Source of the DNA: a virus
Strand: one strand, 5' to 3'
UHGV virus genome: UHGV-0303171
DNA length: 60,072 nucleotides
Shown here: one piece after another, positions 1-60,072 of the stretch
How the letters are laid out: each line of letters begins with the position of its first letter
Position numbering within the stretch: the stretch's first letter is position 1
Made by a program: the position numbers and the translations under genes
Notes under the pieces: model-generated
Databases searched by the model: none
Told to the model about the DNA's origin: nothing
Seen by the model: only the letters and a program-made list of their open reading frames with translations

Positions 1-357
1 AGAAATGGCGCACAGTTTGATGAAAACGGAAAAACGATTCGAGGTACAGGACATATGGTATTTAACTGGTTCAAGTGGGAAAAGGATGGAAAAGATATTC
101 CGAAAATTCATCCGGCTCAAAAGCCAGTGAGATTGTTAGAACAATTGATTCAGACATTTACTGATCCTGGAGATGTAGTTATTGATCCATGTTGCGGTTC
201 TGGAAGCACGTTGAGAGCAGCTAGAAACCTGGGTAGAAGCGCATTCGGTTTTGAAATTGACCGAAATTTCTATGAAAGAGCTAAGAATGAAATGCTGAAA
301 GTTGAAAAAGAGTCGCAGATGAGCCTTGAAGACTTCCCGGAGGTAATGCCGAAATGA
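1..357 (+). CDS. DNA methyltransferase (N6-adenine/N4-cytosine family), C-terminal part; ORF continues in frame from the 3' end of the window
   Basis: Frame 1 is open from nt 1 with no stop. Motifs HPAQKP...VIDPCCGSGST match the PF01555-type HPTQKP / DPFxGSGTT signature. The upstream half lies at 59566..60072. Confidence 0.75.
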   Translation, partial: RNGAQFDENGKTIRGTGHMVFNWFKWEKDGKDIPKIHPAQKPVRLLEQLIQTFTDPGDVVIDPCCGSGSTLRAARNLGRSAFGFEIDRNFYERAKNEMLKVEKESQMSLEDFPEVMPK

Positions 358-380
358 AAGATTTGCGTAGGTGGTAAGAA

Positions 381-773
381 ATGAATATTGAATTAAAAGA
401 GATAGACAAAGACACATTGAAAGTTGGAGATTGGGTCGGGATTGCAAGAGAAGTAAGCTACGGATGGGGTTTATCATTCCGGCATAGACTGATTTTTCCG
501 GCACAAATTACAAGAATCACTCCAAAGCGAACCAAATTCTTTACGGATAAGTTTGGAGAACATGACAAAAGAGAAGTATTTTATGAGTGTGATAGTGAAG
601 CTGAGAAAGAAACTTTTCTTGCTAAGGCATTTTGTGCTATTAAAAACGGAATATTTGAGTTAACCGAATTGAAAAGAAATAATTACATCGCAAGAATCAG
701 CGATGAAGATTTGCCGGAAGTAGCTGAACACATGAAAGCAATTACAGAGATTTTGAAGAAATACAAAGAATAA
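381..773 (+). CDS. hypothetical protein
   Basis: 130-aa ORF with clean coding-like composition and an upstream GGTGG RBS-like element. Confidence 0.5.
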   Translation: MNIELKEIDKDTLKVGDWVGIAREVSYGWGLSFRHRLIFPAQITRITPKRTKFFTDKFGEHDKREVFYECDSEAEKETFLAKAFCAIKNGIFELTELKRNNYIARISDEDLPEVAEHMKAITEILKKYKE

Positions 774-808
774 TAAGCAAAACATCAGTAATTGAAAGGA
801 GAAAAGCA

Positions 809-1498
809 ATGTTTACACGAGAAGATAGAGAAAATTTTTGGATATTGAACTGGTTAGATGAATTTATGATAGGACATAACGGATTCATTTGTGGTGGCTG
901 TTTCAAAAACATTTTCAATAAAGAGAATGTAAAAGATCTTGATATATTCTTCGAAAGTGAATCTGATTATGAAGATGCGGTTCAGTATTTCGATTCAATG
1001 ACTCCCGGATACGAGGGCGATGATAAACGGAGTGAAGAGTATACGTTCTATTACAAGAACGATAATGTAAAAGCGTATAAGCACATAAGAACCGGCGTAA
1101 GAATTGAATTATGTTCAAAGATTTTCGGAAAACCAGAGGAAATATTAAGCCAGTTTGATTTTAGCATTACGAAATTTGCGTACTACAAAGCAATCATAGA
1201 GGATGAAACAGGCGCAGAGTGTGAAGAAGAGCCGGATCCATTTGACGAGGATATCAAAACGCATATCGAATACCGTGTAATGTATACAGATAATTTCTTT
1301 CAGCACTTGCATATGAAGAGGTTAGTGACAGATGGAAATATTCCGTATCCAATGAGTACGTTTGAGAGAATGCTGAGATATGCAAAATACGGATATTTCC
1401 CTTGCAGAGAAACAAAGTTAAAGATTATTAAAGCATTACGTGATTTGGATGATAGGCAAGTTGAACTGTCAGAAAATCTTTATGACGGCATGGATTAA
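809..1498 (+). CDS. nucleotidyltransferase-fold protein (polymerase-beta superfamily; CCA/polyA-polymerase-head-like motif)
   Basis: ICGGCFKNIFNKENVKDLDIFF fits hG[GS]-x13-DhDh. RBS GGAGAAAAG precedes the ATG. Confidence 0.5.
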   Translation: MFTREDRENFWILNWLDEFMIGHNGFICGGCFKNIFNKENVKDLDIFFESESDYEDAVQYFDSMTPGYEGDDKRSEEYTFYYKNDNVKAYKHIRTGVRIELCSKIFGKPEEILSQFDFSITKFAYYKAIIEDETGAECEEEPDPFDEDIKTHIEYRVMYTDNFFQHLHMKRLVTDGNIPYPMSTFERMLRYAKYGYFPCRETKLKIIKALRDLDDRQVELSENLYDGMD

Positions 1499-1591
1499 GT
1501 AGTAGCTAGAAATAGCAGTACCTTGACAATTGAATATTGATGGTTGGAATGGTATAATTTTCGTATCAAATATGCGAAGGAGGATATCGAT

Positions 1592-1792
1592 ATGAGAACT
1601 TGCTTTTGGTGTGAAGGAACCGGGAAATTCAAAAAACCTAGAGATGAAGAAAAATATTCAGAAATATTTGACAGGTATGATGCTCCTGGAACGTTATCAA
1701 TGGGAGAGTGTAGAAAAAGAGCTCTCGAGGAAGTTGGATACGACTTGGTAAAATGCAAGCATTGCAACGGAACTGGAATTCAAAAAGATTAA
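1592..1792 (+). CDS. small zinc-finger protein (two CxxCxGxG motifs, DnaJ-type Zn finger-like)
   Basis: CFWCEGTGKF and CKHCNGTG. The AAGGAGG RBS sits at 1577-1583, so the start is placed at ATG 1592 rather than the track start at 1544. Confidence 0.5.
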   Translation: MRTCFWCEGTGKFKKPRDEEKYSEIFDRYDAPGTLSMGECRKRALEEVGYDLVKCKHCNGTGIQKD

Positions 1793-1866
1793 AATTGTTC
1801 TTGCCAACCATCAATATTCGGTGGTTGGTATTTTTTTACGCTTTTTTAAGGAGAAGAGGTAAGGAA

Positions 1867-2220
1867 ATGAAGAAAATATTATGCTTAATTCTAATTTGCA
1901 TTTTCTTGGTCGGTTGCTCCAATGATGCTTCAGACAAGAATTGTGAGCCACAAGAAGAAATTGCATATACTTACGAAGATGTGGACGCAACCATCACTTA
2001 CATAGATATACGGAAATGGTTCGCTATTTGTCCTCGATGGGAGTGGGAAATACAAGTCGAATACGATGGCATGACCTATGAAGAAAACGATTATGCGAGC
2101 GGTGGAATGAATGGACCGAGTTTTGCAGATAGCCGAGAGGGGGATTCGATAAGAGTCGAAATAACCAATAAATACGTAAATGGTGAATTGGTAGACAGGT
2201 TTATATCGGAGATTGAATAA
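1867..2220 (+). CDS. lipoprotein (signal peptide with lipobox LVGC)
   Basis: MKKILCLILICIFLVGCSNDAS. A GGAGAAGAGG RBS precedes ATG 1867. Confidence 0.6.
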   Translation: MKKILCLILICIFLVGCSNDASDKNCEPQEEIAYTYEDVDATITYIDIRKWFAICPRWEWEIQVEYDGMTYEENDYASGGMNGPSFADSREGDSIRVEITNKYVNGELVDRFISEIE

Positions 2221-2237
2221 GGAGAAAGGAACGAATT

Positions 2238-2924
2238 ATGAAATTAACAGGAATAGCAAGAGAAGATTTAGAAGCAAAAGGGTTGATTCTTAAAAACAAA
2301 ATTGAACTTAAATGCAGAGGAACAGCAATTCCGGACATTTATGCGAGTATAATCGGCAGAAAGAATGTTGATACCGGAGAATTCGAATCATTCTTTAAGA
2401 CAGACAATAAAAATGGTAATACAGCGGAATTTGACAGATTCCGGGAGAACGTAACATTGTTAGAAAAAGAGCATACCGTCTTTAGCCGAGAAACACGAGA
2501 AGGGAAGAATGTGATTGACTATTATGTTCCGTATGATATCCAGGAGAGTAGTAAGAATAGACCGACAGTAACCGATGAATTTCCGGAGAGTGGTTATCTA
2601 ACCGAAGGTTATTATGAGTGTGAATACGAATTGCTTCTGACTTGCGGAGAGGCAACCAGAAGACTTGTAATTCCACAGAGAACAGTCAATGTTCCGATGA
2701 TTTCATTGCTGTCGAACATCGAAGATGAAATCAGAGATATTTTGGACGGTTTCCCAGATGAGGATAACAATTTTGCTGATGTGCTGGAATTAATGGACGA
2801 TTGTTATGTAATTAAGATGTTTGATGCCTGTGGAATGCCAGCAAATATCGAGATTAACCATGCAGCTGATTTCGTGAATATGATTGTTTCAGCTAGACAG
2901 ATTAAGTGCGAATTCAAATATTGA
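2238..2924 (+). CDS. hypothetical protein
   Basis: 228-aa ORF with a GGAGAAAGGAACG RBS. Confidence 0.55.
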   Translation: MKLTGIAREDLEAKGLILKNKIELKCRGTAIPDIYASIIGRKNVDTGEFESFFKTDNKNGNTAEFDRFRENVTLLEKEHTVFSRETREGKNVIDYYVPYDIQESSKNRPTVTDEFPESGYLTEGYYECEYELLLTCGEATRRLVIPQRTVNVPMISLLSNIEDEIRDILDGFPDEDNNFADVLELMDDCYVIKMFDACGMPANIEINHAADFVNMIVSARQIKCEFKY

Positions 2925-3075
2925 GAGGAACAGTAAATGGGATGCAAGAATTATTGCTTGTATGGACAGAATGCGTGTTGTCTGGAATGTCAGATAAAAG
3001 ACCAATGCAATATTCAGTGCGATGATATAGACAGCTACGAATATGCGGTAGAATGCCCGGATTATGTAAAGGAGG

Positions 3076-3342
3076 ATGAAGATGACGTCTGAAGACTTTA
3101 TGAGAGAGCTTGAAGAAGCCAGGCTAAAAATAGAGCTGTCAAATAAACGTATTTTGTTTATGCATCCGGAAGATATCGCAATACTTGATTTGGACAAGGT
3201 GAGCAACGTTATATATCTTGTTGAAGAAAGAAGATTGGAACATGGGAAAGTAATAGCGATTACAGATGAAAAATTGAAAAGAACTGTATTGGATGCAATC
3301 AAAAACAATAAAGTGAAGTATCGCAGAGGAAGAAGGAGATAA
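3076..3342 (+). CDS. hypothetical protein
   Basis: 88-aa ORF with an AAGGAGG RBS. Confidence 0.45.
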   Translation: MKMTSEDFMRELEEARLKIELSNKRILFMHPEDIAILDLDKVSNVIYLVEERRLEHGKVIAITDEKLKRTVLDAIKNNKVKYRRGRRR

Positions 3343-3512
3343 AGTGAGAAGAGAATCACTGATTCATAAAATCTTGAGGAAACTCGGTTTTATCAAGGAC
3401 ATTGAGGATGATAGGGGAATGAAAATGGAGATGTGCAAAGAGCCAATAAAGGCAAATGTATGTCCTGAGGATTGCGACATGTGCGCATGGAATACGAAAG
3501 GTGGAGTTAGTT

Positions 3513-3797
3513 ATGAGAATCATTAGTCAGGATAGTAAAATAGACTTGCCGTATAATAGAATAATGCTTTGCGTGGAAGAAGTGCTTGTTACTGCAAGAA
3601 ATGACGGAAAACAATATCTGATCGGGAAATATTCCACTGAAGAGAAAGCAATCAAAGCTATGGAGATGTGCAGAGAAAAGTATCTTTCAAGAATGGAGCT
3701 GGATGGTGGCTATGACACTGTAAATGGTTGCTATGTTCAGCCTAATTACTGGGTATTGCCTAAGGTATTCCAGTTTCCAGCAGATGATGAGATTTAG
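3513..3797 (+). CDS. hypothetical protein
   Basis: Start moved to ATG 3513 after a GGTGGAG RBS, in frame with track ORF 3456..3797. Confidence 0.45.
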   Translation: MRIISQDSKIDLPYNRIMLCVEEVLVTARNDGKQYLIGKYSTEEKAIKAMEMCREKYLSRMELDGGYDTVNGCYVQPNYWVLPKVFQFPADDEI

Positions 3798-3811
3798 AGA
3801 GCGAGGAAGAA

Positions 3812-4138
3812 ATGAAAGAGCCAAGTGAAAAGAAAGCAATCATCAAAAAGATGATGAAAGAGGGAAAGACATATAAGCAGATTTCGGAAGAAACTGGAAT
3901 CCATCCTGGAACTGTCGGAATATACGGTGGAAAGCTTAAGAAAGCTGAGAGGGAAAAGAAATGCTTCAACGGAGACCGGCATTTGTGCAGAACTTGTAAA
4001 TACCGTGCTTCCGGTGCAAGAAGTGGTTGCGACTATATCATACATACCGGAAACGAGCGTGGTTGTAATCCGGAAGTGTGTAACAAGTATGAGAGAGGAA
4101 AAAGAAATGAGACTAAAACCAGTAGTAAAGTCAAGTGA
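3812..4138 (+). CDS. HTH-containing Cys-rich protein
   Basis: KTYKQISEETGIHPGTV is HTH-like. The C-terminal half is Cys-rich. Confidence 0.5.
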   Translation: MKEPSEKKAIIKKMMKEGKTYKQISEETGIHPGTVGIYGGKLKKAEREKKCFNGDRHLCRTCKYRASGARSGCDYIIHTGNERGCNPEVCNKYERGKRNETKTSSKVK

Positions 4139-4385
4139 GTTTGCAAGATTCGGATTCAAGCCTTGCCGAGGACTTCCGAAAAGCGCAGAAAGTTACTATC
4201 TCTGCGTGAAGAACGGACACAGAGTGATGTTTGTGGACAGTAAGCATTTTACGGAATCTGAATGGCCGATCAAAGATGCAAGGATCCACAAGAATCCAAA
4301 CTGTAAATTCAGCGACAAGCGAACGGCAACCGAGATTGAGTGTGAATTGGTTGTGAATGGCTTGCTGGAAGAGGTGAGGGAATGA
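4107..4385 (+). CDS. hypothetical protein
   Basis: Internal ATG 4107 follows a GAGAGGAAAAAG RBS, in frame with track ORF 3927..4385. Confidence 0.4.
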   Translation: MRLKPVVKSSEFARFGFKPCRGLPKSAESYYLCVKNGHRVMFVDSKHFTESEWPIKDARIHKNPNCKFSDKRTATEIECELVVNGLLEEVRE

Positions 4386-4798
4386 AAGAGAGATTAACAA
4401 CATACCACTGTGGAAAAGCAGTGATTAAGGACAAGAATAAGCTGTCAGAAGCTATTGAGAAGTTAGCTGAGTTTGAGGAAAAAGAAAAATGTGGAGAATG
4501 GATTGACGCTATCGAACTTGCGAAAATTGCTATTGCGCTGCAAAGTCAGAAGTGGATTCCAGTGAGTGAGAGGTTGCCGAAAGACGAAAAAAACTGTCTG
4601 GTAACCCTGAAAAAAACTGAAGGAATACCGGAAACACTGATGAGCATTGCAAACTATCTAGTATTTCCAAATGGAGGTCATTGGAACGATATCAAACATG
4701 GTTTTCTTGGGTGGGATAGATACAAGAATGGGAGCGCAGGAACGATGATGTATAAGGTGGTTGCCTGGTTGCCGTTACCTGAACCATATAAGGAGTGA
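4382..4798 (+). CDS. hypothetical phage protein (DUF551-like WIPVSERLP motif)
   Basis: KWIPVSERLP and C-terminal WLPLPEPYK resemble small phage DUF551 proteins. This is recalled from memory and not verified. Confidence 0.45.
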   Translation: MKERLTTYHCGKAVIKDKNKLSEAIEKLAEFEEKEKCGEWIDAIELAKIAIALQSQKWIPVSERLPKDEKNCLVTLKKTEGIPETLMSIANYLVFPNGGHWNDIKHGFLGWDRYKNGSAGTMMYKVVAWLPLPEPYKE

Positions 4799-4803
4799 GA
4801 TTG

Positions 4804-5115
4804 ATGAGCAGACTAATTGATGCGGATTTACTGATGAGAAAATGCGAGAAATGGTTAAAACCGAAAGCGCCAGACGAAGATGAAATGGTTTCGGTGGCAG
4901 ATATTGCGGTATCCACGCTTATGGAAATAGAAGAACAGCCGACAGCGTTTGATGTGGAAAAAGTTGTAAGAGAGCTTAGAGATTTAAAGATGCGATACTA
5001 TTTCACAATAGCAAATACAGGTGATGCAGATAAGGATTGTGCTTATCTTAATACTGCAAATGCTATTGACAAGGCAATTGAAATTGTTAAGCGAGGTGGA
5101 AGAGATGGAAAATAA
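4804..5115 (+). CDS. hypothetical protein
   Basis: ATG 4804 lies 10 nt after an AAGGAG RBS. The track start at 4795 is a GTG. Confidence 0.5.
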   Translation: MSRLIDADLLMRKCEKWLKPKAPDEDEMVSVADIAVSTLMEIEEQPTAFDVEKVVRELRDLKMRYYFTIANTGDADKDCAYLNTANAIDKAIEIVKRGGRDGK

Positions 5116-5198
5116 AGAGCAGACAAATGCTTGTTACGGTTGCTTCGGAGCTGCGAATGGTGATTGTGATGAGTGCGATAAGGATAGGAGTAATAAGG

Positions 5199-5624
5199 AT
5201 GAAGAATAAAGAGAGGTATGCAAAAGAGATTGTGGAGATTGCTTGCAAAGGACACGATTTTAGGGTTGATAAAAATACGAATGAAGTTGCGGATTGCTGT
5301 AACGCTCCATGTACAGCTTGTTTGTTTTTGGAGATGGAAGACTGTGACAAGGCAAGAAGAGAGTGGGCAGAGACAGAGTACATCGAAAAGCCAGTGATTT
5401 CCAAAAAAGATAAAGCTTTTTTGGAGTATCTTAAAGAAGAATTCAAATACATCGTAAGACATAAAGATGGTACTTTATTTACATATAAAGACGGTCTTAC
5501 TAATTGGTTTAGTCTAAATCGCCGTTTTGATGTAGACTTTCCAATGGTCAAATGGGAAGGCAATGAAGAGATATGGCTTATCGAGGATCTGAAAAAGTTG
5601 GAGGTGGTTGACAGTTATGAATAG
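5199..5624 (+). CDS. hypothetical Cys-rich protein
   Basis: ATG 5199 follows an AGGAG RBS, in frame with track ORF 5127..5624. Confidence 0.5.
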   Translation: MKNKERYAKEIVEIACKGHDFRVDKNTNEVADCCNAPCTACLFLEMEDCDKARREWAETEYIEKPVISKKDKAFLEYLKEEFKYIVRHKDGTLFTYKDGLTNWFSLNRRFDVDFPMVKWEGNEEIWLIEDLKKLEVVDSYE

Positions 5625-6024
5625 AGAAATGCTTTTCAGAGCGAAACATATTCATACAATTCCAGGTAATGAGCATCTCAATGGAACATGGGTGCATGGC
5701 TATCTTAGTGACGAGAATTATATCTATGATAAAAGCCTTGAGGGTGAATTTCTTGTTGATGAAAATACGATTTGCCGGTATACAGGATTAGCAAATGAAC
5801 TTGGCGAGGAATTTTGGGAAAACGATATTGTGCAATGCGGATACTATTATGGAGTGATTAAGTATGAAGATGCTGCATTTATAATTAAATGGAATACGAA
5901 AGGTTCAGAATTTCTCAGACACGATTTAGCATACTGGTCATATTTGTGCAATGCTCGTGTTGTAGGAAACGTATTTGACAACCCGGAATTGCTAGAAGAG
6001 GAGAATGTGCATGGAACAGATTAA
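5617..6024 (+). CDS. YopX family protein
   Basis: The N-terminus MNREMLFRAK and C-terminus VVGNVFDNPELLEE match the YopX pattern (KFRAW ... VIGNIYENPELL). A GGAGGTGG RBS lies 8 nt upstream. Confidence 0.7.
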   Translation: MNREMLFRAKHIHTIPGNEHLNGTWVHGYLSDENYIYDKSLEGEFLVDENTICRYTGLANELGEEFWENDIVQCGYYYGVIKYEDAAFIIKWNTKGSEFLRHDLAYWSYLCNARVVGNVFDNPELLEEENVHGTD

Positions 6025-6193
6025 GCTAGGGTTAAGAATCGCAAGCATTGTGGTTGGAATAATCGGTTATAGTGCGATATGGATATATCTGATTAATAAT
6101 CACCAGAACGAAAACAGTGCAATTGCGTGGGTATTATGGAAATGCTTTCATGCAATTGTGATTGCGCTTGCGTTTCTTTGGGCTTGGTTTTAG
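6005..6193 (+). CDS. small membrane protein (2 TM)
   Basis: 62-aa ORF with two hydrophobic helices. It overlaps the end of the YopX gene. Confidence 0.35.
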   Translation: MCMEQIKLGLRIASIVVGIIGYSAIWIYLINNHQNENSAIAWVLWKCFHAIVIALAFLWAWF

Positions 6194-6370
6194 GAGGAGA
6201 TTATATTAGAAGATAAGGAGAATAGCAATGGCAAAGATATTTAAAGTAAGTGAATATTTTATAGATGTATACAATAATTATACATTGGAATACATGAATT
6301 CGTTAATCTTTAACGGATGGGTAGGGCTTAAACCTCGGCATAAACATGCAGAAGTGGAAGAAATCAAAGA

Positions 6371-6682
6371 TTGGAGAAAAACCATCCTCTTCTAAATGAT
6401 AAATGTGACCTTGCAGATTGCGAGAAATACTTCAAGAGAAAAGTTCCAGTAGATAACGATAGAAATGTTGTTGCAGGACAAGTCTACAGACATTTTAAGG
6501 GACATATAGTTAAGGTTTTGCATATCAGTCAGGATACGGAAGCACCAGGGCAATTTTATGTGGTTTATGAATGTGAGGACGGAGCTATTTGGAGCAGACC
6601 TTATGGAATGTTCGTGAGCGAGGTTGACCACATGAAATACCCAGATGTGAAGCAGAAATACAGATTTGAATTAGTGGAGTGA
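6371..6682 (+). CDS. DUF1653-like protein
   Basis: QVYRHFKGHIV...VVYECEDGAIWSRPYGMF matches the DUF1653 YRHYKG core. Only a TTG start is in frame, so the start is uncertain. Confidence 0.5.
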   Translation: MEKNHPLLNDKCDLADCEKYFKRKVPVDNDRNVVAGQVYRHFKGHIVKVLHISQDTEAPGQFYVVYECEDGAIWSRPYGMFVSEVDHMKYPDVKQKYRFELVE

Positions 6683-6939
6683 TGAACAGTGAAAAGAAGT
6701 ACAGACAGAAGAAGATGTCCGGCAGAGATAAAAGCGAATCTGCAAAAGCATTAATTGTGAGAGGAGCGATTATTATGACAAACGGAGATAAAATCCGATC
6801 AATGTCCGACATGGAGCTGTCAAGAGAGCTCTGCAAGATTGCCGGAGTCTGCTCTGAATGTCTTGTACAAGATATGTGCGACAAGGAACATACTGGATTT
6901 GAACAATGGTTGAAAGAAGAGGTAAACGAAGATGAATAA
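6682..6939 (+). CDS. hypothetical Cys-rich protein
   Basis: 85-aa ORF. The start could be ATG 6682 or ATG 6715. Confidence 0.4.
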   Translation: MNSEKKYRQKKMSGRDKSESAKALIVRGAIIMTNGDKIRSMSDMELSRELCKIAGVCSECLVQDMCDKEHTGFEQWLKEEVNEDE

Positions 6940-7173
6940 AGGATCAAAATCAATGAAGTTTCGTGGAGATATAAAACACGGAAAGCTTACGAGTAGTGCA
7001 CCTAGCGTAAAAGCTGTTAGACGTTTCAGAACCAAACCATATGAAGCAGCTAACCTTGTGAAGAAACAAGGAGAATATTTAAGTGAGTTGCCACATGAAT
7101 GAATAGAACGTATGGGAGCGGATTTGAGCCGGGACGTAGTGGTTTAGCCGCTCCCTTGAAAGAGGGATCGCGT

Positions 7174-7578
7174 ATGAAGTTATGTAAATGTGTAAAAAGC
7201 GAGATAAATTATTACATAAAAGAATGTAACTTTACCGATGAAGAATTGAGAATTTTTATTATGTTATCAAAAGGAAAAAGCATAATTGAAATTTCGGAAA
7301 AACTTTCTGTTTCAGAATCAACCGTAAACAGACGAGTAAAAAGTATAATGTCCAAAGTGATGGAGGTAGTAAAATTGAAAGATAATAGTATTCCTGTATG
7401 GGAAAAGGTAATGCTCACAGTGGAAGAAGCTTCGCAGTATAGCAACATTGGTGTTAACAAGATAAGTTCCATGCTGAACGAACCAGGATGCCCGTTCCTT
7501 TTTTGCGTTGGAAAAGGTAAAAGATTAGTTAAAAGAAAAGAATTTGAGAAGTATATTGAAAAAACGATTGAAGTCTAA
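7174..7578 (+). CDS. excisionase-like DNA-binding protein (sigma-70 region-4-like HTH fused to a Xis/Tn916-type HTH)
   Basis: The N-terminus ELRIFIMLSKGKSIIEISEKLSVSESTVNRR is a LuxR/sigma-r4-type HTH. The C-terminus MLTVEEASQYSNIGVNKISSML...KRLVKRKEFEKYIE matches the excisionase-family HTH. An AGAGGGA RBS is present and the gene sits immediately upstream of int. Confidence 0.6.
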   Translation: MKLCKCVKSEINYYIKECNFTDEELRIFIMLSKGKSIIEISEKLSVSESTVNRRVKSIMSKVMEVVKLKDNSIPVWEKVMLTVEEASQYSNIGVNKISSMLNEPGCPFLFCVGKGKRLVKRKEFEKYIEKTIEV

Positions 7579-7654
7579 CATTGAAATATGAGCCTTTATA
7601 TAGTAATATGTAGCTGTATAGTGGCTCTTTTGTAAATGGAAGGAGCAAAAAATA

Positions 7655-8845
7655 ATGGGAAAGGATTTAAAAGGAAAAGAACTAGGAGTTGGTATAACTC
7701 AAAGAAAAAACGGAACCTATCAAGGAAGATATAAAGATAGGTTTGGCAATTCAAAGACAATATATTCAAAAAAGTTATCTGAATTAAGAAAAGATCTTGC
7801 TGTTAAAATTGCAGAAAATGAAACATTTGTAAGTGTAAGAGAAACCGTAAAATTGGATAATTGGTTTAATCAATGGATAAAGATATATAAAGAAAAGAGT
7901 GTACGCCCTAATACTCTTAGAGAATACACTCACATATACAATAAAAATATATCACCTTTCATAGGAAATCGCAACATAAATTCTTTGGTTAAATCAGATA
8001 TTCAAAGAATAATAACATTGGCTCATACAAATGGATATGGGTATGAAAGGCAAAATAAAATCAAAGTCATATTATCAGATCTAATGGCTAGAGCGCTTGA
8101 AGATAATTTAATTTCAAAAAACCCGGTTTTAGGATCCAAAGTTATAGACAAGAAAGAATCTAAAGCTAAATCTCTTACTCTTGAAGAACAGAACATTTTC
8201 TTTGAATATTGCAAAAATACATTTTATGATAATATGTTTAATGTTGCAGTAAATACCGGAATGAGGCCAGGAGAACTTTTTGCGTTGACAGAATCAGATA
8301 TCGATTTTAAAAATGGGTTCATCGATGTAAACAAAACGTTAGTGTACCAAAAGTATCTTACAGATACTAGAAAGACTTTTCACCTAGAAGAACCAAAAAC
8401 AAAGCAGAGTTACAGGAAAGTCCCGATAAACAGCGTTTGTAAAATATATCTCGAAAGACAGATTCAACAAAAAGCGATAGTATCAAGCAAGAGACCAAAA
8501 GAACAGAATGATTTCTTATTCACTACAAAGTACAATACTCCGATAAATTCAGTGATATATGCAGATGCTATACATGCAGTTATAAGAGAAATAAATTTGT
8601 TGCGACCTAACAATGATTTGTTCAAAAATTTTAGTGGGCATACATTTAGGCATACGTTTGCCACTCGATGCTTTGAACATGAAATCGATCCTAAAGTTGT
8701 TCAATCATATTTAGGTCATGCAAGTGTTAAAATGACTCTTGATTTATACACTCATGTTACGAAAGAAAAATCTTTTAATGATATTGAAAAACTGGTAGAT
8801 AATACGCCAAATAATATCGTGGATTTTAAACAAAAAATTTCATAA
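7655..8845 (+). CDS. int: tyrosine site-specific integrase
   Basis: The C-terminus HTFRHTFATRCFEHEIDPKVVQSYLGHASVKMTLDLYTHV is the R...HxxR...Y catalytic signature. An N-terminal arm-binding-like domain and a GGAAGGAG RBS are present. Confidence 0.95.
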   Translation: MGKDLKGKELGVGITQRKNGTYQGRYKDRFGNSKTIYSKKLSELRKDLAVKIAENETFVSVRETVKLDNWFNQWIKIYKEKSVRPNTLREYTHIYNKNISPFIGNRNINSLVKSDIQRIITLAHTNGYGYERQNKIKVILSDLMARALEDNLISKNPVLGSKVIDKKESKAKSLTLEEQNIFFEYCKNTFYDNMFNVAVNTGMRPGELFALTESDIDFKNGFIDVNKTLVYQKYLTDTRKTFHLEEPKTKQSYRKVPINSVCKIYLERQIQQKAIVSSKRPKEQNDFLFTTKYNTPINSVIYADAIHAVIREINLLRPNNDLFKNFSGHTFRHTFATRCFEHEIDPKVVQSYLGHASVKMTLDLYTHVTKEKSFNDIEKLVDNTPNNIVDFKQKIS

Positions 8846-9120
8846 GTGTGTAAATGGTGTGTAAGTTACACACTTGTCAACATGAAAAAGCCTTAAAATA
8901 AAGGATTTTTGGAGCATTTTGTACTAAACTTTGTAAACTTATTATGTATATCAGGTGACACCTTACGATCTGTATGGAACACCGTTCTAACACTGAGTTT
9001 ATAAGGGTTTCAAGCAATTTGGCATACACACTGAATTTCATAAAATTACACGTATTTACACGAATTTACACAGCAAAAGTGTGTAAAAAGTGTGTACGGT
9101 ACACAGCAAAAGTGTGTACG
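8844..9120. repeat. attP-like region with repeated GTGTAAA / TTTACAC arm-type motifs in both orientations
   Basis: AAGTGTGTAAA occurs at 8844, 9077 and 9100. A GTGTGTAAGTTACACAC palindrome lies at 8859-8875. Three TTTACAC copies lie at 9046-9072. The position is immediately 3' of int. Confidence 0.45.
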
Positions 9121-9160
9121 CAAAATAGTAAATAAAATAGAGCCACTATATGACATAAAT

Positions 9161-9196
9161 ATGAGAAGAAAGTGAAAACTTGCTTCTCATTTTTTA
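9161..9196 (+). terminator. intrinsic terminator-like hairpin
   Basis: ATGAGAAG-aaagtgaaaacttg-CTTCTCAT followed by TTTTTTAT. Confidence 0.5.
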
Positions 9197-9227
9197 TGCG
9201 AAAATTTAACCATAAGGAGGCGGTCAA

Positions 9228-9404
9228 ATGTTTTCAGATGCGATACTTGTTAAGATATTCAGTGATGATCGTCTCAATGGCATCCCACTTGAATATCAGT
9301 CAACGGTTGTTCATGTTGTAGAAGATGTGATTGACAGAAGATTCTACACTGATAAACCGTTCGCTTCAAGAGAAGAGATACTTGAGGATGTGTGTGAAAG
9401 ATAG
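9228..9404 (+). CDS. hypothetical small protein
   Basis: 58-aa ORF with a strong AAGGAGG RBS 8 nt upstream. It is absent from the track because it is under 60 aa. Confidence 0.4.
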   Translation: MFSDAILVKIFSDDRLNGIPLEYQSTVVHVVEDVIDRRFYTDKPFASREEILEDVCER

Positions 9405-9415
9405 GAGGTCTATCA

Positions 9416-9921
9416 TGTACGAGAATCCATATTTTGGAAATCCGTACTTGCAACAGAATCAGCAGAGGTACGGAACTCCATATCAGCAACCAGTTCAACA
9501 GATGCAGGCTCAACAGCAACCTGTTTACAACCAGATGCAACAGGTCCCTCAACAGATTCAGCAACCGCAACTGATTGGTCACATTGTTGACGGTCAAGAG
9601 ACGATACAGGCAAGTGACGTTCCAATGAACGCTCCTTATGCGCTGTTTCCAAAAAATGATTTGTCAGAAATCTATTTGAAGTCATGGACTGCCAACGGAA
9701 CAATTCAGACAATAGTCTTTAAGCCTGTTCAAAATCAGCAGACAGACAATTTACCGTCTACTCAATCAGAAATGAAAATGGGGCTATCTGACGATGCGAC
9801 AGAAGCGTTTATGAAGAGATTTGACGAGCTTGGACGGAAACTTGATGAACTGGAAAACTCTATGAGCAACAGCAAACCGAAAACACGGTCTACAGTCAAA
9901 AAGGATGGTGACGGAGAATGA
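9416..9921 (+). CDS. Gln/Pro-rich hypothetical protein
   Basis: An AGGAGG RBS precedes it. The N-terminus MYENPYFGNPYLQQNQQRYGTPYQQPVQQMQAQQQ is low-complexity. Confidence 0.55.
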
Positions 9922-10136
9922 ACCCAATTAACCTTTTCGGAAATCCTCAGCAGTTTTTAAAACAGATGATGGGGAATAATCAAGTAATGAACAACCCTAT
10001 GGCCAAGAATGCTCTTGATATGGCTCAAAAAGGAGACATGAAAGGAATAGAGCAGTTGGCAAGGAACCTTGGGAAAGAACAAGGAACAAATGTTGATGAA
10101 CTTATGAATCAAATAAGAAGTAAGTTTGGATTATAG
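9918..10136 (+). CDS. hypothetical protein
   Basis: 72-aa ORF with start overlapping the previous stop (ATGA). Confidence 0.45.
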   Translation: MNPINLFGNPQQFLKQMMGNNQVMNNPMAKNALDMAQKGDMKGIEQLARNLGKEQGTNVDELMNQIRSKFGL

Positions 10137-10203
10137 CATATTAGAGGTTTGTGCACAGAAACTCGAGAAACCTCTTTATGAATAAAATTAAGGAGGAACT
10201 AAT

Positions 10204-10983
10204 ATGTTTAACTCAACTAACACACCTTTTACAATGCCAGTCATGCCAGCAACAGGCGGTTACGCTGATGGAGCTGGTTGGGGAGACGGGGGATGGTTAT
10301 GGATCATCGTCGTATTCGCACTGCTTTTTGGCTGGGGAAACAATGGATTTGGTAACGGATTCGGAAATGGTGGCGGTTATGCAGCAACAGTAGCTACACA
10401 AGCTGACATTCAGAGGGGATTCGATACTCAGAACATTGTTGGAAAACTGGACGGAATCAACAATGGATTGTGTGATGGCTTTTACGCTCAGAACACAGCT
10501 CTGATGAATGGATTCCACGGAATTGACAACGCAATCTGCAATCTGGGATACCAGACACAGCAGGGATTCAACACAACAAATGTTGCTTTGATGCAGGGAC
10601 AGAATGCATTACAGGCACAGCTTTCCGATTGTTGCTGCCAGAACAGAGAAGCTATTTCTCAGGTAAGATTTGACATGGCACAGGATACATGCGCTTTGCA
10701 GAACACAATGAATACAAACACTCGTGACATCATTGAGAGCCAGAACGCTGGAACAAGAGCAATCCTTGATTACCTCTGCCAGGATAAGATCGCTAGATTA
10801 CAGGCTGAGAACAACGATCTGAGACTTGCTGCTTCACAGGATAGACAGAATGCTCTTCTGACTACTGCAATGACAGCTCAGACAAATCAGATTATCAATG
10901 CTGTAAACCCGACACCAATTCCGGCATATCAGGTACCTAACCCGAATGTGTATTACGGATGCGGTAATGGATGTGGTTGTTAA
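10204..10983 (+). CDS. membrane protein with YjcZ-like Gly/Trp-rich N-terminal TM segment and Q/N-rich periodic body ending CGNGCGC
   Basis: GGWLWIIVVFALLFGWGNNGFGNGFGNGGG resembles YjcZ-type small sporulation proteins. An AAGGAGG RBS is present. Confidence 0.5.
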   Translation: MFNSTNTPFTMPVMPATGGYADGAGWGDGGWLWIIVVFALLFGWGNNGFGNGFGNGGGYAATVATQADIQRGFDTQNIVGKLDGINNGLCDGFYAQNTALMNGFHGIDNAICNLGYQTQQGFNTTNVALMQGQNALQAQLSDCCCQNREAISQVRFDMAQDTCALQNTMNTNTRDIIESQNAGTRAILDYLCQDKIARLQAENNDLRLAASQDRQNALLTTAMTAQTNQIINAVNPTPIPAYQVPNPNVYYGCGNGCGC

Positions 10984-11195
10984 TGACCAACAATCAAAAC
11001 GGAAACTACTCTTTTCTTGATATGTTGAACGTCTTTTCCGTTATCTTGCAGATGATTGGATACGACAAAGATCAGAAGCAAACGTCTAATGATGACTTGC
11101 TAAGAGCCTTGCAGAGACAGGACAGGGAGTATCTCGAAAAGATAATTTCCAATCAAAATCAAATCTTGGATATTCTTTCCAAGACGAATGAGTAA
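10971..11195 (+). CDS. hypothetical protein
   Basis: 74-aa ORF. Confidence 0.4.
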   Translation: MWLLMTNNQNGNYSFLDMLNVFSVILQMIGYDKDQKQTSNDDLLRALQRQDREYLEKIISNQNQILDILSKTNE

Positions 11196-11290
11196 CTTAA
11201 CTTAAATGTTATGTCTGCTATAAGCAGTATTACGAATACAAGGGGCAGACTGTAAACGGTTTGTCCCTTAAATTATGGAGGTAAAATACT

Positions 11291-11713
11291 ATGGCTGAGT
11301 TTACAAATGTTTCTGCTCAAGAAGTAGCAGCGAACGGAAATGTTATCTTTACAAACACGGCAGTTCAAGGAAATAACTGCATCAAACATCGTGAGGGTTC
11401 TGGAATTGTGACTCTGAGAGGAATCACAAATCAGTGCAGAGCGCGCTATTTTGTTGACGTCTCAGCGAATATCGCAGTACCGACCGGAGGTACAGCCGGA
11501 GCAATTTCACTGGCTATCGCAATCAGCGGAGAGCCTGTTCTTTCTTCTCAGATGATTAGCACTCCGGCAGCAGTTGACCAGTATAACAATGTATCTGCTG
11601 GAATTTATATCGATGTCCCAGCCGGATGCTGTGTAAACATTGCTGTTGAGAATACAAGTACACAGGCAATCAACGTGGCAAACGCTAACCTTGTTGTGAC
11701 TCGTGAAGCTTAG
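11291..11713 (+). CDS. BclA C-terminal-domain-like (TNF/C1q-like) protein, putative surface or structural protein
   Basis: YFVDVSANIAVPTGGTAGAISLAIAISGEPV ... NVANANLVVTREA has the alternating small and hydrophobic beta-strand style of BclA-CTD. No collagen repeats are present. Confidence 0.4.
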   Translation: MAEFTNVSAQEVAANGNVIFTNTAVQGNNCIKHREGSGIVTLRGITNQCRARYFVDVSANIAVPTGGTAGAISLAIAISGEPVLSSQMISTPAAVDQYNNVSAGIYIDVPAGCCVNIAVENTSTQAINVANANLVVTREA

Positions 11714-11727
11714 GAGGTGAGAATGTT

Positions 11728-12360
11728 ATGCATATCAAACATATACGTGAATTGATTGAAAAACTTTCTGAGTGCGCTTATTCTGAACTTTCTAGCGGTA
11801 TTGAAAACGTTAATACTTGCGAGATGGGACAGGTCATCGATATGATTAAAGACCTTGCCGATGCCGAATACCATGCAAGAATCTCAAAAGCTATGGAAGA
11901 AGCTGAGGAAGATGAAAAAGAGGAAGAGAAGTATCTTCTGAAAATGTTTAAAGACCAGTACGGTGAAGAGGATGCACGGAGATATTATGACGAATACCGT
12001 TATAAATCCGGCAGATTCGCTCCGAAAGGTCACGGAATGAGAAGAGGATACAATGAGCCGCCTTATTGGCACATGACTCCTGAGATGTATCGTGACTGGG
12101 ACACTGATCGTGACATGGACAGAGACAAGCACGGAAGAATGTATTACACGGAGCCTAAATCATCCAGTCGTTATGATATGGCTCGCCGTGGCTATACAGA
12201 CGCAAGAGATACACACAAGGACAAGGACACGAAGATGCATGAACTTGAATCTTACATGACAGAACTTGGAAAAGACGTGACTGATCTGATTTCTGACATG
12301 ACGCCGGAAGAGAGAACTCTTGCAAAATCAAAGCTTGCGACTCTCATCAATAAGATGTAA
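11728..12360 (+). CDS. hypothetical charged repeat protein (R/D/Y-rich)
   Basis: 210-aa ORF with a GGAGGTGAG RBS. A terminator hairpin follows. Confidence 0.55.
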   Translation: MHIKHIRELIEKLSECAYSELSSGIENVNTCEMGQVIDMIKDLADAEYHARISKAMEEAEEDEKEEEKYLLKMFKDQYGEEDARRYYDEYRYKSGRFAPKGHGMRRGYNEPPYWHMTPEMYRDWDTDRDMDRDKHGRMYYTEPKSSSRYDMARRGYTDARDTHKDKDTKMHELESYMTELGKDVTDLISDMTPEERTLAKSKLATLINKM

Positions 12361-12363
12361 TTC

Positions 12364-12392
12364 ACGGGAGGGCGAAAGCCTTCCCTTTTTAA
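12364..12392 (+). terminator. intrinsic terminator
   Basis: GGGAGGGC-gaaa-GCCTTCCC followed by TTTTTAAG. Confidence 0.55.
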
Positions 12393-12401
12393 GTAGGTGA
12401 T

Positions 12402-12731
12402 TTGATGAATTTCTATATCAATGATGAATTATGGCATGTCCAATATGAAAATCCATCCAGTGAGCTACTGAGACGTTCAGACGGTGTTTACACGCTCGGA
12501 GTTACTGACAGAATGACCAATACAATCTATCTGTCTAATCGTCTCCCGGATACCATGTTTGACCGCGTTCTTTCCCATGAGCTGACTCACGCTGTTTGTA
12601 TGACCTACGGAATTTCTCTTCCTATAGAAACAGAGGAACGCCTTTGCAATTTCATTTCTGACCATGCGAGAGAAATTATTTCATTGACTGATTTGATTGA
12701 AAATATTTTGCTTGCTCGTGTTGCTTATTAA
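12402..12731 (+). CDS. HExxH zinc-metallopeptidase-like mini-protein (ImmA/IrrE- or SprT-like)
   Basis: VLSHELTHAV is an HExxH motif in a 109-aa protein. Confidence 0.5.
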   Translation: MMNFYINDELWHVQYENPSSELLRRSDGVYTLGVTDRMTNTIYLSNRLPDTMFDRVLSHELTHAVCMTYGISLPIETEERLCNFISDHAREIISLTDLIENILLARVAY

Positions 12732-12736
12732 TTTCA

Positions 12737-12888
12737 TTTGTGTTATAATAATATCAGCAACGAGAAATATGTGAAGAACGAATGGGATTCAGATCAACAA
12801 TGGTCAGGAATCGTCAGCCTGAGTATACTGAGAAAAAGGATAGTACAAAATACTGTCTTTACTCTCAGCGTACTCAGGCTTTTTTATT
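12737..12888 (+). promoter_or_regulatory. conserved leader RNA element copy A: extended -10 promoter, conserved about 70-nt core, intrinsic terminator (putative riboswitch or attenuator)
   Basis: TGtTATAAT lies at 12741-12749. The core ATCAGCAACGAGAAAT..GAATGGGA..AGGAATCGTCAGCCT is shared with 19705-19775. A long hairpin at 12817-12880 is followed by T6. Confidence 0.5.
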
Positions 12889-13199
12889 TCACAAAAATAG
12901 TTTTTCGGATTTAAAATCGAAAAACTAGTTGCGAATCATACTCCAGTGATCTTGGATACGAGTCTATAAAGCAAGAAACTCTTGATAGCGGTCGTGTTAT
13001 TTATCACAGAAGAATCACACAGCTTGGAAGAAAGTTTATCTTAGGTTTGTTTGATATGGCTGCATAATCCACACTATAAGAATAATATTTTGGTAACGGA
13101 AATTGCACGGTTGATCCGTGCTTTTTTCATGCAATCTATTGAGTTTTTCAAAAGAATGTAATACAATTACAGTATATCGAAAGAAAGGAAAAAAGGATT

Positions 13200-13769
13200 A
13201 TGGGAAAATCAAAAAACACAGGAACAAAAATTTGCAAACATTGTCAGTCAGAAATACCAAAGAAAGCAAAGGTTTGTCCGAATTGTAGAAAGAAACAGGG
13301 TGGCAAGCTGAAATGGATTATTATTGCAATTGTAGTGATTGGAATTATCGGAGCTGCTATGGGCGGTGGTGGATCAGACGATTCCACAGCAAAGAGTGAT
13401 TCAAACAGTAAAGGTGCCACAGATGCTAAACAGGAAGAAACAATTAAGTATACACAGGTTTCTATCGGTGACATGATGGATGCTCTTGACAAGAATGCAG
13501 CAGCAGCTTCTGATGAGTACAAAGACAAGTATCTTGAAATTACAGGAAAACTTTCAAATATAGATAGCGACTCATCATACATTAGTATTCTTCCTGAAGA
13601 TGATGACTTTGCACTTACTGGAGTTCAGTGCTACACAAATGGAGATGAAGATATCATTAACGCTGTGAAGACTCTTTCAACTGGTGATACTATTACAGTA
13701 AGAGGAAAGTGTACAGATGTAGGAGAGGTTATGGGATACAGCCTTGACCTTGAAGAAATCGTACAGTAA
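13200..13769 (+). CDS. zinc-ribbon membrane protein with extracellular C-terminal domain
   Basis: CKHCQSEIPKKAKVCPNC zinc ribbon, followed by TM helix WIIIAIVVIGIIGAAMG. An AAAGGAAAAAAGG RBS is present. Confidence 0.6.
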   Translation: MGKSKNTGTKICKHCQSEIPKKAKVCPNCRKKQGGKLKWIIIAIVVIGIIGAAMGGGGSDDSTAKSDSNSKGATDAKQEETIKYTQVSIGDMMDALDKNAAAASDEYKDKYLEITGKLSNIDSDSSYISILPEDDDFALTGVQCYTNGDEDIINAVKTLSTGDTITVRGKCTDVGEVMGYSLDLEEIVQ

Positions 13770-13790
13770 CAATTGAATATGGATTATTTT

Positions 13791-13822
13791 GGAGAGGGAT
13801 TTTTATTCCTCTCTATTTTTTT
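13791..13822 (+). terminator. intrinsic terminator
   Basis: GGAGAGGGA-ttttta-TTCCTCTCT followed by T8. Confidence 0.65.
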
Positions 13823-13841
13823 GAATTTAGGTATTGACTTA

Positions 13842-13872
13842 TCGGGCTACATATATTATTATAATTACAGGG
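13842..13872 (+). promoter_or_regulatory. sigma-70-like promoter
   Basis: TTGACT, a 17-nt spacer, then TATTAT/TATAAT, upstream of the RHH gene. Confidence 0.45.
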
Positions 13873-13894
13873 CTACAGAAAGTGGGGTGAAAAT

Positions 13895-14071
13895 ATGAGT
13901 CCAAGAACAGGAAGACCAAAAAGTGAAAATCCAAAGTCAAACCCTATTCACGTAAGGCTAGACAATGAAACAAAGGAAATTCTTGATGAATATTGTCAGC
14001 AAGAAAAAATTCCGAAGACAGAGGGAATAAGAAGAGGGATTCACAAATTAAAGTCTGAAATTAAAAAATAG
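13895..14071 (+). CDS. ribbon-helix-helix (CopG-like) DNA-binding protein
   Basis: MSPRTGRPKSENPKSNPIHVRLDNETKEILDEY is the typical RHH N-terminal beta-strand plus helix. The ORF is 58 aa. Confidence 0.55.
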   Translation: MSPRTGRPKSENPKSNPIHVRLDNETKEILDEYCQQEKIPKTEGIRRGIHKLKSEIKK

Positions 14072-14198
14072 AGATTCACGCGTACTTTTGCCGGTTACGT
14101 GAATCTCCAAGATGTTAGAAGTTTCCTTCTGCAAATATTATAATGCAGACGGGGACTTCTTTCAAGAACATTTTTTTAAATTGAAAGGAGTTTTTATT

Positions 14199-14372
14199 AT
14201 GCAGGAAATTAACTTAGAAGTAAATATTATGAAACCAGAGAACAACAGAGCAATTCTCCATTACATTGCGGACAATCTTGTCTGCTATACCAGTCTTGCC
14301 GAACTTGCAGGATTTTGTAAAATGTACGCAGCAAAGTATGATTTTATAATGATGTCTAAGGGGGAAAAATAA
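14199..14372 (+). CDS. hypothetical small protein
   Basis: 57-aa ORF following a GAAAGGAG RBS. Confidence 0.35.
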   Translation: MQEINLEVNIMKPENNRAILHYIADNLVCYTSLAELAGFCKMYAAKYDFIMMSKGEK

Positions 14373-14542
14373 ATGAAAGACGTTGATAGATGCGAAGAAA
14401 ATAGATGGTACAGAAGAAGAATTGAACAGATGGTGAATAAAATGGATAACGCAAAATTCTTGAGAGCCATTTATATTTTTACGAAAGGATTAATGGAATA
14501 GGAAGAGCAAAGGCAACAGCGTAATTTGATATGGAGGATAAG

Positions 14543-15283
14543 ATGATGGCAAAAGAGACAATTAAAGTAGAAACTATTTCATCTATGGAAGTAGCAAAGA
14601 TGATTGAGAAAGACCACAAGAACTTGATGAGAGATATTGCAAAGTACACTAAATATCTCAAAGAATCTAACAGTGATTTAGGACAGCTGAATTTTCAGCC
14701 GTCCTCATTGGAGGGGAAATCTAACGAGCTCAAAATTGAGCCGGTTGAAAATTGCATTATTAATTTGAATGAATTCTGGATGAATTCTACATATTTAGAC
14801 GGAAAAGGCGAACGCCGACCTTGCTTTAGCATCACAAAGAAAGGCTGTGAGTTTATTGCTCATAAGTGCACCGGGCAGAAAGGCGTAGTCTTCACGGCAA
14901 GATACATCAACAGATTCCATGAACTTGAGGAAAATGCAAATAAGAACAGATTAATCCATGTGTCAGACAAGCCAGCTCCACGAGCGATTACATTTTACAA
15001 GAGAAATTTAGCTAGAATTGAATTGTTTGCTAAGATTGGTGAATTTACAAAGAGAGAAGTTATTGATGACCTGATTTCTTATGTATCGTCTCGCTTTGAT
15101 ATGGAAGAAGCTACTATCCAATATATTGTTGATGTTGGTGAAAAGCCTCGATACAGACTGGATATATTTGATTACTTCCCGGAAATCGGGAAATTTGGCG
15201 AGGAATACCTCAAATTCATGATTGAGTTTAATATTGGTTTATATGCGGAAAGGAGAAAAAAGAATGGTAGTACGGAAGCTTAA
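14543..15283 (+). CDS. phage regulatory protein Rha (antirepressor-like)
   Basis: ISSMEVAKMIEKDHKNLMRDIAKY matches the Rha N-terminal signature (SxEIAE..gK.HkhVLRDI). A TGGAGGAT RBS is present. Confidence 0.7.
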   Translation: MMAKETIKVETISSMEVAKMIEKDHKNLMRDIAKYTKYLKESNSDLGQLNFQPSSLEGKSNELKIEPVENCIINLNEFWMNSTYLDGKGERRPCFSITKKGCEFIAHKCTGQKGVVFTARYINRFHELEENANKNRLIHVSDKPAPRAITFYKRNLARIELFAKIGEFTKREVIDDLISYVSSRFDMEEATIQYIVDVGEKPRYRLDIFDYFPEIGKFGEEYLKFMIEFNIGLYAERRKKNGSTEA

Positions 15284-15515
15284 AGTAAAAGTTAGCGATA
15301 TGAGAAGCACGCTGAATAATATCGAAGAGAAAATTCGCCCGATCAGCGACAGCGTGGTTACAGATTACTTTGCGGAAGATCTGCTGCCATTGGTTGCGAT
15401 TGCTGACAAAGTGGAGATGGGGAAGACAAAAGCACTGATTTACGCTTTCAAGCTCGGTTTTAGAGCCGGGAAGATGGATTTGAAAGAGGAATTGCTTGAT
15501 AATTTCTGCAAATAA
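15264..15515 (+). CDS. hypothetical protein
   Basis: ATG 15264 follows a GGAAAGGAG RBS, in frame with the track ORF. Confidence 0.45.
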   Translation: MVVRKLKVKVSDMRSTLNNIEEKIRPISDSVVTDYFAEDLLPLVAIADKVEMGKTKALIYAFKLGFRAGKMDLKEELLDNFCK

Positions 15516-15531
15516 TCAAAGAGGGGAGATT

Positions 15532-15709
15532 ATTTCTCCCCTTGCTTTTCCCTTATAAACCGCTTGATTTCAAGAATCATCTGCTCTCTGCCCTCATATC
15601 TGTGGATATCATCAACATCCCTGGAAGTGATCGCAGAGCCGATATCGCGAGTATTTTCCTTGAGACGTTTGTCCAGGTACTCTAAAATGTCCTCGTACAT
15701 GCCAATACT
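15532..15709 (-). CDS. hypothetical small protein
   Basis: Reverse-strand ORF MYEDILEYLDKRLKENTRDIG... of 58 aa. A GGAG RBS lies 8 nt upstream on the minus strand. Its end overlaps a bidirectional hairpin at 15523-15542. Confidence 0.35.
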
Positions 15710-15831
15710 CCTTTTCTTTTTATCATAACATTTTTTCAGAACGGAGTAAAGTTCGCGGTTTTAGGGAAGAAATTTGAGATTTTTGAGAAAAAATTGGTGG
15801 CAAAATTCTAAATACAATTATCTAAATACAT

Positions 15832-16045
15832 TTATATAAATACAATGATATAATTGCAATTATATAAATACCATTATATAACATACATTATATAAATACA
15901 ATTATAAGTAAATGCATTGAAAGCCTTTAAAATAAAGGGGTTTCGTGATATAATGCACATTATAAAGCAATCTAAATACCATTATATAATTGATGTTATA
16001 TAAATACTATTATATAATTACCGTTATATAATTGCCATTATAACA
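15832..16045. repeat. iteron array: at least 8 perfect and 4 degenerate copies of palindromic TTATATAA on a 14-bp phase, in two clusters
   Basis: Perfect copies start at 15832, 15860, 15874, 15888, 15982, 15996, 16010 and 16024. Variants start at 15846, 15902, 15960 and 16038. The array lies in a divergent intergenic region. Confidence 0.65.
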
Positions 16046-16060
16046 AAGGAGTGATTCAAA

Positions 16061-16804
16061 ATGAAAACGTCTAACTCACAGAAGAAAGCAGTCAGAGCCT
16101 ACGAAGAAAGCAAAGATATTATCAGAGGAATTTTTCCCAAAGGAACGAAAGACCGTATAATCAGTGCTGGATACACGTATAACGGTTTTTTGAATGAAGC
16201 TGTAGAAAGGTTCTTTCACGACCTTGAAACGCCAACAGCCCCGATTTTAGAGCCTACAGATAGCGTTTCGCAGATCGAAAAAGAGACGAAAGAGGTCGAC
16301 CAGATGGCAGCAGTTGAATTGATGCCATGGGAAGAGGGTTTTATTGATCCTCTGTCTGAGTCAGAAGAGGAAAAGAAGAAAGAGAAATCGGCGAAATTCT
16401 TAGCTCGCAAATACGGTGAACAAATCACTGACATTGTTATACAGAAAGATTTGATAAACACTTACAGCGTGGATATTTTTGCAAAAGCGAAAGAATACGT
16501 TAAGCACCCGGAACTACTGGAAGGACCTGTTCAGGAAAACATGCCAGAAGAAAAGGGAATTCAATCAATCGAGGAATTAAACGAAGAACTTGCAAAGAAG
16601 AGATCAGAAGACGCTGCTAAGATTTCCGCGGAGGAAGAATGCCGTCAAAATTACTGGAAGAATATACAAGAATCAAACAAAGCAGACATCGTGAACCACG
16701 TCAAAAGAATTCGAAATGGTTCAGAAATGACCGAGGAAGAGAAGAAGAAAGAAGCAGAACGGGAAGAATGGAAGAAACGGAACAACAAAGAATTCGGAGT
16801 TTGA
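16061..16804 (+). CDS. K/E-rich hypothetical protein (possible RHH-like N-terminus)
   Basis: 247-aa ORF with an AAAGGAG RBS, lying immediately after the iteron array. Confidence 0.55.
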   Translation: MKTSNSQKKAVRAYEESKDIIRGIFPKGTKDRIISAGYTYNGFLNEAVERFFHDLETPTAPILEPTDSVSQIEKETKEVDQMAAVELMPWEEGFIDPLSESEEEKKKEKSAKFLARKYGEQITDIVIQKDLINTYSVDIFAKAKEYVKHPELLEGPVQENMPEEKGIQSIEELNEELAKKRSEDAAKISAEEECRQNYWKNIQESNKADIVNHVKRIRNGSEMTEEEKKKEAEREEWKKRNNKEFGV

Positions 16805-16956
16805 TTCTGTGACAGCGCAGAATGTGCCTAGAATCGATTTGAATTGGTTTATGCTATACTTCTTTGTCTGACGATGAAAACAGCCTTAAAAAGCAAAATA
16901 GAGCGTTGTACAAAAATAAGCAAACAAAAAGAGCCGGGAATTTCTCCCGGTTCTCA

Positions 16957-17718
16957 TTATATTCCAAACAATCTTTCAAAGAAACCTTTCTTTTTCGGTG
17001 GGCGCTGCTGCATCCAGTGATTAATCAAATGCCATGTTTCGCTCTTGTCGTACATCGGAACAACTATTTTTTTGACTCCGCTATCAGGATTCATATAATA
17101 TGCCTGCCCATAGCGCGGTAAATCCTCGCAACCGTTAAAGCCTAGTATATTTCTGCTGTCCTGCGCTGACCTCGTGCGCAGTCCAACACGGGCATCAAAG
17201 TTGACCTTGATTTCTGTTGGTATGACCTTGGCAAGTGGACACTGAGTCGCGCAGATCAGATGGACTCCGGCGGCACGTCCTACCTGTGCAATACGCTGGA
17301 TCAGTGGCATAACCTGTTTTTTGTTCGTGGTCATCAAGTCCGCTAATTCGTCAATAATAACATATATCTGCGCTCCATGGTATTTCTTCTCGTGCACTCT
17401 CTGCATCTGTGTATATCTCATTTCAATGATATTCATAGCCATCTGCAAGCCTCTGACCATCTCAGCCGGTTCGGATGCATAGAACGCCGTATGCTGAAGA
17501 TATCTATAGTCTACGAGTTCCACTCTCTTCGGGTCGATAAGAATGAACTGTACTTGTGACGGTGCCTCAAATAGTGCTGTTGTGATAATTCCATTAATTA
17601 CCACAGATTTTCCCGATCCAGTAGCTCCAGCCACTAACAAGTGCGGCTGCGCCATCATGTTTTCATAATCGATAAAACTCTTTCCCTCTGGTGTGATCCA
17701 ATTTCTCTGTGCTTTCAT
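16957..17718 (-). CDS. FtsK/SpoIIIE-family DNA translocase ATPase domain protein
   Basis: Walker A is VAGATGSGKS and Walker B is YVIIDELADLM. The arginine-finger region AAGVHLICATQ is present. Confidence 0.85.
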   Translation of the reverse strand: MKAQRNWITPEGKSFIDYENMMAQPHLLVAGATGSGKSVVINGIITTALFEAPSQVQFILIDPKRVELVDYRYLQHTAFYASEPAEMVRGLQMAMNIIEMRYTQMQRVHEKKYHGAQIYVIIDELADLMTTNKKQVMPLIQRIAQVGRAAGVHLICATQCPLAKVIPTEIKVNFDARVGLRTRSAQDSRNILGFNGCEDLPRYGQAYYMNPDSGVKKIVVPMYDKSETWHLINHWMQQRPPKKKGFFERLFGI

Positions 17719-17739
17719 TTTCTCAAGTCCTCCGTTTTT

Positions 17740-17943
17740 CTAGTTTAATGCCTTGTCGATCGCTTCTGCTAAATGTGGGAACGCTTCTTGCACTTCCTGC
17801 ATTGTGTCCGCTGTAAAGTCTCCGATTGTTTTCCCGTCCTTGTAAACATTGCCATGATAAACGCAATCTAAATCGCTAAAGCTCCAATCTATTCCGGTTA
17901 TTTCTTTTGGGTTGTTCTTGTACCACATATCAATACTAATCAT
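17740..17943 (-). CDS. hypothetical protein
   Basis: 67-aa ORF, co-oriented with and adjacent to the FtsK-like gene. Confidence 0.5.
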   Translation of the reverse strand: MISIDMWYKNNPKEITGIDWSFSDLDCVYHGNVYKDGKTIGDFTADTMQEVQEAFPHLAEAIDKALN

Positions 17944-18000
17944 GCTATTTTCCTCCTGATCTGCTCAAGACTTCCGGGGATTGCTCCCCGGTTGTTCTAT

Positions 18001-18408
18001 CTATTTTCGTGCGCCTTTCTCAAGTTCTCTGTAAAGAAGGCTGCAAGCTAATTTCTCGGCTTTGTCCTCTGTGTATCTTGCCTTTTCTTCCTCTGTCTCT
18101 TCGAGGATGTTTCCAAGAAAGTCAATCGCTGATCTAAGAAAAATATCATCAGCAACCGGGAACGCTGTTGGAAGTCCCTGCATCCAGTCCATGAACATTT
18201 CGCTTTTGCTTGCTCTGCCTGCGATGTAATAATAGTCGTGTTCTAACTTTTCAACTCTGAACGCCTCCAAGATGTCTGCGCAGATCTCGTTAAAATCTGT
18301 CTTTGCTTCTCTGCCTTCGAATGTGTAATATTCGTTTGCAGACTCGCAGCTGTCCACGATCTCTTTTCTGATGTTCTCCATTGCTTTTCTGCTGTTTGTT
18401 CTTAACAT
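18001..18408 (-). CDS. hypothetical protein
   Basis: 135-aa ORF, first gene of the minus-strand trio. Confidence 0.5.
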   Translation of the reverse strand: MLRTNSRKAMENIRKEIVDSCESANEYYTFEGREAKTDFNEICADILEAFRVEKLEHDYYYIAGRASKSEMFMDWMQGLPTAFPVADDIFLRSAIDFLGNILEETEEEKARYTEDKAEKLACSLLYRELEKGARK

Positions 18409-18641
18409 TGCTTTTTTCCTTTGCTCCTGTTATAATAGAGCTACCTTTCTTTTGATTGGTGCCGATCGGGTTTAGTTGGTAGCTGCTCCGGTCGGCTTTT
18501 TTGTTTTGTTCTTTGCTATGGTTATAATATATCACTTTTTAAAGTTACTGTCAACGCTTTTATCACTTTTTTTGATAATATTTTTATTGACTTATAAAAG
18601 GCGTTGTATTATCCTTATTAATATAAAAGGAGGGAATGTAA

Positions 18642-18881
18642 ATGCTTAAATACAAATTCAATGTAGGGGATGCACTGGAAAGAGCTGGATTCACGACATA
18701 CAAAGCAAAAAAGACAGGATTATTAAGTCAAGACACGTTAAAAAAGATTAAGAATGAAGAAACAAATATCACACTTGGGGCGTTAAATTCTATTTGTATG
18801 ATTCTTGATTTGCAGCCAAAAGACATCCTTATATATGAAGAAACAGAAGACGAAGAAAAGAAAAAACAAGAATTATTTTAA
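18642..18881 (+). CDS. XRE-family HTH protein (short)
   Basis: TGLLSQDTLKKIKNEETNITLGALNSICMILDLQPKDIL matches the helix 2-5 region of a Cro/C1-type HTH. Confidence 0.5.
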   Translation: MLKYKFNVGDALERAGFTTYKAKKTGLLSQDTLKKIKNEETNITLGALNSICMILDLQPKDILIYEETEDEEKKKQELF

Positions 18882-19130
18882 AAGCATTGAAATAACTTTA
18901 TAAAGTGATGTAATAATACTTGTAAGGAACACAGCTTACAAGTCACCAGTGAGAGCTGGAGAAAGGAGAAAACAATGGAAAGACTGAAGAACGTATATAA
19001 AATATCGGCAGATCTCGAAGACGGAACGACAATAACTAAGCATATATTTTCACACACTCACGACAATGCATTAAACTCTGTAGAACTGATTCTGAAAGAT
19101 GTGATTTATTAAATATTATTTTAGCAAATA

Positions 19131-19170
19131 GAGCAAGAAATGGTCATTCATGCTCTATTTTTTTTAAATA
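19131..19170 (+). terminator. intrinsic terminator
   Basis: AGAGCA-loop-TGCTCT followed by ATTTTTTTT. Confidence 0.5.
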
Positions 19171-19687
19171 GTTGTTAGTTCAAACTAACAGGGCAAGTAG
19201 GGTTACAAAACTGTTAATAAATTGTTACGACAAATATTTAACAAATGCCAACAAAGCCAGTAAACACAAGGGCAAACAGTGATTTATTAAATGTTACGCT
19301 GTGCAAATTATTATGCTATTTGTATACAGAATGGATACAGAATGGATACAGCCCTAATAATCGACTTACTAAATAATTTATAATATTATATATTACTTTT
19401 CAATACTATATCCTTCACTACGTTCAGTCTATAGTATTAAAAAGGTCGGGTTTTGAGAAAACACCGACTGTGCACCTCCCCAAAATCGATGTAAAAAATA
19501 AATCGACCAGACAAGAAATGAACAACACCAGGAAGAGACAACCACAGCCAACAGAACAGGGCATTGTCTGTCCTGATTATCAAAACACGGACACGAAGCG
19601 CACAGCCGAGCACGCACATACACGGACGCACACGCCTTGATAAAAAATTAAAATTAATTTACTCAACACTATTGCAAACAGATTTTC

Positions 19688-19836
19688 GTTGTGTTATAAT
19701 GGCATCAGCGACAAGAAATCCGTGAAAGCCGAATGGGAGCTGGATCGAAAAGAGCTAGGAATCGTCAGCCTAGGCATATCGAGAAAATAACAGACAATGA
19801 GCTGTTCAATATCTCGGTGTGTCTAGGCTTTTTTGT
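19688..19836 (+). promoter_or_regulatory. conserved leader RNA element copy B (same architecture as 12737..12888)
   Basis: TGtTATAAT lies at 19692-19700. The conserved core spans 19705-19775. The terminator hairpin GCCTAGG...CCTAGGC at 19768-19828 is followed by T6. Confidence 0.5.
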
Positions 19837-19871
19837 CTATAGATTATTTTGAAAATGCGGAGGTGAAAACA

Positions 19872-20561
19872 ATGGCTAAGAGAGGATCAGAACAGAAAAC
19901 AGAGAGAGTAGAAGCTGAGACAGTGAACAGTGTTGAAAATGTTGAAGTTGATCCGGTCAACCTCAGAGCCTTAGTTGATGACGTGATCACTGATTACTGC
20001 ATGAGAGATGATCTGGATGAATCAGACATTCCACCACAAATCTGGAACGACATCATTGAAGAGATTAGAGTGACATTGTTTGAAAAGAACGGTAATTTGC
20101 TCTGGATCAATGGCAGCATTGGCGGAACCTATGACGATGAGAAAGTCATGAATGCCTATGAAATTTACAAGAGAATCTGTAATAGACACTGCCAAGTTGT
20201 AAATATTAAAGGGTTCTCTGATATGTCTGGGATAGATAAACAAACGCTATATAACTGGGATAGAGACAGTAAATATAACAGCAAATATAATCCTAGTAAT
20301 AGTGGTGGTAATAGTAATAGACTAAGTAAAAAATATTTCGATTTGCGCAAGAAAATCATGGATGACAACGAGCAATCTCTTGAGTCAATGCTGCAAGATA
20401 AACGTATCAACCCAATGAAGGTGCTGCCATCACTGAACAGGCACCATATGTGGAACCTTCCAGGCGTTAGCCGTGAGAAAGTGGAGGTGAGGCCACTGAC
20501 CGCTGACCAATTGCCACAGCTGGGACAGGATTTACCGCCACAGATCGGGGAAAACGATTGA
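19872..20561 (+). CDS. hypothetical protein (HTH-like GIDKQTLYNW segment)
   Basis: ATG 19872 follows a GGAGGTG RBS. The gene lies downstream of leader element B. Confidence 0.55.
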   Translation: MAKRGSEQKTERVEAETVNSVENVEVDPVNLRALVDDVITDYCMRDDLDESDIPPQIWNDIIEEIRVTLFEKNGNLLWINGSIGGTYDDEKVMNAYEIYKRICNRHCQVVNIKGFSDMSGIDKQTLYNWDRDSKYNSKYNPSNSGGNSNRLSKKYFDLRKKIMDDNEQSLESMLQDKRINPMKVLPSLNRHHMWNLPGVSREKVEVRPLTADQLPQLGQDLPPQIGEND

Positions 20562-20860
20562 TATTTTTTAAGATTTGAGAACGGAAAATCATATGGTTAA
20601 AATAAATCATTGACTTTGCAGTGATTTTAAACAGGGTTTCATGGAAAATGGTCAGTTCTATTGGATAAATAAGTATTTTTCGTATAGATTCATATGTTCG
20701 GAACAAATGTTCGACACACTGACCGATGGGGGAGGGGGTTAAATCAATTTCGAAAAATCGGCTTACTAAGTCACCAATTTTAACTCAAAAACAAAAAGCC
20801 CATATGGAGAAAACTTCACGGTTCGCCAATGAGACGGAAAACAAACAGGAGAAACTGATT

Positions 20861-21019
20861 ATGCACAGATACGAGATAGTTCAAGAGAGAGTAGCGCTGA
20901 CGATTACAGCTGATTCGATGAAGATCAGAGAAGATAACTTGATTGTCTTTGAACGGGATGAAGAGACAGTAGCAATTATCAATGGAAAAGATATCAAGTA
21001 CATTTTAAGAATTGAATAG
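20861..21019 (+). CDS. hypothetical small protein
   Basis: Internal ATG follows an AGGAG RBS. The start is uncertain. Confidence 0.3.
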   Translation: MHRYEIVQERVALTITADSMKIREDNLIVFERDEETVAIINGKDIKYILRIE

Positions 21020-21175
21020 GGGGCTTACAACATGCTGAAAATGATTCAACGCCTGTTCTGCCGACACGATCACATGGTGCATGACCATACAGACCTTGTT
21101 CGACAGGAAGACGGAAGTTTTAAGACAAAAACATTATTGGCGGTGTAAGAGCTGCGGAAAGGTGATATCGGGAAA

Positions 21176-21547
21176 ATGATTACAAAGAAAGATTTAAAAG
21201 GATTGAGTAAACGGGAACTGAAAGAGATGCTGTGTTTGGCAAGTCAGTGGTGCGAGGAGTGCGGACTTGTTCTTGAGTTCAGAGATTGTTCGATGGAATT
21301 TGCCGGACAGGAAATCGATGCAGATGCATTTGGAGAAGATATCGAATCTCTTGAGGATGGATCACTTACATTCTCGTTTGACCCATATGAGGATTGCGAC
21401 AGATCAGACCTCATTCGTGAAATCGAGATTGCAGAAGAGAAGAACGGATATCTCGAATCAGACAATGAGAACTTGAAGACAGCAATTAGAGTTCTGTTTG
21501 ATCTGCACGCTGGAAAAAGAAGCTTCCGGGGCAATTCGTATGAATGA
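21176..21547 (+). CDS. hypothetical acidic protein
   Basis: 123-aa ORF. Confidence 0.5.
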   Translation: MITKKDLKGLSKRELKEMLCLASQWCEECGLVLEFRDCSMEFAGQEIDADAFGEDIESLEDGSLTFSFDPYEDCDRSDLIREIEIAEEKNGYLESDNENLKTAIRVLFDLHAGKRSFRGNSYE

Positions 21548-21737
21548 TATCGGGTTCAAGGAACAGATTCTTCAGACATCATGTAAAGTTATCAAAAGTG
21601 AGCTGATGAAGCATGGAGAATTCTATGATGCGTTTGTGGCATCTGTTGAATCAGTGATACGTGAGATACCTGAGGTTGGCGAAAAGACACTTGCTATCGC
21701 TGAGAGAATCACGAAACGTATTTCCGGGGAGGAATGA
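21540..21737 (+). CDS. hypothetical protein
   Basis: ATG 21540 overlaps the upstream stop. Confidence 0.4.
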   Translation: MNDIGFKEQILQTSCKVIKSELMKHGEFYDAFVASVESVIREIPEVGEKTLAIAERITKRISGEE

Positions 21738-21738
21738 C

Positions 21739-21900
21739 ATGAGAATTGCTGGGAAAGAAATCAACGATGAATGTGTTCACTGCGGAGAGATTCTTGAATG
21801 TGAGCTTTTCAAACAGGGACACGGAATCAAGCAGGAAAGAACAAATGTGGTGCAGATGATTTCTTGTCAGATGAAGCACAAGGAAAAGAGAAGTGAGTAG
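21739..21900 (+). CDS. hypothetical small Cys-containing protein
   Basis: ATG follows a GGGGAGG RBS. ECVHCGEILEC is present. Confidence 0.35.
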   Translation: MRIAGKEINDECVHCGEILECELFKQGHGIKQERTNVVQMISCQMKHKEKRSE

Positions 21901-21928
21901 ATTGCTGTTGATTTAGGAGAGTGATGAA

Positions 21929-22204
21929 ATGAAAGTATATGACACAGACGAAATTCAATGTGAGACCAATGAGGATGTTGGTTTATGCTATGATGCAGCG
22001 TTTGATTACAGAACGTTGGAGAACATATATTGGATCGACCCATTTAATTCATTTGGTGGAAATGAAATTGAAAATAGCATTACGTATGATGGGTGCATGA
22101 TCCTAATATCTGCCACATTTCCAAAAGACATGCCTCAGGAAAAAGTTCGAAAAATCATGTGCGACAGAGTGGCTAAGTGGAAAGCAGAGCAATTGAGTTT
22201 ATAA
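21929..22204 (+). CDS. hypothetical protein
   Basis: 91-aa ORF with a GGAGAG RBS. Confidence 0.5.
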   Translation: MKVYDTDEIQCETNEDVGLCYDAAFDYRTLENIYWIDPFNSFGGNEIENSITYDGCMILISATFPKDMPQEKVRKIMCDRVAKWKAEQLSL

Positions 22205-22220
22205 AAAGGAGAAATGAACG

Positions 22221-22733
22221 ATGACATTTAGAGAAGCATTTGAAGCAATGAAACATGGAGCAAAGGTAAAACTTCCATCATGGGCTGGATATTGGTTCTG
22301 GTGTATTCCAGCACAGTCAATTCTGATGCATACGAAAGATGGTAATGACATTGATGTTCGTAGAACTGAGTGTGTAGATTATACATTTTCAAATATTTGT
22401 TCCGATGAATGGATTTTTGCGGATGACACGAACTGTCTGGCACTTGGTGGCATGAATACATTTTCATTTCACGAAGCTATGAAGCAGGTGAAGAACAAGA
22501 AACGTGTAAGACGATTGACGTTTGAACCAGGCATGTTCTTACAACTTGCACAAGCCACTTTCAGAGCTTGTCTTGATGGTGAAAGGGAAGACAAATTTAA
22601 TAGCGAGGAATACTCAATCATAAAAGCAGGTGAATCTAAAAATTATCCTTATTACACAAAATGTGAGCAGTATGTGCCGACACAAGCAGATATGCTTGCA
22701 GAAGATTGGGTATTTGCAGAGCAGGAGGATTAA
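22221..22733 (+). CDS. DUF2829-like phage protein
   Basis: MTFREAFEAMKHGAKVKLPSWAGYWFW matches the DUF2829 N-terminal signature (M.F.EAlealK.GkkvaR.gW.gkg). Confidence 0.55.
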   Translation: MTFREAFEAMKHGAKVKLPSWAGYWFWCIPAQSILMHTKDGNDIDVRRTECVDYTFSNICSDEWIFADDTNCLALGGMNTFSFHEAMKQVKNKKRVRRLTFEPGMFLQLAQATFRACLDGEREDKFNSEEYSIIKAGESKNYPYYTKCEQYVPTQADMLAEDWVFAEQED

Positions 22734-22735
22734 TC

Positions 22736-22984
22736 ATGAAGAAATTAAGATGGATTTTGGCAATTGCATTTCTTATTGCCGGAGTTGCCGGAGGACTTTA
22801 TTTTGGAGGTTATGAGCTCCTGTTTAAACCGATTTTTACAGCTTGCATAGCTTGGGATGCAGGACAACTTACAGCAGCGATTATTTGGACAACAATCGTA
22901 AAAGCATTTCTCTCAGTGATTGTTATGGCGGTAATCATTTTTGTTGGATTTCTGGGATTTGCAATTTCCACGCCAAAACAATAA
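22736..22984 (+). CDS. small membrane protein (multi-TM)
   Basis: ATG 22736 follows a GCAGGAGGA RBS. There are 3 predicted hydrophobic segments. Confidence 0.5.
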   Translation: MKKLRWILAIAFLIAGVAGGLYFGGYELLFKPIFTACIAWDAGQLTAAIIWTTIVKAFLSVIVMAVIIFVGFLGFAISTPKQ

Positions 22985-23294
22985 TTAAGACATTTACTAA
23001 TACTTGGTTTCATATATTCGTCCATGTGACGATTCTCCACCTACTAGCGGAAAGCTGAACAAAGGGACGTCACAAGTCTCGGTAGGTTTAGCCGATTCTG
23101 AAATCGGTTCCGTCAGAATATCGTTGTTGATTGTTAATCTGACGTATAATGTGAAACTCAACCCAGTATCTTTGCGGAGAACTGGCAGTGAAAGGCTGTA
23201 GCCGAACGTGAGCACAGTAGTGGGTATACACATGAAAAATCACGGAACCTGTTTTATGAGTGGTGACAGTTCAGTAAAAACGCACCGCTGACAA

Positions 23295-23377
23295 GCCGCA
23301 TTCCCATAAAGGCATTGGAGATGCTTGCTAGGCATTCGGTCGGAAACGACTTGGAGGTTCGAATCCTCCATGCGGCG
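23295..23377 (+). tRNA. tRNA-Ser (anticodon GCU), type II with long variable arm
   Basis: Acceptor GCCGCAT/ATGCGGC is 7 bp with discriminator G. The anticodon arm is GATGC-ttGCTag-GCATT. The variable-arm hairpin is GTCG-gaaa-CGAC. The T arm is GGAGG-TTCGAAT-CCTCC. The D arm is less clean. Confidence 0.6.
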
Positions 23378-23510
23378 TTCTGAATTTCACGGTTCTCAGA
23401 AACACCCCTCATGTACGCGCCCTATGTGCAGTAAATATGCCATTTTCCTTTAGATTAGTTTTGATTCCCATAAGTTTAAAGTGATAAAAAGATTTCAAAA
23501 ACCGTGAAAT

Positions 23511-23584
23511 GCTATCATAGCTCAAATGGATAGAGCAGTTGATTACGAATCAACAGGTTCCCGGTTCGATTCCGGGCGGTAGCT
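23511..23584 (+). tRNA. tRNA-Arg (anticodon ACG)
   Basis: The D arm is GCTC/GAGC. The anticodon arm is GTTGA-ttACGaa-TCAAC. The T arm is CCCGG-TTCGATT-CCGGG. The acceptor is 6 of 7 paired, with an A7-C66 mismatch. Confidence 0.75.
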
Positions 23585-23642
23585 TCTCCAAGCGTGGTGA
23601 ACTTGGAGAGTCATCCTTTCATAAGATTTTTTCCTTTCGGTT

Positions 23643-23703
23643 TGCCGTGTAGTTCAATTGGTAGAACGTGTGAAATGTGTCGGTTCGAATCCGACCACGG
23701 CAA
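23643..23703 (+). ncRNA. tRNA-like element lacking an anticodon arm (61 nt; perfect acceptor, D and T arms)
   Basis: The acceptor TGCCGTG/CACGGCA is perfect. The D arm is GTTC-aattggta-GAAC. The T arm is GTCGG-TTCGAAT-CCGAC. Only 11 nt (GTGTGAAATGT) lie where the 17-nt anticodon arm plus variable loop should be. Confidence 0.4.
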
Positions 23704-24433
23704 TTCAAACATGATTAACTCGGTGAAGAGTGATTTTTCAGTCATGCCGAGATGCAATGGTAACAAGATAGGCTTGTTCGAGATATTGGATAAGCTAATT
23801 CTTTCCACTAGGAGTGATTCTGGTGGTGGAGATGGAAACCATCAACAATGCCTTGCAGTGTATCATCATAGAGAAGTCAAATGCAGACTCCTTGTGGTCG
23901 GCGATCAATAGACGCTTGCAGTGCAAGAACAATCCATTTAGTTCGTGGTGTGAGAGACCACCAACAGAGATGGAAATTCTCAAGAAGCCGATTTGCCTTG
24001 AAGCTGAGAAATCAGTGTATAACACAAGAAAGTCGTTAAAGTAGCGGTATGGCAAGTTCTTGATCTTATCAAAATGGTTTGAGTGGATTATAAAAACATT
24101 ACAAACAATTCTGAAAGAACCGTGAAATTTGTAGGTATCAATCCTGTGTGTGCTTAGACAGTGGTAGGAAGCCAAGAGTCGCTCTCAGAAGCTCAGACCT
24201 ATCATCATAGTGGCAGAATATGACTTTTACCATGATTGAATAAGGGGAAACCCTAATCATGTTTGAATTAAAAATCAATCAGTGTTTTAGCTGCGGAGTT
24301 CGCTGAAGCTCGGAAACTAACGTTTTGTTAATAAAAGACGTGGTTTACCGATCATATAATAAACTCCAATATTATAAAGAACCGTAGCAGTGCAGGATTC
24401 CTTACGGCTTTCGAGGTAAATTTCTTGCAGCTA

Positions 24434-24504
24434 AGGGCGTATAGCTTAAAGGTAGAGCACAGGACTTTGACTCCTGATGTACTGGTTCGATTCCAGTTAC
24501 GCTT
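24434..24504 (+). tRNA. tRNA-Gln (anticodon UUG)
   Basis: The D arm is GCTT/GAGC. The anticodon arm is CAGGA-ctTTGac-TCCTG. The T arm is ACTGG-TTCGATT-CCAGT. The acceptor GGGCGTA/TACGCTT has two terminal G.U pairs. Confidence 0.6.
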
Positions 24505-24549
24505 GTTTGAAAAAAAATTGAAATGTGAAAAGAAGAAAGGAGGGTTCCG

Positions 24550-24741
24550 ATGGGGAGAAAAATTAAGGTGCTTGACAGAGAAAAGTTTGTTGAAGCAATT
24601 AATGATTATTGCAGCCATAAAATTACAATGGATGAAGCGGCAAAGAAAATGGGTGTCTGTACTCCGACATTCCGCAAATATCTCAGAATGGTTTGGATGG
24701 GAGAACCACTGCCGGAAGAACTGTTCGAAAGGAAGAAATAG
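24550..24741 (+). CDS. small HTH protein (possible terminase small subunit or packaging DNA-binding protein)
   Basis: ITMDEAAKKMGVCTPTFRKYL is HTH-like. The gene lies immediately upstream of the TerL region and has an AAGGAGGG RBS. Confidence 0.4.
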   Translation: MGRKIKVLDREKFVEAINDYCSHKITMDEAAKKMGVCTPTFRKYLRMVWMGEPLPEELFERKK

Positions 24742-24743
24742 TT

Positions 24744-24908
24744 ATGAAAATTGACGATGAAATGAGAAAAAATGAAGTAAAACGCGTGATTACTTGCAAA
24801 ATGGAAGATATTGCCAGTTTGGTGGCGAATTCCGGTTATACAGTGACAATCCGACCGACAAAAGACGGGGCGAAGATTACAAGCCACAAAGAAAAGATCG
24901 TAAAGTAA
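24744..24908 (+). CDS. hypothetical small protein
   Basis: ATG 24744, 54 aa. Confidence 0.35.
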   Translation: MKIDDEMRKNEVKRVITCKMEDIASLVANSGYTVTIRPTKDGAKITSHKEKIVK

Positions 24909-24998
24909 ATACAGAAGCTCATGCCCGGATGCGGACAGGGAACAGGGGAGTGCTCCTTAACTTTTTTATTTTAAGAGTTAGGGGGCACTTTTTGCGTT

Positions 24999-26735
24999 AT
25001 GGCGAGCGATTATTTGATTAAAACCGTAAAAGGGTATGAAAACTACATAGAGCGTAAGGGGATTGACGAACAGGTGCTTGATGCGTACAGAGAAGCCAGC
25101 AAAGTTGCCATGTTTAACAACAAAGATAACGATGGATTGAAAATTTCAGGCAGAGCGAGACAGTTGTACGAGCAATTCATAATGAACAGCACTGGAGGAA
25201 CATCGTGGGATTTGGAAAAATATGCATTTGAGAACGGTACATATTACCAAATACTTGATGATTTCTACGATCTTATTTTAGCAGAAGCAAAAAACAAGTG
25301 CGTTGATAGCTACTTCCGGTACATCGAGAAGAAAAGAGAACCAAAAGAGCGATTTTACATGCCTAGAAGAAAGCAATTCCTGAAAATCGGTCTTGTAGAT
25401 GGCTTACAAGGAATGCTTGATGACAAGTACGATATGCTTTTGATTTCCCTCATACCCGGCGCCGGGAAAACTTCAATAGAGAAATTCTTCCTTAGCGGAG
25501 TCATTGGATGGTACCCAAAAGACTTCAATTTGTTCTATTCTCACAGCAGCGACATCACGAGAATGTTCTATGATGGAGAATTAGATATTGTGAAGAATCT
25601 CGGGGAGTATTGCTGGCATGATATATTCCCGAATTTAGCTGTTTCTGGAGAAAATGCAAAGATGGAACAGTTCAATGTTGGAAAATACAAACCGTTCCCA
25701 TCTGTTCAGTGTACATCTGTTGGTAGTAAGAACGCCGGAAAAGTACGCGCTTCTAAATTCCTACTCGTTGACGATATGATCGGAGGAATTGAAGAAGCGT
25801 TAAACAGAAATATCCTTGATAAATTGTGGGACAAATACGCCGTAGATGCCCGTCAGAGAAAGATTCAGGACACAGACGGGAATAACTGCAAGGAAATTCA
25901 TATAGCGACTAGATGGAGCGTGCACGATGTAATAGGACGTATTCAAAAGATGTATGAGGGGAATGACCGTGTAAAAACAATTGCAGTGCCAGACATTGAT
26001 CCGAAAACAGGAAAAAGCAACTTTGATTATGAGTATAGCGGATTTACTGTGGAATTCTTTGAGGACCAGCAGCTACTTATGGACGATGTTTCATACAGAT
26101 GCCTTTACAAACAGGAGCCAATTGAAAGAGAAGGACTTCTGTTCCCAGAAGAAAAGACAAGACGGTATCTGAATTTGCCACATGGAGCACCGGAAATCAT
26201 AACTGCTCAATGTGATACAAAAGGAAAAGGAACGGACTATTTTGTGCTCCCAGTCTTGCAGAAGTACGGAGAAGACTATTATTGTGTTGATTGTGTCTGC
26301 GATAATACGGCAGATTACGAATTACAGTATGAAAATGCATCAAACATCATTGTTGACAATCAGGTTCAAGAGTGTGAATTTGAGCGAAATGCCGGAGGAG
26401 ACAGAGTAGCGCTGGAAGTGAATAAGCGAGTAGAGCAAAAAAAATGGATATGCAATATTACGGATACTCCGACAGAGACTAACAAAGAAGCAAGAATCTA
26501 TCAGTGCTCAAGCTGGATTTTACAGCACGTAATATTTAAGGATTCTTCACTTTATACGCCAAAAGAGCCGTATGGAGTAATGATGAGTCTTTTGACAAGA
26601 TATTCGGTTTCCGATAAGAAGCAGCTTGACGACGTACCGGACGTTTTTTCAAACTTTGCTATAAGAATGACGGCAGGGACAAGAGAAGCAAAAGTTGAAG
26701 CAGTACACAATCCGTTTAGAGGGAGATACATATAA
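24999..26735 (+). CDS. terL: terminase large subunit
   Basis: Walker A is LIPGAGKTS, Walker B is FLLVDDM and the coupling motif is IATRWSVHD. The C-terminal nuclease acidic residues are CDTKGKGTDYFV, EFERNAGGD and LDDVPD. The protein is 578 aa. Confidence 0.85.
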   Translation: MASDYLIKTVKGYENYIERKGIDEQVLDAYREASKVAMFNNKDNDGLKISGRARQLYEQFIMNSTGGTSWDLEKYAFENGTYYQILDDFYDLILAEAKNKCVDSYFRYIEKKREPKERFYMPRRKQFLKIGLVDGLQGMLDDKYDMLLISLIPGAGKTSIEKFFLSGVIGWYPKDFNLFYSHSSDITRMFYDGELDIVKNLGEYCWHDIFPNLAVSGENAKMEQFNVGKYKPFPSVQCTSVGSKNAGKVRASKFLLVDDMIGGIEEALNRNILDKLWDKYAVDARQRKIQDTDGNNCKEIHIATRWSVHDVIGRIQKMYEGNDRVKTIAVPDIDPKTGKSNFDYEYSGFTVEFFEDQQLLMDDVSYRCLYKQEPIEREGLLFPEEKTRRYLNLPHGAPEIITAQCDTKGKGTDYFVLPVLQKYGEDYYCVDCVCDNTADYELQYENASNIIVDNQVQECEFERNAGGDRVALEVNKRVEQKKWICNITDTPTETNKEARIYQCSSWILQHVIFKDSSLYTPKEPYGVMMSLLTRYSVSDKKQLDDVPDVFSNFAIRMTAGTREAKVEAVHNPFRGRYI

Positions 26736-27157
26736 TGGATACGAAAACATATTTAGGACAGATTTCAAAGTTAGATTTCGTAATAAAAAACAAAGTTGAA
26801 GAAATTAATCAATTAAGAGATATGGCATGTTCCATTTCTGTGTCTCCGAAAGAGGTTAATGTTCAGAGCAGTGGAGAACCAGACAAAATGGGAAGCCTTG
26901 TTTCTAAAATTGCAGATGCAGAAGTAGAGCTTGCAGAATCTATTGAGAAATCTTTCCAAAAAAAGAGAGAAATCACCCAACAAATTGAGATGATTACAAA
27001 CACAAATCAGTACAGAATCTTGTACAACAGATATGTTTTGTGTAAAAACTGGAAAACGATCACTTCGGAAATGGAATGTTCATTTAGGGGAGCAATGTCA
27101 ATCCATGGAAGAGCGTTACAAGAGTTTGAGAAGCTTTTCGGCTCTTACTATCTATAA
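26735..27157 (+). CDS. hypothetical protein with sigma-70 region-4-like C-terminal HTH
   Basis: YRILYNRYVLCKNWKTITSEMECSFRGAMSIHGRALQEF. Confidence 0.4.
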   Translation: MDTKTYLGQISKLDFVIKNKVEEINQLRDMACSISVSPKEVNVQSSGEPDKMGSLVSKIADAEVELAESIEKSFQKKREITQQIEMITNTNQYRILYNRYVLCKNWKTITSEMECSFRGAMSIHGRALQEFEKLFGSYYL

Positions 27158-27332
27158 TCACTTCACAAAAGTGCACATAATTGCACATTCTTTCACTACT
27201 TTTCCGAATACTTGACGTGTTATAATAATAATCGAAGAAATATAACTTGAGGATACATAACAATTCTCATAATCCTTTCTCAAAAATGCACTTGGAATGA
27301 CGAACCAGGTGCATTTTTTATTGGTGAAAAAC

Positions 27333-27530
27333 ATGGTAAAAAAACAAACAATCTATTGTCCGAAGTGCAACAGGAAAGTTGGCACTTATGACGGAAAAGG
27401 AAAAATCGACAAAGTATGTCGATGCAAGAAGTGTAACAAAAAGATTATTTTCAAAGTAGCAACGGGAGAAACAGTCAGGAAGTCGCTGCCAATTAGAAAT
27501 TGCAGTAGCGGAATGACTTTTTTGATTTAA
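27333..27530 (+). CDS. Com-like zinc-ribbon protein (Mu Com-type translational regulator fold)
   Basis: IYCPKCNRKVGTYDGKGKIDKVCRCKKCNKKIIF has two CxxC pairs. The gene lies just upstream of the portal gene. Confidence 0.45.
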   Translation: MVKKQTIYCPKCNRKVGTYDGKGKIDKVCRCKKCNKKIIFKVATGETVRKSLPIRNCSSGMTFLI

Positions 27531-27539
27531 GGTGAAGAA

Positions 27540-29009
27540 ATGAACAAGAATACTCTACAAGACCTTGTAAAAGGCAAATACGGAAGAAAAATTGCATATG
27601 CGAATGTCGAAGAGGTTGATCAAAGCAATATTTTGGAAGTTGTAGGGGAAACAATTGGAATCTTTTACTTTAACAAACAAGTTACTAAATATTTGTGGGA
27701 CTACTACAAAGGAGATCAACCGATTCTGTACCGTACAAAGACGATCAGAGATGATGTGGTAAACAAAGTAGTAGAAAATCACGCTTATGAAGCGGTTCAG
27801 TTCAAAGTTGGCCAGTCCTATGGAGAACCGTTGCAGTGCGTGAGCATTGTAAAGGAAAATATCAGTGAATATGTTGACGTGTTCAATAATTATTTGAGAC
27901 GCGCTCATAAACATGCTAGAAATATTAGAGCTGGTGAGTGGCAGTCGGCAACTGGAACAGCTTTTTTAGCTGCTCAGTTTGAAAAACCGGGAGAAAAAAT
28001 GCCGTTCAGAATTACAGTTCCAACTCCGATGAATACCTACATCATTTATTCATCTATTACGGAAGAACCGCTTGTTTCCGTTCAAGAATTTAAGGACTTG
28101 AACGGTGAATGGTATAAGTCATGTCACACGAAAACGCACCAATGCATTATCAAAGACGGGAAAGTTGAACAATGGGGTGTACATGCGTTTGGTGGAATCC
28201 CTATTGTTGAATACCCAAATAATTTTGAAAGAATTTCTGATATTGAGCTTGTAGCATCCATGTTTGATACAATTAACAATATGCAGTCAAACAGAATGGA
28301 CAGCATTGAACAGTTTGTTAGTGCTTGGGTAAAATTTGTAAACTGTACAGTTGACCATGAGACATTCCAACAGATGAAAATGGAGGGCGCTCTTGTTGTC
28401 AAATCAAACAATGGTACTGACAATAAGGCTGATGTTGATATTATGACACAGGAGCTAAATCAAACTCAGTCACAGGTTGCAAAACAAGACTTGCTGGATA
28501 ATATCTTACAGATTCTTGCCATTCCTAAACTTGAGGGAAACACAGGAGGTGACACTCAAGGGGCGGTACAACTCCGTAACGGATGGGATATGGCTAAGAC
28601 GAGAGGAAAACTGAAAGACCCGATTATTCAAGAGTCAGAACAAAGACTGAATGAAGTTATCTTGAATATTATTCGTGTAAGAAAAGGAAAAAATGAATGT
28701 CCTATTGATACGAGCCAGTTTGAAGTGATTATTAATCACAGCCCTATGGATAATATGCTAGTAAAGGCACAGTTTCTGGACTACCTGTTGAAAGACGGCA
28801 CTCATCCGAAACTTGCATATGAGCTTAGCACATTATTCCCGGATAGTGAAAAAGCTTACATTCTGTCCAAGCCTTATTTGGATGTGCTTTACAAGACATC
28901 TGATGATGAAAATAAGCAAAATCAAATTGATGATAATGCTAATCAGAATCAAGAACCGGGGAACAATCAGAATTCAAATGGAAACAAAACGCCGGAGGTA
29001 GAAGAATGA
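27540..29009 (+). CDS. portal protein
   Basis: 489-aa ORF immediately after the TerL region. The size and position are as for lambda gpB/SPP1 gp6. An acidic C-terminal tail is present. Confidence 0.65.
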   Translation: MNKNTLQDLVKGKYGRKIAYANVEEVDQSNILEVVGETIGIFYFNKQVTKYLWDYYKGDQPILYRTKTIRDDVVNKVVENHAYEAVQFKVGQSYGEPLQCVSIVKENISEYVDVFNNYLRRAHKHARNIRAGEWQSATGTAFLAAQFEKPGEKMPFRITVPTPMNTYIIYSSITEEPLVSVQEFKDLNGEWYKSCHTKTHQCIIKDGKVEQWGVHAFGGIPIVEYPNNFERISDIELVASMFDTINNMQSNRMDSIEQFVSAWVKFVNCTVDHETFQQMKMEGALVVKSNNGTDNKADVDIMTQELNQTQSQVAKQDLLDNILQILAIPKLEGNTGGDTQGAVQLRNGWDMAKTRGKLKDPIIQESEQRLNEVILNIIRVRKGKNECPIDTSQFEVIINHSPMDNMLVKAQFLDYLLKDGTHPKLAYELSTLFPDSEKAYILSKPYLDVLYKTSDDENKQNQIDDNANQNQEPGNNQNSNGNKTPEVEE

Positions 29010-29248
29010 CATATGATTACACAGTAAAACAAGACGGACAGACGTATCCTCCGGGAACAGATGTGCCGGATATGGGGAGCATTGTTTGTACCGAAGCATC
29101 GGGAAATGTTAGAAGCTATGAAGCTCAGTCAAAAGATGTTGATAAGCTCCCGACTTATGTAGATGCAGGAAGTTCCTGTTTGATGTTAGACACATCGGAA
29201 TTATACAAATTCAACTCGGAGACAAAGAGTTGGCAGAAATTAGGATAG
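29006..29248 (+). CDS. hypothetical protein
   Basis: 80-aa ORF with start overlapping the portal stop. Confidence 0.45.
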   Translation: MTYDYTVKQDGQTYPPGTDVPDMGSIVCTEASGNVRSYEAQSKDVDKLPTYVDAGSSCLMLDTSELYKFNSETKSWQKLG

Positions 29249-29384
29249 TAGAAACGAGCCAGTCATTGAGAAATCAGTGGTTGGCTTTTTCTATATAAAT
29301 TTGCATCCATGCGTCAAATGGAAAAAGAAAAAATCCATGCTGATAGAACAGCGAAATCAAATGTAGATCACGGAGGTAATAACG

Positions 29385-29975
29385 ATGACAAGAGAAGAAG
29401 CAAAACAGAATTTGGTTGCATTAGGGATTGAAGAGCCGACAGATGCACAGGTCACTAATTATTTGAATCAGTTTCATAATAACAGACCAGCTCCGGCACC
29501 GAACCCAAATCCAGCACCAAAGCCGGAACCTCAGCCACAGCCTACACCGGCACCAGTTCCAAATCAACAGCCAAACCAAAATCCGGCACCACAGAACGAT
29601 GACGAGATTGAGAAGCTTAGAAAACAGATTGATGCATTGCAGAAAGAGAACATCAAGAAAGATATTCGTGCTTATGCTGCTGAAAAAGGACTGACGGGTG
29701 AACAGGCAGAGAATGTTCTTGCTGGTTTTCAAGACAATTACGATCTTGCAAAAACAGCCATTGATTCCATGTCACAGATTATCGCCGATAAAGAAACAGC
29801 CGCCGCGCAGAAAAAAGAACAGGAAATCGCTAACGGTTCAATTAATCCGGGCGGTGGAAATCCGGGCGGTGGAAAACAAGATGATAAGCCGGAAGATGTG
29901 AAAAATGCAGAATCTATTGTTTTCGGCAACAAACAGAGTGAGCAGTCTGTAAAAGACTACTACGTTTTGAAATAA
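29385..29975 (+). CDS. scaffolding protein (putative)
   Basis: A Pro/Gln-rich linker (APAPNPNPAPKPEPQPQPTPAP) is followed by predicted coiled coil. The gene lies between portal and decoration/capsid genes. Confidence 0.5.
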   Translation: MTREEAKQNLVALGIEEPTDAQVTNYLNQFHNNRPAPAPNPNPAPKPEPQPQPTPAPVPNQQPNQNPAPQNDDEIEKLRKQIDALQKENIKKDIRAYAAEKGLTGEQAENVLAGFQDNYDLAKTAIDSMSQIIADKETAAAQKKEQEIANGSINPGGGNPGGGKQDDKPEDVKNAESIVFGNKQSEQSVKDYYVLK

Positions 29976-29989
29976 GGAGGAATTAAGCA

Positions 29990-30334
29990 ATGGGCAAACC
30001 AATTGTAAGAGATTTTACACAAGGTAAAGGAATTCTGAAGTTCTTCCCGTATGAGGGAGCTGCTTGCGTAGTACAGCAGTCAATGGTATCTGCGGCAGAT
30101 AACAACGGAATGAAAATTGTAAAAGCTGGAACACCGTATCCGTCCAATGATGCTGAATGCCTTGGATATCTTCTTGAGGACGTTGATGTTACACAGGGAG
30201 ATGCACCGGGAACATATGTATATCAGGGAACGATTGATTGGGAAAAAGTAACAGGTCTTTCAATTGCAGATGCAGCAAGAAAAGCGACTCCGAGAGTTAC
30301 TTTTTACGGAGCACCAAAGATTGCAGAAGGTTAA
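29990..30334 (+). CDS. head decoration protein (lambda gpD-like)
   Basis: 114 aa. GYLLEDVDVTQGDAPGTYVYQGTIDWEKV...RVTF parallels gpD [31 protein letters not shown]. The gene lies directly upstream of the capsid gene. Confidence 0.55.
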   Translation: MGKPIVRDFTQGKGILKFFPYEGAACVVQQSMVSAADNNGMKIVKAGTPYPSNDAECLGYLLEDVDVTQGDAPGTYVYQGTIDWEKVTGLSIADAARKATPRVTFYGAPKIAEG

Positions 30335-30353
30335 TTAAGGAGGAATAACAGAC

Positions 30354-31442
30354 ATGGCATTACCATTAAGTCAAGCATTTACAGCGAGAAGTCTTGGGGT
30401 TATGTGGGATAACTACAAAGCGTCTCTTGCGCTTCCACCGTATCTTGGAAGACAGAAATTTGGAACAACAAAACAGGATTCACTGGAAATGAGATATATC
30501 CTTGGTGAAAATTCTCAGCCAATCTCTTTGAAAGCATCCAACTTTGATGCACAGGCAGAATTAAGAGATGTCGGTGGATTCCAGGATATCCAGAACGAAA
30601 TGCCGTTCTACAGAGAGTCCTACATGGTAACAGAAAAAGAGGAGCAGCAGTATGCGAACTATCAGTCTGCTGAAAACTCAAATCTTGCAAATCAAGTACT
30701 CAGACAGATCAGCAAGAAACCTATGAATCTGATTCAAGGAGCTATGGTGGTCCCAGAAAGACAGATTTGGCAGTTACTTGCTCCGTCAGATGGTGTTCCT
30801 AAAGTTACTGTTAAAATCAAAGACAAGACATACACAATTGATTACACAACAGACAATGGAGCAAAGCACAAGGCAGATCACTTCGTTGAAATTAAAGGAA
30901 CATCTGATAAGTGGAATGTTCCTGCAACAGCAACACCACTTCAAGACTTGATCGACACAAGACGTGATTTTGCAAAGAAGACAGGATATTCCCTGACAAG
31001 ATTCTCTATGAATACAGAGACATTTGAGATGATTCTGAAAGCAGAAGACACAAAGAAGCAGGTACTTGGAATTACTGCTTACAATGGCGGTATCAGAGTA
31101 AGACAGGCAGATGTTCTTTCTTATCTGAGAGAGTACGGAATCGAAATCGAGGTATACGACAAGATGTATGTTGATGAAGCTGGAACAACACAGTATTTCA
31201 TCCCAACAAACATTATCTCTTGTCAGTCAGCAGGAGTATATCTTGGAGACTACGTATTCGGAAGAACACCGGAAGAGAGAAGCGGAGACCTTGCCGGAGG
31301 AAATCTGCAACTTGTTGAAACTGGTATTTCTGTCTATACATATGCAACAGAGCATCCAATCAATACTCATTGCGTAGTATCCATGATTGGTCTTCCATCA
31401 TTTGAGGGAATGAACAGCGTTGTTGTTATGAAAGTAGCGTAA
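30354..31442 (+). CDS. major capsid protein (lambda gpE-like)
   Basis: 362 aa. The C-terminal region YFIPTNIISCQSAGVYLGDYVFGRTPEE...SVVVMKV parallels gpE NFLPDNTMVLGNTQARGLRTYGCIQD...VSVQLA. It is preceded by the gpD-like gene. Confidence 0.7.
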   Translation: MALPLSQAFTARSLGVMWDNYKASLALPPYLGRQKFGTTKQDSLEMRYILGENSQPISLKASNFDAQAELRDVGGFQDIQNEMPFYRESYMVTEKEEQQYANYQSAENSNLANQVLRQISKKPMNLIQGAMVVPERQIWQLLAPSDGVPKVTVKIKDKTYTIDYTTDNGAKHKADHFVEIKGTSDKWNVPATATPLQDLIDTRRDFAKKTGYSLTRFSMNTETFEMILKAEDTKKQVLGITAYNGGIRVRQADVLSYLREYGIEIEVYDKMYVDEAGTTQYFIPTNIISCQSAGVYLGDYVFGRTPEERSGDLAGGNLQLVETGISVYTYATEHPINTHCVVSMIGLPSFEGMNSVVVMKVA

Positions 31443-31453
31443 GAGGTGATCGG

Positions 31454-31705
31454 ATGCTTGCGAAGAACATTATCAAAATGAACGGCAAGTGGTACAAAGC
31501 AGGAGAAGAAGTCCCGGAAGGAACTCCGGGGCTGTATTCTGAGAAAATGCAAATACCGGTAGAGTTTAAGTATAAGAAAACAGACATCAACAGAATGAGC
31601 ACTGCTGACTTGAAAGAATTGGCAAGAGAACATGAAGTATTAAATGTTGACGATATGACTGGGCAAGATTTGAAAGAATACTTTATTACAAAGTTCAATC
31701 TGTAG
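31454..31705 (+). CDS. hypothetical protein
   Basis: 83-aa ORF. Confidence 0.45.
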   Translation: MLAKNIIKMNGKWYKAGEEVPEGTPGLYSEKMQIPVEFKYKKTDINRMSTADLKELAREHEVLNVDDMTGQDLKEYFITKFNL

Positions 31706-31721
31706 ATTGTGAGGTGCAGCT

Positions 31722-32060
31722 ATGGCAATTGAAGACAGAATCTATGAGAAATCAGTAGAATACTTGTCTGATATTCCAGAGCTTGCCGATGAAAAACCAT
31801 CAAAACTGTTAATCGGATTCGTAACTGAGAAATTTAAGCAGTGCAGAAACTATCCTCCGTCTTTTACGGATGCGAAGATAGAATCTGACATGGAAAAGCA
31901 TTTGAATACAATCGCCATGGCTGTGGTTGACCTAAAAGCAAAAGAGGGAGCTGAAGGAGAGACAAGCCATAGTGAAAATTCAATCAGCCGTTCTTATGAA
32001 AATGCTTATGTTTCAAGTTCGATATTTAATGACGTGCTTCCGTATGTTCATTTTTTATAG
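31722..32060 (+). CDS. head-tail connector (gp6-like) protein, putative
   Basis: The size and position after the capsid gene fit. Similarity is weak. Confidence 0.3.
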   Translation: MAIEDRIYEKSVEYLSDIPELADEKPSKLLIGFVTEKFKQCRNYPPSFTDAKIESDMEKHLNTIAMAVVDLKAKEGAEGETSHSENSISRSYENAYVSSSIFNDVLPYVHFL

Positions 32061-32165
32061 AAGATTGTGCGTGACCATTTTGCTGATGTCGGCAATATGG
32101 TCGCAGGGTATTAGCTAATTTGGTGGTGGGCAGCTAATGGAAATAAGAAAAAGGCAGGTAAATGA

Positions 32166-32480
32166 TTGATGACTATTGAAATATCGACAGCAATCATTAT
32201 AAGTGTGGTTTCAGTTGCTTTTTCCATTTTCTTCGGTTTGAAGAACAATAAACGTTCGGACACAAAGGATATCGAAGAAAGAGTTAGGCAGAACACACAA
32301 ATCAATATGAAACTTGATAACATCTCTTCCTTGAGTGAGGATATCAAAAGTGAGATTTCTCAGATGAAAGATAAACTTGATTCTCACAATGGAAGAATAA
32401 TCAAACTGGAAGACAGTGTAAAGAGTGCACATCACAGAATTGATACACTGGAAAACAGAATGAATGGTGGTGAAGAATAA
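32166..32480 (+). CDS. membrane-anchored coiled-coil protein
   Basis: N-terminal TM helix AIIISVVSVAFSIFFGL, then heptad-like charged sequence. Confidence 0.45.
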   Translation: MMTIEISTAIIISVVSVAFSIFFGLKNNKRSDTKDIEERVRQNTQINMKLDNISSLSEDIKSEISQMKDKLDSHNGRIIKLEDSVKSAHHRIDTLENRMNGGEE

Positions 32481-32773
32481 TGGATATTTTTTCAATGGAA
32501 ACCGTACTGGCAATTGTAGTTATTACTTATCTTGTTGGACTCGGAGCAAAGCTGTGTCCAAAAGTAAAAGATAATTATATCCCTGTGATTGTAGGTGTAG
32601 CTGGAGGAATCCTCGGAGTTGTTGGAATGTATGTAATTCCTAACTTTCCGGCAACAGACGTTCTTGATGCAATTGCAGTAGGAATTGTATCCGGACTTGC
32701 AAGTACTGGTGTAAATCAGATTCAGAAGCAAGTAAAGAAGGTGACCGTAAGTGAGGACGCTGAACAGAAATAA
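32480..32773 (+). CDS. holin-like multi-TM small membrane protein
   Basis: 97 aa with 3 hydrophobic helices and a charged C-terminus (QKQVKKVTVSEDAEQK). The location inside the structural module is unusual. Confidence 0.4.
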   Translation: MDIFSMETVLAIVVITYLVGLGAKLCPKVKDNYIPVIVGVAGGILGVVGMYVIPNFPATDVLDAIAVGIVSGLASTGVNQIQKQVKKVTVSEDAEQK

Positions 32774-33197
32774 GCAGAAAATGTACTACTCATTGCAAGA
32801 TGGTACGTCTCCGGTATATATGACTGATGATGAGGGGAATGTGAAGTACATCGAAGTAGACGGAGAACAGATTCCTGTTGAATCAGGAGAGACTGAACCA
32901 CACTACACAGAACCTAAATTATTCAGAGCGAATATTAATTCTACATTGACCGATACATTTATCCGGGCGTTTGGCATTGATGATTCCTCTGACAAGGCAA
33001 CGATTGTCTGTGCAAAAGGAACTCTTCCATTGACTAAGGGGGCGCGTATTTGGCGCAATTCAGAAATTAAATACAAAGACCTGATAAATATGTTAAACGT
33101 GGATGAAAATTCCGCAGATTACGTTGTTAAGGACGTCAACGATGAAGCTATGCACGAAGATACATTCTTGCTTCAACGATTGATTAAAGAGGGATAA
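32751..33197 (+). CDS. hypothetical structural protein
   Basis: 148-aa ORF in the head-to-tail region. Confidence 0.5.
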   Translation: MRTLNRNKQKMYYSLQDGTSPVYMTDDEGNVKYIEVDGEQIPVESGETEPHYTEPKLFRANINSTLTDTFIRAFGIDDSSDKATIVCAKGTLPLTKGARIWRNSEIKYKDLINMLNVDENSADYVVKDVNDEAMHEDTFLLQRLIKEG

Positions 33198-33199
33198 GA

Positions 33200-33739
33200 A
33201 TGAGCACAAAAATCAGTTTCGGATTATCGCAAAAGAGCATTGATGAAGCAATCAAACAGATTGAAGCTTACCAGAAATCGCTTGATTCTAAGTTAAGCTT
33301 GTTCTGTGAAAAATTGATTGAGAGAGGACAGACTGTCGCAGTTGAAAAGCTGACAGAATCTCCGCTCGGAAAAACAGTGACTCTGAAAAGTGATAAGACA
33401 GAAGAAGAGATGGGATGCAAAGCGGTACTGATTGCCACTGGTAAAGTAAAGTATCCAGAAGGAAGAGAACCGTTCAATCTTCTGTTCGCTATAGAATTCG
33501 GATCCGGTGTTCGTTACAACAGCATCCCAAACCCAAAAGCCGGAGAGCTTGGATTCGGTGTTGGAAGTTATCCGGGACAGACTCATGCGGCTGATCCGAA
33601 CGGCTGGTACTACTTTGGTGATGATGGAAAATGGCATCATTCTTACGGTATCAAAGCAACTATGCCGATGTACAATGCAAGCCTTGAGATGATTAAATCC
33701 GTTTCAGAAGTAGCGAGGGAGGTGTTTGGAAGTGGATAA
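33200..33739 (+). CDS. hypothetical structural protein
   Basis: 179-aa ORF. Confidence 0.5.
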   Translation: MSTKISFGLSQKSIDEAIKQIEAYQKSLDSKLSLFCEKLIERGQTVAVEKLTESPLGKTVTLKSDKTEEEMGCKAVLIATGKVKYPEGREPFNLLFAIEFGSGVRYNSIPNPKAGELGFGVGSYPGQTHAADPNGWYYFGDDGKWHHSYGIKATMPMYNASLEMIKSVSEVAREVFGSG

Positions 33740-34145
33740 TTCATGGGTTTTCGACTTAGAGACACACATCTTCTCTATTGTTCAGAAGAAAGTAGGAGAT
33801 AAGCTGAAAAGTAAGTATCCGAACATTCGTTTCACGACTACTTCAAAACCTAAAGGCGTGACCGTAAAATATCCAACAGTTTACATTCGTGAATTGCCTG
33901 GTGCAGAAAAAGCACGCACTTTGGACGGTGAAGATATCAGCGGAATCTTGTATTCCATGCAAGTAGAAGTAAGTACAGATAAAAGTATTAAAGAAGCCAA
34001 GGCGGTTTTGAAAGAGGTTGCCTTGGTATACAAAAATATGGGATTTGAAATCAATTCATTTCCCGAAGAGAGTGACGGAGACGAATATTACCGATGTGTA
34101 ATGCGAGTCAGACGAACTCTCGGAAATATAGATGCGTTGCACTGA
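33726..34145 (+). CDS. hypothetical structural protein (tail completion-like position)
   Basis: 139-aa ORF. A terminator hairpin GAGCC-gaaa-GGCTC plus T6 follows at 34144-34164. Confidence 0.5.
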   Translation: MEVDNSWVFDLETHIFSIVQKKVGDKLKSKYPNIRFTTTSKPKGVTVKYPTVYIRELPGAEKARTLDGEDISGILYSMQVEVSTDKSIKEAKAVLKEVALVYKNMGFEINSFPEESDGDEYYRCVMRVRRTLGNIDALH

Positions 34146-34194
34146 GCCGAAAGGCTCTTTTTTATTGCCTAGATGGCAGAAATGGAGGTAAAAA

Positions 34195-34689
34195 ATGGCT
34201 TCAACCAGTTATAAAGTAAGAGCTATTTACAAAGAACTTGAAGATAGTGCGGGTTTGTCAACAGTTGATTTTGCAGGAAGTTACAAACTGCTTCTGAAAG
34301 CAAAATCAATGCCAGCTCCGGTGTCTGCACCAAACACAGTTGAATCAACAACTATGGAAGATGATGCACAGACATTTGAGATGGGTATTAAACAGTCTGA
34401 TGCAAAAGAGGTAACAGGAAACCTTGAAAAAGAGTATCTGGACAATATTGGAAAACTTGAGAAGAAAAGAGTTGCTATCTTCCAGTTATATGGAACAGAC
34501 GGTATCGGTGGCGTTGCGAAATATGCATACGTTGCACAGGTATCCGCTACTCCGTCAGACGTTGGTGGTGTCGATGAAATCTGTGAGATGACAGCAACCG
34601 TCATTCAGAACACTGTCGCAAAGAAAGTGACAGACGAGTATACAATCGTTGACGCTGGAAACGGCACATTTACAGTAACAAAGGGGTAA
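34195..34689 (+). CDS. major tail protein (putative)
   Basis: 164 aa. The position just before the chaperone/TMP genes fits. A strong AAATGGAGG RBS is present. The gene is flanked by hairpins at 34687-34730 and 34768-34790, suggesting high expression. Confidence 0.55.
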   Translation: MASTSYKVRAIYKELEDSAGLSTVDFAGSYKLLLKAKSMPAPVSAPNTVESTTMEDDAQTFEMGIKQSDAKEVTGNLEKEYLDNIGKLEKKRVAIFQLYGTDGIGGVAKYAYVAQVSATPSDVGGVDEICEMTATVIQNTVAKKVTDEYTIVDAGNGTFTVTKG

Positions 34690-34826
34690 CACGTTCCGAG
34701 CAAGACATGTCAGCAAATACTCGGAACGTAAAATTTGATTACGCTGACATTACAGAATAACAACAGGAACGGGCGCTCTTAGGGGCGCCCTTCCCATATA
34801 AAAATTACGGGAAGGAATACAAAGAC

Positions 34827-35180
34827 ATGAAAACATTTGAAATTAATGGAAAAGAATATTCAGGGAAACCTTTTGACTTTAACCTTGTTTGCGACCTTGA
34901 GGACATGGGCGTATCAGTTGACTCCATGGAAGAGAAACCGATGAGCATGGTTAGAGGATATATTGCGCTGTGCATGGGAAAAAGACGTGCAGATGCCGGA
35001 CTTGAGATTCAAGAGCATATTCTGAATGGTGGAACAATGGATGATGCAACAAAAGTAATGCAAGAAGAAATGGAACAGTCTGATTTTTTTCGCAACCTCA
35101 ACAAGAGAGCGGAAGCGGAAGCTACAAAGAATCAGGCGAAGAAGAACACTGGCGGCAGAAAAACAGCAGCAGAGAAGTAA
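34827..35180 (+). CDS. tail assembly chaperone (gpG-like)
   Basis: MKTFEINGKEYSGKPFDFNLVCDLEDMGV is the typical N-terminus of Firmicutes-phage tail chaperones. The gene lies directly upstream of the TMP gene. Confidence 0.65.
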   Translation: MKTFEINGKEYSGKPFDFNLVCDLEDMGVSVDSMEEKPMSMVRGYIALCMGKRRADAGLEIQEHILNGGTMDDATKVMQEEMEQSDFFRNLNKRAEAEATKNQAKKNTGGRKTAAEK

Positions 35181-35557
35181 GATCGTACCGTTCTCAGCGT
35201 GAGTTTTTCACCTGTGAATGGTATCCGCAAGCAAAAAAAATGGGAGTTGGCTGGACAGAATTTTGGAGCATGAATCCTAGAATTCTGAAAGCGGTATCTG
35301 CCGGATACGAAGAACAACTCCTTGATATTGATTATATGAATTGGATGTCAGGGCAATATCTTATCAGTGCAATCAATACGTGCTTTATCAAAGAAGAAAA
35401 GTATCTGAAGAAACCGATTTTGAAAACATTAATTGAAGAATCACGAATGACTGATGAAGAACGTGAACTTCGTGAGATGGAAGAGGAAATCAGAAAAATG
35501 GATGCTTGGATTGCAGCAGACAGGGCAAGAGGATTGCCGGAGACATCGATAAATTAG
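34827..35557 (+). CDS. tail assembly chaperone G-T fusion produced by -1 programmed frameshift at T_TTT_TTT (35084-35090)
   Basis: The -1 frame opens at 35084, immediately after its own TGA at 35081-83. It stays open to 35557 and overlaps the G frame for 94 nt. Confidence 0.5.
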
Positions 35558-35602
35558 GATGGGTTCACCATCCTTTATTTTTTGTAAAAAGGTGGTGAAA
35601 AC

Positions 35603-38600
35603 ATGGGAACAGAGGTTGACTCTCTTGAGGTAAAAGTTGAAGCGTCGGCTAAGTCAGCAAATGCGGAACTCGACAAATTAATTGCAAAAATAAAAGAAGT
35701 AAAGCAAGGACTATCCACTGTTATGGGGAAAGATTTCAGCTTTGATTCTACAAAAAGCTTGGAAAAAGACCTTGATGATATCGCTGATAAAGCAGATTCA
35801 ATCGGGAAGAAAAAAGTCAAGATTGATGTTGACGATAAAAAGGTGAAAAAAGCCGCAAAGTCATATGATGAGCTTCTGGAAAAGTATAAAAATTCCAAAC
35901 TTATGGTTGATTTTAAAGTAAATGACCTTGGAGTAAAAGAACTTGCGAAAATGCAAGAAAATATTTCCAAAAAGCTTAAAAACACGATGCAAGGCATTAA
36001 CGACACAATGGAAAGAAAAGGGACTTCTTTTATCTCCGGTGATGCTTGGGAAAAACAGATTCAAAAGGCTCAGCAGTATAAGAATCTTTTGAATGAGATT
36101 AGAGGAGATCGCGGTTTATCTCCTGTTAGTCCAAGCGAACCTAAAACGAGACAAGTATCTTCTAGAATTGTTCAAGACAAAGACAAAGGAATTGCTGAAG
36201 AAGCAAAAGAAGCGTCTAATCTTTCAAAGATTCTTTCCGGCACTCAGAAAGTTTCAAAATCTCTTTCCAATACGTTTGGAAAGATGGGAAAAACAGTTAG
36301 TGGCGTAGTCTCTAAGGCAAAAGATCTCAAGAATTTGATTACCAGAACAAACAAATCTGGTGGTCAAATGTCAATGGGAAGAATGCTTGGAATGTCACTT
36401 GTATTTTCCACTGTATTTTCAGCATTAAGCGCAATAAACAATGCAATCAAGGAAGGTTCAAACAACCTTGTTCAATACAGTTCTGATTACAATAAGAGTA
36501 TTTCGGGTATTGTCACATCTCTTCTGTATTTGAAGAATGCATGGGCGGCGGCTTTTGCTCCGATTATCAATGTAGTCGGACCGTATATTTCCGCATTTAT
36601 TGATATGCTCGCCAATGCAATGAATAAGGTCGCGCAGTTCATGGCTGTCTTAACTGGAAAAACAGCAGTGGTGCAAGCAAAAAAAGCATGGAAAGACTAC
36701 GGAAAAACACTCACATCCACTGGAAGTAGTGCTAAAAAAGCTGGAAGTGATGCGGCAAAAGCAGCAAAAGACCTTGAGAACTATACTCTTGGAATTGATG
36801 AACTAAATGTAATTCAGCCGACAAGCTCAAGTTCAAGTGGTGGCTCTGACGGAAGTTCCGGTGCTTATACGGGACCAGATGTTTCTGAAATGTTTGAGAC
36901 AACTGAACCGACTAAAGCTATTTCTGATTATGCTAAACGGCTCAGAGAAGCGTTCAAAGCTCAAGATTGGACTTCTCTAGGCTCAATCATGGCAGATGGC
37001 GTAAATGCCGGAATGCAGAAATTATATGACATATTTGACTGGAATAAGCATGGGGAAAAGATAACTTATTTCTGCAATGCTTTTACCACAACAATGAATA
37101 GCCTTGTTGACAATATTGAATGGCCGTTAATGGGAGCTACTGTTGCTGCCGGAGTGAATACGGTGTTCAATACTGCACAGCTTTTGATTACAGGATTTAA
37201 CTGGACGAATCTTGGAACTGGAATCGGAACAGCTATTTCAACAGGAATTCAAAACATTGACTGGGGAACGATAGGATACACTCTTGGAGCGTATTTTATG
37301 ATTTCTTGGAACACTCTTGTCGGTGTACTGAGAGAGCTTAAAGGTGAAGACATTGGAATGGCGTTGGCTAATGCCTTTAACGGCGCACTGGACTCAATCA
37401 ATATTGGAACAATCGGAGAATCCATCGGAAGAATGGTTGCTCTTGTAATAGAGTCAATTAGAACATTTATTCAGAATGCCAATTGGAAAGAACTTGGATC
37501 ACAGATTATTGATGGAATAAAGAATGCTTTCAAGTTTGCTTCTGACGGTGGTGAAAATACAGGAATACTTGCATCCGTTATTGGAATCGGAGCAACAGGT
37601 GAAATCACAAAGAAAATAGCTGAAATTCTTCCAAAATTAGATGGAATGGCAGAAAAATTCAATAAAATAAAGGAAGTAGCAGGAAAGTTAAACTTTAAAT
37701 CTCTTATTACATTATCTCCAACAACTTTATTGATTGTTGCCGGAATTACAATTTTAGCTGCTGAACTCATGGACTTGTGGAAAACTTCTGAGGGATTCAG
37801 AGATGCTGTAAAAAATGCTGTTAGTGAAATTGGAAGTGCTTTTTCTTATGCGAAAAAAGAAATTTGGGATAACGGATTTAAACCGCTTTGGGAGAATCTA
37901 AAAGAACTGTTTAATTCTATTTACGATTTATATGAATCAAGTGGAGCGAAAGAGCTGTTCGAATCAACAATGATTGCCGCAGTAAAAGCAATCGGAGCAG
38001 TGCTTTCCATAATAATAAAAAGAATAGCACAAGTTGTTTCTACTATTACCGGAATGGTGAGTGGAGCGATAGAGATAATCCAAGGTTTAATTACATTTGT
38101 GACAGGTGTATTTACTGGAGATTGGGGAAAGGCTTGGAAAGGAGTAGAAGATATTGCGCTTGGATTTAAGCAATATATTTCATCTTTATTCCAATTGCTT
38201 TTCGGAACAATTACAGCGATTTTCTCACCAATTGCTCAGTGGTTTTCGAAAAAATTTCAAGCTGCTAGAGACGGTGTAACAAATGCATTTTCAGATGTTG
38301 GAAAATGGTTCTCAGCTAAGAGTACAGACATCCAAAATGGAATGAAGAGCATAAGTTCTTGGTTTGGAACGAAGTTTAGAAGCGCACGTTCATTGACAAA
38401 TGCAGCATTTTCAAACATCGGTTCTTGGTTCGGTCAAAAACGTGAGGATATCAAGTCAAATATTGAGCCGATTGGTCAGTGGTTCAAGGATATTTTTAAG
38501 TCTGCCTATAACGGAATTACTTCAATTTTTGACAAGATTGGTGGGTACTTCGACAATGTAGCAGGTTGGATAAAATCACCTGTTTTAGGCGCAGTTAAAG

Positions 38601-39826
38601 CAATCGCTAATGCTGTGAACTGGGTTTACGAGAAATTAGGTGGAGACGGCGATCTGATTAACGTCTCTGTACTTGATAAATATGCAAGCGGTACAAACGG
38701 AGTAGCGAGAGATTCATTTGGCGTTGTCAATGATCAGCCGGGAAATACATACAGAGAGCTTGTCCAGTATCCGAACGGACAGACTGTAATTCCAACAGGA
38801 AGAAACGTGGTTCTGCCTATGCCAAAAGGTACAAAGGTAATGCCAGCAGGTCAAACAGCAGCATTGATGGGAATTACTGGCGTGAAGAAGTATAAATCTG
38901 GAATTGGTAACTTCTTTGGAAATACAGTAGACAAAATTACTGATATTGCAAGTAACATTTTCAGCTATATCAAAGACCCGAAGAAGCTTCTTCAAGCGGC
39001 GATTGATAAATTCACAGATTTGACAGGAGCGCTTGAGCCTGGAATTACACTTGCGAAGACGGCAGTTAATTCACTGTTTGAAACAGCAGTTTCCAAAATC
39101 AAAGGATTCTTTGACAGTTTCGGTGCTGTTGATTACAAACCATCTGCCGGAGTGGAGCAGTGGAGAGGACTCGCGAAACAAGCTCTTTTACTGACAAATC
39201 AGTTCAGCGAATCCAATCTGAATGCCTTGTTAACTCAGATGATGCATGAGTCGGGTGGAAATCCGAACGCTATCAACAACTGGGATATCAACGCAATCAG
39301 AGGTATTCCGTCAAAAGGACTGATGCAGGTAATTGACCCGACATTCCGTGCAAATGCGATGGCTGGATTCAATACAAACATTTACGATCCACTGTCAAAC
39401 ATGATCGCTGCTATCAATTACACAGTCAAAAGATACGGAAGTCTGTACGCTGGATGGACTGCCCGTGGATACAAAGGATACGCAAACGGTATCGGTACAT
39501 TTAAGCTGTCTGATGTGGTCGGGAAATATTCTGTAGGTGGATTCCCTCAGAATGGTGAGCTGTTTGTAGCGAATGAAAAAGCACCTGAATACGTTGGAAG
39601 AATGGGAAATAGAAATGTGGTTGCCAATAACAATCAGATTGTGACCGGAGTATCCAACGGAGTTGCAGAAGCAAATAAAAATACAGAAAGACTTTTACAG
39701 AAGCTAATCGAGCAGAATGAGAGACTTCTTAGAAAGAATACATCACTGATGATGAACAGCAAGAAAGTAAATAAGGAACTGTCAAGGGGAAGTAGAAACT
39801 CAGGATACAGTTTCAGTACAACATAG
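35603..39826 (+). CDS. tail tape measure protein with C-terminal lytic transglycosylase (SLT) domain
   Basis: 1407 aa with long helical repeats. The SLT motifs are MMHESGGNPNAINNW and GLMQVIDPTF near residues 1200-1300. Confidence 0.9.
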   Translation: MGTEVDSLEVKVEASAKSANAELDKLIAKIKEVKQGLSTVMGKDFSFDSTKSLEKDLDDIADKADSIGKKKVKIDVDDKKVKKAAKSYDELLEKYKNSKLMVDFKVNDLGVKELAKMQENISKKLKNTMQGINDTMERKGTSFISGDAWEKQIQKAQQYKNLLNEIRGDRGLSPVSPSEPKTRQVSSRIVQDKDKGIAEEAKEASNLSKILSGTQKVSKSLSNTFGKMGKTVSGVVSKAKDLKNLITRTNKSGGQMSMGRMLGMSLVFSTVFSALSAINNAIKEGSNNLVQYSSDYNKSISGIVTSLLYLKNAWAAAFAPIINVVGPYISAFIDMLANAMNKVAQFMAVLTGKTAVVQAKKAWKDYGKTLTSTGSSAKKAGSDAAKAAKDLENYTLGIDELNVIQPTSSSSSGGSDGSSGAYTGPDVSEMFETTEPTKAISDYAKRLREAFKAQDWTSLGSIMADGVNAGMQKLYDIFDWNKHGEKITYFCNAFTTTMNSLVDNIEWPLMGATVAAGVNTVFNTAQLLITGFNWTNLGTGIGTAISTGIQNIDWGTIGYTLGAYFMISWNTLVGVLRELKGEDIGMALANAFNGALDSINIGTIGESIGRMVALVIESIRTFIQNANWKELGSQIIDGIKNAFKFASDGGENTGILASVIGIGATGEITKKIAEILPKLDGMAEKFNKIKEVAGKLNFKSLITLSPTTLLIVAGITILAAELMDLWKTSEGFRDAVKNAVSEIGSAFSYAKKEIWDNGFKPLWENLKELFNSIYDLYESSGAKELFESTMIAAVKAIGAVLSIIIKRIAQVVSTITGMVSGAIEIIQGLITFVTGVFTGDWGKAWKGVEDIALGFKQYISSLFQLLFGTITAIFSPIAQWFSKKFQAARDGVTNAFSDVGKWFSAKSTDIQNGMKSISSWFGTKFRSARSLTNAAFSNIGSWFGQKREDIKSNIEPIGQWFKDIFKSAYNGITSIFDKIGGYFDNVAGWIKSPVLGAVKAIANAVNWVYEKLGGDGDLINVSVLDKYASGTNGVARDSFGVVNDQPGNTYRELVQYPNGQTVIPTGRNVVLPMPKGTKVMPAGQTAALMGITGVKKYKSGIGNFFGNTVDKITDIASNIFSYIKDPKKLLQAAIDKFTDLTGALEPGITLAKTAVNSLFETAVSKIKGFFDSFGAVDYKPSAGVEQWRGLAKQALLLTNQFSESNLNALLTQMMHESGGNPNAINNWDINAIRGIPSKGLMQVIDPTFRANAMAGFNTNIYDPLSNMIAAINYTVKRYGSLYAGWTARGYKGYANGIGTFKLSDVVGKYSVGGFPQNGELFVANEKAPEYVGRMGNRNVVANNNQIVTGVSNGVAEANKNTERLLQKLIEQNERLLRKNTSLMMNSKKVNKELSRGSRNSGYSFSTT

Positions 39827-39839
39827 GAGGTGCTAGGAT

Positions 39840-40229
39840 ATGTCAATTAAATTGAGTGATTTCATCATTGTAAATGGTCATCAATATCCGGCACCGAAAT
39901 ATTATCCGAATTTTCAAGTTACGACTGCTACAAATGCTGCGAGAAATGCGGCAAATAAAGTAGTCGGACAGAAAATCGGTCGTGATAACTATAAGATAGA
40001 TTCATTGGAGTGGCCGTACTTAGATGCGGAAACTTGGTCAACAATACTACAAGAGTTTGATAAGAATTTCTTTAGTAGTGTCCGATTTTGGGATATGGTA
40101 AATAATAAGTGGCGTACATTAACAATGTATTGCGGAGACAGGACGGCAGATGTGTTCAAGATAGACTCATCCGGCCGTCCTCTTGCGTATATCAACTGTA
40201 AAATGAATCTGATTGATGCGGGGTGGTAG
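39840..40229 (+). CDS. tail component protein (hypothetical)
   Basis: 129-aa ORF immediately after the TMP gene. Confidence 0.5.
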   Translation: MSIKLSDFIIVNGHQYPAPKYYPNFQVTTATNAARNAANKVVGQKIGRDNYKIDSLEWPYLDAETWSTILQEFDKNFFSSVRFWDMVNNKWRTLTMYCGDRTADVFKIDSSGRPLAYINCKMNLIDAGW

Positions 40230-42474
40230 GATGTATGAAGTATCAGATGCATATAGAGAATCAATGAAAAATCCGCTGAGAAATGCTTCTCACATGAAAG
40301 TAACACTCGGCGTTATAAATGATACAGCACAGAGTCAGGCATTGCTGAGTGATCAAAGCCAGTATGCCGGATTTTCTGATTTTGATGGAGTGTTTGAACA
40401 GAAAGAAGTTCAAAATCAATATGCAACATATGAGAATAATTTTTGGCTGCTAGATGGATCCATGAGATTTCTCCCGGATGCAGCATCTCAGTATGAACCT
40501 GTTGGAATCGTATCGAAGGATCTGTTTTTGAGCAGTTTCTCGGTGAAAATGACATTTCAAGAGAATGTTGACATTGCCGGATTAACTATAAAGTTTGCCG
40601 GGAATTATCCTAGCAAATTTAGCATAATTACATCTGACGGAACATCAAAGAACTATTCAAACAGCAGCTTGAACTTTACGACAGATGATAGATTCGATAA
40701 CACAACTTCTCTTGAGATAAAAGTCGCTGAAATGTCTGCTACAAACAATCGTGTGCGTATTGAGAGCATTTTATTTGGCAATGCGGTAGTTTTTACAGAT
40801 AATGACATAATCAACGCAGAATCGGCTTCTACGATGTCGCAGATCAATGAGGACTTGCCTGAGATTAACTTCACGCTTACTCTTGATAATAACGATAAGA
40901 AATTCGATTACGACAATAAGGAATCAATTATCAATTATCTAAGGACAGGACAGGATGTAGTTGTTCAGATGGGATATGACCTTGATGATGAAACAACAGA
41001 GTGGATTTTGTTGCATACATTAAAGCTGAGTGAGTGGTCAGCCAGTGACGAAGAAGCGAGCATTAAAGCCGTAGACGTTCTTCAACAGTTCGGTGATGGT
41101 GACTATTACCGTGGAGACTGGCACGCAAAAGGAATTACACTGTATGCTTTGGCAAATTATGTAATTGCTGATGCAATCGGTACTTATTCGATTCCTCAAG
41201 ACAAGTTTTTTATTGACAAATACTTAAAGTCAGTAGAGGTCAGAAACCCTATTCCATTAGTGTCGCACAAAGAAGCATTGCAAATTATTGCTAATGCAGG
41301 AAGATGCGTTTTGACTGTGGATAGTTATGGAAAAATCTATATCAAGTCGGCATTTGACCCGGATGCAGAAACAACTTCTACTAAGACAACTTATTTTTCA
41401 GATGTATCAAATGTAAACGTTGATAGTGCAAAGATAAGGTACGCAACTTATGAAAATTTTAGATGGACATTAAAAGACAGACCTCCTTTCTTGCCGAGAA
41501 GTGGGGTAAGGGATGATGTTGGTTTTGTAAGTAATGATTTATACAAAAGCCCTGGAGGCTTCGACACAAATCCTCAGATAATTAAGAGATTCGAAGTTCC
41601 AAGAAAGAGTAATGGATTAAAAATTAAGGTTTATCACAATTTCCCTAAAAACATGAGCGTAAAAACTTTTCTAAATGATAAACTTGTGGAGACAATTGGT
41701 TTTTCAGACGGAGAGGTTACATACGATGGTAAAATAAATATTTGGACTACTAAGCATCAATTCAGTACATTTGACAGAATGGTGTTTGAGGTTGAAAAAA
41801 TCAATACAAGCAATGTGCGACTTGTTGTTGATTATATGGAACTTGGAGAAAACATTGATTACACGATTGAAAGAGATGACATGTATTCCAGTCCGACTAT
41901 GAGTAAGCCGGAGAATATCAAGCGGTTAAAGAATGTCAGAACTGTCTATTCAAAATCCGATACATTTGAAGAAATAGTTAGCGAAGATGTTGAGTGGACG
42001 AATGAAGTTCTTCTGTATACATTTGACGAACCACATCATTCTTATACGGCTTCCATTGAGAACCAAGCAGACGGTCAAAGTGTTGAGATTTCGGACAGTG
42101 GAGCATACTTTGTTGAACTTAAACTTAGCGGAAATGACAGAGGAAAGAAGGTCCAAGTCATCGTTAACGGTAAAAAATTCAATCAGTCAAACGCTTATTC
42201 CGTTGCGGAAATCAGCAATTACGGTGTTGAAAAAGATTGGAGCAATCCGCTGATTTCGGATAAGGAACTCTGTGATAAAGTCTGCAAATGGATAGCTGAT
42301 TATTACAATCCAGGCATTGATTACTCTATCGATTACCGTGGAGAACCGGCACTTGATGCAGGAGACACAATCTATCAAGAAAATCGTGACGGAGAAATGG
42401 TTAAGACGGTAGCGGAAAGCGTGTCGATGACATATGACGGAACTGTAAGTGGAACACTTGAAACTAGGAGGTGA
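40213..42474 (+). CDS. large tail or baseplate protein (Dit/Tal-like position)
   Basis: 753 aa, second gene after the TMP gene. Confidence 0.45.
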   Translation: MMRGGRMYEVSDAYRESMKNPLRNASHMKVTLGVINDTAQSQALLSDQSQYAGFSDFDGVFEQKEVQNQYATYENNFWLLDGSMRFLPDAASQYEPVGIVSKDLFLSSFSVKMTFQENVDIAGLTIKFAGNYPSKFSIITSDGTSKNYSNSSLNFTTDDRFDNTTSLEIKVAEMSATNNRVRIESILFGNAVVFTDNDIINAESASTMSQINEDLPEINFTLTLDNNDKKFDYDNKESIINYLRTGQDVVVQMGYDLDDETTEWILLHTLKLSEWSASDEEASIKAVDVLQQFGDGDYYRGDWHAKGITLYALANYVIADAIGTYSIPQDKFFIDKYLKSVEVRNPIPLVSHKEALQIIANAGRCVLTVDSYGKIYIKSAFDPDAETTSTKTTYFSDVSNVNVDSAKIRYATYENFRWTLKDRPPFLPRSGVRDDVGFVSNDLYKSPGGFDTNPQIIKRFEVPRKSNGLKIKVYHNFPKNMSVKTFLNDKLVETIGFSDGEVTYDGKINIWTTKHQFSTFDRMVFEVEKINTSNVRLVVDYMELGENIDYTIERDDMYSSPTMSKPENIKRLKNVRTVYSKSDTFEEIVSEDVEWTNEVLLYTFDEPHHSYTASIENQADGQSVEISDSGAYFVELKLSGNDRGKKVQVIVNGKKFNQSNAYSVAEISNYGVEKDWSNPLISDKELCDKVCKWIADYYNPGIDYSIDYRGEPALDAGDTIYQENRDGEMVKTVAESVSMTYDGTVSGTLETRR

Positions 42475-42478
42475 TAGT

Positions 42479-42889
42479 ATGGCATCATTTTCAAAGCCAT
42501 ACACGAAGTGGACAGGAAACTCATTTTTTACTCATACTGACTACAACAGAATCAAGAACAACATACAATATCTGATCGACTTGTCTTTTGAATTGTTTCC
42601 TGAATACGAATATGAGGATATGGGTAACGATAAGACATATTCCGATTTCCCGTATGCAGATGAATTCAATCTGATTGAATTGAACTTGAAGCTTTTACAT
42701 GACAAGTCGTTCGGTTTTGTAAAATACACATTCTCAGACATGAAGAACTGGTATCCAAATCAGCAGACACCGTCTTATGAGGATATGAACAGATATGAAC
42801 AGATGACTGTTGATTACTACAATGGTTTGAACAGCATCAAGAAAAACAAGAACAAGCTCGGTGATATCAAGCTTGGAATGAAGTTATAG
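42479..42889 (+). CDS. hypothetical tail-module protein
   Basis: ATG 42479 follows an AGGAGGTGA RBS. Confidence 0.5.
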   Translation: MASFSKPYTKWTGNSFFTHTDYNRIKNNIQYLIDLSFELFPEYEYEDMGNDKTYSDFPYADEFNLIELNLKLLHDKSFGFVKYTFSDMKNWYPNQQTPSYEDMNRYEQMTVDYYNGLNSIKKNKNKLGDIKLGMKL

Positions 42890-42900
42890 GAGGTTTCATC

Positions 42901-43395
42901 ATGGCATTAAGAACTGATTTTAAGGACAGCGTATTGAAAGACACAACTGGAAATAAGAAATACAAAATGACGAACAACAGCGACAATACAGTTTCTTTCA
43001 CTGATGTTACTGAGTACTCTCAAGAAGGTAGCTCCTATGGAGCAAAAGAAATTATTGAAGAAAGGGAAGCTATTAACTCTGTTATAGTGCCTAAAACAAG
43101 AACTGTCGAGGGTAGCTATCTGACTTGTGACGTTGCGGAAGCAGGAGCTGTAACATGGTTTAGAATTTCTAGTAATACGACATCAAAACTTACAAACGGA
43201 ACCGAATATAAACCGTTTACTGTGACGCCAGCGCCTCTGTTCGGAGTATTCCGCAGGATCTACATCACTGATTCTCTCGGTTTTATTTTCAAAATCACAA
43301 CCAGCGGACAAGTTAGTATCACTCCATTCAACGGAGATATTCCAGTTGGAACAGGAATTAATGTGTCTGAATTCTTTATGACATCGATGGAGTGA
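42901..43395 (+). CDS. hypothetical tail-module protein
   Basis: 164-aa ORF with a GGAGG RBS. Confidence 0.5.
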   Translation: MALRTDFKDSVLKDTTGNKKYKMTNNSDNTVSFTDVTEYSQEGSSYGAKEIIEEREAINSVIVPKTRTVEGSYLTCDVAEAGAVTWFRISSNTTSKLTNGTEYKPFTVTPAPLFGVFRRIYITDSLGFIFKITTSGQVSITPFNGDIPVGTGINVSEFFMTSME

Positions 43396-43399
43396 TGTT

Positions 43400-43711
43400 A
43401 TGAGAACATTAAAATTCAACGTAAAAGAGCAGAGGATAGAGAAAGCAAAGAACTGTGATTTTAGTGATATCGCAAGAGGGACAACGGGATATTTGAAAGC
43501 ACAGTTTTCTTTTTCCTCTGATTGGAACGGATACGCAAAGGTAGCTGTTTTCAATGATGCATGGGACAAAGTAGAAGAGTGCAGACCGATTATCGGCAAC
43601 GAGTGCGAAATCCCGTCAAAAGTTCTTGACAGCATCTCATTCAAAGTAAGGGTTATAGGCGTATCTGAGGGAAGAAGACTCACCACGAACAGAACGGAGG
43701 TGGATCAGTGA
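43400..43711 (+). CDS. hypothetical tail-module protein
   Basis: 103-aa ORF. Confidence 0.5.
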   Translation: MRTLKFNVKEQRIEKAKNCDFSDIARGTTGYLKAQFSFSSDWNGYAKVAVFNDAWDKVEECRPIIGNECEIPSKVLDSISFKVRVIGVSEGRRLTTNRTEVDQ

Positions 43712-44283
43712 CAGAGCAAGAAGCATTAGCTGTAGCACTGGCAGAACAGGAGCTTGTAAAGCCAGTCAATGACATTTTTATGATTGACCCTGAGACAAGG
43801 ACGATTAATGTACCGGACTCAGAAAGACTTTTCGGTGTGCAGTCAGATGAAAAGGCTGAAAGAAAGTATTTCAAGTGTCCGAAAATCGTTGGAAACAACA
43901 TCAATCTTGCGACCATGAATCTGTACATCAACTACAAAAGTCCGAATCAAGCAGATGAAGAGGGAGACTCCTACATTGTACAAGATGTTGTGACAAGCGG
44001 AGACTACATCACATTCTCTTGGATTCTTGGTCGAAATGTAACAAAATATACAGACGGAATTCACTTCTCTTTCTGCGCCAAAAAGTCAAACTCAGACGGC
44101 ACTCTTACGACAGAGTGGAACACAACATGGGCTGAGGGAGAAGTCCTTGAGGGATTGGAAACTACTCAGCAGATCGCGGAAAAGAACAAGGATTTAATTG
44201 AGCAGCTATTGAACACCTACGATTCCAAAGTTGCTGTGAAGTTGGAATTCGACCCGGCAACCCGTGGCATATCTATTATTTAA
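43708..44283 (+). CDS. hypothetical tail-module protein (C-terminus ATRGISII)
   Basis: GTG start after a GGAGGTG RBS, 191 aa. Confidence 0.5.
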   Translation: MTEQEALAVALAEQELVKPVNDIFMIDPETRTINVPDSERLFGVQSDEKAERKYFKCPKIVGNNINLATMNLYINYKSPNQADEEGDSYIVQDVVTSGDYITFSWILGRNVTKYTDGIHFSFCAKKSNSDGTLTTEWNTTWAEGEVLEGLETTQQIAEKNKDLIEQLLNTYDSKVAVKLEFDPATRGISII

Positions 44284-44295
44284 GGATGGAGAATT

Positions 44296-44463
44296 ATGGC
44301 ATTGAAAGCAGAAGATGTATTGGCGATTGTCAATGGAAAAATAAAGAATCCTGTCACTCAAGAACAAGTGACAACAGCTGTTAATGAGTATCTAAAAGAA
44401 AATCCAGTTACCGCAGGAACAGCAACATACAACACAGAGACAAGAGGAATCACGATTGAGTAA
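44296..44463 (+). CDS. hypothetical small protein (C-terminus ETRGITIE)
   Basis: 55-aa ORF after a GGAGAA RBS. It shares the C-terminal TRGI[ST]I motif with the previous ORF. Confidence 0.35.
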   Translation: MALKAEDVLAIVNGKIKNPVTQEQVTTAVNEYLKENPVTAGTATYNTETRGITIE

Positions 44464-44474
44464 GGAGGTACGAC

Positions 44475-44735
44475 ATGGCAACGAGTGATATTGGAAAAGC
44501 TGCATTTTTAAATGTAAAGAACAAAGACACGGGTGAAATCGAAAAGAAAACGCTAATCCCTCCAGCTCCGTCTGATGGGGATTTAGGAGGAATTTCAGAA
44601 GAAGAGCTGGTGCAGATCACAAAAAACAAAGAAAAAATCAGTTCACTAAATGAAGAAAAGGCGAATGGCAAAGGAATCTCATTCTCAATCAACGAATCAG
44701 GTGGACTTAGAGTAACTTATGATGATGGCAAATAG
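44475..44735 (+). CDS. hypothetical protein
   Basis: 86-aa ORF with an AAGGAGG RBS. Confidence 0.45.
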   Translation: MATSDIGKAAFLNVKNKDTGEIEKKTLIPPAPSDGDLGGISEEELVQITKNKEKISSLNEEKANGKGISFSINESGGLRVTYDDGK

Positions 44736-44747
44736 GAGGGCATAAGC

Positions 44748-46262
44748 ATGGCACAGGCATCTGTAGATATTGCTATGGAAAGTACATCTCAGGAGATTCT
44801 TGAGATGTGCAAAATTATCCGCACGATGGTGACGGATGTAGAAAAATTCGACTGGAAAAACTTCTGGGCGAATATGGCAACAGGAGAGCTGTTCTCCACA
44901 AAATTCTATAATTACGAAAGCTCAACGAATCCAGCCGGAGAAAAACTGAACGCTTCAAAAGGACTGGTTGCAGTTCCTTCCACAGACAAGGTTAAGAATC
45001 AGGATGATTTCGCTGGAAGAAATGCTTTCAATTACATTGACTGTAATTTCACCGTGACTGATTCGGGCGACAAGATTCCAGTTGCAATCAAAGGCGGTAA
45101 TGGATTTTTCAATACAGGAAAGGTCGATGTAGGAATCATGACTCCACCTACTTATTGGGGCAAGGAAGAATTTGACGGATATTACATCATTCATTTTTCT
45201 GATACGCCGCATCCGGAAGTTGGCTGCACCATTCCAACTCCGTGGACAGATGAGAATCTTGGATATGGCATGGTCACAAAGTATTATGCCGGATTGATTG
45301 ACGGAATCGCATACAGTTCTTCCGGGAACGCGATTTACAATTTTGTTTCTGCGCAGTTAGCAATCGATGAGCTGAAAAAGAAAGGCGCTGGATATGTCGG
45401 TTCAGGTTCGGAGCGTACTGCATATCTGCTCTGTATGCTGTGGATTAAGTATGCAACAAAGAATAGTCAGAAATATTTCAAAGGTTGTACCGAGACTGGT
45501 GGACATCAGTACAAAGTTGCTGAAGCTGGCGAGAACGTAAATTACGTGGCGATTACAACAGCTCAGGCGAAGAACTTCTATGTAGGAGAAACTGTATCAA
45601 TCGGTACTCCGGGAGCTAATAACAATGTTGACCGTGGACAGGCAAGCATGAATGCAATTGCAAAGAATGTGAGAATTACAGCGATCGAATCTATTGCGGG
45701 TACAGCAAACAGCAAGGTCTACGTTGAAAAGACTGGCATGACAATCACTGCGGATACTTACATTTCATCAATGCCACTTCACTCAGGTACAACAGATGAA
45801 GTGCTTGGAGCTGACGGATACATTTCCAATGACGGCAAGCACGCATTCAAGCTTGGTGGTATCGAGGAGGGTGTTGGAGCTAACTTCATCTCCATGAATG
45901 AGTTATGGAATAAAACCACAGCCAGTATGGTTGACTATTATGTGCGTCCAAAAGGCGTGGATTGGTCTGCGACAGCTTCAGGATGGAAGAAAGTTGTTAC
46001 AGTGGATTTGATTGACTCCAATGACTGTTGGATTGGAGATATCGACATTGACCTTGAGACTGGCGTTGATTATCTAAAAACGATTGGAACTGGTGATTCT
46101 GTTGGTGTCGGAGACAGACTCTATAAAGGCGGTACCGGCACTGGTTACAGAATGGCTTTGAAGCGTGGGAGTCTCAGGCTTGGCGGGCATGGCGGTTTCT
46201 GCTACTCGTATCTCTGGAACGTGGTCTCTGGGGCGTATTGGTACTGCGCCTTCTGCGTTTAG
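44748..46262 (+). CDS. DGR target protein: tail-fibre or receptor-binding-like protein with the variable repeat in its last 33 codons
   Basis: 504 aa, last gene of the tail module. The 3' 98 bp (VR) are 84 of 98 identical to the downstream TR, and all 14 differences fall at TR adenines. Confidence 0.7.
   Translation: MAQASVDIAMESTSQEILEMCKIIRTMVTDVEKFDWKNFWANMATGELFSTKFYNYESSTNPAGEKLNASKGLVAVPSTDKVKNQDDFAGRNAFNYIDCNFTVTDSGDKIPVAIKGGNGFFNTGKVDVGIMTPPTYWGKEEFDGYYIIHFSDTPHPEVGCTIPTPWTDENLGYGMVTKYYAGLIDGIAYSSSGNAIYNFVSAQLAIDELKKKGAGYVGSGSERTAYLLCMLWIKYATKNSQKYFKGCTETGGHQYKVAEAGENVNYVAITTAQAKNFYVGETVSIGTPGANNNVDRGQASMNAIAKNVRITAIESIAGTANSKVYVEKTGMTITADTYISSMPLHSGTTDEVLGADGYISNDGKHAFKLGGIEEGVGANFISMNELWNKTTASMVDYYVRPKGVDWSATASGWKKVVTVDLIDSNDCWIGDIDIDLETGVDYLKTIGTGDSVGVGDRLYKGGTGTGYRMALKRGSLRLGGHGGFCYSYLWNVVSGAYWYCAFCV
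46163..46260 (+). repeat. DGR variable repeat (VR)
   Basis: Ungapped match to TR at an offset of 196 bp. The mismatches are only A-to-N. Confidence 0.8.
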
Positions 46263-46358
46263 TTCCTACCACCTTTCAGGGGTGAATTTTTTCGCAGAAA
46301 AAAGAGGGGCTCTTCCCCTTAATTAAGTTGAAGAGAAAATACAGGACTTGTCGTGCTG

Positions 46359-46456
46359 GCGTGGGAATCTCAGGAATGGCGGGAATGGCGGTTTCTGCTA
46401 CTCGAATCTCAGGAACGAGGTCTCTAGGACGAATTGGAACTACGCCTTCTGAATTT
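46359..46456 (+). repeat. DGR template repeat (TR)
   Basis: Non-coding copy between the target gene and the RT. It carries adenines at every position that differs in VR. Confidence 0.8.
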
Positions 46457-46639
46457 TATTATGCAAACATTACGCACCGCTGGGTGCTTGCACGGCATTT
46501 CGCAACAATAAGTTGTACCGAAAGGTCTTAAATAAGTAACAAGAAAGGGAGCTGGTGCCACGGCAGTGGTACTGGCAGTTTATACGAATTGGTATAGGCT
46601 GGGGCTAGTAGAAAAAACCGAAAGTCCCTCGGAACTAAA

Positions 46640-47845
46640 ATGAAACGATATTGCAAGAACATTGATATAACAAGCAGAGAATTAATCTCAGAAGCAACAT
46701 GGAGCTGTATAAGTAATAAAATTACACATAGCGACACAATTCACATGTTCATGGAATACACAGGACTTCCGTATCAGTTCTTGATGGATGTAGCTCAAGA
46801 GAGCAGATATATGCTTGACAGCATTGTAGAAACTGTCATAGATGGAATCCGACAAGAAATACTGGAACAGAAGTATATCGTGAAGAAAATCCGTTACAGA
46901 ATCAAGAAAGATTCTTGTACCGGAAAACTACGAAATATCGGAATCCAAGATATTAAACAGCAAATTTACGATTATATCGCAGTATACGGCTTGAAAGAAT
47001 TGTTTGAGAAGAAACTTGAGTTTTATCAATGCGGAGCAGTTAAGCGTAAAGGTAATGAATTTGGAGCTGGAGCTATCAAGAAATGGCTGGCAGATAAAAA
47101 TATCCGTTGGGCATGGCAATCTGATGTTCGACATTATTATGAAAACATAAACAAAAATGTTCTGAAAAAGATGTTGAAACGTGATGTGAAGAATGACAAG
47201 CTTCTTCATTTAGTGTTCTTCTTGATTGATACGTTCGAGTATGGACTTTCTATAGGTTCATATTTGAGCCAGTTCTTAGCAAATTACTATCTGAGCAAGG
47301 CTTATATCTATGCAAGTCAACAGTTTAAGGTTCGCAAGAGGAAAGATGAAACAGCCAAGAAAGTAAGGCTTGTGAGTCATGTATTATTCCAGATGGATGA
47401 TATCATTTTCTTCGGTCGCAGCAAGAAAGACATGCAAATGCTAGTAAAGAGATTTAACGGATATATCGATAAAGAGCTAGGACTTGAATTGAAAGAAACA
47501 GCTCATTTCATTGATTTGCAGACAGGATATGTAGATATTCTTGGACGGAAGATATCAAGAAAGAATCTGACGATACGTTCATCAACATTCTTGAAAGCAA
47601 GGAGAACTTATAAGAGGGCATATTCGTATGTCTGCCACGGGAAAGAGATTCCGCTGAAACTTGCAAGAAGTTGTGTCGCAAGATACGGAGCAATCAAACA
47701 CACGGATAGCAAGAGATTTCAAAGACGATACCACATTGAAACTATAAATAAGGCAACTAAGAAAGTAATCGGACGAGCCGCGAAAGGAGAACAACGTGAA
47801 TACAATGAGATTTTCGGAGAAACAGGAGAAAGTAAACATCTATGA
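46640..47845 (+). CDS. DGR-type reverse transcriptase
   Basis: RT motifs 1-7 are recognisable. Motif 4 is GLSIGSYLSQFLANYYL, which carries the DGR hallmark IGxxxSQ. The catalytic box is FQMDDIIFFG. There are no maturase or endonuclease domains. Confidence 0.9.
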   Translation: MKRYCKNIDITSRELISEATWSCISNKITHSDTIHMFMEYTGLPYQFLMDVAQESRYMLDSIVETVIDGIRQEILEQKYIVKKIRYRIKKDSCTGKLRNIGIQDIKQQIYDYIAVYGLKELFEKKLEFYQCGAVKRKGNEFGAGAIKKWLADKNIRWAWQSDVRHYYENINKNVLKKMLKRDVKNDKLLHLVFFLIDTFEYGLSIGSYLSQFLANYYLSKAYIYASQQFKVRKRKDETAKKVRLVSHVLFQMDDIIFFGRSKKDMQMLVKRFNGYIDKELGLELKETAHFIDLQTGYVDILGRKISRKNLTIRSSTFLKARRTYKRAYSYVCHGKEIPLKLARSCVARYGAIKHTDSKRFQRRYHIETINKATKKVIGRAAKGEQREYNEIFGETGESKHL

Positions 47846-48125
47846 GCTTGAAAACGGAGCGAGAGATGCTGTTATTCTAACAAATGAAAGAGTAGTTACA
47901 GAGACAGAACCGCTGGAAGATGACAAAGAAAAAGAGACTACAGCATATGAGTATGATGGAAACATCTTCCGTACTCACTCGCTGACAGCTGAACAGATCA
48001 AAGCTGATCCTGAGAGTTATCTAGACTACGAAGGAGATGATGCTCCTACAGACGCAATGGTTGAGTATGCAAACCTTAAAATTGACGAGTACACAGCGCA
48101 GCTGATGGAAGAAGGACTTATTTAA
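47796..48125 (+). CDS. acidic hypothetical protein
   Basis: GTG 47796 or ATG 47805 after an AAGGAGA RBS. It overlaps the RT 3' end by about 50 nt. Confidence 0.45.
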   Translation: MNTMRFSEKQEKVNIYELENGARDAVILTNERVVTETEPLEDDKEKETTAYEYDGNIFRTHSLTAEQIKADPESYLDYEGDDAPTDAMVEYANLKIDEYTAQLMEEGLI

Positions 48126-48143
48126 GAAAGGTGGTAGTAAACA

Positions 48144-48317
48144 ATGAGAATTTTAGTAGAGAGTCTGAAAAGACTGTACGAGAATGACAGAGTTACAAAG
48201 ACACAGCTTCAGAAGAGAGTAGAAAAAGGCGTCATCTCAATTGATGAATATAACTACATTGTCGGAGAGGATGCAGAAAAAACAGAAAATGAAAAAGCGG
48301 AACCGTCCGAAGAATAG
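48144..48317 (+). CDS. XkdX-family small protein
   Basis: LKRLYENDRVTKTQLQKRVEKGVISIDEYNYIVGED matches the XkdX pattern (rwyd.g.wtk.qv...V.kGkIT.eeYkeItGe). A GGTGG RBS is present. Confidence 0.6.
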   Translation: MRILVESLKRLYENDRVTKTQLQKRVEKGVISIDEYNYIVGEDAEKTENEKAEPSEE

Positions 48318-48331
48318 AGAGGGCAAAACCA

Positions 48332-48448
48332 TTGAAATACTTTTTTTATCAGACTTATGTCACGGCATTGCCAATCGTCTTGACAGCATTCATGGGTTAT
48401 GTTGTGTGGCTTTTAAAAAAATCAGAAGAAAGACAGGGATGCAAATAG
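48332..48448 (+). CDS. putative small single-TM protein (holin/antiholin-like), TTG start
   Basis: LKYFFYQTYVTALPIVLTAFMGYVVWLLKKSEERQGCK. A GAGAGGG RBS lies 10 nt upstream. The call is highly tentative. Confidence 0.25.
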   Translation: MKYFFYQTYVTALPIVLTAFMGYVVWLLKKSEERQGCK

Positions 48449-48649
48449 CAAAGGCACGATGCTTTTACTTAGAGTCCAGTTGATTGAATACCATGCCAAG
48501 TACATGAGGCTTGGATACATTCCATTCTATGCTTATCAGAATTTTTGTGAGATGTATGAAGCATATCATGAACTAGGCGGAAATGGAATGGTAACAAAAA
48601 TGAAACAGGAAATTGATGAGCTACATCTGAAACAGAAGGGAGAATAATC

Positions 48650-48826
48650 ATGACAGAACAGACAATTAAAGAAGTCATTAAGAGTTTCGCTTACGGATTA
48701 TCCGCAAAGGAAATCTCAGACAATGAAGGAACATCACTGGAAACTATGGAAAAATTTGCAGAGGAACACGCTGCGGAGATCGAGCAGAAGAAAGCAGAAC
48801 TGAAAGAAGGTGGATGGTATGAGTAA
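48650..48826 (+). CDS. hypothetical small protein
   Basis: 58-aa ORF after a GGGAGAATAA RBS. Its end overlaps the endolysin start. Confidence 0.4.
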   Translation: MTEQTIKEVIKSFAYGLSAKEISDNEGTSLETMEKFAEEHAAEIEQKKAELKEGGWYE

Positions 48827-49889
48827 ACTTATTATTGATGTATCTTACCACAACGGAGTCATTAACTGGGAAAAGGTAAAGGCATCTGGTTGTGCCGGAG
48901 CTATCCTTAGATGTGGTTACGGAGACAATATCGCATCACAGGATGATAAGCAGTGGGTGAGAAACCTTGCTGAATGTGAAAGACTTGGTATTCCGGTAGG
49001 AGTCTATCTGTACAGCTATGCTACTTGTGACAGACAGGCACAGAGTGAACTTGACCATATCTTACGATTGATTAAAGGTCATACATTCCAGTTACCGATT
49101 TTCATTGATGTAGAAGAACCAGGAACACAGCACTATGCTCCTAGATGTTGCGAGATCGTTTGCGAAGGACTTAAATCGAATGGGTATACTCCGGGAATCT
49201 ACGCTTCACTGAGTTGGTTTAGCAACCATCTTGGAAGTGTACGTGGCAAGTATATTGAATGGATGGCAAGATACAAAAATCTTCCGGAAGATACATACAA
49301 TGGTCAGTATGCTATTTGGCAGTATGCTTCTGACGGACAGGTAGATGGAGTCAGTGGAAGAGTAGATGTCAACCATTGTTATATGGAATTTGGTGGAAGT
49401 GTTCAGCCTGTTACACCGGCAACACCGTCTAAACCAGCAGAGAAGAAAGACTTAGGACAGGTCGATATCACATATCAGGCTTATACAACTAAGTGGTGGC
49501 CGGCAGTAACGAACAAAGCGGACTGGGCTGGCAAAGGAGATGATGTTCCAATCAAGTGGCTTGCCATAAAGGTAAGCAAGGGAAGCATCCGCTGTCGAGT
49601 ATACACAAGAAAGAATGGTTGGCTTCCGTACCTTACATTCGGCAACAGCTACAATCTGAATGACAAGGTCAATGGGATCCTCGGAGATGGTTCAGAGATT
49701 CTTGCTATCGAGCTGTACTATATCACACCGGATGGATATAAGTACAAGATGGTCCACTACAGAGTTTCTGTACAGAACAACAAGAACTTCTACGCAGATC
49801 AGGTCGATACACTGAAAGCAAGTGGCATGGACGGATTCGCCGGAGACAAATACAGATTCATTGACAAGTTTCAGGCTTGGATTGAGTAA
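48819..49889 (+). CDS. endolysin, GH25 muramidase domain plus C-terminal domain of about 170 aa
   Basis: The N-terminus IDVSYHNGVINWEKVKASGCAGAILRCGYG is the GH25 N-terminal signature. The catalytic residues lie in DVEEPG. An AAGGTGG RBS is present. Confidence 0.85.
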   Translation: MSKLIIDVSYHNGVINWEKVKASGCAGAILRCGYGDNIASQDDKQWVRNLAECERLGIPVGVYLYSYATCDRQAQSELDHILRLIKGHTFQLPIFIDVEEPGTQHYAPRCCEIVCEGLKSNGYTPGIYASLSWFSNHLGSVRGKYIEWMARYKNLPEDTYNGQYAIWQYASDGQVDGVSGRVDVNHCYMEFGGSVQPVTPATPSKPAEKKDLGQVDITYQAYTTKWWPAVTNKADWAGKGDDVPIKWLAIKVSKGSIRCRVYTRKNGWLPYLTFGNSYNLNDKVNGILGDGSEILAIELYYITPDGYKYKMVHYRVSVQNNKNFYADQVDTLKASGMDGFAGDKYRFIDKFQAWIE

Positions 49890-49907
49890 GACTGCAACTG
49901 TTCCAAA

Positions 49908-49944
49908 AAACAAAAATCCCGGGTGAAATTCCCGGGTTCTTTTT
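49908..49944. terminator. bidirectional intrinsic terminator
   Basis: The palindromic stem CCCGGG-tgaaatt-CCCGGG is flanked by an A-run on the 5' side and a T-run on the 3' side. It lies between the convergent endolysin and XRE genes. Confidence 0.65.
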
Positions 49945-50560
49945 ATTTCTTTTTATCGTTATTCTTTCTTGTTTGACCAGTCATTGTGTAACCGTTTTTG
50001 TTTTCACATGCAGCTTCACGACCTCTTTGCAAAGCGATATTTAAAGAAGCAAGGTCAGGCATTATATTATCTTCATTGACAAGTTCTCCTCTTGCTTTTT
50101 CCATAAGGAAGTTGTCGTAAACAGCTTGACAGATATTAACTCTCGACCGCATAGAGCAGTGATTGTTGGCTGTCAGCATATTTAATTGCTCGTGCCATGA
50201 GGAACCAGTGTCCCCGAACATACAGTAAGCCATTTGGCGAATATCACGCTCGGTGTAGCTTGTGTTTATGTAAGCATGAATACAGTCAACCATCTTTTCA
50301 ATTTCTGTATTGTCAACAGTCAAGAATTTATCAGGGTATCGGTAGCTGAGAATGTACTTTTCCATGTTTAATCCTAGCACCGAGAACCACTTTTCTAATG
50401 TTCTGTAACCAGGCTCACCTATTCCGGATTCCCAGTTCTGAATTGTAGTGACTGACTTTCCGAGAGCTTGAGCCATTTGTTTTCTTGTTTTTCCGGCATC
50501 TGTTCTTGATTTAGCAAGCATGTTACCGAAATTCTGTGCTCTTTCAATCTCAGATGACAT
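49943..50560 (-). CDS. XRE-family HTH transcriptional regulator with C-terminal domain (repressor-like)
   Basis: RKQMAQALGKSVTTIQNWESG is the HTH. The start is placed at the minus-strand ATG whose upstream GGGAGGT RBS lies at plus-strand 50569-50575. The track ORF extends further. Confidence 0.6.
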   Translation of the reverse strand: MSSEIERAQNFGNMLAKSRTDAGKTRKQMAQALGKSVTTIQNWESGIGEPGYRTLEKWFSVLGLNMEKYILSYRYPDKFLTVDNTEIEKMVDCIHAYINTSYTERDIRQMAYCMFGDTGSSWHEQLNMLTANNHCSMRSRVNICQAVYDNFLMEKARGELVNEDNIMPDLASLNIALQRGREAACENKNGYTMTGQTRKNNDKKK

Positions 50561-50761
50561 AAAAAATTTTACCTCCCTTTTGCCATTTCGCAACCAAAAA
50601 ATTGTGTTTCAAATTTTAAAAAATAAAGACATAATATTTTACGTCTATTTTTCACGGATGCAAACAAAAAAATTAATGCATAATTATAAAAAATTTAATA
50701 AGTAATTTTTCCTCCGTTTCCGCTATAATAAAAACAAATTTTAAAAAAGGAGGACAAACAC

Positions 50762-50965
50762 ATGAAAGAATTTTTAAACACTATTGCATACTTATTATCG
50801 GTGAGACCGATTATTGGTGAAACTGAGTACATGAGACAGTTGTCTTCCTACATTGGAACGATTGTCCCAGAGTCAAAGTCAGACCAATTTGATCGATTTC
50901 CTCTTGCATCTTACACCAGTGCTGACAATCTTGCAAGTGATATTTTCAAATTTATTAATGATTAA
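50762..50965 (+). CDS. hypothetical protein
   Basis: 67-aa ORF after an AAAGGAGGA RBS. Confidence 0.45.
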   Translation: MKEFLNTIAYLLSVRPIIGETEYMRQLSSYIGTIVPESKSDQFDRFPLASYTSADNLASDIFKFIND

Positions 50966-51171
50966 TTCTTAACAAGTACTATTAAATTCTCTTATAGCAG
51001 TTTTAGGAGGGGGGGTTCTATGAAGTATAAAGACGTAAAAGAATATTATAGAATAACAATTATCGAATACACGAATGAAATAGAAAATGAAAGTAATTTG
51101 AAAACGTTGTTCCATTTTGCCAAAGTATGTTTTGAAGAGGAAAAAAGAAAGGAGACGTAAGTCTCCCTTCC

Positions 51172-51558
51172 TCAATTTTTTGAAATAAACGTTTTATAGA
51201 AGTTACAAAAAAGTTTTTTCTTGTCATCATCCATATAATAGTAGTCCATTACCATATTCACAAAATCTTTATCAGTCTGAACAATTTTCTGAACAATTTT
51301 CAGGAATTCGTCTAACGATTCATCTTCTATATATGGATGATCGTCTGTTAGCTGAGTTTTCAAAACTCTAAAATAATCAGCAATCTCTTGAATTTTACCA
51401 GCTTTAGGAAGAATCTTCCCTTTACACCATGTATTAAATGTTGTATAAGAAAATCCCAACTCTTCGGCTACTTCTTTTTGTTGTTTTCCGCTCTTGGCAA
51501 TGTAGTAATTCAAGTTCTTAGCAAATATCTTCTTTTGCTCTTCATCGGTATATGACAT
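51172..51558 (-). CDS. CI-like XRE-family repressor
   Basis: QKEVAEELGFSYTTFNTWCKG is the HTH. The RBS is GGAGGTGTGAG. The gene is divergent from the Cro-like gene. Confidence 0.65.
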   Translation of the reverse strand: MSYTDEEQKKIFAKNLNYYIAKSGKQQKEVAEELGFSYTTFNTWCKGKILPKAGKIQEIADYFRVLKTQLTDDHPYIEDESLDEFLKIVQKIVQTDKDFVNMVMDYYYMDDDKKKLFCNFYKTFISKN

Positions 51559-51597
51559 TCTCACACCTCCTCTCTTGCATTGAATATAGTAACACAC

Positions 51598-51680
51598 AAT
51601 CCTAAAAAATTCAATACAAATCCTAAAAATATCAATTTACGTATTGACAATCCAAAAAAATAGGATTATAGTATAATCAC
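51598..51680. promoter_or_regulatory. divergent promoter/operator region with ATCCTAAAA repeats
   Basis: AATCCTAAAAA occurs at 51598 and 51619. The palindrome ATCCAAAAAAATAGGAT at 51651-51667 overlaps TTGACA at 51644-51649. A fourth palindrome ATCCTAAAATTTAGGAT lies at 51920-51936. Confidence 0.5.
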
Positions 51681-51707
51681 AGAAACAAACGAAAGGAGGG
51701 AAACGAA

Positions 51708-51926
51708 ATGTTTGATACTTACAAAGTACCTAGAATTTCTATCGCAGCTTGTAGAGTTAACGCAAGAATGAAACAGAGAGAATTCGCTGAAAAACTTGGG
51801 GTTTCAATATCTACAGTAACTAACTGGGAACTTGGAAAAACAGAACCAGATTTAAGCCAGCTTAGAACTATCAGTGAAATTTCTGGAATTCCTATGGATT
51901 TTATTTTTGTGCAAAGAGTATCCTAA
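51708..51926 (+). CDS. Cro-like XRE-family HTH protein
   Basis: QREFAEKLGVSISTVTNWELGKTEP is the HTH. An AAAGGAGGGAAACG RBS is present. Confidence 0.65.
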   Translation: MFDTYKVPRISIAACRVNARMKQREFAEKLGVSISTVTNWELGKTEPDLSQLRTISEISGIPMDFIFVQRVS

Positions 51927-51960
51927 AATTTAGGATTTAAAAACAGAGAAAGGAGAAAAA

Positions 51961-52140
51961 ATGGTTAAGACAAAGGGTTATTCAAATGAAGAAGATGTGA
52001 AGACGCTGAGAGATTGCGTAGAATTTTATGCACTTTCCATTTGCGAAGACATGGAAAAAGGAGAGGGAATTGAAAGAACATTACAGAGATGCAAAATTCT
52101 CAATTCCCTTGTTGGAGCATTAGCGACTATCGGTAGTTAG
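51961..52140 (+). CDS. hypothetical small protein
   Basis: 59-aa ORF after an AAAGGAGAAAAA RBS. Confidence 0.4.
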   Translation: MVKTKGYSNEEDVKTLRDCVEFYALSICEDMEKGEGIERTLQRCKILNSLVGALATIGS

Positions 52141-52309
52141 AAAGATTGAATGGGTTCTTAGCTACATCGACAGAGTTTTCTCCGGTAGGAAGTTCTTTGA
52201 TGATTTCAGAGTAGTATTGGTCGTACATTTCCTTGAACTCATCGAAAGAACCAGTAAAGCCGCAACACTTAGCAGTTGCATAGGAAGAAGCAAGTTGATT
52301 ATTATCCAT
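52127..52309 (-). CDS. hypothetical small protein
   Basis: 60 aa. A strong minus-strand AAGGAGGTG RBS is present. Confidence 0.45.
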   Translation of the reverse strand: MDNNQLASSYATAKCCGFTGSFDEFKEMYDQYYSEIIKELPTGENSVDVAKNPFNLSNYR

Positions 52310-52382
52310 TTCAAATTCACCTCCTTATATCAATTTAAGGAGATTATAACACAGAAAAATATATTTAGAAAGGCGATACAAG

Positions 52383-53090
52383 ATGAACGAAATTAAATTA
52401 TTTACAAATAAAGAATTTGGTGAAATCAGAACAATGAATATTGATGAAGAACCGTGGTTCGTTGGAAAAGATGTGGCAGAAGCACTTGGATATTCCAACG
52501 CAAGTAAAGCTGTTTCTACTCATGTTGGAGAAGAAGATAGGATTTTAAAAGTACTTGAAGCAGATTCCCAAAATGGGAATGTGGTAAAAACGCAGACAGC
52601 ACTTATCAATGAATCCGGCTTATACGCATTAATCTTTGGGAGTAAGTTGGAATCCGCTAAGAGATTCAAGCACTGGGTTACATCAGAAGTGCTTCCGGCA
52701 ATCAGAAAGACTGGTTCTTATCAGAAACCAATGAGTCCAGTAGAAATGATGCGTATTCAGTTAGGTATGATTGACGACCATGAGGGACGTATTACAGAAC
52801 TCGAACAGAATATGACGATTGATTACGGACAGCAGATGTCACTTGGAGATATCGTCAACAGGGTTGTGGTTGATTCTCTTGGCGGTAAAGATAGTAACGC
52901 ATATCACGAAATTGGCAGAAAAGTATTTTCCGAGTGTAACAGGGATTTGAAGCATTACTTTAATGTGAATGCTCGCAACAACGTTCCGAAGAAGAAATTC
53001 GATGAAGCTGTTGATTACGTGAAGAACTGGCAACCATGCACTAACACAAGGATTATGATTCAGGAATGCAATGCACAGTTGAGTATGTAG
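52383..53090 (+). CDS. antirepressor (Bro-N domain protein)
   Basis: FGEIRTMNIDEEPWFVGKDVAEALGY...INESGLYALIFGSKLESAKRFKHWVTSEVLPAIRKTGSY matches the Bro-N consensus. Confidence 0.8.
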   Translation: MNEIKLFTNKEFGEIRTMNIDEEPWFVGKDVAEALGYSNASKAVSTHVGEEDRILKVLEADSQNGNVVKTQTALINESGLYALIFGSKLESAKRFKHWVTSEVLPAIRKTGSYQKPMSPVEMMRIQLGMIDDHEGRITELEQNMTIDYGQQMSLGDIVNRVVVDSLGGKDSNAYHEIGRKVFSECNRDLKHYFNVNARNNVPKKKFDEAVDYVKNWQPCTNTRIMIQECNAQLSM

Positions 53091-53103
53091 GAGGTGCAAC
53101 ACA

Positions 53104-53346
53104 ATGATAAACAAACTTAATCATGAGAAAGTAAACGGAGATTCCGAAGAACTGCACGCACTGAAAGGGTTCAAGGTCTTATCTGTTGGTAACGGAACAA
53201 TCGGAGAAGAGTGTGCGTTGAGAATCATGCTGATGAACGAGAACAACGTTGCTGTTGATTTAAGCATCACGGAAGGCGGAGCGTACCTCAGCGATTTCTG
53301 CGCACTGACAGAGGACATGATTCCTCGTAACTATGAGGATAAATAA
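53104..53346 (+). CDS. hypothetical protein
   Basis: 80-aa ORF after a GGAGGTG RBS. Confidence 0.45.
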   Translation: MINKLNHEKVNGDSEELHALKGFKVLSVGNGTIGEECALRIMLMNENNVAVDLSITEGGAYLSDFCALTEDMIPRNYEDK

Positions 53347-53523
53347 ATGTTAGATGTAATTGATATCAAAAGGAAGAGGCTTGAAGTAATTGATATCCGA
53401 AGAGAACTCCAGGTGATGGAAGAAGATGAATCTTACGATGACCTGACACCATTTCTTGTAGGAGTGATATCGGTAGCTTTACCACTTCTTATGACAGCGG
53501 TATGGGTGATATGCGGATATTAA
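53347..53523 (+). CDS. hypothetical small membrane protein
   Basis: 58 aa with a C-terminal TM helix. Confidence 0.35.
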   Translation: MLDVIDIKRKRLEVIDIRRELQVMEEDESYDDLTPFLVGVISVALPLLMTAVWVICGY

Positions 53524-53600
53524 AAAGAGTGCCATAACAAAGGCGGCAACCTTCTGGCACTCGGCTATAAAACCAACTTAATAATAGCATAGGAGGAGAA

Positions 53601-53762
53601 ATGAAACAACCAAAGAAACTTTCATTGTGGCAAAAGAAGTGTTTAGCAGCACATTATCTGAACGCAAAAGACTGGATGCTTCTTGAGGAAACAGAATTCT
53701 ACTTGAAGATTATCAATAAGTACACGAACAAGACGAAGAGCATTGATAAATTTAGGAGGTGA
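53601..53762 (+). CDS. hypothetical small protein
   Basis: 53-aa ORF after an AGGAGGAGAA RBS. Confidence 0.35.
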   Translation: MKQPKKLSLWQKKCLAAHYLNAKDWMLLEETEFYLKIINKYTNKTKSIDKFRR

Positions 53763-53765
53763 ACC

Positions 53766-53942
53766 ATGAAAACAAGAGGACTTACCGAAGAAGAATCAGA
53801 GATTGTGTCTGCTGCTGGATTAAAACCGGGAGAATGGGAGTGTGCATTAGAAGATTTTGCATACTTACATATAATAAGGAAGAATTGCAAAAACAGAGCA
53901 ATTATCGACAAAGAGAAAGGAGCGCTTATCCGATTTGTATAA
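53766..53942 (+). CDS. hypothetical small protein
   Basis: 58-aa ORF after a GGAGGTGAACC RBS. Confidence 0.4.
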   Translation: MKTRGLTEEESEIVSAAGLKPGEWECALEDFAYLHIIRKNCKNRAIIDKEKGALIRFV

Positions 53943-54086
53943 ATGTGATGATAACTTTGAACCAGAAGAACCTGATGTAGAATGCACTTGTTGTGGATGC
54001 AAAATCGATGACGGAGATTACATGTACTGCATATCAGGAGAAATACTATGTGAGGATTGTTTAAACGATCAGTATAGGAGGATTGT

Positions 54087-54284
54087 ATGAACGAGATTAT
54101 AAAAGTAACTATTCCAATGGAAACGCTCATGGGATTGCTGAGAAAGGAAGCGGAACTCAGGGTATTGAAAGGACATATCAGTGCTGAAATCGAATCAGAA
54201 TCAAGTGATTATATTGATAAAAAGAAAATCGCAAGTATTTGTTCTATTTCATTCAATAAGGAAAACGAGGGAGGGGGATTCTGA
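54087..54284 (+). CDS. hypothetical protein
   Basis: 65-aa ORF after an AGGAGGATTG RBS. Confidence 0.4.
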   Translation: MNEIIKVTIPMETLMGLLRKEAELRVLKGHISAEIESESSDYIDKKKIASICSISFNKENEGGGF

Positions 54285-55096
54285 TGGCTGGATTATCAAT
54301 TCCACAAAGCGAATATAGAGCGCATCCAGCAATCAGTAAATCGGACTTGTTCAAGATTACAAAGTCTCCACTTCATTTTAAATGGTCAATGGAGAACAAG
54401 GAAGACAAAACAGCAGCACTCATTTTCGGAAGTGCGTGCCACAAGTATATTCTTGAGCGTGATGATTTTGATAGTGAATTTGCTGTTGCTCTGAACGTAG
54501 ACAGACGAACAAAAGATGGTAAAGAAGAATATGCTAAGTGGCTAGAAGAAAATGAGGGAAAAGATGTAGTTTCTTCTGATGATATGGAGAAAATCAAAGC
54601 CATGGCACAAGTGATCGATTCCAACAGGTTTGCAAAGAGACTTCTTTCCGGTGAACATGAAAAGTCATTCTTTTGGACTGATGAACAAACGGAAGAAGAA
54701 TGCAAGTGTAGACCGGATGATATTACCATTATTGGAAATCAGCACATCCTTGTTGATTATAAGACTACGGACAACGCAGAGACAGAAGCTTTCAGAGCGT
54801 CTGCAATCAAATATGGATATGATCTGCAAGCCGGTATGTACTGTGAGGGTTACAAGGCGAACACCGGGGAAGATGCGATATTCATTTTCGTGGCACAGGA
54901 AAAGAAACCGCCGTATGCAATCAACATTCTTCAAGCCGATGAATACATGATGATTGAGGGAAAGAACTTGTTTCACGATTTGATGGAAATATACCATAAC
55001 TGCAAGGTTACTGACAACTGGTATGGATACATGGGCGAAACCGGGGACGTACAGAGTCTTGGATTGCCAAAATGGTTACAGAAAGAATTTGAATAG
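54284..55096 (+). CDS. PD-(D/E)XK-family exonuclease (YqaJ/lambda-Exo-like partner of RecT)
   Basis: 270 aa immediately upstream of recT. An acidic and Lys catalytic-core pattern (ILVDYKTT) is present. Confidence 0.55.
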   Translation: MAGLSIPQSEYRAHPAISKSDLFKITKSPLHFKWSMENKEDKTAALIFGSACHKYILERDDFDSEFAVALNVDRRTKDGKEEYAKWLEENEGKDVVSSDDMEKIKAMAQVIDSNRFAKRLLSGEHEKSFFWTDEQTEEECKCRPDDITIIGNQHILVDYKTTDNAETEAFRASAIKYGYDLQAGMYCEGYKANTGEDAIFIFVAQEKKPPYAINILQADEYMMIEGKNLFHDLMEIYHNCKVTDNWYGYMGETGDVQSLGLPKWLQKEFE

Positions 55097-55110
55097 GAGG
55101 ACAAACAACT

Positions 55111-55965
55111 ATGTCAAACAATGAAGTAAAAGAGTATCAGGTAGGAGCACCTACAATGCAAATTCCTGATACATCAAAAATAAATCAGGGAACCGTTGCT
55201 ATTGAGTCAAGCAGAGCCATGGTAGAAGCACAGGGAAAGCTTCTGTTGGCGAAACAGTTTCCTAGAAACTACACACAATCATATACGAAAGCGATTGAAG
55301 CGTGTCAACGGAAAGGATTTGCAGAAAGTGCATTCTATTCTTATCCAAGAGGAAAAGAGACTGTGACAGGAGTTACGATCAGATTTGCTGAGGAGCTTGC
55401 TCGCTGCTACGGAAACATGGATTATGGTATTAAAGAGCTTTCACACGAAGATGGACGTTCGGAAATGCAGGCTTACGCTTGGGATTTGGAAACGAACACT
55501 ATTTCCAGTCAGAACTTTACTGTTGAGCATATCAGAGAGACACGGTACGGGAATAACAAGCTAACATCTCAGCGTGACATCTATGAGAAGACTGCAAACG
55601 ATGGAGCAAGAAGACTCAGAAGCCGTATCCTTGCGATTTTGCCACCGGACCTTATCGAAAACTGTATCAATGAGTGCAAGAAGACTCTCAGGGGAGAAGA
55701 GAGCTTACCACTGTCTGACAGAGTAAGAACACTGGTTGCGTACTTCTCTAAGAAAGGCGTGACACAGGAAATGATTGAGAAACGTCTGAACCACAAAGTT
55801 GAGACCATGACTTCTGACGAACTTGTTGAATATACCGGAATCTATAACGGTCTGATTCACAAAGAAACAACCATCTCAGATTGGTTCGAGCAACCGAAGA
55901 CAGCGAGTCAGATTTCAGAGCTGATGAAAGAGGAAGAAGAAAACGAGAAAAAGGGTGATAAGTAA
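55111..55965 (+). CDS. recT: RecT-family single-strand annealing protein
   Basis: The RecT-like core is FAEELARCYGNMDYG...AYAWDLETNT...RSRILAILPPDLIE. Confidence 0.8.
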   Translation: MSNNEVKEYQVGAPTMQIPDTSKINQGTVAIESSRAMVEAQGKLLLAKQFPRNYTQSYTKAIEACQRKGFAESAFYSYPRGKETVTGVTIRFAEELARCYGNMDYGIKELSHEDGRSEMQAYAWDLETNTISSQNFTVEHIRETRYGNNKLTSQRDIYEKTANDGARRLRSRILAILPPDLIENCINECKKTLRGEESLPLSDRVRTLVAYFSKKGVTQEMIEKRLNHKVETMTSDELVEYTGIYNGLIHKETTISDWFEQPKTASQISELMKEEEENEKKGDK

Positions 55966-55966
55966 A

Positions 55967-56359
55967 ATGGAATATCATGTGACTGTTAAAGGGTTTAAAA
56001 GCGGATTGAATGAGCTTTTAGGTGGAAGAATGTATGACCACCGGACCAAGAAGTATCGTAATCCGGAAAAGAGTAGAAATGATGCAATCTGCGCTAAGTA
56101 CATCAAACTGAGCAAGGATTTACGTGGCGTAAAGATTGAAAGACCTGTAATTATTCATTATTCGTTTTATTGTGAAAACAAGATGCACGACAGGATGAAT
56201 GTTGCTTCTGCTTTTATTAAGTCTTTTGAAGATGCGATGCAAAAATGTAGAATTATCAGAAATGATGGTTGGGACGATGTACTCACTCCGACATTATCAT
56301 TTGATATTGACAAGCAGAAACCGAGAGTAGAAGTGACAATTGAAGAGGTAGAAGAATGA
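55967..56359 (+). CDS. RusA-like Holliday junction resolvase (putative)
   Basis: HDRMNVASAFIKSFEDAMQKCRIIRNDGWDDV fits the RusA D.DN..K...DAL....DD..V pattern. Confidence 0.5.
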   Translation: MEYHVTVKGFKSGLNELLGGRMYDHRTKKYRNPEKSRNDAICAKYIKLSKDLRGVKIERPVIIHYSFYCENKMHDRMNVASAFIKSFEDAMQKCRIIRNDGWDDVLTPTLSFDIDKQKPRVEVTIEEVEE

Positions 56360-56793
56360 ATAATGTAAGTTTAGTTGGCAGACTTGTTCGTGATCCAGAA
56401 GTGAGATATGGACAAAATGAAAGTGTTTCAGTAGCAAAGTTTTCACTGGCAGTTGAAAGAAAATGGAAGAGAGACGGTGAGCCTACAGTTGATTTTATAA
56501 ATTGTACAGTGTTTGGGAAATCAGCAGAATTCACAGAGAAATATTTCCGAAAAGGAATGAGAGTTGCGATTACTGGAAGAATTCAGACTGGCAGTTACAA
56601 GAACAAAGATGGACAGACTGTTTTTACGACAGAGATTATCGTAGAGTCACAGGAAATCGCTCAGAGTAAATCAGAGAGTAATGAAAGTTCCACCGCTAGC
56701 AATGCAGAAGCTGGAAAATCACCATACGGTTCTAGCGGAGACGATTTTATGTCTATTCCTGAAGGTACTGAAGATGAACTCCCGTTCTCATAA
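56356..56793 (+). CDS. ssb: single-stranded DNA-binding protein
   Basis: The OB-fold N-terminus is MNNVSLVGRLVRDPEVRYGQNESVSVAKFSLAV. The acidic C-terminal tail is DDFMSIPEGTEDELPF. Confidence 0.95.
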   Translation: MNNVSLVGRLVRDPEVRYGQNESVSVAKFSLAVERKWKRDGEPTVDFINCTVFGKSAEFTEKYFRKGMRVAITGRIQTGSYKNKDGQTVFTTEIIVESQEIAQSKSESNESSTASNAEAGKSPYGSSGDDFMSIPEGTEDELPFS

Positions 56794-56872
56794 GCCGAAA
56801 AAGTGTTGTCATCCAGATTGCTTTAATTGTCCGTATTCCGATTGTATATGGGACGAACTTACGTCAAGCGAT

Positions 56873-57202
56873 ATGTCAGAGACTAATAATCGAGACTATC
56901 AATTTTACGAAGAGTCAACAGGTGAAAAGTATCATAAAGGTACGGACAATGAATACAGAGCAGAAAGAGAAAAGCTGTACAGGAAAGAGCATCCGGTCAA
57001 AAGAGATCGTTCTGAATACAATAAACAATATTATCTGAAGAATAAGGAAAGGATTAAAAAGAATCGTTCCAGTTCTTATGACACTGATTGCAATACGAAA
57101 AAATGTAAAAAGTGGAGAAAATCTCACATGGAACACAAGAAAGAATATGACAGAAAGAGATATTTACAAAGAAAGGCAGAATTAAAGCCAGGGGGAACTT
57201 GA
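56873..57202 (+). CDS. basic K/R-rich hypothetical protein
   Basis: The start is placed at the first ATG after the ssb stop. The track ORF overlaps ssb. Confidence 0.4.
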   Translation: MSETNNRDYQFYEESTGEKYHKGTDNEYRAEREKLYRKEHPVKRDRSEYNKQYYLKNKERIKKNRSSSYDTDCNTKKCKKWRKSHMEHKKEYDRKRYLQRKAELKPGGT

Positions 57203-57218
57203 TTTGGGAGAGAGAAGA

Positions 57219-57935
57219 ATGTTTACGAAAAGAATCACAGAATCAGATGAATTTTTGGGAATGCCTAGTAGCTCTCAGATGCTGTACTTCCATCTTTCGA
57301 TGAATGCTGACGATGATGGATTTGTCAGCAATCCACGGAAGATTCAGAGAATGTGTGGTGCTTCAAATGATGATTATGACTTGTTAATTATGAAGAGATT
57401 CATTCTGACGTTTGAAAGTGGTGTTATCGTAATCAAGCATTGGAGAATGCATAACTACATTCAATCTGACCGATATAAGCCAACCGACTGCATCGATGAA
57501 AAGAAGATGCTTGGGTTGAAAAAGAACAAGGCTTACACTCTGGATGCATCTCAGATGGATAAGAGATGCATCCAGGCAACTGACAAGATTACATCTGATA
57601 GAGAAATCGCACAAATTGAGGAACCAAGCAGTCAGATTGAGTCAATCAAAGAAATCATATCGTACTTGAATATGAGAACCGGAGCAAGATACAGATATCA
57701 AACTCAAAGCACTCAAAAGCATATTAGAGCAAGGCTGAATGAACATTTTACTGTTGATGATTTCAAGGCAGTGATTGACAAGAAATACGCTGAGTGGAAC
57801 GGGACAAACATGAGCAAGTTTTTGAGACCAGAGACATTGTTCGGGACTAAATTTGAGAGTTACTTAAATCAGAGTGCATCTACTGCAAATTCTGCCAATG
57901 GAAAGATTTCTGAATGGAGTGAGTTACGGACATGA
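57219..57935 (+). CDS. phage replisome organizer / DnaD-like replication protein
   Basis: The C-terminus ARLNEHFTVDDFKAVIDKKYAEWNGTNMSKFLRPETLFGTKFESYLNQ matches the conserved phage replication-protein C-terminal domain (Phg_2220_C-type). Confidence 0.7.
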   Translation: MFTKRITESDEFLGMPSSSQMLYFHLSMNADDDGFVSNPRKIQRMCGASNDDYDLLIMKRFILTFESGVIVIKHWRMHNYIQSDRYKPTDCIDEKKMLGLKKNKAYTLDASQMDKRCIQATDKITSDREIAQIEEPSSQIESIKEIISYLNMRTGARYRYQTQSTQKHIRARLNEHFTVDDFKAVIDKKYAEWNGTNMSKFLRPETLFGTKFESYLNQSASTANSANGKISEWSELRT

Positions 57936-58462
57936 CAAAAAATGAAACAATTCAAATCATAATGATGATTCAAGCCACGTATCCTCAATGGGATGTGCAA
58001 GACAAGCAATACACCGTCAATATGTGGCAGAAGATATTCGAAGAAGAAGAATATAGCGTTGTTGAACAAGCTTTAATGGCTTACATCAGATCAGACACAA
58101 AAGGTTTTGCACCAGTCCCAGGACAATTAATAGAGAAGATTCAGTTCATTACTCAACCAAAACAGATGAACGAAGTAGAAGCGTGGTCGCTTGTCAGCAA
58201 AGCACTCAAAAGATGCGGGTATTATGCTGATGAAGAATTTGAGAAACTTCCGAAGCTTGTTCAGAAAGCAGTTGGCAGCCCTAGTCAATTAAGAACATGG
58301 GCAATTGACAAAAATTACAATGAACAGGTGACCAGCTCAAACTTCATGCGATCTTACCGAGAAGAAGTGAGAAACGAAACACTGTTCGGTAAGATGAGTT
58401 TAGTTATCAGAAATGCAATTACAGATAACAGAAATGTTGGAATGATTGAAGAGAAAGGATAG
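57932..58462 (+). CDS. G39P-like helicase loader (putative)
   Basis: IQIIMMIQATYPQWDVQDKQYTVNMWQKIF...APVPGQLIEKI resembles the loader/inhibitor of G40P N-terminal domain. Confidence 0.5.
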   Translation: MTKNETIQIIMMIQATYPQWDVQDKQYTVNMWQKIFEEEEYSVVEQALMAYIRSDTKGFAPVPGQLIEKIQFITQPKQMNEVEAWSLVSKALKRCGYYADEEFEKLPKLVQKAVGSPSQLRTWAIDKNYNEQVTSSNFMRSYREEVRNETLFGKMSLVIRNAITDNRNVGMIEEKG

Positions 58463-58467
58463 AGAAT

Positions 58468-59121
58468 ATGAGTGAAGCTATTAAATCATACAAAGGATTC
58501 AGAAAAGACATGACTTGCAGAGGTTATCAGTATGAAGAAGGTAAAGAATATGAAGAAAGCAATGCATTAATTTGTGAAAATAGATTCCATGCTTGTGAAT
58601 ATCCGTTGGATTGTCTTAGTTATTATAGTCCATCGGAAAGTGTATATCATGAAGTTGAACAGAGTGGAAAGATTTCGAAAAAATCAGGAGATACCAAAGT
58701 TGCATCAACAAAAATTAAAATTGGTGCAAAACTTAGTATTGCAGGATTAGTAGAAGCAGCTATTGAATATACGGAAGAAAGAGTCAAACAAGAAGAGGAT
58801 TCCGATGGAGACTACGGAGCATCCTCAGCGACAGGAAACTGTGGAGCATCCTCAGCGACAGGATACAAAGGAGCATCCTCAGCAGAAAGCCCTAACGCTG
58901 TCGCTGTGGCTTGGGGATATAAAGGAAAAGCGAAAGGCGTGAAAGGCTCGTTTCTTGTCCTTGCAGACTGGGAGTGTAAAGGAAAAGAATCAGATAACTA
59001 TTATAAAGAAGATATGTGGGATCTAAAAGATGCTGTGATAGTTCGTGTTGACGGAGAAACAATCAAAGAAGATACGTGGTACACGATGGTTGACGGAAAA
59101 GTTGTTGAGGTAAAGGAGTAG
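58468..59121 (+). CDS. hypothetical protein with GASSATG repeats
   Basis: 217-aa ORF after a GAGAAAGGATAG RBS. Confidence 0.5.
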   Translation: MSEAIKSYKGFRKDMTCRGYQYEEGKEYEESNALICENRFHACEYPLDCLSYYSPSESVYHEVEQSGKISKKSGDTKVASTKIKIGAKLSIAGLVEAAIEYTEERVKQEEDSDGDYGASSATGNCGASSATGYKGASSAESPNAVAVAWGYKGKAKGVKGSFLVLADWECKGKESDNYYKEDMWDLKDAVIVRVDGETIKEDTWYTMVDGKVVEVKE

Positions 59122-59123
59122 CC

Positions 59124-59342
59124 ATGAACACAGGAGAAAAGATAGATTACATGATTCAGTGTTTGAAAGTCGCAAAAGCTGAGTGGGATTACATGGCTGA
59201 TTACATTGCAAATGAACCGACTGAAAGATCAGAGCTGTGGGAGTTCCTTGATACACACAGAAGTCCGAACAAGGCGTTGATTAAGGACAACTTGAAAAAC
59301 GTGGCGAGAATGGGATTCCAGCTTGCGAATGAGGTGAAGTGA
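59124..59342 (+). CDS. hypothetical protein
   Basis: 72-aa ORF. Confidence 0.45.
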   Translation: MNTGEKIDYMIQCLKVAKAEWDYMADYIANEPTERSELWEFLDTHRSPNKALIKDNLKNVARMGFQLANEVK

Positions 59343-59500
59343 TGATGACGGTAAGAGAAGAACAGGTACTTTGCAAACTGCATGAATTTATCGATGCAAA
59401 CGATATTAATTGTGCAGAAGATGTGACGCAGCGAGATAGCATAAGTGAACAGTGCGTAGATCTTGTGGCAGAGTTGGTTGATACGCTTTGCTATAAATAA
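59342..59500 (+). CDS. hypothetical small protein
   Basis: 52 aa with overlapping ATGA start. Confidence 0.3.
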   Translation: MMTVREEQVLCKLHEFIDANDINCAEDVTQRDSISEQCVDLVAELVDTLCYK

Positions 59501-59565
59501 CATTAAATTACAGAAAGGAGACGGAGCTCCGGCCGGGCAAAGATATATCGGCTCCTTTCGAGAAG

Positions 59566-60072
59566 ATGAAACAGAGAATAAAGAAAATAAAATGTGAAAT
59601 CTTTCGAGATTCCATGCAGAACTATAAGAAATATGCAATCCCACCAGCACAGCTAATTATAGCGGATGTGCCATACAATGTCGGAAGTAATTTCTACGGA
59701 AGCAATCCAATGTGGTACGTAGGTGGGGATAATAAAAATGGTGAAAGCAAACTTGCAAAGAAAGCAGCATTCAATTCCGATTTCAATTTCAATTTGTATG
59801 AGTATTTCCATTTTTGCTCAAAAATGTTGAAGAAAGAACCTAAGAAAGCTGGTAAGCGTGGACGAAGTTCTGACGCACCATGCATGATTGTGTTTTGCAG
59901 TTTCGAACAGTTAAGCACACTGATCAACGCAGCTAAGAAACATGGCTTTGTGAATTACATACCGCTTGTATTTGTGAAAAATTACAGCCCACAGGTATTG
60001 AAAGCAAATATGCGTGTTGTAGGCGCTACGGAATACGCTTTGGTATTATACCGAGACAAACTTCCAAAATTT
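59566..60072 (+). CDS. DNA methyltransferase, N-terminal part (ORF runs off the window end and resumes in frame at nt 1)
   Basis: IIADVPYNVG is a DPPY-like motif IV. There is no stop before nt 60072 and exactly 169 codons. Continuation at 1..357 gives the HPAQKP and DPCCGSGST motifs in the correct order for PF01555. Confidence 0.75.
   Translation, partial: MKQRIKKIKCEIFRDSMQNYKKYAIPPAQLIIADVPYNVGSNFYGSNPMWYVGGDNKNGESKLAKKAAFNSDFNFNLYEYFHFCSKMLKKEPKKAGKRGRSSDAPCMIVFCSFEQLSTLINAAKKHGFVNYIPLVFVKNYSPQVLKANMRVVGATEYALVLYRDKLPKF

Follow-up and report, generated by a model that had tools for sequence, protein, structure and literature searches.

In phage lambda, late transcription follows a simple logic in which a constitutive promoter, PR', is joined through a short leader to a terminator, tR', and the late operon, and transcription from PR' yields an abundant short terminated transcript, 6S RNA. 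Overlap between a pseudoknot and a terminator is the design of the ZTP and fluoride riboswitches. In temperate phages of gut Firmicutes, what is known of late-gene timing mainly concerns activator proteins of the RinA, ArpU, and Alt families; to our knowledge, there are hardly any descriptions in these phages of terminator-based control like that of lambda PR'-tR' or nut. Mobile elements of Gram-positive bacteria carry RNA antiterminators that are poorly conserved between relatives (PMC8191782; PMC11658703), among them conAn2 of the pLS20 family plasmids, which spans 260–600 bp and is paired with the ConAn1 protein (PMC8191782), and canT of Tn916, a cis-acting RNA antiterminator of ~450 nt (PMC11658703).

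Here, we analyzed a 60,072-nt stretch of viral DNA (UHGV-0303171; hereafter, the window) that contains two paralogous promoter-leader-terminator units, copies A and B (Table 1). Copy B resembles the lambda PR'/6S/tR'/Q system in that a strong, presumably constitutive promoter is followed ~130–200 nt on by a terminator lying directly before a late operon, with a short terminated RNA as the predicted default product and with leaders that differ among related phages. Considered as a pair, the copies recall lambda nutL-nutR and HK022 putL-putR, that is, two paralogous RNA sites past two promoters, ~70–75% identical, each combining conserved unpaired sequence with a small hairpin of covarying stem and with terminators just downstream. 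They depart from nut and put in having no boxA-like sequence on inspection, no N-like arginine-rich protein, and no Rfam match, and in beginning at the transcript 5' end and abutting the terminator. Like the orientation-specific conAn2 and canT, they lie upstream of terminators in a mobile element and would act in cis at the RNA level, and the window also encodes a Tn916-type Xis and Int pair; conAn2 and canT are several times longer, have no terminator of their own directly behind them, and show no evident sequence similarity to the copies. As with the P1/P7 c4, P4 CI, and N15 CA immunity RNAs, a short RNA is predicted from the 5' end of a unit that, for copy A in many relatives, includes an antirepressor (Bro/Ant) gene; the copies match no c4-family model, lack complementary target sites downstream, and, in the case of B, precede a late or packaging operon instead of ant. 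Homology and defining protein or sequence features thus separate the copies from all of these families, and we regard them as a new RNA family of narrow distribution within a known kind of control. Unlike lambda, the phage studied here comes from an uncultured human-gut bacterium and not from a proteobacterium.

The window represents a whole phage genome in circularly permuted form; joining its end to its start reconstitutes a 310-aa methyltransferase frame. The source phage is temperate. Two minus-strand repressor-like genes face a long plus-strand early operon, which begins at 51708, crosses the junction, and ends at 12731; it includes genes for a Tn916-type Xis and an integrase and closes with an ImmA-like ORF, whose last codons (stop codon at 12729-12731) overlap the -35 of promoter A. 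This ORF was weighed as a Q analogue on account of its position, but its product resembles a small HExxH peptidase. Behind copy A lies an accessory region with Sie-like and antirepressor-like genes and with promoter-like and terminator-like sites of its own. Between copy A and the Sie-like ORF at 13200, ~310 nt of non-coding sequence intervene, with a further terminator (13105-13121 plus T-run) and a promoter-like site (13139-13167); copy A is therefore a paralogue at the early operon's end and not the leader of that ORF, to which the preliminary description had assigned it. In many relatives, copy A precedes a conserved leader of tandem hairpins and a Bro/Ant antirepressor gene. In another phage group (L140), a different promoter, short leader, and terminator occupy the equivalent slot, and this leader is unrelated to the one before gene X in that phage, so the duplication is specific to the present lineage. 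After the accessory region come genes on the minus strand, a small HTH gene of the Cro/C1 type (18642), and a 45-codon ORF. A 500-nt non-coding stretch precedes copy B, behind which gene X is followed by small ORFs, a Tad2-like anti-Thoeris gene (22221), three tRNAs, a ROOL RNA, and then the terminase gene (24999). On the circle, copy A is thus placed after the early operon and copy B before the late genes. The T-run of copy B stops 24 nt short of the gene X RBS; on inspection, this gap offers neither space nor a good consensus for a promoter, and gene X, which heads the operon reaching the terminase, is thus predicted to depend on read-through of the copy B terminator. The gene X product had no hit in Pfam, PHROGs, or PDB sequences, and its AlphaFold model is of moderate quality (pLDDT 67). 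The nearest deposited phage, Dulem virus 39, shares this overall layout and has a terminase 79% identical. Homologues of gene X with 43–57% identity, as well as that of Dulem virus 39 (23% identity, pairwise E of 2e-10), start 20–40 nt past a terminator, ahead of which come a leader of 100–300 nt and, nearly always, a strong promoter (Table 1); the AT-rich upstream region of L138 has no clear promoter or terminator. These leaders are unrelated to copies A and B by covariance model and have no Rfam match; one of them, the L055 type, occurs once per locus and has a covarying hairpin-loop pseudoknot of its own (GCGCCC with GGGCGC). The architecture is therefore kept while the leader RNA can be exchanged, as among lambdoid late leaders and conAn2-type antiterminators (PMC8191782), and for copy B a role as cis leader follows from position and from this shared layout. 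A gate of strong promoter, structured leader, and terminator ahead of the packaging operon may thus be a general design in this phage group.

Table 1. Features of copies A and B, of their surroundings in the window, and of the equivalent slot in three relatives (positions refer to the respective sequence).
Sequence	Feature	Position	Strand	Description
Window	Copy A, overall	12721-12885	+	Promoter, conserved core, terminator
Window	Copy A promoter	12721..12749	+	Read from sequence
Window	Copy A -35, TTGCTT	12721-12726	+	17-bp spacer to extended -10
Window	Copy A extended -10, TGT-TATAAT	12741-12749	+	Identical to copy B -10
Window	Copy A conserved core	12753..12815	+	Alignment columns 1-63; 152 bits with covariance model
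Window	Copy A hairpin H4	12776..12790	+	GAAC-GAAUGG-G(A)UUC
Window	Copy A candidate antiterminator/pseudoknot hairpin	12804..12822	+	UCAGG-AAUCGUCAG-CCUGA
Window	Copy A intrinsic terminator	12816..12885	+	65-nt hairpin 12816-12880, T6 12880-12885
Window	Copy B, overall	19672-19834	+	Promoter, conserved core, terminator
Window	Copy B promoter	19672..19700	+	Consensus scan, 10/12 matches with TG
Window	Copy B -35, TTGCAA	19672-19677	+	17-bp spacer to extended -10
Window	Copy B extended -10, TGT-TATAAT	19692-19700	+	Flagged by consensus scan
Window	Copy B conserved core	19704..19766	+	Alignment columns 1-63; 146 bits with covariance model
Window	Copy B hairpin H4	19727..19741	+	AGCC-GAAUGG-G(A)GCU
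Window	Copy B candidate antiterminator/pseudoknot hairpin	19755..19773	+	CUAGG-AAUCGUCAG-CCUAG
Window	Copy B intrinsic terminator	19767..19834	+	63-nt hairpin 19767-19829, T6 19829-19834
Window	Gene X RBS, GGAGGTG	19859-19865	+	Sequence
Window	Gene X	ATG 19872; RBS and gene 19859..20561	+	229 aa
Window	Two HTH repressor-like genes	49943-50593, 51172-51597	-	
Window	Tn916-type Xis	7099	+	In early operon
Window	Integrase	7655	+	In early operon
Window	ImmA-like ORF, small HExxH	12405-12731	+	Last ORF of early operon
Window	Sie-like gene	13200		Accessory region after copy A
Window	Antirepressor-like gene	14531		Accessory region after copy A
Window	Terminator-like hairpin and T-run	~19133-19165		By reading sequence
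L055	Promoter			11/12 with TG (consensus scan)
L055	Terminator	2931-2956		
L055	Gene X homologue	Start 3001		
L081 (Dulem virus 39)	Promoter			12/12 with TG
L081 (Dulem virus 39)	Terminator	13588-13623		
L081 (Dulem virus 39)	Gene X homologue	Start 13656		
L139	Promoter			Not flagged
L139	Terminator	4795-4836		
L139	Gene X homologue	Start 4865		

Both units lie on the plus strand where a preliminary description of this DNA had placed them, and its account of their parts held up. The two promoters are near-consensus and carry an identical TGTTATAAT, including the extended -10 that had been reported as shared. From the -10 through the core end, 60/80 positions are identical between A and B, as against 35/64 within the terminator and 23/42 upstream of the -10, the last being the background level. 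Their local alignment scored 74, a value reached by 0/300 shuffles (17.4 ± 2.4). The three blocks quoted as invariant (ATCAGC.AC.AGAAAT, CGAATGGGA, and AGGAATCGTCAGCCT) are indeed found in both copies, and the window has no further match to the 15-mer AGGAATCGTCAGCCT beyond the one in each copy. Transcription of copy A is predicted to start at about 12756-12757. At the RNA level, the invariant blocks of the core read AUCAGC, AGAAAU, GUGAA, CGAAUGGGA, GAUC, and AGGAAUCGUCAGCCU. In both copies, the conserved transcribed core of ~65 nt runs into a hairpin of ~60 nt and a T6 stretch. These hairpins are paired throughout, as proposed, with G-U pairs in B; their predicted energies are −38.2 (A) and −33.8 kcal/mol (B), and five of their pairs are changed on both sides between the two copies. 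A covariance model (R1) built from A-type and B-type sequences recovered exactly these two copies, with no third one in the window. At gathering thresholds, Rfam models matched just the ROOL RNA and tRNAs in the window, and permissive scans of both copies (E up to 10) added spurious miRNA, snoRNA, or plastid hits on the long hairpin; in nine related loci, nothing matched at the leaders. Three block patterns searched in IMG/VR (2.9 million viral contigs) retrieved one and the same set of ~28 loci from ~20 contigs. A metagenome scan gave 31 loci, with human-gut assemblies as the source of the labeled contigs; R1 matched 29 of them at 142–157 bits, the exceptions being L120 and L127. In all, ~50 viral and human-gut contigs have the element, always as A-type or B-type sequences of one phage lineage, and those covering the region have both types, 7–9 kb apart. 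GenBank phages gave no DNA match, R1 recognized nothing in the leaders of distant relatives or in Dulem virus 39, and the GTDB representatives (185,579 genomes) gave chance hits in coding sequence of Actinomycetota and one of Clostridia, none confirmed by R1.

Sequence variation within each type points to selection on the transcribed part. Between 13 and 14% of the core columns vary, compared with 29–50% of the promoter-spacer columns, and one relative (L137) has a 100% identical B leader next to a gene X protein that is only 70% identical. This pattern bears on the idea that the copies are a neutral duplicated promoter-terminator cassette or, alternatively, a short leader peptide gene starting at the ATG in CGAATGGGA, which we deem extremely improbable. 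Duplicated cassettes are known in mosaic phage genomes, and this ATG opens a frame of 44 and 39 codons in the two copies, reading RNRQP. However, two natural variants lack the ATG and have ATA (L026 type) or ACG (L008:213 type) instead, each present at at least two loci, and no Shine-Dalgarno sequence precedes it. By inspection, the variable stretch has six codons that differ, only one of them synonymously, and the candidate peptide tails, which extend through the terminator, are unrelated in A and B. The leader peptide was rejected on the loss of the start codon and the missing Shine-Dalgarno sequence; with the unrelated downstream peptides also considered, the core is therefore not coding. 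The block-wise conservation, a polymorphism lower than in the spacer, and compensatory changes argue against neutrality.

The compensatory changes were identified by combining RNAalifold predictions with explicit pair counts, with p-values obtained by shuffling core columns. In hairpin H4, three base pairs are exchanged on both sides from A to B around a conserved GAAUGG loop, and a helix of this kind arose in 0.05% of the shuffling trials (p ~0.0005); single-base changes in this loop are present in natural variants. The flanking helices, UGA/UCR, UNN/NNR, and GCGA/UCGU, are mostly invariant or changed on one side. Among them, UNN/NNR has one compensatory pair and is just 78% paired, and GCGA/UCGU connects the RNA 5' end with the invariant 3' block. 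All of this covariation derives from a single A-versus-B split, that is, from two paralogous lineages within a single phage group, as the searches brought up no more divergent members. At 0 to −5 kcal/mol, the consensus core fold is of marginal stability, and the minimum-energy fold of copy A is another, non-conserved hairpin. Together with the selective conservation, these changes support the view that the copies are a duplicated, selectively conserved promoter-leader-terminator unit, which would act at the RNA level.

When helices retained by A-type and B-type sequences alike were searched for systematically, a 5-bp hairpin also emerged, YYAGG/CCURR (columns 52–56 with 66–70), with 98.7% pairing and two pairs that changed in a compensatory manner (shuffle p ~0.03). 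The base of the terminator 5' arm serves as its 3' strand, and its 5' strand copies the terminator 3' arm; it is therefore a candidate antiterminator. Pairing of the core with the terminator 5' arm, which the preliminary description had put forward as a check, can thus form. Within the invariant 9-nt loop, AAUCGUCAG, a UCGU is able to pair with the 5'-terminal GCGA, so that the two helices together would form a candidate H-type pseudoknot. The hairpin shares five nucleotides with the terminator 5' arm and amounts to 5 bp and −4 kcal/mol, versus at least 17 bp and −34 to −38 kcal/mol for the terminator. A classical attenuator with a long antiterminator was rejected, as folds of the nascent transcript revealed no conserved strong alternative. 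A weak candidate antiterminator that overlaps the start of the terminator 5' arm and would win only if stabilized by a factor recalls the RAT attenuators of BglG, LicT, and SacY and the ZTP and fluoride ON riboswitches. The copies differ from the former in having no RAT consensus, CAT/PRD protein, or ANTAR-type hexaloops, and from the latter in matching no riboswitch model and in their narrow phylogenetic range. A riboswitch of a new class, in which a ligand-bound pseudoknotted aptamer (GCGA/UCGU plus YYAGG/CCURR, with the GAAUGG hairpin inserted) would keep hold of the terminator 5' arm at its base and turn transcription on, is unlikely in our view. In its favor, the conserved core and the terminator overlap, the 5-bp hairpin covaries, an H-type pseudoknot is geometrically possible, and both alternative pairings fall within the invariant 15-nt block. 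Against it stand the missing Rfam match, the confinement to one lineage, which together with the unrelated leaders of close relatives in this slot would be unusual for a metabolite riboswitch, the lack of a metabolic theme among the regulated genes, and the natural variants of the GAAUGG loop.

With about even confidence, we propose instead that each copy is a factor-dependent leader acting in cis to set the level of read-through at its terminator. The promoter, near-consensus and of the housekeeping type, would fire constitutively without an activator, and transcripts would by default stop at the hairpin and U6, as RNAs of ~125–130 nt. A factor, most likely a phage early protein, a host protein, or the polymerase itself, would engage the core through the 5' single-stranded AUCAGCGAC.AGAAAU, the small hairpin with its GAAUGG loop, and the invariant AGGAAUCGUCAGCCU, and would either keep the terminator base from forming or render the polymerase resistant to termination. 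The 5-bp hairpin, which would sequester five nucleotides at the start of the terminator 5' arm, is a candidate for a local route; processive modification of the polymerase, as with nut or put, may act instead. Copy B would then open the operon from gene X through Tad2, the tRNAs, and ROOL to the terminase and structural genes, and copy A the accessory region with its superinfection-exclusion and antirepressor genes, so that one signal would switch both units. Against this proposal, no candidate trans factor appeared among the genes scanned, the core folds weakly, and copy A has no gene directly behind it in the window. A bolder reading, which we hold to be less likely than not, is that the core is a new kind of phage RNA switch for Firmicutes-type transcription, either a self-sufficient put-like RNA that makes host polymerase terminator-resistant or a pseudoknot sensor of a phage or host signal, and one of several non-homologous leader classes that share this slot in a large group of gut phages; its two copies would co-activate the antirepressor and accessory region and the anti-defense and packaging operon. 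Being compact, the leader could also yield a portable read-through switch for Gram-positive hosts.

Less likely, the copies are stand-alone genes for paralogous trans-acting small RNAs of ~130 nt, each with a conserved 5' seed region and a stabilizing terminator hairpin, which would act on host or phage mRNAs or bind and titrate a protein, read-through into gene X being leakage. Each copy has a strong promoter and a very strong terminator, so that a short RNA is the predicted default product; the conserved 5' part is weakly structured, as in seed regions; and copy A lacks an adjacent downstream gene. On the other side, the phage has no complementary target for the invariant blocks beyond chance, gene X and its operon have no other evident promoter, relatives with unrelated leaders keep the layout of terminator and RBS, and the compensatory hairpin speaks for structure over a linear seed.

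The compensatory changes also weigh on a DNA-level explanation of the lambda Q type, in which a phage antiterminator would be loaded onto the polymerase at a binding and pause site provided by the conserved initially transcribed region, the structure of the RNA being irrelevant. A constitutive promoter, a short leader, a terminator, and a late operon would follow one another as in the PR'-tR' arrangement, the element is common to two promoters, and conservation extends from the -10 over the first ~65 bp. Nonetheless, three compensatory pair changes in H4 and two in the 5-bp hairpin indicate selection on RNA pairing, and such covariation in the conserved part, like the presence of two copies per genome, sets this locus apart from the lambda system. 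Neither a recognizable Q-binding element nor a sigma-dependent pause hexamer was evident; by inspection, AGAAAT matches a -10-like TATAAT at 3/6 positions and has no A at position 2. Scanning of 50 ORFs with PHROGs or Pfam yielded no Q-family or N-like protein, although many ORFs are unannotated and may include a non-homologous analogue, and no small ORF in a plausible gene had a convincing arginine-rich motif. We therefore deem this DNA-level explanation very improbable.

Joining the end of the window (60072) to its start (1) regained the reading frame of a 310-aa DNA methyltransferase. This restoration of the frame across the 60072/1 junction reveals that the window is a complete, circularly permuted phage genome. 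A 500-nt non-coding stretch lies 5' of copy B, the second of the paired leader RNAs, and contains a tandem repeat and a T-poor, strand-asymmetric segment. Purine-rich or iteron-like repeats occupy the matching position in relatives, and the ends of four IMG/VR contigs fall 250-500 nt upstream of copy B. This stretch may be a packaging site, a genome end or an origin.

The operon headed by copy B also encodes a protein with a Tad2-like (Thoeris anti-defence 2) domain (Pfam PF11195, E 1.3e-18), and read-through at copy B would thus turn on this anti-defence gene too. A phage tRNA cluster (23295-24505) encloses a full-length ROOL RNA, whose 5' end is overlapped by a tRNA-like element that misses most of the anticodon arm; this element was called by Rfam and received no ARAGORN call. 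Past the tail genes, the window directly continues with a reverse transcriptase (PHROG 1423, E 6e-53), which is probably a component of a diversity-generating retroelement.

Genes for a Tn916-type excisionase and a tyrosine integrase, in the same orientation, sit centrally within the long early operon, not adjacent to the repressor genes. The N-terminus of the excisionase is a GerE/sigma region-4-like HTH, and the integrase of Dulem virus 39, the nearest deposited phage, matches that of the window in relative position.

Features of the window and of related loci
Feature	Sequence	Coordinates	Remarks
Excisionase and integrase	window	7099-8845	
'Ant leader'	window	12938-12965	
'Ant leader'	L009	7650-7762	minus strand
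'Ant leader'	L140	1606-1722	
Non-coding stretch	window	19165-19660	
CAGAATGGATA tandem repeat	window	~19328-19350	
T-poor segment	window	19490-19640	
Tad2-like protein	window	22221-22733	
tRNA Ser-gct	window	23295	
tRNA Arg-acg	window	23511	
tRNA-like element	window	23643-23703	61 nt
ROOL RNA	window	23695-24274	379 bits
tRNA Gln-ttg	window	24435	
Reverse transcriptase	window	46640-47845	
Leader of gene X homologue	L055	2832-2962	

A different, unannotated leader RNA precedes the homologue of gene X (the ORF right behind copy B) in the related locus L055 and in 15 further loci, listed as L056, L059, L062 and L065-L080. It occurs once per locus. Its hairpin covaries, and GCGCCC in the hairpin loop base-pairs with GGGCGC further downstream (in L059, CGCGUCC with GGGCGCG); a terminator comes next. 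In the related phage loci L050, L053, L055, L056, L058 and L059, matches to hammerhead type II, pistol and twister-P1 ribozymes were found on the minus strand ~2 kb 5' of gene X, and RAGATH-27 and int-alpA RNAs downstream.

In relatives, Bro/Ant antirepressor genes have another conserved element, the 'ant leader', on their 5' side, in which two similar hairpins (UCCAGU-GAWGGU-GCUGGA and GACCAGU-GAWGCG-RCUGGUU) precede a terminator-like hairpin. The window copy, for which no Rfam family was reported, retains just one hairpin.

Follow-up and report, generated by a model that had tools for sequence, protein, structure and literature searches.

Transfer RNAs and tRNA-like structures lying flush around other RNAs serve as excision marks in animal mitochondria and in the tRNA-miRNA units of MHV68, where a tRNase Z cut 3' of a non-charged tRNA-like frees the downstream hairpin. 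At the long non-coding RNAs MALAT1 and MEN-beta, according to what Wilusz et al. reportedly found in 2008, tRNA-processing enzymes set the end of the long RNA and free a small tRNA-like RNA, mascRNA. RNase P and RNase Z read the stack of acceptor and T arms together with the elbow of their substrates, and not the anticodon arm. The tRNA-like domain of tmRNA carries a G3-U70 alanine pair, its two acceptor halves being separated by pseudoknots and a tag reading frame. Besides ROOL and GOLLD, no natural nanocages made of RNA alone are known to us. The two have been described as lying 'near tRNA islands', and co-transcription with tRNAs has already been suggested (Weinberg 2017, PMC5737381; Kretsch 2025, PMC12286853). 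By analogy, the closest precedent for the element considered here would be the t-elements of plant mitochondria. [quoted passage not shown]

The window, which is the whole stretch of 60,072 nt analysed here (UHGV virus genome UHGV-0303171), comes from a temperate gut phage that encodes an integrase and a GH25 lysin. Its large terminase (24999-26735) and portal genes are closely preceded by an array in the order tRNA-Ser, tRNA-Arg, tRNA-like, ROOL, a conserved and structured segment that we call segment X, and tRNA-Gln. We propose that the tRNA-like, which has no anticodon arm, is probably a cis-acting processing signal, with an RNase P cut at its 5' side and an RNase Z cut at its 3' side setting the 5' end of ROOL. 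The features on which the argument draws are the following.

23295-23377, + strand: tRNA-Ser(GCU), first in the array (ARAGORN and Rfam)
23384-23394 (- strand), 23500-23510 (+ strand) and 24118-24128 (+ strand): copies of the 11-mer AACCGTGAAAT
23511-23584, + strand: tRNA-Arg(ACG), 58 nt upstream of the armless element (ARAGORN and Rfam)
23642-23643, + strand: predicted RNase P site, from tRNA-like geometry; the -1 base is U
23643-23703, + strand: anticodon-armless tRNA-like element, 61 nt (sequence, fold and Rfam)
23643-23649 / 23696-23702, + strand: its acceptor stem, 7 bp, UGCCGUG / CACGGCA
23650-23651, + strand: its U8 and A9
23652-23667, + strand: its D arm, with a 4-bp stem, GUUC (23652-23655) / GAAC (23664-23667), and D loop AAUUGGUA
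23668-23678, + strand: 11-nt linker in place of the anticodon arm, GUGUGAAAUGU
23679-23695, + strand: its T arm, with a 5-bp stem, GUCGG (23679-23683) / CCGAC (23691-23695), and T loop UUCGAAU
23703, + strand: its discriminator, A
23703-23704, + strand: predicted RNase Z site; no encoded CCA, and UU follows the discriminator
23703-24274, + strand: ROOL RNA (RF03087), about 570 nt; the Rfam match itself covers 23695-24274
23703-23716 / 24255-24268, + strand: P1, the closing helix of ROOL
23708-24281, + strand: 574-nt segment, essentially the whole of ROOL, missing from five relatives (L243, L244, L245, L247 and L251)
24284-24434, + strand: segment X, about 150 nt, between ROOL and tRNA-Gln, its 3' end flush with the latter
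24290-24296 / 24382-24388, + strand: long-range helix of segment X, 7 bp, GCUGCGG / CCGUAGC
24435-24505, + strand: tRNA-Gln(UUG), last in the array (ARAGORN and Rfam)

The 61-nt tRNA without an anticodon arm is confirmed as real. The arms, the length and the 11-nt gap described in an earlier sequence-only reading match the sequence exactly, and pairing is complete in the acceptor (7/7), D (4/4) and T (5/5) stems. With RNAfold, the minimum free energy structure and the centroid are the same three-arm cloverleaf (-19.8 kcal/mol; z = -2.4, with 2 of 200 shuffles equally stable), which still forms within the folded 701-nt precursor. Of the searches proposed in that reading, ARAGORN calls neither a tRNA nor a tmRNA at the element, and the Rfam tRNA model (RF00005) aligns with its whole length at 52.2 bits, against a gathering score of 29, if 15 model positions of the anticodon arm are reduced to 4 nt. 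In standard tRNA numbering, the tertiary positions of a class I core are complete (U8/A14, A15/U48, G18 G19, G26/A44, U54 U55 C56 and A58), G46 is present along with C13-G22, and positions 27-43 are replaced by about 6 nt (UGUGAA). Measured against a canonical decoding tRNA, the element possesses the acceptor, D and T arms with their conserved tertiary nucleotides and lacks the anticodon stem-loop of 5 bp and a 7-nt loop, the linker being all that lies between the D and T arms. A strict structural scan (acceptor 7/7, D 4/4, T 5/5, linker of at most 16 nt) returned no match in three shuffles of 2.0 Mb of DNA, so that the armless fold is not a product of chance. A blastn search of the region against deposited phages gave generic tRNA matches only.

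The sequence-only reading located the element correctly between tRNA-Arg and tRNA-Gln but overlooked its neighbour: that interval measures 850 nt and consists mostly of ROOL and segment X. The adjoining ROOL scores 379 bits against a gathering score of 99.1 and covers model positions 1-574, as a full-length member of the family does. P1 begins at the discriminator of the element with zero spacer, and when the 701-nt precursor is folded, the cloverleaf and P1 form side by side as separate modules, not one unpaired base dividing them. A simple consensus scan found no promoter-like site on the + strand from 22985 to the terminase gene, and a consensus scan found no convincing terminator inside the array; this fits a single precursor, such scans being weak evidence. 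The closest deposited phage is Dulem virus 39 (L252, PP511791), whose terminase is 79% identical. It has an RtcB tRNA-splicing ligase gene (58459-59664) directly upstream of the terminase, where the window has the tRNA/ROOL array, and it therefore supplies no orthologue. As side observations on the window, the 11-mer AACCGTGAAAT occurs three times, where chance would give 0.08, and always within the tRNA/ROOL array; one copy stops exactly at the 5' end of tRNA-Arg and another lies within a conserved region of ROOL. A 401-aa tail-region ORF (46640-47845, + strand) has a weak, sub-threshold RVT_1 match (23.1 bits versus a cutoff of 29.6) and may be part of a diversity-generating retroelement.

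Real support comes from other ROOL loci. About 80 of them were collected from viral contigs by a conserved ROOL motif and confirmed by nhmmer with the window's ROOL; the sample is a single clade, retrieved by the motif and the window's own ROOL, and many of its loci come from a single metagenome. A scan of genome contigs with a 15-base ROOL motif yielded nearly all chance matches, with a ROOL at one of 120 (L134). The 76 loci with enough upstream sequence fall into 16 lineages at 80% identity, and a tRNA-shaped leader stands at the same register in 15 of the 16, its discriminator 4-6 nt before the conserved AAACAUGAU of P1; the sole lineage without one is L004/L007. T stems of 5/5 with a canonical T loop and acceptors of 6-7/7 are kept almost throughout. 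In eight lineages the leader is a canonical tRNA (Trp-CCA, Lys-UUU, Asn-GUU, Met-CAU twice, Tyr-GUA, Glu-UUC and Phe-GAA), which amounts to seven different anticodon types. In the remaining seven lineages the leader does not decode, and takes these forms.

First form: the window's armless element
Second form: a large group with C-rich loops of 8-15 nt (L010, L052, L003, L018)
Third form: a 9-nt loop (L075)
Fourth form: odd loops (L041)
Fifth form: a 70-nt insert, a skipping-rope RNA according to Rfam (L046/L071/L108)
Sixth form: a leader without a D arm (L059)
Seventh form: a miniature of about 45 nt (L113)

The leader and ROOL behave as separable modules, since their identities do not match: the window and L010 have ROOLs that are 96% identical and leaders matching at 45 of 61 positions, and L001 has a leader identical to that of the window next to a ROOL only 92% identical. 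The 3' side of ROOL is also bordered closely, many lineages having a tRNA (Ser-GCU, Ser-UGA, Asn or Tyr) whose first base lies no more than about 5 nt from the 3' strand of P1, and the ROOL of L134, from a Clostridium sp. genome, is flanked flush on both sides, by tRNA-Asn and tRNA-Ser. A loose arm-by-arm classifier applied to the tRNAs that are not leaders mislabelled many ordinary ones and was unusable as a control. Two observations concern the leaders themselves. In L071 (7108-7230, - strand), L046 and L108 the skipping-rope RNA (RF02924, 63 bits) occupies the place of the anticodon arm directly upstream of ROOL, and the tRNA-like frame around it is complete in its acceptor, D and T arms. 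In the largest non-decoding leader group (L052, L025, L015, L105, L010 and others), the oversized 'anticodon' loops are C-rich and mutually similar (CUACCCCUACCCA, CUUACCCUACCCG, CUCCCCCU), which is suggestive of a conserved pairing partner more than of free decay.

The processing model starts from four observations: the fold, the flush junction, the recurrent arrangement and the RNase Z-type context. Among the functions listed in the sequence-only reading, a processing element is the one with comparative support, from the shared register of the leaders. We propose that tRNA-Ser, tRNA-Arg, the tRNA-like, ROOL, segment X and tRNA-Gln are presumably co-transcribed, and that a degenerate, non-decoding tRNA would be kept as a 't-element' in this polycistronic phage transcript. 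Its acceptor/T-arm minihelix and D-arm elbow would be recognised by the tRNA-processing enzymes. As these read the acceptor/T stack and the elbow, the host RNase P would be expected to cut at the 5' end of the element (23642|23643, from its tRNA-like geometry) and RNase Z just 3' of the discriminator (23703|23704). The two cuts would free a small RNA of about 61 nt and leave the 5' end of ROOL at the start of the closing helix, namely at U23704 with a 5' monophosphate. Because decoding is irrelevant to such a role, the anticodon arm could have been lost.

The tRNAs of ROOL loci are RNase Z-type substrates, given that none of 205 distinct ones encodes CCA; a T follows the discriminator in 34 of 34 leaders and in 155 of 171 other tRNAs of these loci. 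The RNase Z of B. subtilis cleaves CCA-less precursors 3' of the discriminator and is inhibited by long 5' extensions (PMC1874595), so that RNase P would have to act first. Among the points against the model, P1 pairs right up to the discriminator and could hinder RNase Z, and ROOL needs no tRNA leader, that of L. salivarius pMP118 and that of L004/L007 being without one. The ends of the pMP118 ROOL, upstream of which we found no tRNA-like leader, were mapped by circular RACE, and an unpublished remark of its authors places a promoter 225-450 nt upstream, which only hints at 5' processing; lacking the leader, this ROOL is no test of the processing model.

The leading alternative is a neutral relic. 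A single deletion would have removed the anticodon arm from a phage tRNA, or from a tRNA-like that was degenerate before, and the remainder, with no function of its own, would persist only because of its place inside a conserved array. We regard this as unlikely, and the perfect pairing of the remaining arms, which the sequence-only reading took as an argument against a pseudogene, is not the reason. Taken alone that argument is weak, since a single deletion leaves the other arms perfect and a recent one in a good tRNA would look identical; the real support lies in the register next to ROOL. That ROOL exists without any leader also suits a relic.

The closest relatives are equivocal on this point. 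The armless element occurs in eight related contigs, and all eight keep the truncated form. Three of them have ROOL, with an element identical to that of the window in L001 and L248 and one C-to-U change that preserves a G.U pair in L040. The other five have no ROOL, and the armless element is joined directly to segment X, an arrangement compatible with the processing model; the boundaries of the missing 574-nt segment are ambiguous by 3 nt, owing to a TCA microhomology. Given this clean absence, ROOL behaves as a dispensable cassette. Its presence is polymorphic among near-identical phages. Across the nine contigs with the armless element, the latter has 0-2 substitutions each, and its divergence is not below that of the flanks; the close family being too similar in addition, purifying selection cannot be shown. 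Three of six substitution events break stems, as a relic would allow, and these lie in two of the four ROOL-less variants (two in L243 and one in L245), while in L244/L247 and L251 the changes are confined to the linker. The stem-breaking changes show that the element can drift, which counts against the processing model as well. It may be added that the L251 homologue of tRNA-Arg has four substitutions, all in the anticodon loop, which reads CUUUUAA, of Lys-UUU type, and looks like an anticodon switch. According to the sequence-only reading, homologues with a normal anticodon arm in related phages would have indicated a simple deletion or pseudogene. The answer is graded: close relatives are all truncated, the nearest other ROOL lineages have non-decoding leaders with loops of 8-15 nt, and normal tRNAs appear in distant lineages.

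Against a relic stands the wider comparison, in which the acceptor/T module stays intact at the same register in nearly all ROOL lineages and the anticodon arms vary freely. Armless forms also occur elsewhere, having arisen independently several times. A 58-nt armless element common to L069 (at 1140) and L134 (2763-2820) lies about 500 nt upstream of their ROOLs, and a further one is present in L250. A scan that selected solely on two common D-arm sequences and a T loop at short range gave about 14 independent armless matches, 10 of them with perfect acceptor and T stems (seen in L253, L254/L255, L257, L259, L261, L263, L264 and L266), which a relic would not lead one to expect. The armless linkers retain position 26 and a variable-loop-like NNGUC, in other words positions 26 and 44-48, so that the part lost is precisely positions 27-43. 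On the surroundings of these elements, L134 is a prophage array of Clostridium sp. AF27-2AA, and its 58-nt armless tRNA-like is unrelated to that of the window; the same array has, at 3070-3152, a tRNA-like with an 18-nt 'anticodon' loop and no ARAGORN or Rfam call. The armless tRNA-likes of L254/L255 and L259 stand in viral tRNA arrays beside tmRNA genes, of the permuted alpha type in L254/L255 and standard in L259.

GOLLD offers a second series. In L257 a GOLLD RNA (263 bits) is succeeded after 3 nt by an armless element, and this in turn by a hairpin and a terminator; the 14.9-kb locus contains no other tRNA, and a relic would hardly be the only tRNA-like left between GOLLD and its terminator. 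A GOLLD motif scan gave 14 distinct 3' flanks, in which the GOLLD end GUAAUCUCAGCGU is followed 6-8 nt on by a tRNA-shaped element. This is tRNA-Phe (four flanks) or tRNA-Trp, the same tRNA-Phe with its anticodon arm deleted in L257, and, in the L269 group and L273, the acceptor/T frame of that tRNA enlarged by an insertion of about 65 nt. The GOLLD 3' series is an independent replicate of the ROOL leader series.

Segment X, against which the element abuts when ROOL is missing, was found in about 30 distinct ROOL loci. In its long-range helix one base pair changes in a compensatory way, with U-A in place of C-G in 3 of 10 sequences; its fold has z = -3.0, UUUUAGCUGCGG and AAAGAACCGUAGCAG are invariant and its 3' hairpin is variable. 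It has no Rfam match, and we consider it a candidate new RNA motif. Its AAAGAACCGUAGCAG is related to the 11-mer AACCGTGAAAT.

Other readings would give the element a part in the working of the cage, or a life apart from it. It is quite improbable, in our estimation, that the armless tRNA-like is a working partner of the nanocage RNA, either retained on some ROOLs or released as a CCA-tailed mini-tRNA decoy. In the retained version, up to 8 tRNA elbows and acceptor ends per cage could recruit or sequester host factors, for which RNase P, the CCA-adding enzyme and tRNA-targeting defence nucleases could be candidates. If this were true, the presence of degenerate tRNA-likes beside ROOL as well as GOLLD would suggest that the cages have a function centred on tRNA. 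That the uncleaved element simply stays covalently on the 5' end of ROOL is very unlikely. It could there be stacked on P1, outside the octameric cage, offering elbows and acceptor ends to tRNA-binding factors, or it could keep 5'-to-3' exonucleases away from that end. The lack of a spacer between acceptor stem and P1 would favour coaxial stacking, cargo RNAs on the 3' end of ROOL have been reported to be displayed radially with the cage undisturbed (PMC12515178), and a covalent link to tRNAs has been proposed in the case of GOLLD (PMC12286853). Nevertheless, canonical tRNAs at the same position must be released to work, and in its sequence the junction has the marks of an RNase Z site. A 5' tRNA is required neither by the Rfam ROOL model nor by the solved structures, and leaders of very different size and shape are tolerated.

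There is likewise only a slim chance that the freed RNA of about 61 nt acts in trans as a tRNA mimic, a role compatible with the processing model (compare mascRNA), for example by decoying or titrating host enzymes or anti-phage nucleases that bind the acceptor arm, T arm and elbow, or by being charged in the manner of a minihelix. In favour of this, the element has kept every core tertiary position of the L-shape and is still present in relatives that lack ROOL, and several phage loci have armless tRNA-likes outside the surroundings of ROOL and GOLLD; against this, the independent armless elements share only generic tRNA features, no known synthetase identity set is present (the pair C3-G70 makes it not Ala-like), a decoy for anticodon nucleases would require the missing arm, and no linked protein partner was found. 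Protein coding was set aside, as the ORF that overlaps the element (23594-23911, 105 aa, GTG start) lies almost wholly inside the ROOL match.

If flanking tRNAs and armless tRNA-likes do set the ends of the cages, as the processing model holds, this would explain why ROOL and GOLLD reside in phage tRNA arrays. Exact mature termini would be predicted, here a ROOL that starts at U23704 with its 5' monophosphate, and RNase P, RNase Z and stem mutations would provide a genetic handle for studying or producing cages in cells. Processing signals of the t-element and mascRNA type would be extended to bacteriophages, and short phage 'tRNA pseudogenes' may mark the borders of undescribed structured RNAs, segment X being an example.

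Compared with the published accounts of ROOL and GOLLD (PMC5737381, PMC12286853), the RNAs and their general neighbourhood are the same. The accessible part of that literature speaks of proximity to tRNAs only, with no fixed-register flush junctions, no armless or degenerate leaders and no processing by RNase P or RNase Z. The tRNA-like domains of tmRNA and YrlA resemble the element, since both have acceptor and T arms and neither has an anticodon arm that decodes. Membership of either family was rejected: the G3-U70 pair and mRNA-like insert expected of a tmRNA are replaced by C3-G70 and an 11-nt linker, with no tmRNA found by ARAGORN or Rfam, and the YrlA model (Y RNA-like, RF02553) reaches 22.7 bits against a gathering score of 69, in a match spanning tRNA-Arg to the element that is due to generic tRNA likeness. 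With tRNA punctuation the locus shares tRNAs and tRNA-likes set flush on both sides of other RNAs, but those systems are eukaryotic or organellar, and the MHV68 tRNA-like is also a Pol III promoter, for which there is no bacterial counterpart. The likeness to mascRNA is that a long non-coding RNA is joined to a tRNA-like module of about 60 nt whose anticodon arm is reduced, and the GOLLD-armless-terminator unit of L257 has the same 3' layout. The polarity differs: mascRNA lies 3' of its lncRNA, whose 3' end is made by RNase P, whereas the window module lies 5' of ROOL, so that the 5' end of ROOL would be the work of RNase Z. The mascRNA-menRNA family of Rfam has no match at an E-value of 1 or below in 23200-24600, and the analogy is one of function alone. 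The likeness is greatest with t-elements. A mimic of the acceptor and T arms is kept and the anticodon or D arm is gone, both architectures being present here (anticodon-armless in the window and D-armless in L059). The flush junction with the closing helix of ROOL, here and in 15 of 16 lineages, would place the element at the terminus of another RNA. The differences are that t-elements belong to an organelle, flank mRNAs and have been shown to be cleaved, whereas the present element belongs to a phage, flanks a large structured non-coding RNA and would be cleaved by inference; the two have no common ancestry. The element would therefore belong to a known kind, that of tRNA-like cis processing signals, and its novelty would lie in the phage setting and in the association with a nanocage RNA.

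Follow-up and report, generated by a model that had tools for sequence, protein, structure and literature searches.

A probably active diversity-generating retroelement without an accessory gene at the end of the tail module of a temperate gut phage

Results

Genes and features of the locus

The stretch of DNA that was analysed (the window, 60,072 nucleotides) contains phage genes for terminase, portal, capsid, tape measure, XkdX, GH25 endolysin and integrase. The carrier is a temperate, siphovirus-like gut phage of ~60 kb, whose host probably belongs to the Lachnospiraceae. The INPHARED phage collection contained no match of near-identical DNA, and a scan of a genome collection for the host yielded a single distant match (45% identity). 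A diversity-generating retroelement (DGR) had been predicted in the window, with the elements in the order target gene, variable repeat (VR), template repeat (TR) and reverse transcriptase (RT). Both open reading frames (504 and 401 aa) were reproduced as originally delimited, and all elements of this DGR architecture were located at the predicted positions (Table 1). The element, VR and RT included, is ~1.7 kb long and contains no accessory gene; the gap between VR and TR is 98 nt. No second VR-like copy of TR was found on either strand of the whole window.

Table 1. Features of the retroelement and of its spacer RNA (positions in the window)
Feature	Position	Strand	Remarks
Target gene, 504 aa	44748..46262	+	Final large tail-module gene; C-terminal domain with predicted C-type-lectin fold, containing VR
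VR	46163..46260	+	Diversified part 46170-46246; 3' part 46247-46260 CGCCTTCTGCGTTT, apparently IMH-like and invariant
Inverted repeats past VR	46270..46319	+	CACCTTTCAGGGGTG followed by a T-run (46270-46284); AGGGGCTCTTCCCCT (46305-46319)
TR, non-coding, adenine-rich (23 A)	46359..46456	+	3' end CGCCTTCTGAATTT (46443-46456), apparently IMH*-like
TR-RT spacer	46457..46639	+	Conserved structured RNA, presumed Sp part of the DGR RNA
Hairpin H1	46474-46487	+	Compensatory pairs
Hairpin H4	46551-46576	+	Compensatory pairs
Hairpin H5	46577-46600	+	Changes on both sides in 9/9 pairs
Helix P6	46601-46605 with 46624-46628	+	99% paired; 3/5 pairs compensatory
Loop UAGUAG, invariant	46606-46611	+	Enclosed by P6, ~30 nt upstream of the RT start codon
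DGR reverse transcriptase, 401 aa, pI 9.7	46640..47845	+	PHROG, PDB and Foldseek matches; motifs

Target protein

The target gene had been described as the final gene of the tail module, and this holds for the large genes: it follows the tape measure and distal-tail genes and precedes XkdX, an ORF of the holin region and the GH25 endolysin. Family searches with the protein returned no named family. [quoted passage not shown] The fold matched the CLec proteins TaqVP, TvpA and Mtd, and parts of the protein resembled tailspike or fibre proteins. Gene position and fold suggest that the target presumably has a receptor-binding role.

An active DGR might also act on a target that does not bind a receptor, for example a virion decoration, lysis or superinfection-exclusion protein. 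Consistent with this, the target belongs to no named family, DGRs of gut Firmicutes phages also hit head-decoration proteins (10.64898/2026.01.26.701711), and a relative that has the flanking genes without the cassette (L040) indicates that the protein is dispensable in some phages of the group. We nevertheless consider such a function unlikely, in view of the place of the gene at the close of the tail module and of the structural likeness to Mtd, TaqVP, TvpA and tailspike or fibre proteins.

The repeat pair and its adenine bias

The predicted near-copy of the end of the target gene was recovered as an ungapped direct repeat of 98 nt with 86% identity. VR consists of the last 97 coding bases and the T of the TAG stop codon. 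All 14 mismatches between the two copies lie at TR adenines, of which there are 23 (hypergeometric P = 2.5e-11). Thus, in the window as well as in seven close relatives, the mismatches are confined to TR adenines and do not have the random distribution of a simple duplication. Distribution of the TR adenines over codon positions 1, 2 and 3 is 12:10:1. Ten of the 14 mismatches are in position 1 and three in position 2; the lone mismatch in position 3 belongs to a fixed CG/AA difference. Read in the frame of VR, TR contains AAY (seven), AGG and TAC codons. As expected for a DGR, the adenines lie almost exclusively in the first two codon positions, on a scaffold that tolerates variation. Fourteen codons are randomised on the tip of the CLec fold, which corresponds to ~1e12 possible proteins.

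The two 3'-most adenines of TR (46452-46453) were never transferred, and every close VR reads CG at these positions. Most subclades share the VR 3' end CTGCGTTT, and TR differs from it there, non-A bases included. The 3' end of TR (CGCCTTCTGAATTT) contains an in-frame TGA. Judged from these sequences, the VR segment 46247-46260 appears to behave as an IMH-like invariant end, distinct from the IMH*-like end of TR, a difference that is characteristic of DGRs.

In the region 46100-46700 five terminator-like sites were found (0.6 expected). The inverted repeats start 10 and 45 nt past VR, have stems of 5-6 bp and loops of 3-5 nt that are not GRNA, and their sequence is conserved in relatives. They may represent the terminator of the target gene, a DGR target-recognition hairpin, or both. 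The hairpin/cruciform of the BPP-1 type has a GC-rich stem of 7-10 bp and a GRNA loop and lies 4-34 bp from VR (PMC3240598); the repeats described here depart from this consensus of GC-rich stem and GRNA loop.

Variation among relatives

Each of seven close relatives had 14-22 TR/VR mismatches, all at A (P 1e-11 to 1e-20). Their TRs were almost identical and the VR was different in each. In the eight close genomes taken together, 22 columns are A in every TR, and 19 of these varied in VR. At six columns non-A polymorphisms of TR were mirrored in the cognate VRs. The relatives differ only at TR-adenine sites, and non-A markers of TR have been copied into the cognate VR. This comparison of genomes, which stands in for read mapping, shows that the lineage has been active; transfer ran from TR to VR, and the VRs of the lineage are hypervariable, as expected for a DGR.

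The predicted hypervariability of VR at TR-adenine sites was also seen when 35 close target homologues (at least 88% identity) were compared. In this second comparison between genomes, the mean entropy reached 0.99 bits at residues 473-504, as against 0.16 bits in the rest of the protein. Variability coincided exactly with the TR-adenine codons, and the scaffold residues G, L, GFC, S, W and AFCV were invariant. The DGR explains the huge clusters of near-identical sequences in the protein family of the target; at 90% identity the target clusters comprised 466 to 2056 distinct sequences.

A wider survey covered related IMG/VR loci down to ~33% RT identity. The order VR, TR and RT was kept in 84 of 87 loci, with 76-132 nt between VR and TR and a TR-RT spacer of 165-275 nt. 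Clade-wide, 1347 of 1374 mismatches (~98%) were at TR adenines, a proportion that is biased upward by the penalty of the repeat finder for non-A mismatches.

Degenerate or missing elements were also encountered. Relative L041 has kept VR, TR and spacer, and its RT is truncated after ~38 codons. In L007/L048 and in protein P0247, VR and TR are fused and the separate TR is gone. In L040 the whole target-TR-RT cassette is absent and the flanking genes are retained.

The existence of decayed relatives (the truncated RT of L041, the VR/TR fusions of L007/L048 and P0247) is compatible with a fossil DGR, in which no homing is left in this genome and VR owes its differences to an ancestor whose element was still active. 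However, the RT reading frame is of full length with catalytic and motif-4 residues intact, TR retains its 23 adenines, and VR is unlike that of every close relative. Decay would also bring random mismatches, as it did in L041, whereas the repeat pair in the window has no non-A mismatch at all. A fossil element is therefore very unlikely.

Reverse transcriptase

Both motifs on which the RT had been recognized were located in the 401-aa protein: GLSIGSYLSQ at residues 202-211 (IGSYLSQ 205-211) and FQMDD at residues 250-254 (QMDD 251-254). Residues R98, I100, D162, I205, G206, Q211, D253 and D254 are all present; in an alignment of 50 RT homologues D162, I205, G206, D253 and D254 were invariant, and I100 and Q211 nearly so. 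The protein matched the PHROG 1423 reverse transcriptase family (E 5.8e-53). Its best sequence match among solved structures was the DGR RT bRT (8ub7_A), with IGSxxSQ aligned. The same structure was the top Foldseek match (E 3.9e-16, TM 0.85) of an AlphaFold2 model of the RT (pLDDT 90.3), and outranked G2L4, group II, DRT9 and retron RTs in the fold comparison. Motif 4, the catalytic box and the nearest neighbours in sequence and predicted fold thus all identify the enzyme as a putative DGR RT, and a grouping with retron or group II intron RTs was not observed.

The sole NCBIfam match was the group II intron RT/maturase model TIGR04416, with 53 bits against a cut-off of 300 bits, and the Pfam RVT_1 score was under threshold. 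PADLOC defence-RT models gave weak generic matches (58 bits or less), and no retron model was matched. An Rfam search of positions 46000-48000 (E up to 1) detected no group II intron, retron or other RNA. An ordinary diverged duplication of the 3' end of the gene beside an unrelated RT (group II intron, retron or defence), for which the sole NCBIfam match and the weak RVT_1 score might speak, can be dismissed as practically impossible because the mismatch pattern, in an ungapped alignment, is adenine-specific and is repeated independently in dozens of loci, and the failure of the group II, retron and Rfam models together with the proximity of bRT by fold and sequence also stands against it.

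No avd gene detected

An Avd or HRDC accessory protein accompanies about three quarters of DGRs and is lacking in Architecture A (PMC5758913). The original prediction that no avd gene is present was upheld as far as the scans reach. Among the ORFs flanking the cassette there was no match to Avd or HRDC Pfam models. Similarly, no Avd match was obtained with 42 Avd-sized ORFs from the whole window (best 25 of 46 families), in a scan that is blind to very weak matches (E above ~3e-4). A 109-aa ORF (47796-48125) that overlaps the RT stop codon was considered as an accessory gene and rejected: its product is acidic (pI 4.1) and matches no family, and the ORF also occurs in L040, between the orf191 and XkdX homologues, without target or RT. 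In the scheme of Wu et al. the cassette corresponds to 'Architecture A', which has no accessory gene.

A conserved RNA structure between TR and RT

The new detail at this locus is a conserved, covariation-supported structured RNA in the spacer between TR and RT. The fold had a z-score of -3.6. Overall, 86% of cells were paired, as compared with 28-45% in slid controls, and the covariation score was reached by none of 500 shuffles. No Rfam family matched the spacer. The motif GGGG(C/T)TAGTA(G/A) is present in most representatives, and the most divergent ones have degenerate versions (GTGGCTAGTA, TAGACTAGTAG).

Two other pairings were rejected. RNAalifold suggested a template-primer duplex between TR CUACGCCUU and spacer GGGGC-UA-GUAG. 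The A inside CUAC is, however, itself diversified in VRs; L102 has CAUC, and L015, L100 and L016 have GUAA, all uncompensated; and GGGGC pairs better, with covariation, to the downstream GUCCC. The pseudoknot stem S2 (CCGA:UCGG) was 71% paired and showed no compensatory change, indicating that it is not clade-wide.

Discussion

The locus combines an adenine-specific TR/VR pattern that recurs in relatives, co-conversion of non-A positions from TR to VR, characteristic RT and target folds, no detectable avd and a conserved RNA structure. We conclude with high confidence that the element is a complete DGR of the accessory-less target-TR-RT architecture, and that it is probably active. It is a well-formed case of a known, common class and does not represent a new system.

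Several features are shared with Bordetella phage BPP-1 (mtd-avd-TR-brt), whose DGR also diversifies the C-terminal CLec-fold tip of a tail protein: adenine-specific mutagenesis from TR to VR, a strictly 3'-terminal VR in the gene, an invariant VR 3' segment that differs from TR (IMH versus IMH*), inverted repeats past VR, structured RNA past TR, and an RT (bRT) with IGSxxSQ and the catalytic Asp. Unlike in BPP-1, no avd was found, the RT is longer (401 aa versus 328) with extra N- and C-terminal helices, TR is shorter (98 nt versus 134), there is no IMH of the (GC)14 type, the hairpins past VR have no GRNA loop, and the target is only ~11% identical to Mtd. The Thermus aquaticus protein TaqVP (PDB 5vf4) shares 16% sequence identity with the target, which has an additional N-terminal region of ~240 residues, and TaqVP is encoded in a bacterial chromosome and is not a phage tail component.

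The closest counterpart in the classification of Wu et al. is Architecture A1, the TR-RT core, which likewise consists of target, TR and RT only, with a C-terminal VR and without an avd, HRDC, MSL or CH1 gene; a conserved spacer RNA structure is not part of that scheme (PMC5758913). Architecture A makes up 29% of their DGRs and A1 75 of 372, for which Avd-independent homing was suggested (PMC5758913). The GuFi phage DGRs are similar in being carried by temperate phages of Lachnospiraceae and relatives and in that many of their targets are tail-fibre genes; DGRs occur in 15-72% of the members of several family-level clusters, and their activity was deduced from a raised pN/pS over roughly the final 100 bp of the target (10.64898/2026.01.26.701711). 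Both DGRs that lack accessory genes and DGRs that act on the tail fibres of phages of gut Firmicutes have ample precedent (PMC5758913; 10.64898/2026.01.26.701711).

By analogy with BPP-1 we propose an RNA intermediate, cis-priming, a part for the spacer in the process, and receptor binding as the function of the target. A transcript covering TR and the structured spacer would be bound by the RT, which would copy TR into cDNA faithfully except opposite adenines. The adenine-mutagenised cDNA would then replace VR (46163-46246), in the 3'-terminal part of the last tail gene. The difference between the 3' ends of VR (…CTGCGTTTAG) and TR (…CTGAATTT) would set the direction of transfer and its 3' limit, and the VR-specific end would keep the TGA of TR out of the target gene. 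The randomised CLec tip would presumably alter receptor or host specificity.

How reverse transcription proceeds without Avd invites a tentative proposal, to which we give somewhat less than even weight: the spacer RNA and the enlarged N- and C-terminal helices of the RT could replace the scaffolding and priming by the Avd pentamer of BPP-1. In such an Avd-independent reaction H4 and H5 would abut P6, which would display UAGUAG, and the priming nucleotide might lie in that loop.

The element adds one more well-annotated case, clean, compact and probably active, to a very large known class. We know of no study of the mechanism of Avd-less DGRs; the mapped spacer RNA provides concrete elements that can be mutated to approach it, and the two-component size makes the clade attractive for reconstitution or for directed-evolution tools.

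The repeat pair and the reverse transcriptase

The open reading frames, the repeat and the motifs described in the original prediction were all found at the positions claimed (see the table). The variable repeat (VR) and the template repeat (TR) form an ungapped direct repeat of 98 nt with 86% identity, and VR reaches into the TAG stop codon of the target gene, ending on its T. At 14 of 14 mismatches an A in TR stands opposite G, C or T in VR, an outcome with a hypergeometric probability of 2.5e-11 given that 23 of the 98 TR positions are adenines. Counted in the target's reading frame, adenines of TR fall on codon positions 1, 2 and 3 as 12:10:1, and the codons involved are AAY (seven), AGG (three), TAC (two), GAG and ACG (one each). 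The 14 variable codons could in theory give rise to 4.4e12 DNA and 1.2e12 protein sequences. No additional copy of TR was found on either strand of the window when TR adenines were allowed to be any base.

Features of the DGR and of the surrounding phage genome
Feature	Position	Strand	Remarks
Tyrosine integrase	7655-8845	+	Tn916-type DNA-binding domain
FtsK/SpoIIIE-family ATPase	16957-17718	-	strand opposite to integrase
Tad2-like (Thoeris anti-defence 2) domain protein	22221-22733	+	170 aa; Pfam PF11195, E 1.3e-18, over threshold
Target (tail ORF)	44748-46262	+	504 aa
VR	46163-46260
Inverted repeat 3' of VR	46270-46284		followed by T-run; conserved in relatives
Inverted repeat 3' of VR	46305-46319		conserved in relatives
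TR	46359-46456
Spacer	46457-46639
Hairpin H1	46474-46487
Hairpin H4	46551-46576
Stem-loop H5	46577-46600
Helix P6	46601-46605 with 46624-46628
UAGUAG	46606-46611		inside P6
Reverse transcriptase (RT)	46640-47845	+	401 aa
orf109	47796-48125	+	acidic, 109 aa, pI 4.1; overlaps RT 3' end by about 50 nt; upstream of XkdX

Family models gave only generic answers for the RT: the match to Pfam RVT_1 (23 bits) was under threshold, the NCBIfam group II intron RT/maturase model scored 53 bits against a cut-off of 300 bits, and PHROG 1423 ('reverse transcriptase') matched with E 5.8e-53. Among solved structures the best sequence match was bRT of the Bordetella phage BPP-1 DGR (8ub7_A), whose GIPIGSLTSQ and YMDD motifs were aligned with GLSIGSYLSQ and QMDD of the RT. 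When its AlphaFold2 model (50 homologues, pLDDT 90.3) was compared with the PDB by Foldseek, 8ub7_A was again the top match (E 3.9e-16, TM 0.85 on the Foldseek target), outranking G2L4, group II intron, DRT9, DRT2 and retron RTs. Counterparts of the bRT active-site residues highlighted in 10.1101/2023.10.23.563531 are present (R98, I100, D162, I205, G206, Q211, D253 and D254); R98, two residues past the printed alignment, probably corresponds to bRT R74. In the family alignment D162, I205, G206, D253 and D254 are invariant, I100 and Q211 nearly so. PADLOC defence-RT models matched weakly (at most 58 bits), with no retron model among the matches, and an Rfam scan of 46000-48000 detected no intron, retron or other RNA family.

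Signs of activity of the element in related genomes

Comparison among the genomes of relatives was used in place of read mapping. Scanning IMG/VR with the RT yielded eight loci with 93-96% RT identity as well as more distant ones. The TR/VR pair was intact in seven of the eight close loci, each with 14-22 mismatches, all on TR adenines (P between 1e-11 and 1e-20 per locus). TRs were almost identical between the close genomes, and all eight VRs, including that of the window, differed from each other. Twenty-two columns are A in every TR: in the VRs 19 of these vary, one is fixed as T and the last two are always CG. At VR 46215 (TR 46411) the AGG (Arg) codon of TR was TGG (Trp) in 8/8 close VRs, and tryptophan also predominated in 35 homologues of the target, suggesting strong selection at this nominally diversifiable site. 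Non-adenine differences between TRs (columns 9, 23, 27, 29, 30 and 71) were reproduced in the cognate VR, which means that, in each lineage, sequence must have passed from one repeat to the other.

The same pattern was seen in the protein. In the 35 homologues (at least 88% identity) mean column entropy was 0.99 bits in residues 473-504 and 0.16 bits elsewhere; the variable positions were the TR-adenine codons, and the scaffold G.L..G..GFC.S.L..VS...W..AFCV was invariant. The 90%-identity clusters of the target contain 466, 377, 318 and 2056 distinct sequences, as expected from a hypervariable tip.

Limits of sequence transfer

The 3'-most diversified adenine is at TR index 83 (TR 46442, VR 46246). 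Because the adenines at TR 46452-46453 were never transferred (TGC GTT TAG in VR, TGA ATT T in TR), the site of cDNA initiation or 3' integration probably lies within TR 46443-46451. The difference between the 3' ends is fixed in all close relatives, and the VR-specific end keeps the in-frame TGA of TR out of the target gene. In most of the more distant subclades, too, VR ends with CTGCGTTT, and TR differs there by one or two bases, including non-adenine changes (T>G, T>C). The 3' ends behave like IMH and IMH* of BPP-1 (PMC5758913; PMC3240598). The inverted repeats downstream of VR are candidates for the target-recognition hairpin known from phage DGRs. They depart from the published consensus (GC-rich stem of 7-10 bp, GRNA loop; PMC3240598), and they are also terminator-like.

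A structured RNA between TR and the RT gene

Predicted folding of the TR-spacer region is more stable than that of shuffled sequences (z = -3.6). In H1 and H4 pairing is kept through two-sided changes across subclades. An explicit structure was counted on 26 distinct sequences anchored at the motif GGGG(C/T)TAGTA(G/A). Both sides had changed at 9/9 pairs of H5, and P6 was 99% paired, with the compensatory variants GUGGC/GUCAC and GGGGU/ACCCC and the one-sided variant GGGAC/GUCCC. In this structure 86% of the cells were paired, as compared with 28-45% when the partners were slid by 1-3 columns, and none of 500 shuffles reached the observed covariation score. UAGUAG, approximately 30-40 nt 5' of the RT start, is invariant at the equivalent positions of loci L015-L121 except for UAGUAA in a few of them, and is kept among RTs as divergent as 33% identity; it may serve as the priming site or be contacted by the RT. 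A possible pseudoknot stem (CCGA:UCGG) was not clade-wide, and a long-range TR:spacer duplex proposed by RNAalifold was contradicted by the sequences of the relatives. No Rfam family covers the spacer. In BPP-1 the RNA downstream of TR wraps bRT-Avd and supplies the priming adenosine; by analogy, it may be through the structured spacer that the DGR RNA binds the RT and primes cDNA synthesis.

Architecture without an accessory gene

The absence of an avd gene, part of the original prediction, was borne out: no Avd/HRDC match was obtained for the ORFs flanking the DGR, nor among the best 25 of 46 families for 42 Avd-sized ORFs across the window. VR and TR are separated by 98 nt, TR and RT by 183 nt. 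The order VR, 76-132 nt gap, TR, 165-275 nt spacer, RT was found in 84/87 related loci, among them loci whose RT is only about 33% identical. This compact arrangement matches 'Architecture A' of Wu et al. (PMC5758913), who found no accessory gene in 75 of 372 DGRs and proposed Avd-independent homing.

The ORF at the RT stop, orf109, is conserved 3' of the RT in four related loci (L010, L015, L038, L039), and L017 has a more divergent ORF at this position. It matched no family in Pfam, NCBIfam, PHROGs or PADLOC. As an accessory gene it was rejected, because its pI is far from the ~9.5 of Avd (PMC5758913) and it is present without target or RT in another related locus, L040. There (3434-4400) the homologues of orf191, orf109 and XkdX are adjacent, and the target gene, TR and RT are absent. 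Thus orf109 belongs to the phage module, and the target-TR-RT unit behaves as a gain/loss cassette in the tail/lysis module.

Two other relatives carry altered cassettes. In the close relative L007 (4400-5021, on a contig shared with L048) the 5' part of VR is fused to the 3' part of TR and the intervening 196 bp are missing; owing to this fusion the target has the TR-encoded C-terminus ...NWNYAF (stop codon TGA), and the separate TR is gone. This reflects either VR/TR homologous recombination, which killed the DGR, or collapse of the repeat during assembly. The database protein P0247 has the same TR-like C-terminus. L041 (3380-4010) is a decayed DGR: target, VR, TR and the entire structured spacer are kept, the RT is truncated after ~38 codons and followed directly by an orf109 homologue, and the TR/VR pair also has non-adenine mismatches.

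Target gene and phage context

No Pfam or NCBIfam domain was detected in the target, and its approximately 500 database relatives are all unnamed; its AlphaFold2 model is confident (pLDDT 91.4, pTM 0.90). Upstream lie genes for terminase, portal, major capsid, tail tube, a 1407-aa tape measure and a 753-aa distal tail protein, with several small ORFs; downstream follow XkdX (Pfam E 7e-8), small holin-region ORFs and a GH25 endolysin. Gene order on both sides therefore places the target last among the large genes of the tail module, in agreement with the prediction. Position and fold suggest a putative receptor-binding role.

The window appears to be a complete temperate phage genome, and related contigs are 60-63 kb long. 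Besides the integrase and the ATPase it encodes SSB, a methylase and an HTH repressor-like protein, and gives a match to a Tn916-Xis-type excisionase; its lysogeny module is similar to that of integrative and conjugative elements. The gene of the Tad2-like protein is a candidate for an anti-defence function. A protein of 'Lachnospiraceae bacterium SGI.240' belongs to the 90%-identity cluster of the RT, and the sole match in a species-representative genome collection was a Lachnospiraceae MAG (45% identity). DGRs in tail-fibre genes of Lachnospiraceae-infecting gut phages were reported to be frequent and active (10.64898/2026.01.26.701711).

Both the observation of a DGR and its interpretation were correct. 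This is a classical DGR with an accessory-less architecture already described, in a habitat and phage type rich in DGRs. Mildly new are the covariation-supported spacer RNA of an Avd-less clade and the natural decay and loss of the cassette among relatives.

Follow-up and report, generated by a model that had tools for sequence, protein, structure and literature searches.

A probable DGR without a detectable avd gene in the tail-fibre module of a gut phage

The diversity-generating retroelement (DGR) of Bordetella phage BPP-1 is the only one to have been dissected biochemically, and Avd is essential for its cDNA synthesis. In BPP-1, cDNA synthesis is ended by the 'cPRT Stop', a duplex formed between the sequences located upstream and downstream of the template repeat (TR), and a duplex of this type was predicted for 207 DGRs that contain Avd (Handa et al., bioRxiv 10.1101/2023.10.23.563531). 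DGRs as a whole are not defined by Avd: Architecture A elements lack it, the layout devoid of accessory genes represents 29% of 372 curated DGRs, and Avd-independent homing has already been proposed for A1 elements (Wu et al. 2018, NAR 46:11, PMC5758913). That study did not analyse the RNA elements of DGRs lacking Avd, and neither did Handa et al., whose survey dealt with Avd-containing DGRs only. The lineage reported here was not found to be individually described in the DGR literature represented by these two studies and by Roux et al. (2021, Nat Commun 12:3076, PMC8144416).

Our analysis concerns virus genome UHGV-0303171, whose 60,072 nucleotides constitute the window. We are highly confident that the region described below is a complete DGR of minimal layout (target gene, TR and reverse transcriptase (RT), without accessory gene) carried by a phage tail-fibre module. 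DGRs are a well-known kind of element, and the present cassette is an ordinary but clean and compact Avd-less form; with gut-phage DGRs catalogued by the tens of thousands, the cassette itself is unsurprising. The same layout was found in 27 related TR/VR pairs from IMG/VR loci whose RTs are 33 to 96% identical. The main features of the locus are as follows.

44748–46262, + strand: target gene of the tail-fibre module, coding for a 504-aa variable protein; the variable repeat (VR) corresponds to its last ~33 codons
46163–46260, + strand: VR, with adenine-templated variable sites between 46170 and 46246
46247–46262, + strand: IMH-like 3′ end of VR, composed of the GC-rich core CGCCTTCTG (46247–46255, identical to TR), CG, TTT and the TAG stop
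46359–46456, + strand: TR, containing 23 A and near-invariant among relatives
46640–47845, + strand: DGR-type RT of 401 aa, pI 9.7, matching phrog_1423 reverse transcriptase (5.8e-53)

Repeats, target protein and reverse transcriptase

A repeat search and an independent recount agree on a gapless alignment of VR with TR at an offset of 196, in which 84 of 98 positions are identical and both edges of the homology are sharp, its 5′ limit being located at 46163 in VR and 46359 in TR. TR bears an adenine at each of the 14 mismatches, where VR has T (six), G (five) or C (three), and no mismatch involves another TR base. Since adenines account for 23 of the 98 TR nucleotides (23.5%, not the 27% or so given in the preliminary description), the probability of such a distribution is 1.5e-9 by a binomial test and 2.5e-11 by a hypergeometric test. 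The identity, the offset, the restriction of mismatches to adenines and the example strings reported in that description were all reproduced on recount, and the binomial p value lies, as anticipated, far below 1e-6. Searching the window with a TR pattern in which every A is replaced by N returned the two known copies only, none being expected by chance; no further VR was found.

Nine TR adenines are kept as A in VR (46366, 46372, 46385, 46400, 46406, 46414, 46415, 46433 and 46439). These are VR positions now bearing the templated A. The earlier view, according to which unmutated adenines remain in TR and its capacity is not exhausted, rests on a misconception, as TR is never mutated or consumed. 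Read in the VR frame, TR gives RGNLRNGGNGGFCYSNLRNEVSRTNWNYAF* with an in-frame TGA at 46450–46452; it is non-coding and lies 183 nt 5′ of the start of the RT ORF, whereas the other copy forms the C-terminus of a coding sequence, which agrees with the proposed TR-to-VR direction. The diversified codons were predicted to derive from AAY, and seven are AAT or AAC in TR, together with AGG, TAC, GAG and ACG. Their adenines occupy codon position 1 or 2 in every case and a stop codon cannot arise. Up to 21 nucleotide positions distributed in 16 codons allow ~4e12 DNA variants and ~1e12 protein variants.

The target protein had no match in Pfam or NCBIfam, and its profile had no match by sequence in the PDB; it was identified through fold comparison only. 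The best fold match of its model is TaqVP (PDB 5vf4), a Thermus DGR variable protein with a C-type-lectin fold, and VR is predicted to lie, as in DGR targets, within a C-terminal scaffold of this fold. In a set of 34 proteins sharing 88% identity or more, entropy is concentrated at the C-terminal end, over the final 48 residues, and a single cluster defined at 90% identity comprises 466 distinct sequences. By analogy, this tail protein is presumably receptor-binding. A Trp codon that appeared fixed (T at 46215 in eight of eight close loci) was not retained as such, because a larger protein set also contains G and R at this position, which indicates a preference rather than fixation.

The RT ORF is intact and bears every invariant residue of its family. 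It carries the motif IGSYLSQ (residues 205–211, 47252–47272) and the catalytic QMDD (residues 251–254). Pfam RVT_1 scored 23.1 bits, under its gathering threshold of 29.6. The closest solved RT is that of the Bordetella DGR (8ub7): the single sequence matches it with an E value of 3.8e-4 and the family profile with one of 4.3e-16, LtrA following at 4.9e-10 with the profile. 8ub7 is also the top Foldseek match (E 3.6e-17, TM 0.85) of the predicted RT structure (pLDDT 88). Motifs, PDB profile comparisons and fold matches, rather than a phylogeny, thus suggest that the protein encoded next to TR belongs to the DGR clade of RTs.

The fixed 3′ end of the variable repeat

Immediately after the GC-rich core, VR has CG (46256–46257) where TR has AA (46452–46453). 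CG is constant in eight of eight loci, and the C-terminal ...FCV is constant in 33 of 34 proteins, the single exception being a VR/TR collapse. In other lineages, VR keeps ..TGCGTTT and the corresponding TR pair is CT (L010-14), CA (L009) or AT (L015 and L030). The fixed 3′ differences are lineage-specific: AA>CG characterizes the present lineage, while the others have T>G, A>G, AT>CG or AT>TC. Since the TR of sister lineages has T or C in this place, the fact that mismatches 13 and 14 fall on A is a coincidence. These comparisons indicate that the CG/AA pair is not a product of mutagenesis and is situated past an IMH/IMH*-like 3′ transfer boundary; in DGRs, this boundary is set by IMH at the 3′ end of VR and a non-identical IMH* at that of TR, and the putative counterpart here is a 9-nt GC-rich core common to both copies and followed by the fixed differences. 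Adenine mutagenesis consequently accounts for 12 of the 14 mismatches noted in the preliminary description and not for the last two, which are fixed differences apparently of the IMH/IMH* type. In the mutagenesis zone alone, 12 of 12 mismatches are at A, with 21 A among its 93 positions (p=7e-10), and 12 of the 21 usable TR adenines are changed in VR.

It could be argued that adenine mutagenesis produced all 14 differences, 46256–46257 included, and that CG is the sole combination to survive selection because it removes the TGA and gives Cys-Val. Both TR positions are indeed A in the present lineage, a change of TGA to TGC is permitted as an A-to-N outcome, and a templated TGA left unchanged would shorten the protein by two residues. 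We regard this explanation as very improbable. TGG or TGT, as well as ATT, CTT or TTT, would also keep the frame open, yet CG is seen without exception in the eight loci and is kept by 33 of 34 proteins, and sister lineages keep ..TGCGTTT in VR against T or C at one or both TR positions, which means that these VR bases are not TR-derived. The only protein ending in ...YAF (P0128), rejected as proof that the TR stop can be transferred, is encoded on a contig where the 196-bp interval is lost and VR is fused to TR.

RNA structures and variability among relatives

The non-coding parts of the locus contain several conserved elements.

46270–46292, + strand: hairpin H1 (CACCTT TCA GGGGTG) followed by a T-run, containing AGGGGTGAATT, conserved across lineages
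46302–46320, + strand: GC-rich inverted repeat H2 (AAGAGGGG CTCTT CCCCTT), with a GGGG/CCCC core in every lineage
46349–46356, + strand: 5′ strand of the TR-bracketing helix, UGUCGUGC, 2 nt 5′ of TR and overlapping the conserved AGGACTTG (46343–46350)
46474–46487, + strand: small hairpin GCACC-GCUG-GGUGC, between TR and the 3′ strand of the helix, present in four of six lineages with different stem sequences
46490–46497, + strand: 3′ strand of the TR-bracketing helix, GCACGGCA, overlapping the conserved GGCAUUUCG (46494–46502)
46551–46632, + strand: structured part of the TR–RT spacer, from RNAalifold and pair counts
46551–46576, + strand: hairpin P1, five pairs with compensatory changes
46577–46600, + strand: hairpin P2, three pairs with compensatory changes
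46601–46605 with 46624–46628, + strand: stem P3, GGGGC/GUCCC, with a conserved CUAGUAG loop
46618–46621 with 46629–46632, + strand: candidate pseudoknot stem, CCGA/UCGG

The 8-bp helix that brackets TR covaries. Across 17 sequences from six lineages, 98.3% of cells are paired, compared with 14 to 52% in slid controls, and compensatory changes are observed in seven of its eight pairs. Similarly, RNAalifold and pair counts gave 95% of paired cells for the 46551–46632 segment (34 to 47% in slid controls), and the single-sequence fold has a z of −3.6. A duplex flanking TR and a structured spacer RNA, both known from DGRs, are thus present, and we infer their functional equivalence to the BPP-1 element by analogy. 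An Rfam scan of 45900–47000 with E up to 10 returned chance snoRNA matches only, and the spacer RNA corresponds to no curated family. No promoter for a TR RNA was detected nearby; the sole sigma-70-like site in the vicinity (46434–46462) lies inside TR and was rejected as a promoter, the number of such sites being below chance expectation. Nothing convincing was located for a template:primer pairing or a priming nucleotide on the model of BPP-1, the segment just 5′ of 46490 forming either a local hairpin or a weak pairing with the GC core of TR, inconsistently across lineages.

GC-rich inverted repeats are found 3′ of VR in about one third of DGRs and are not obligatory. At this locus, the hairpins at 46270–46284 and 46302–46320 are conserved in all lineages, and each could be a terminator instead of a homing element. 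H1 with its T-run looks like a terminator. H2 has no T-run on the + strand, shows little covariation and lies ~40 nt after VR, a position comparable to that of the homing hairpin or cruciform of other DGRs, whose role it may share by analogy (Wu et al. 2018).

Comparison with relatives, which come from IMG/VR and gut metagenome assemblies, extends the adenine bias to the whole family. The 27 pairs comprise 560 template adenines, of which 378 (67.5%) have given way in VR to G (185), T (141) or C (52), and only six non-A changes occur within the zones. In the eight loci whose RTs are 93 to 96% identical, TRs are near-identical and VRs vary at all 21 adenine sites of the zone. The few non-A substitutions in TR are copied into the VR of the same locus. 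The combination of a conserved TR with a hypervariable VR among close relatives argues, from sequence comparison, for directional transfer from TR to VR. Megablast of 44000–49000 against GenBank phages gave no match, and a scan of genome contigs revealed one distant relative only, a Lachnospiraceae MAG contig (RT identity of 45%) that bears the same system, 13 of its 14 mismatches falling on an adenine of TR. The phage is temperate and siphovirus-like and its host a gut member of the Bacillota, probably of the Lachnospiraceae; the host assignment is tentative because it relies on this single distant relative.

Together, these elements are compatible with the following mechanism, for which we borrow from BPP-1, by analogy, the RNA intermediate, its priming in cis, the end of synthesis at the helix, the function of the GC hairpins and receptor binding. 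An RNA spanning ~46343–46640 would be transcribed, and the 8-bp helix between the sequence just 5′ of TR and a sequence ~35 nt 3′ of it would loop out TR (46359–46456), while the downstream spacer, with at least three conserved hairpins, would presumably hold the RT. The RT would start cDNA synthesis near the 3′ end of TR, at or just past the GC-rich core (46443–46451); its copy of TR would be accurate apart from the positions opposite adenines, at which any base may enter. The bracketing helix would stop synthesis, which matches the sharp 5′ limit of homology at 46359/46163. The resulting cDNA of ~100 nt would then replace VR up to the IMH-like boundary at 46247–46257. In this way, up to 21 positions belonging to 16 codons would be re-randomized in the tip with the C-type-lectin fold, presumably to retarget host receptors.

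Alternative explanations and comparison with known systems

The two copies form a direct repeat 196 bp apart, and recombination between them evidently occurs or is created by assemblers, as would be expected if they were simply a tandem duplication that has diverged, or a tract of gene conversion, with no link to reverse transcription; one could also imagine the reverse template direction, from the coding to the non-coding copy. The probability of such scenarios is negligible in our view, given that the 14 mismatches all fall on A of one copy (p ~1e-9 to 1e-11), that 27 independent pairs show the same bias, and that the A-rich copy is conserved and adjoins the RT whereas the coding copy is variable. 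Substitutions to G, T and C alike also exclude deamination. A relic DGR, active in an ancestor but inert in the present copy and with VR differences representing frozen history, would fit with the single genome being only a snapshot, with the failure to detect a promoter for the TR RNA and with the loss of the VR–TR interval in three related contigs, which indicates that the locus can decay, or be mis-assembled. We find this improbable because the RT ORF is intact with all invariant family residues, because TR is intact as well, along with the bracketing helix and the spacer hairpins, and because phages with 93 to 96% identical RTs and near-identical spacers have completely different VRs, a turnover much faster than background divergence. 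Activity is suggested by sequence for the lineage rather than for the present copy.

Avd accompanies about 74% of DGRs. Among the Pfam families listed for the 84 ORFs of the window (E up to 1e-3), none is of Avd type, a second scan of small basic ORFs for Avd with E up to 1 was equally negative, and neither the 96-nt VR–TR gap nor the 183-nt TR–RT spacer has space for a gene. The host, or an unrecognized phage gene such as the 109-aa ORF at 47796–48125, could provide a required Avd-like or other factor in trans, a possibility that draws on the Avd requirement of BPP-1 cDNA synthesis, on this conserved acidic ORF, which overlaps the RT stop and follows the RT in every lineage down to an identity of 37%, and on the small acidic 'CH1' accessory proteins of some Avd-less DGRs (Wu et al. 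2018, PMC5758913). We consider it rather unlikely: the 109-aa ORF always accompanies XkdX and therefore looks like a tail-module gene, not a DGR gene, it was undetected by tblastn in lineages with 33 to 35% RT identity, and no remote avd was found in genomes with Avd-less DGRs (Wu et al. 2018, PMC5758913). A two-component DGR, in which the 401-aa RT and a ~300-nt RNA suffice to make adenine-mutagenic cDNA without Avd or any other protein, is a tenable proposal that we advance tentatively; equally tentative is the composition of this RNA, which would comprise TR, the bracketing 'stop' helix and the P1–P3 spacer hairpins, with a possible pseudoknot. If it is correct, the stop helix was kept and the Avd-binding stem-loop was replaced or became dispensable, which would show how Avd was bypassed, and engineered targeted hypermutation would gain from the pair a chassis smaller than the present bRT-Avd systems.

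Independently of this proposal, the 504-aa ORF can be annotated as a hypervariable, probably receptor-binding tail protein, and ORF 46640–47845 as a DGR RT that Pfam alone misses. Textbook knowledge is slightly extended in three respects. An Avd-less lineage retains a covarying TR-bracketing helix resembling the BPP-1 'cPRT Stop', previously surveyed only in Avd-containing DGRs. Comparison across the family tells genuine adenine mutagenesis apart from fixed IMH/IMH* differences that chance to hit adenines, by which automated DGR callers counting 'A mismatches' may be misled. Finally, since the engineered systems of today rely on bRT with Avd, Avd-less RT-RNA pairs like the present one are candidates for mutagenesis tools of compact size.

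The closest point of comparison is the BPP-1 DGR (mtd-avd-TR-brt), with which the present locus shares a non-coding TR whose VR differs from it in the A-to-N manner and lies at the 3′ end of a tail gene for a protein of C-type-lectin fold, an RT that apparently belongs to the same clade (8ub7 being the best match by sequence and structure), fixed 3′ differences between VR and TR (IMH/IMH*) that would mark the transfer boundary, a candidate counterpart of the GC-rich inverted repeat that follows VR, a helix joining a sequence upstream of TR to one downstream of it, comparable to the avd:Sp 'cPRT Stop' duplex, and a structured TR–RT spacer. Unlike BPP-1, it has no avd, and the strand 5′ of TR is intergenic rather than inside avd. 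Its RT is longer (401 aa versus 328 aa for bRT, with ~18% sequence identity), its IMH-like GC core is short (9 nt versus a 14-nt GC stretch), its hairpin stands ~40 nt instead of 4 nt past VR, and its bracketing helix has 8 bp instead of 11 bp. The target-TR-RT order, the location of all parts on a single strand and the lack of avd, HRDC, MSL and CH1 genes are those of Architecture A1 DGRs (Wu et al. 2018, PMC5758913). The target differs from TaqVP of Thermus aquaticus, a cellular protein and not a phage tail protein, by its low sequence identity (16%) and by the extra N-terminal domains of the 504-aa protein. As in the gut virus DGR clades of Roux et al. (2021, PMC8144416), the system is phage-encoded, gut-associated and Firmicutes-infecting, and its target is a tail protein with a C-terminal VR.

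The repeat pair, its target and the reverse transcriptase

Judged from its sequence, the element is a clean diversity-generating retroelement (DGR) of a gut Bacillota phage that lacks Avd, the usual DGR accessory protein, and it is probably active. Its core parts are the following.

44748–46262, + strand: target ORF, 504 aa, whose 3′ end is the variable repeat (VR)
46359–46456, + strand: template repeat (TR), intergenic; in the VR frame it reads RGNLRNGGNGGFCYSNLRNEVSRTNWNYAF, then a TGA stop
46640–47845, + strand: reverse transcriptase (RT) ORF, 401 aa, starting 183 nt past the TR

A repeat search returned one direct repeat of 98 nt (46163–46260 and 46359–46456; spacing 196 nt, 86% identity), and similarity drops at once beyond the 98 nt on both flanks. 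The preliminary description had read it as a DGR TR/VR pair, which is right in substance, with every mismatch at a TR adenine. Our recount bears this out as written: 84 of 98 positions are identical, and all 14 mismatches face an A in the TR (T six times, G five and C three in the VR), none a non-A base. The TR contains 23 A (23.5%, lower than the 27% or so estimated earlier), and the chance of such a distribution is 1.5e-9 by the suggested binomial test and 2.5e-11 by a hypergeometric one. With each A of the TR replaced by N, the pattern matches only the VR and TR in the window, with 0 matches expected by chance. The remark that unmutated adenines persist in the TR mixes the unaltered template with VR positions now carrying A. 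Two mechanical ORFs on the + strand (46165–46326 and 46328–46531; 53 and 67 aa), corresponding to the VR and TR in another frame, encode near-identical peptides; they are not genes but by-products of the repeat.

All 21 adenines of the mutagenesis zone (VR 46170–46246) occupy the first or second position of a codon, and no A-to-N change at any of them can create a stop codon. Diversified codons had been expected to be mainly AAY, which is the most numerous type (7 AAY, 3 AGG, 2 TAC, 1 GAG, 1 ACG). The computed repertoire is 4^21 = 4.4e12 DNA sequences, or about 1.2e12 protein sequences. Among 34 target proteins (at least 88% identity), mean column entropy is 0.04–0.34 bits in the body and 0.60 and 0.95 bits in the final two 24-residue bins. 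At VR 46215 (TR A46411), AGG has become TGG, giving Trp490, in 8/8 close IMG/VR loci; Trp occupies residue 490 in most of the 34 proteins, where Gly and Arg also occur, a pattern that indicates a preferred outcome at a templated adenine, not fixation. The 90%-identity cluster containing the window's target protein holds 466 distinct sequences; such large clusters would be the expected product of VR hypervariation in metagenome assemblies. The target-protein clusters P0004, P0070 and P0051, defined at the same identity, have 466, 2056 and 377 distinct members, respectively.

Sequence and predicted fold both identify the 401-aa ORF as a reverse transcriptase. In PHROG it hits phrog_1423, a reverse-transcriptase family (5.8e-53), and it scores 23 bits against Pfam RVT_1, below the 29.6 cut-off; the motifs IGSYLSQ (residues 205–211) and QMDD (251–254) are unchanged throughout a family alignment of 36 sequences. 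Among solved structures, sequence comparison ranks 8ub7 first, which is the RT from the DGR ribonucleoprotein of Bordetella phage (E 3.8e-4 with the single sequence, 4.3e-16 with the family profile); LtrA, a group II intron protein, comes behind it (4.9e-10 with the profile). Foldseek with the AlphaFold model (pLDDT 88) also ranked 8ub7 first (E 3.6e-17, target-normalised TM 0.85).

The 3′ boundary and TR-to-VR transfer in related loci

Two of the fourteen mismatches call for another reading. VR 46256–46257 is CG, opposed to AA at TR 46452–46453. The equivalent VR bases are CG in 8/8 close loci, the target C-terminus is ...AFCV in 33/34 proteins, and the VRs of other lineages end in ...TGCGTTT, where their TRs have CT (L010–L014), CA (L009) or AT (L015, L030). 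Since CG is fixed while the TR bases of other lineages differ, the VR bases here are not TR-derived; the two mismatches lie 3′ of the transfer boundary and are not products of mutagenesis. More distant groups show other fixed VR/TR 3′ differences, partly at non-A positions. By analogy, the 46256–46257 differences correspond to those that in known DGRs set the recipient apart from the donor, namely between IMH and IMH*, the 3′-boundary elements of VR and TR (Wu et al. 2018, PMC5758913). The claim of 14 mismatches at TR adenines thus stands, but as adenine mutagenesis it extends to only 12 of them, the pair at 46256–46257 being fixed in relatives. In the window's true mutagenesis zone, 12 of the 21 template adenines are changed in the VR (p = 7e-10). 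A 9-nt GC-rich core common to TR and VR, CGCCTTCTG, separates the last variable adenine (TR 46442) from 46452–46453.

TR 46450–46452 is an in-frame TGA where VR 46254–46256 is TGC (Cys), and the TR as template "encodes" a protein two residues shorter. Its position past the transfer boundary means that this stop is never transferred. A single protein, P0128 (502 aa), ends in ...YAF as if the stop had been transferred; we rejected this interpretation, as its contig has VR and TR fused and the 196-bp interval absent. Two IMG/VR loci are collapsed in this way too. In three related contigs, L031 (3890–4200), L007 and L022 (each about 3700–4003), one chimeric repeat, VR-like in its 5′ part and TR-like in its 3′ part, is followed directly by the spacer, the VR–TR interval of 196 bp (or about 183 bp) is absent and the target ORF stops at the TGA of the TR. 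Recombination between VR and TR, or collapse by the assembler, could account for these contigs.

Scanning IMG/VR with the window RT yielded 29 loci (33–96% RT identity), of which 26 share the window's arrangement by self-comparison: VR at the target ORF end, a gap of ~90–130 nt, TR, a spacer of 170–270 nt and RT. Across the mutagenesis zones of 26 IMG/VR loci and the window, 378 of 560 template adenines (67.5%) are changed in the VR (185 to G, 141 to T, 52 to C), and there are only 6 non-adenine changes. Seven loci have RTs 93–96% identical to the window's, and their spacers are almost the same. The TRs of these loci depart from the window TR at few positions, their VRs differ mutually at all 21 zone adenine sites, and the non-A substitutions of each TR reappear in its own VR. 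Near-constant TRs, VRs varying at adenines and mirrored non-A substitutions are together the hallmark of TR-to-VR transfer that has been both recent and repeated. The reverse direction, raised beforehand as a possible objection, was not seen, the TRs being near-constant and the VRs varying at adenine sites. In L010–L014 (the lineage with 55% RT identity), a diverged direct repeat of ~175 nt (1636–1813 and 5949–6126; 63–68% identity, mismatches without A bias) flanks the DGR region.

Accessory genes, phage and host

The VR–TR gap (96 nt) and the TR–RT spacer (183 nt) leave no room for a gene. No Avd-type Pfam family is listed for the 84 window ORFs (for a 52-ORF set, 25 of 34 matched families are listed), and rescanning the small basic ORFs at E up to 1 again gave none. 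Because these stretches are too short and such families were not found, the cassette has the "Architecture A" layout, without an accessory gene, which represents 29% of curated DGRs and for which Avd-independent homing has been proposed (Wu et al. 2018, PMC5758913). Two genes follow the RT.

47796–48125, + strand: acidic ORF, 109 aa, pI 4.1, overlapping the RT stop by 50 nt
48144–48317: XkdX gene, following the 109-aa ORF

The 109-aa ORF has no family match; every lineage down to 37% identity has it 3′ of the RT, always with XkdX next. It is probably a tail-module gene, although it may have an accessory role in the DGR.

As a whole, the window is a temperate phage. Its genes include those for an integrase, a Tn916-type excisionase, Cro/C1 repressors, a terminase, an SPP1-type portal, a major capsid protein, a 1407-aa ORF of tape-measure size, XkdX, a holin and a GH25 lysin, and the DGR is placed between tail-fibre genes and the XkdX-type gene. 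The ORF set at 55–25021 and 49943–59650 includes a Thoeris anti-defence Tad2-like domain protein, FtsK/SpoIIIE, Bro-N, Rha and, alongside the excisionase, a Tn916-type integrase; an N6/N4 DNA methylase fragment (55–357) is truncated where the window begins. The host is hinted at only by a 104-kb Lachnospiraceae MAG contig, which carries the same TR/VR system with an RT 45% identical and 13/14 mismatches at TR A.

RNA and DNA elements and comparison with known DGRs

46270–46292, + strand: terminator-like hairpin with T-run, VR–TR gap, present in every lineage
46302–46320, + strand: GC-rich inverted repeat, VR–TR gap, present in every lineage
46349–46356, + strand: bracketing helix, 5′ strand UGUCGUGC, 8 nt, with 2 nt between it and the TR
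46490–46497, + strand: bracketing helix, 3′ strand GCACGGCA, about 35 nt past the TR, pairing with 46349–46356
46551–46576, + strand: spacer hairpin P1, 5 covarying pairs
46577–46600, + strand: spacer hairpin P2, 3 covarying pairs
Spacer stem P3: GGGGC/GUCCC with a conserved CUAGUAG loop

The two VR–TR gap hairpins may be terminators or, by analogy, homing-promoting hairpins like that of Bordetella phage BPP-1. The motif YAGGGGTGAATT (46277–46288, 15–26 nt past the target stop codon) keeps its sequence across lineages with 48–96% RT identity, which exceeds the need of a simple hairpin; it may act as a terminator or in target-site recognition. In the spacer, where P3 could form a pseudoknot with CCGA/UCGG, 95% of cells are paired overall versus 34–47% in slid controls; folding of the TR-plus-spacer RNA gives z = -3.6, and an Rfam search matched no family to the spacer RNA. 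For a priming site, the search gave no pairing that holds from lineage to lineage.

The bracketing helix was aligned in 17 sequences from six lineages. Standard pairs occupy 98.3% of cells, versus 14–52% in controls slid by 1–3 columns, and 7/8 helix pairs show two-sided changes (among them GUCGUGC/GCACGGC, GUCACAC/GUGUGGC, CGCAGC/GCUGCG, CAUGGU/ACCAUG).

DGRs of this sort are already thoroughly known, and the present analysis makes modest additions, namely the corrected 3′ boundary and a covariation-supported RNA architecture. In BPP-1, the 3′ end of avd, which precedes the TR, pairs with the spacer in a duplex termed the "cPRT Stop"; this duplex is required for priming, and cDNA synthesis halts immediately in front of it. 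Among 278 DGRs that contain Avd, it is predicted in 207 (Handa et al., bioRxiv 10.1101/2023.10.23.563531). In the window, 2 nt separate the bracketing helix from the 5′ edge of VR/TR homology, a spacing that fits a cPRT Stop role as in BPP-1.
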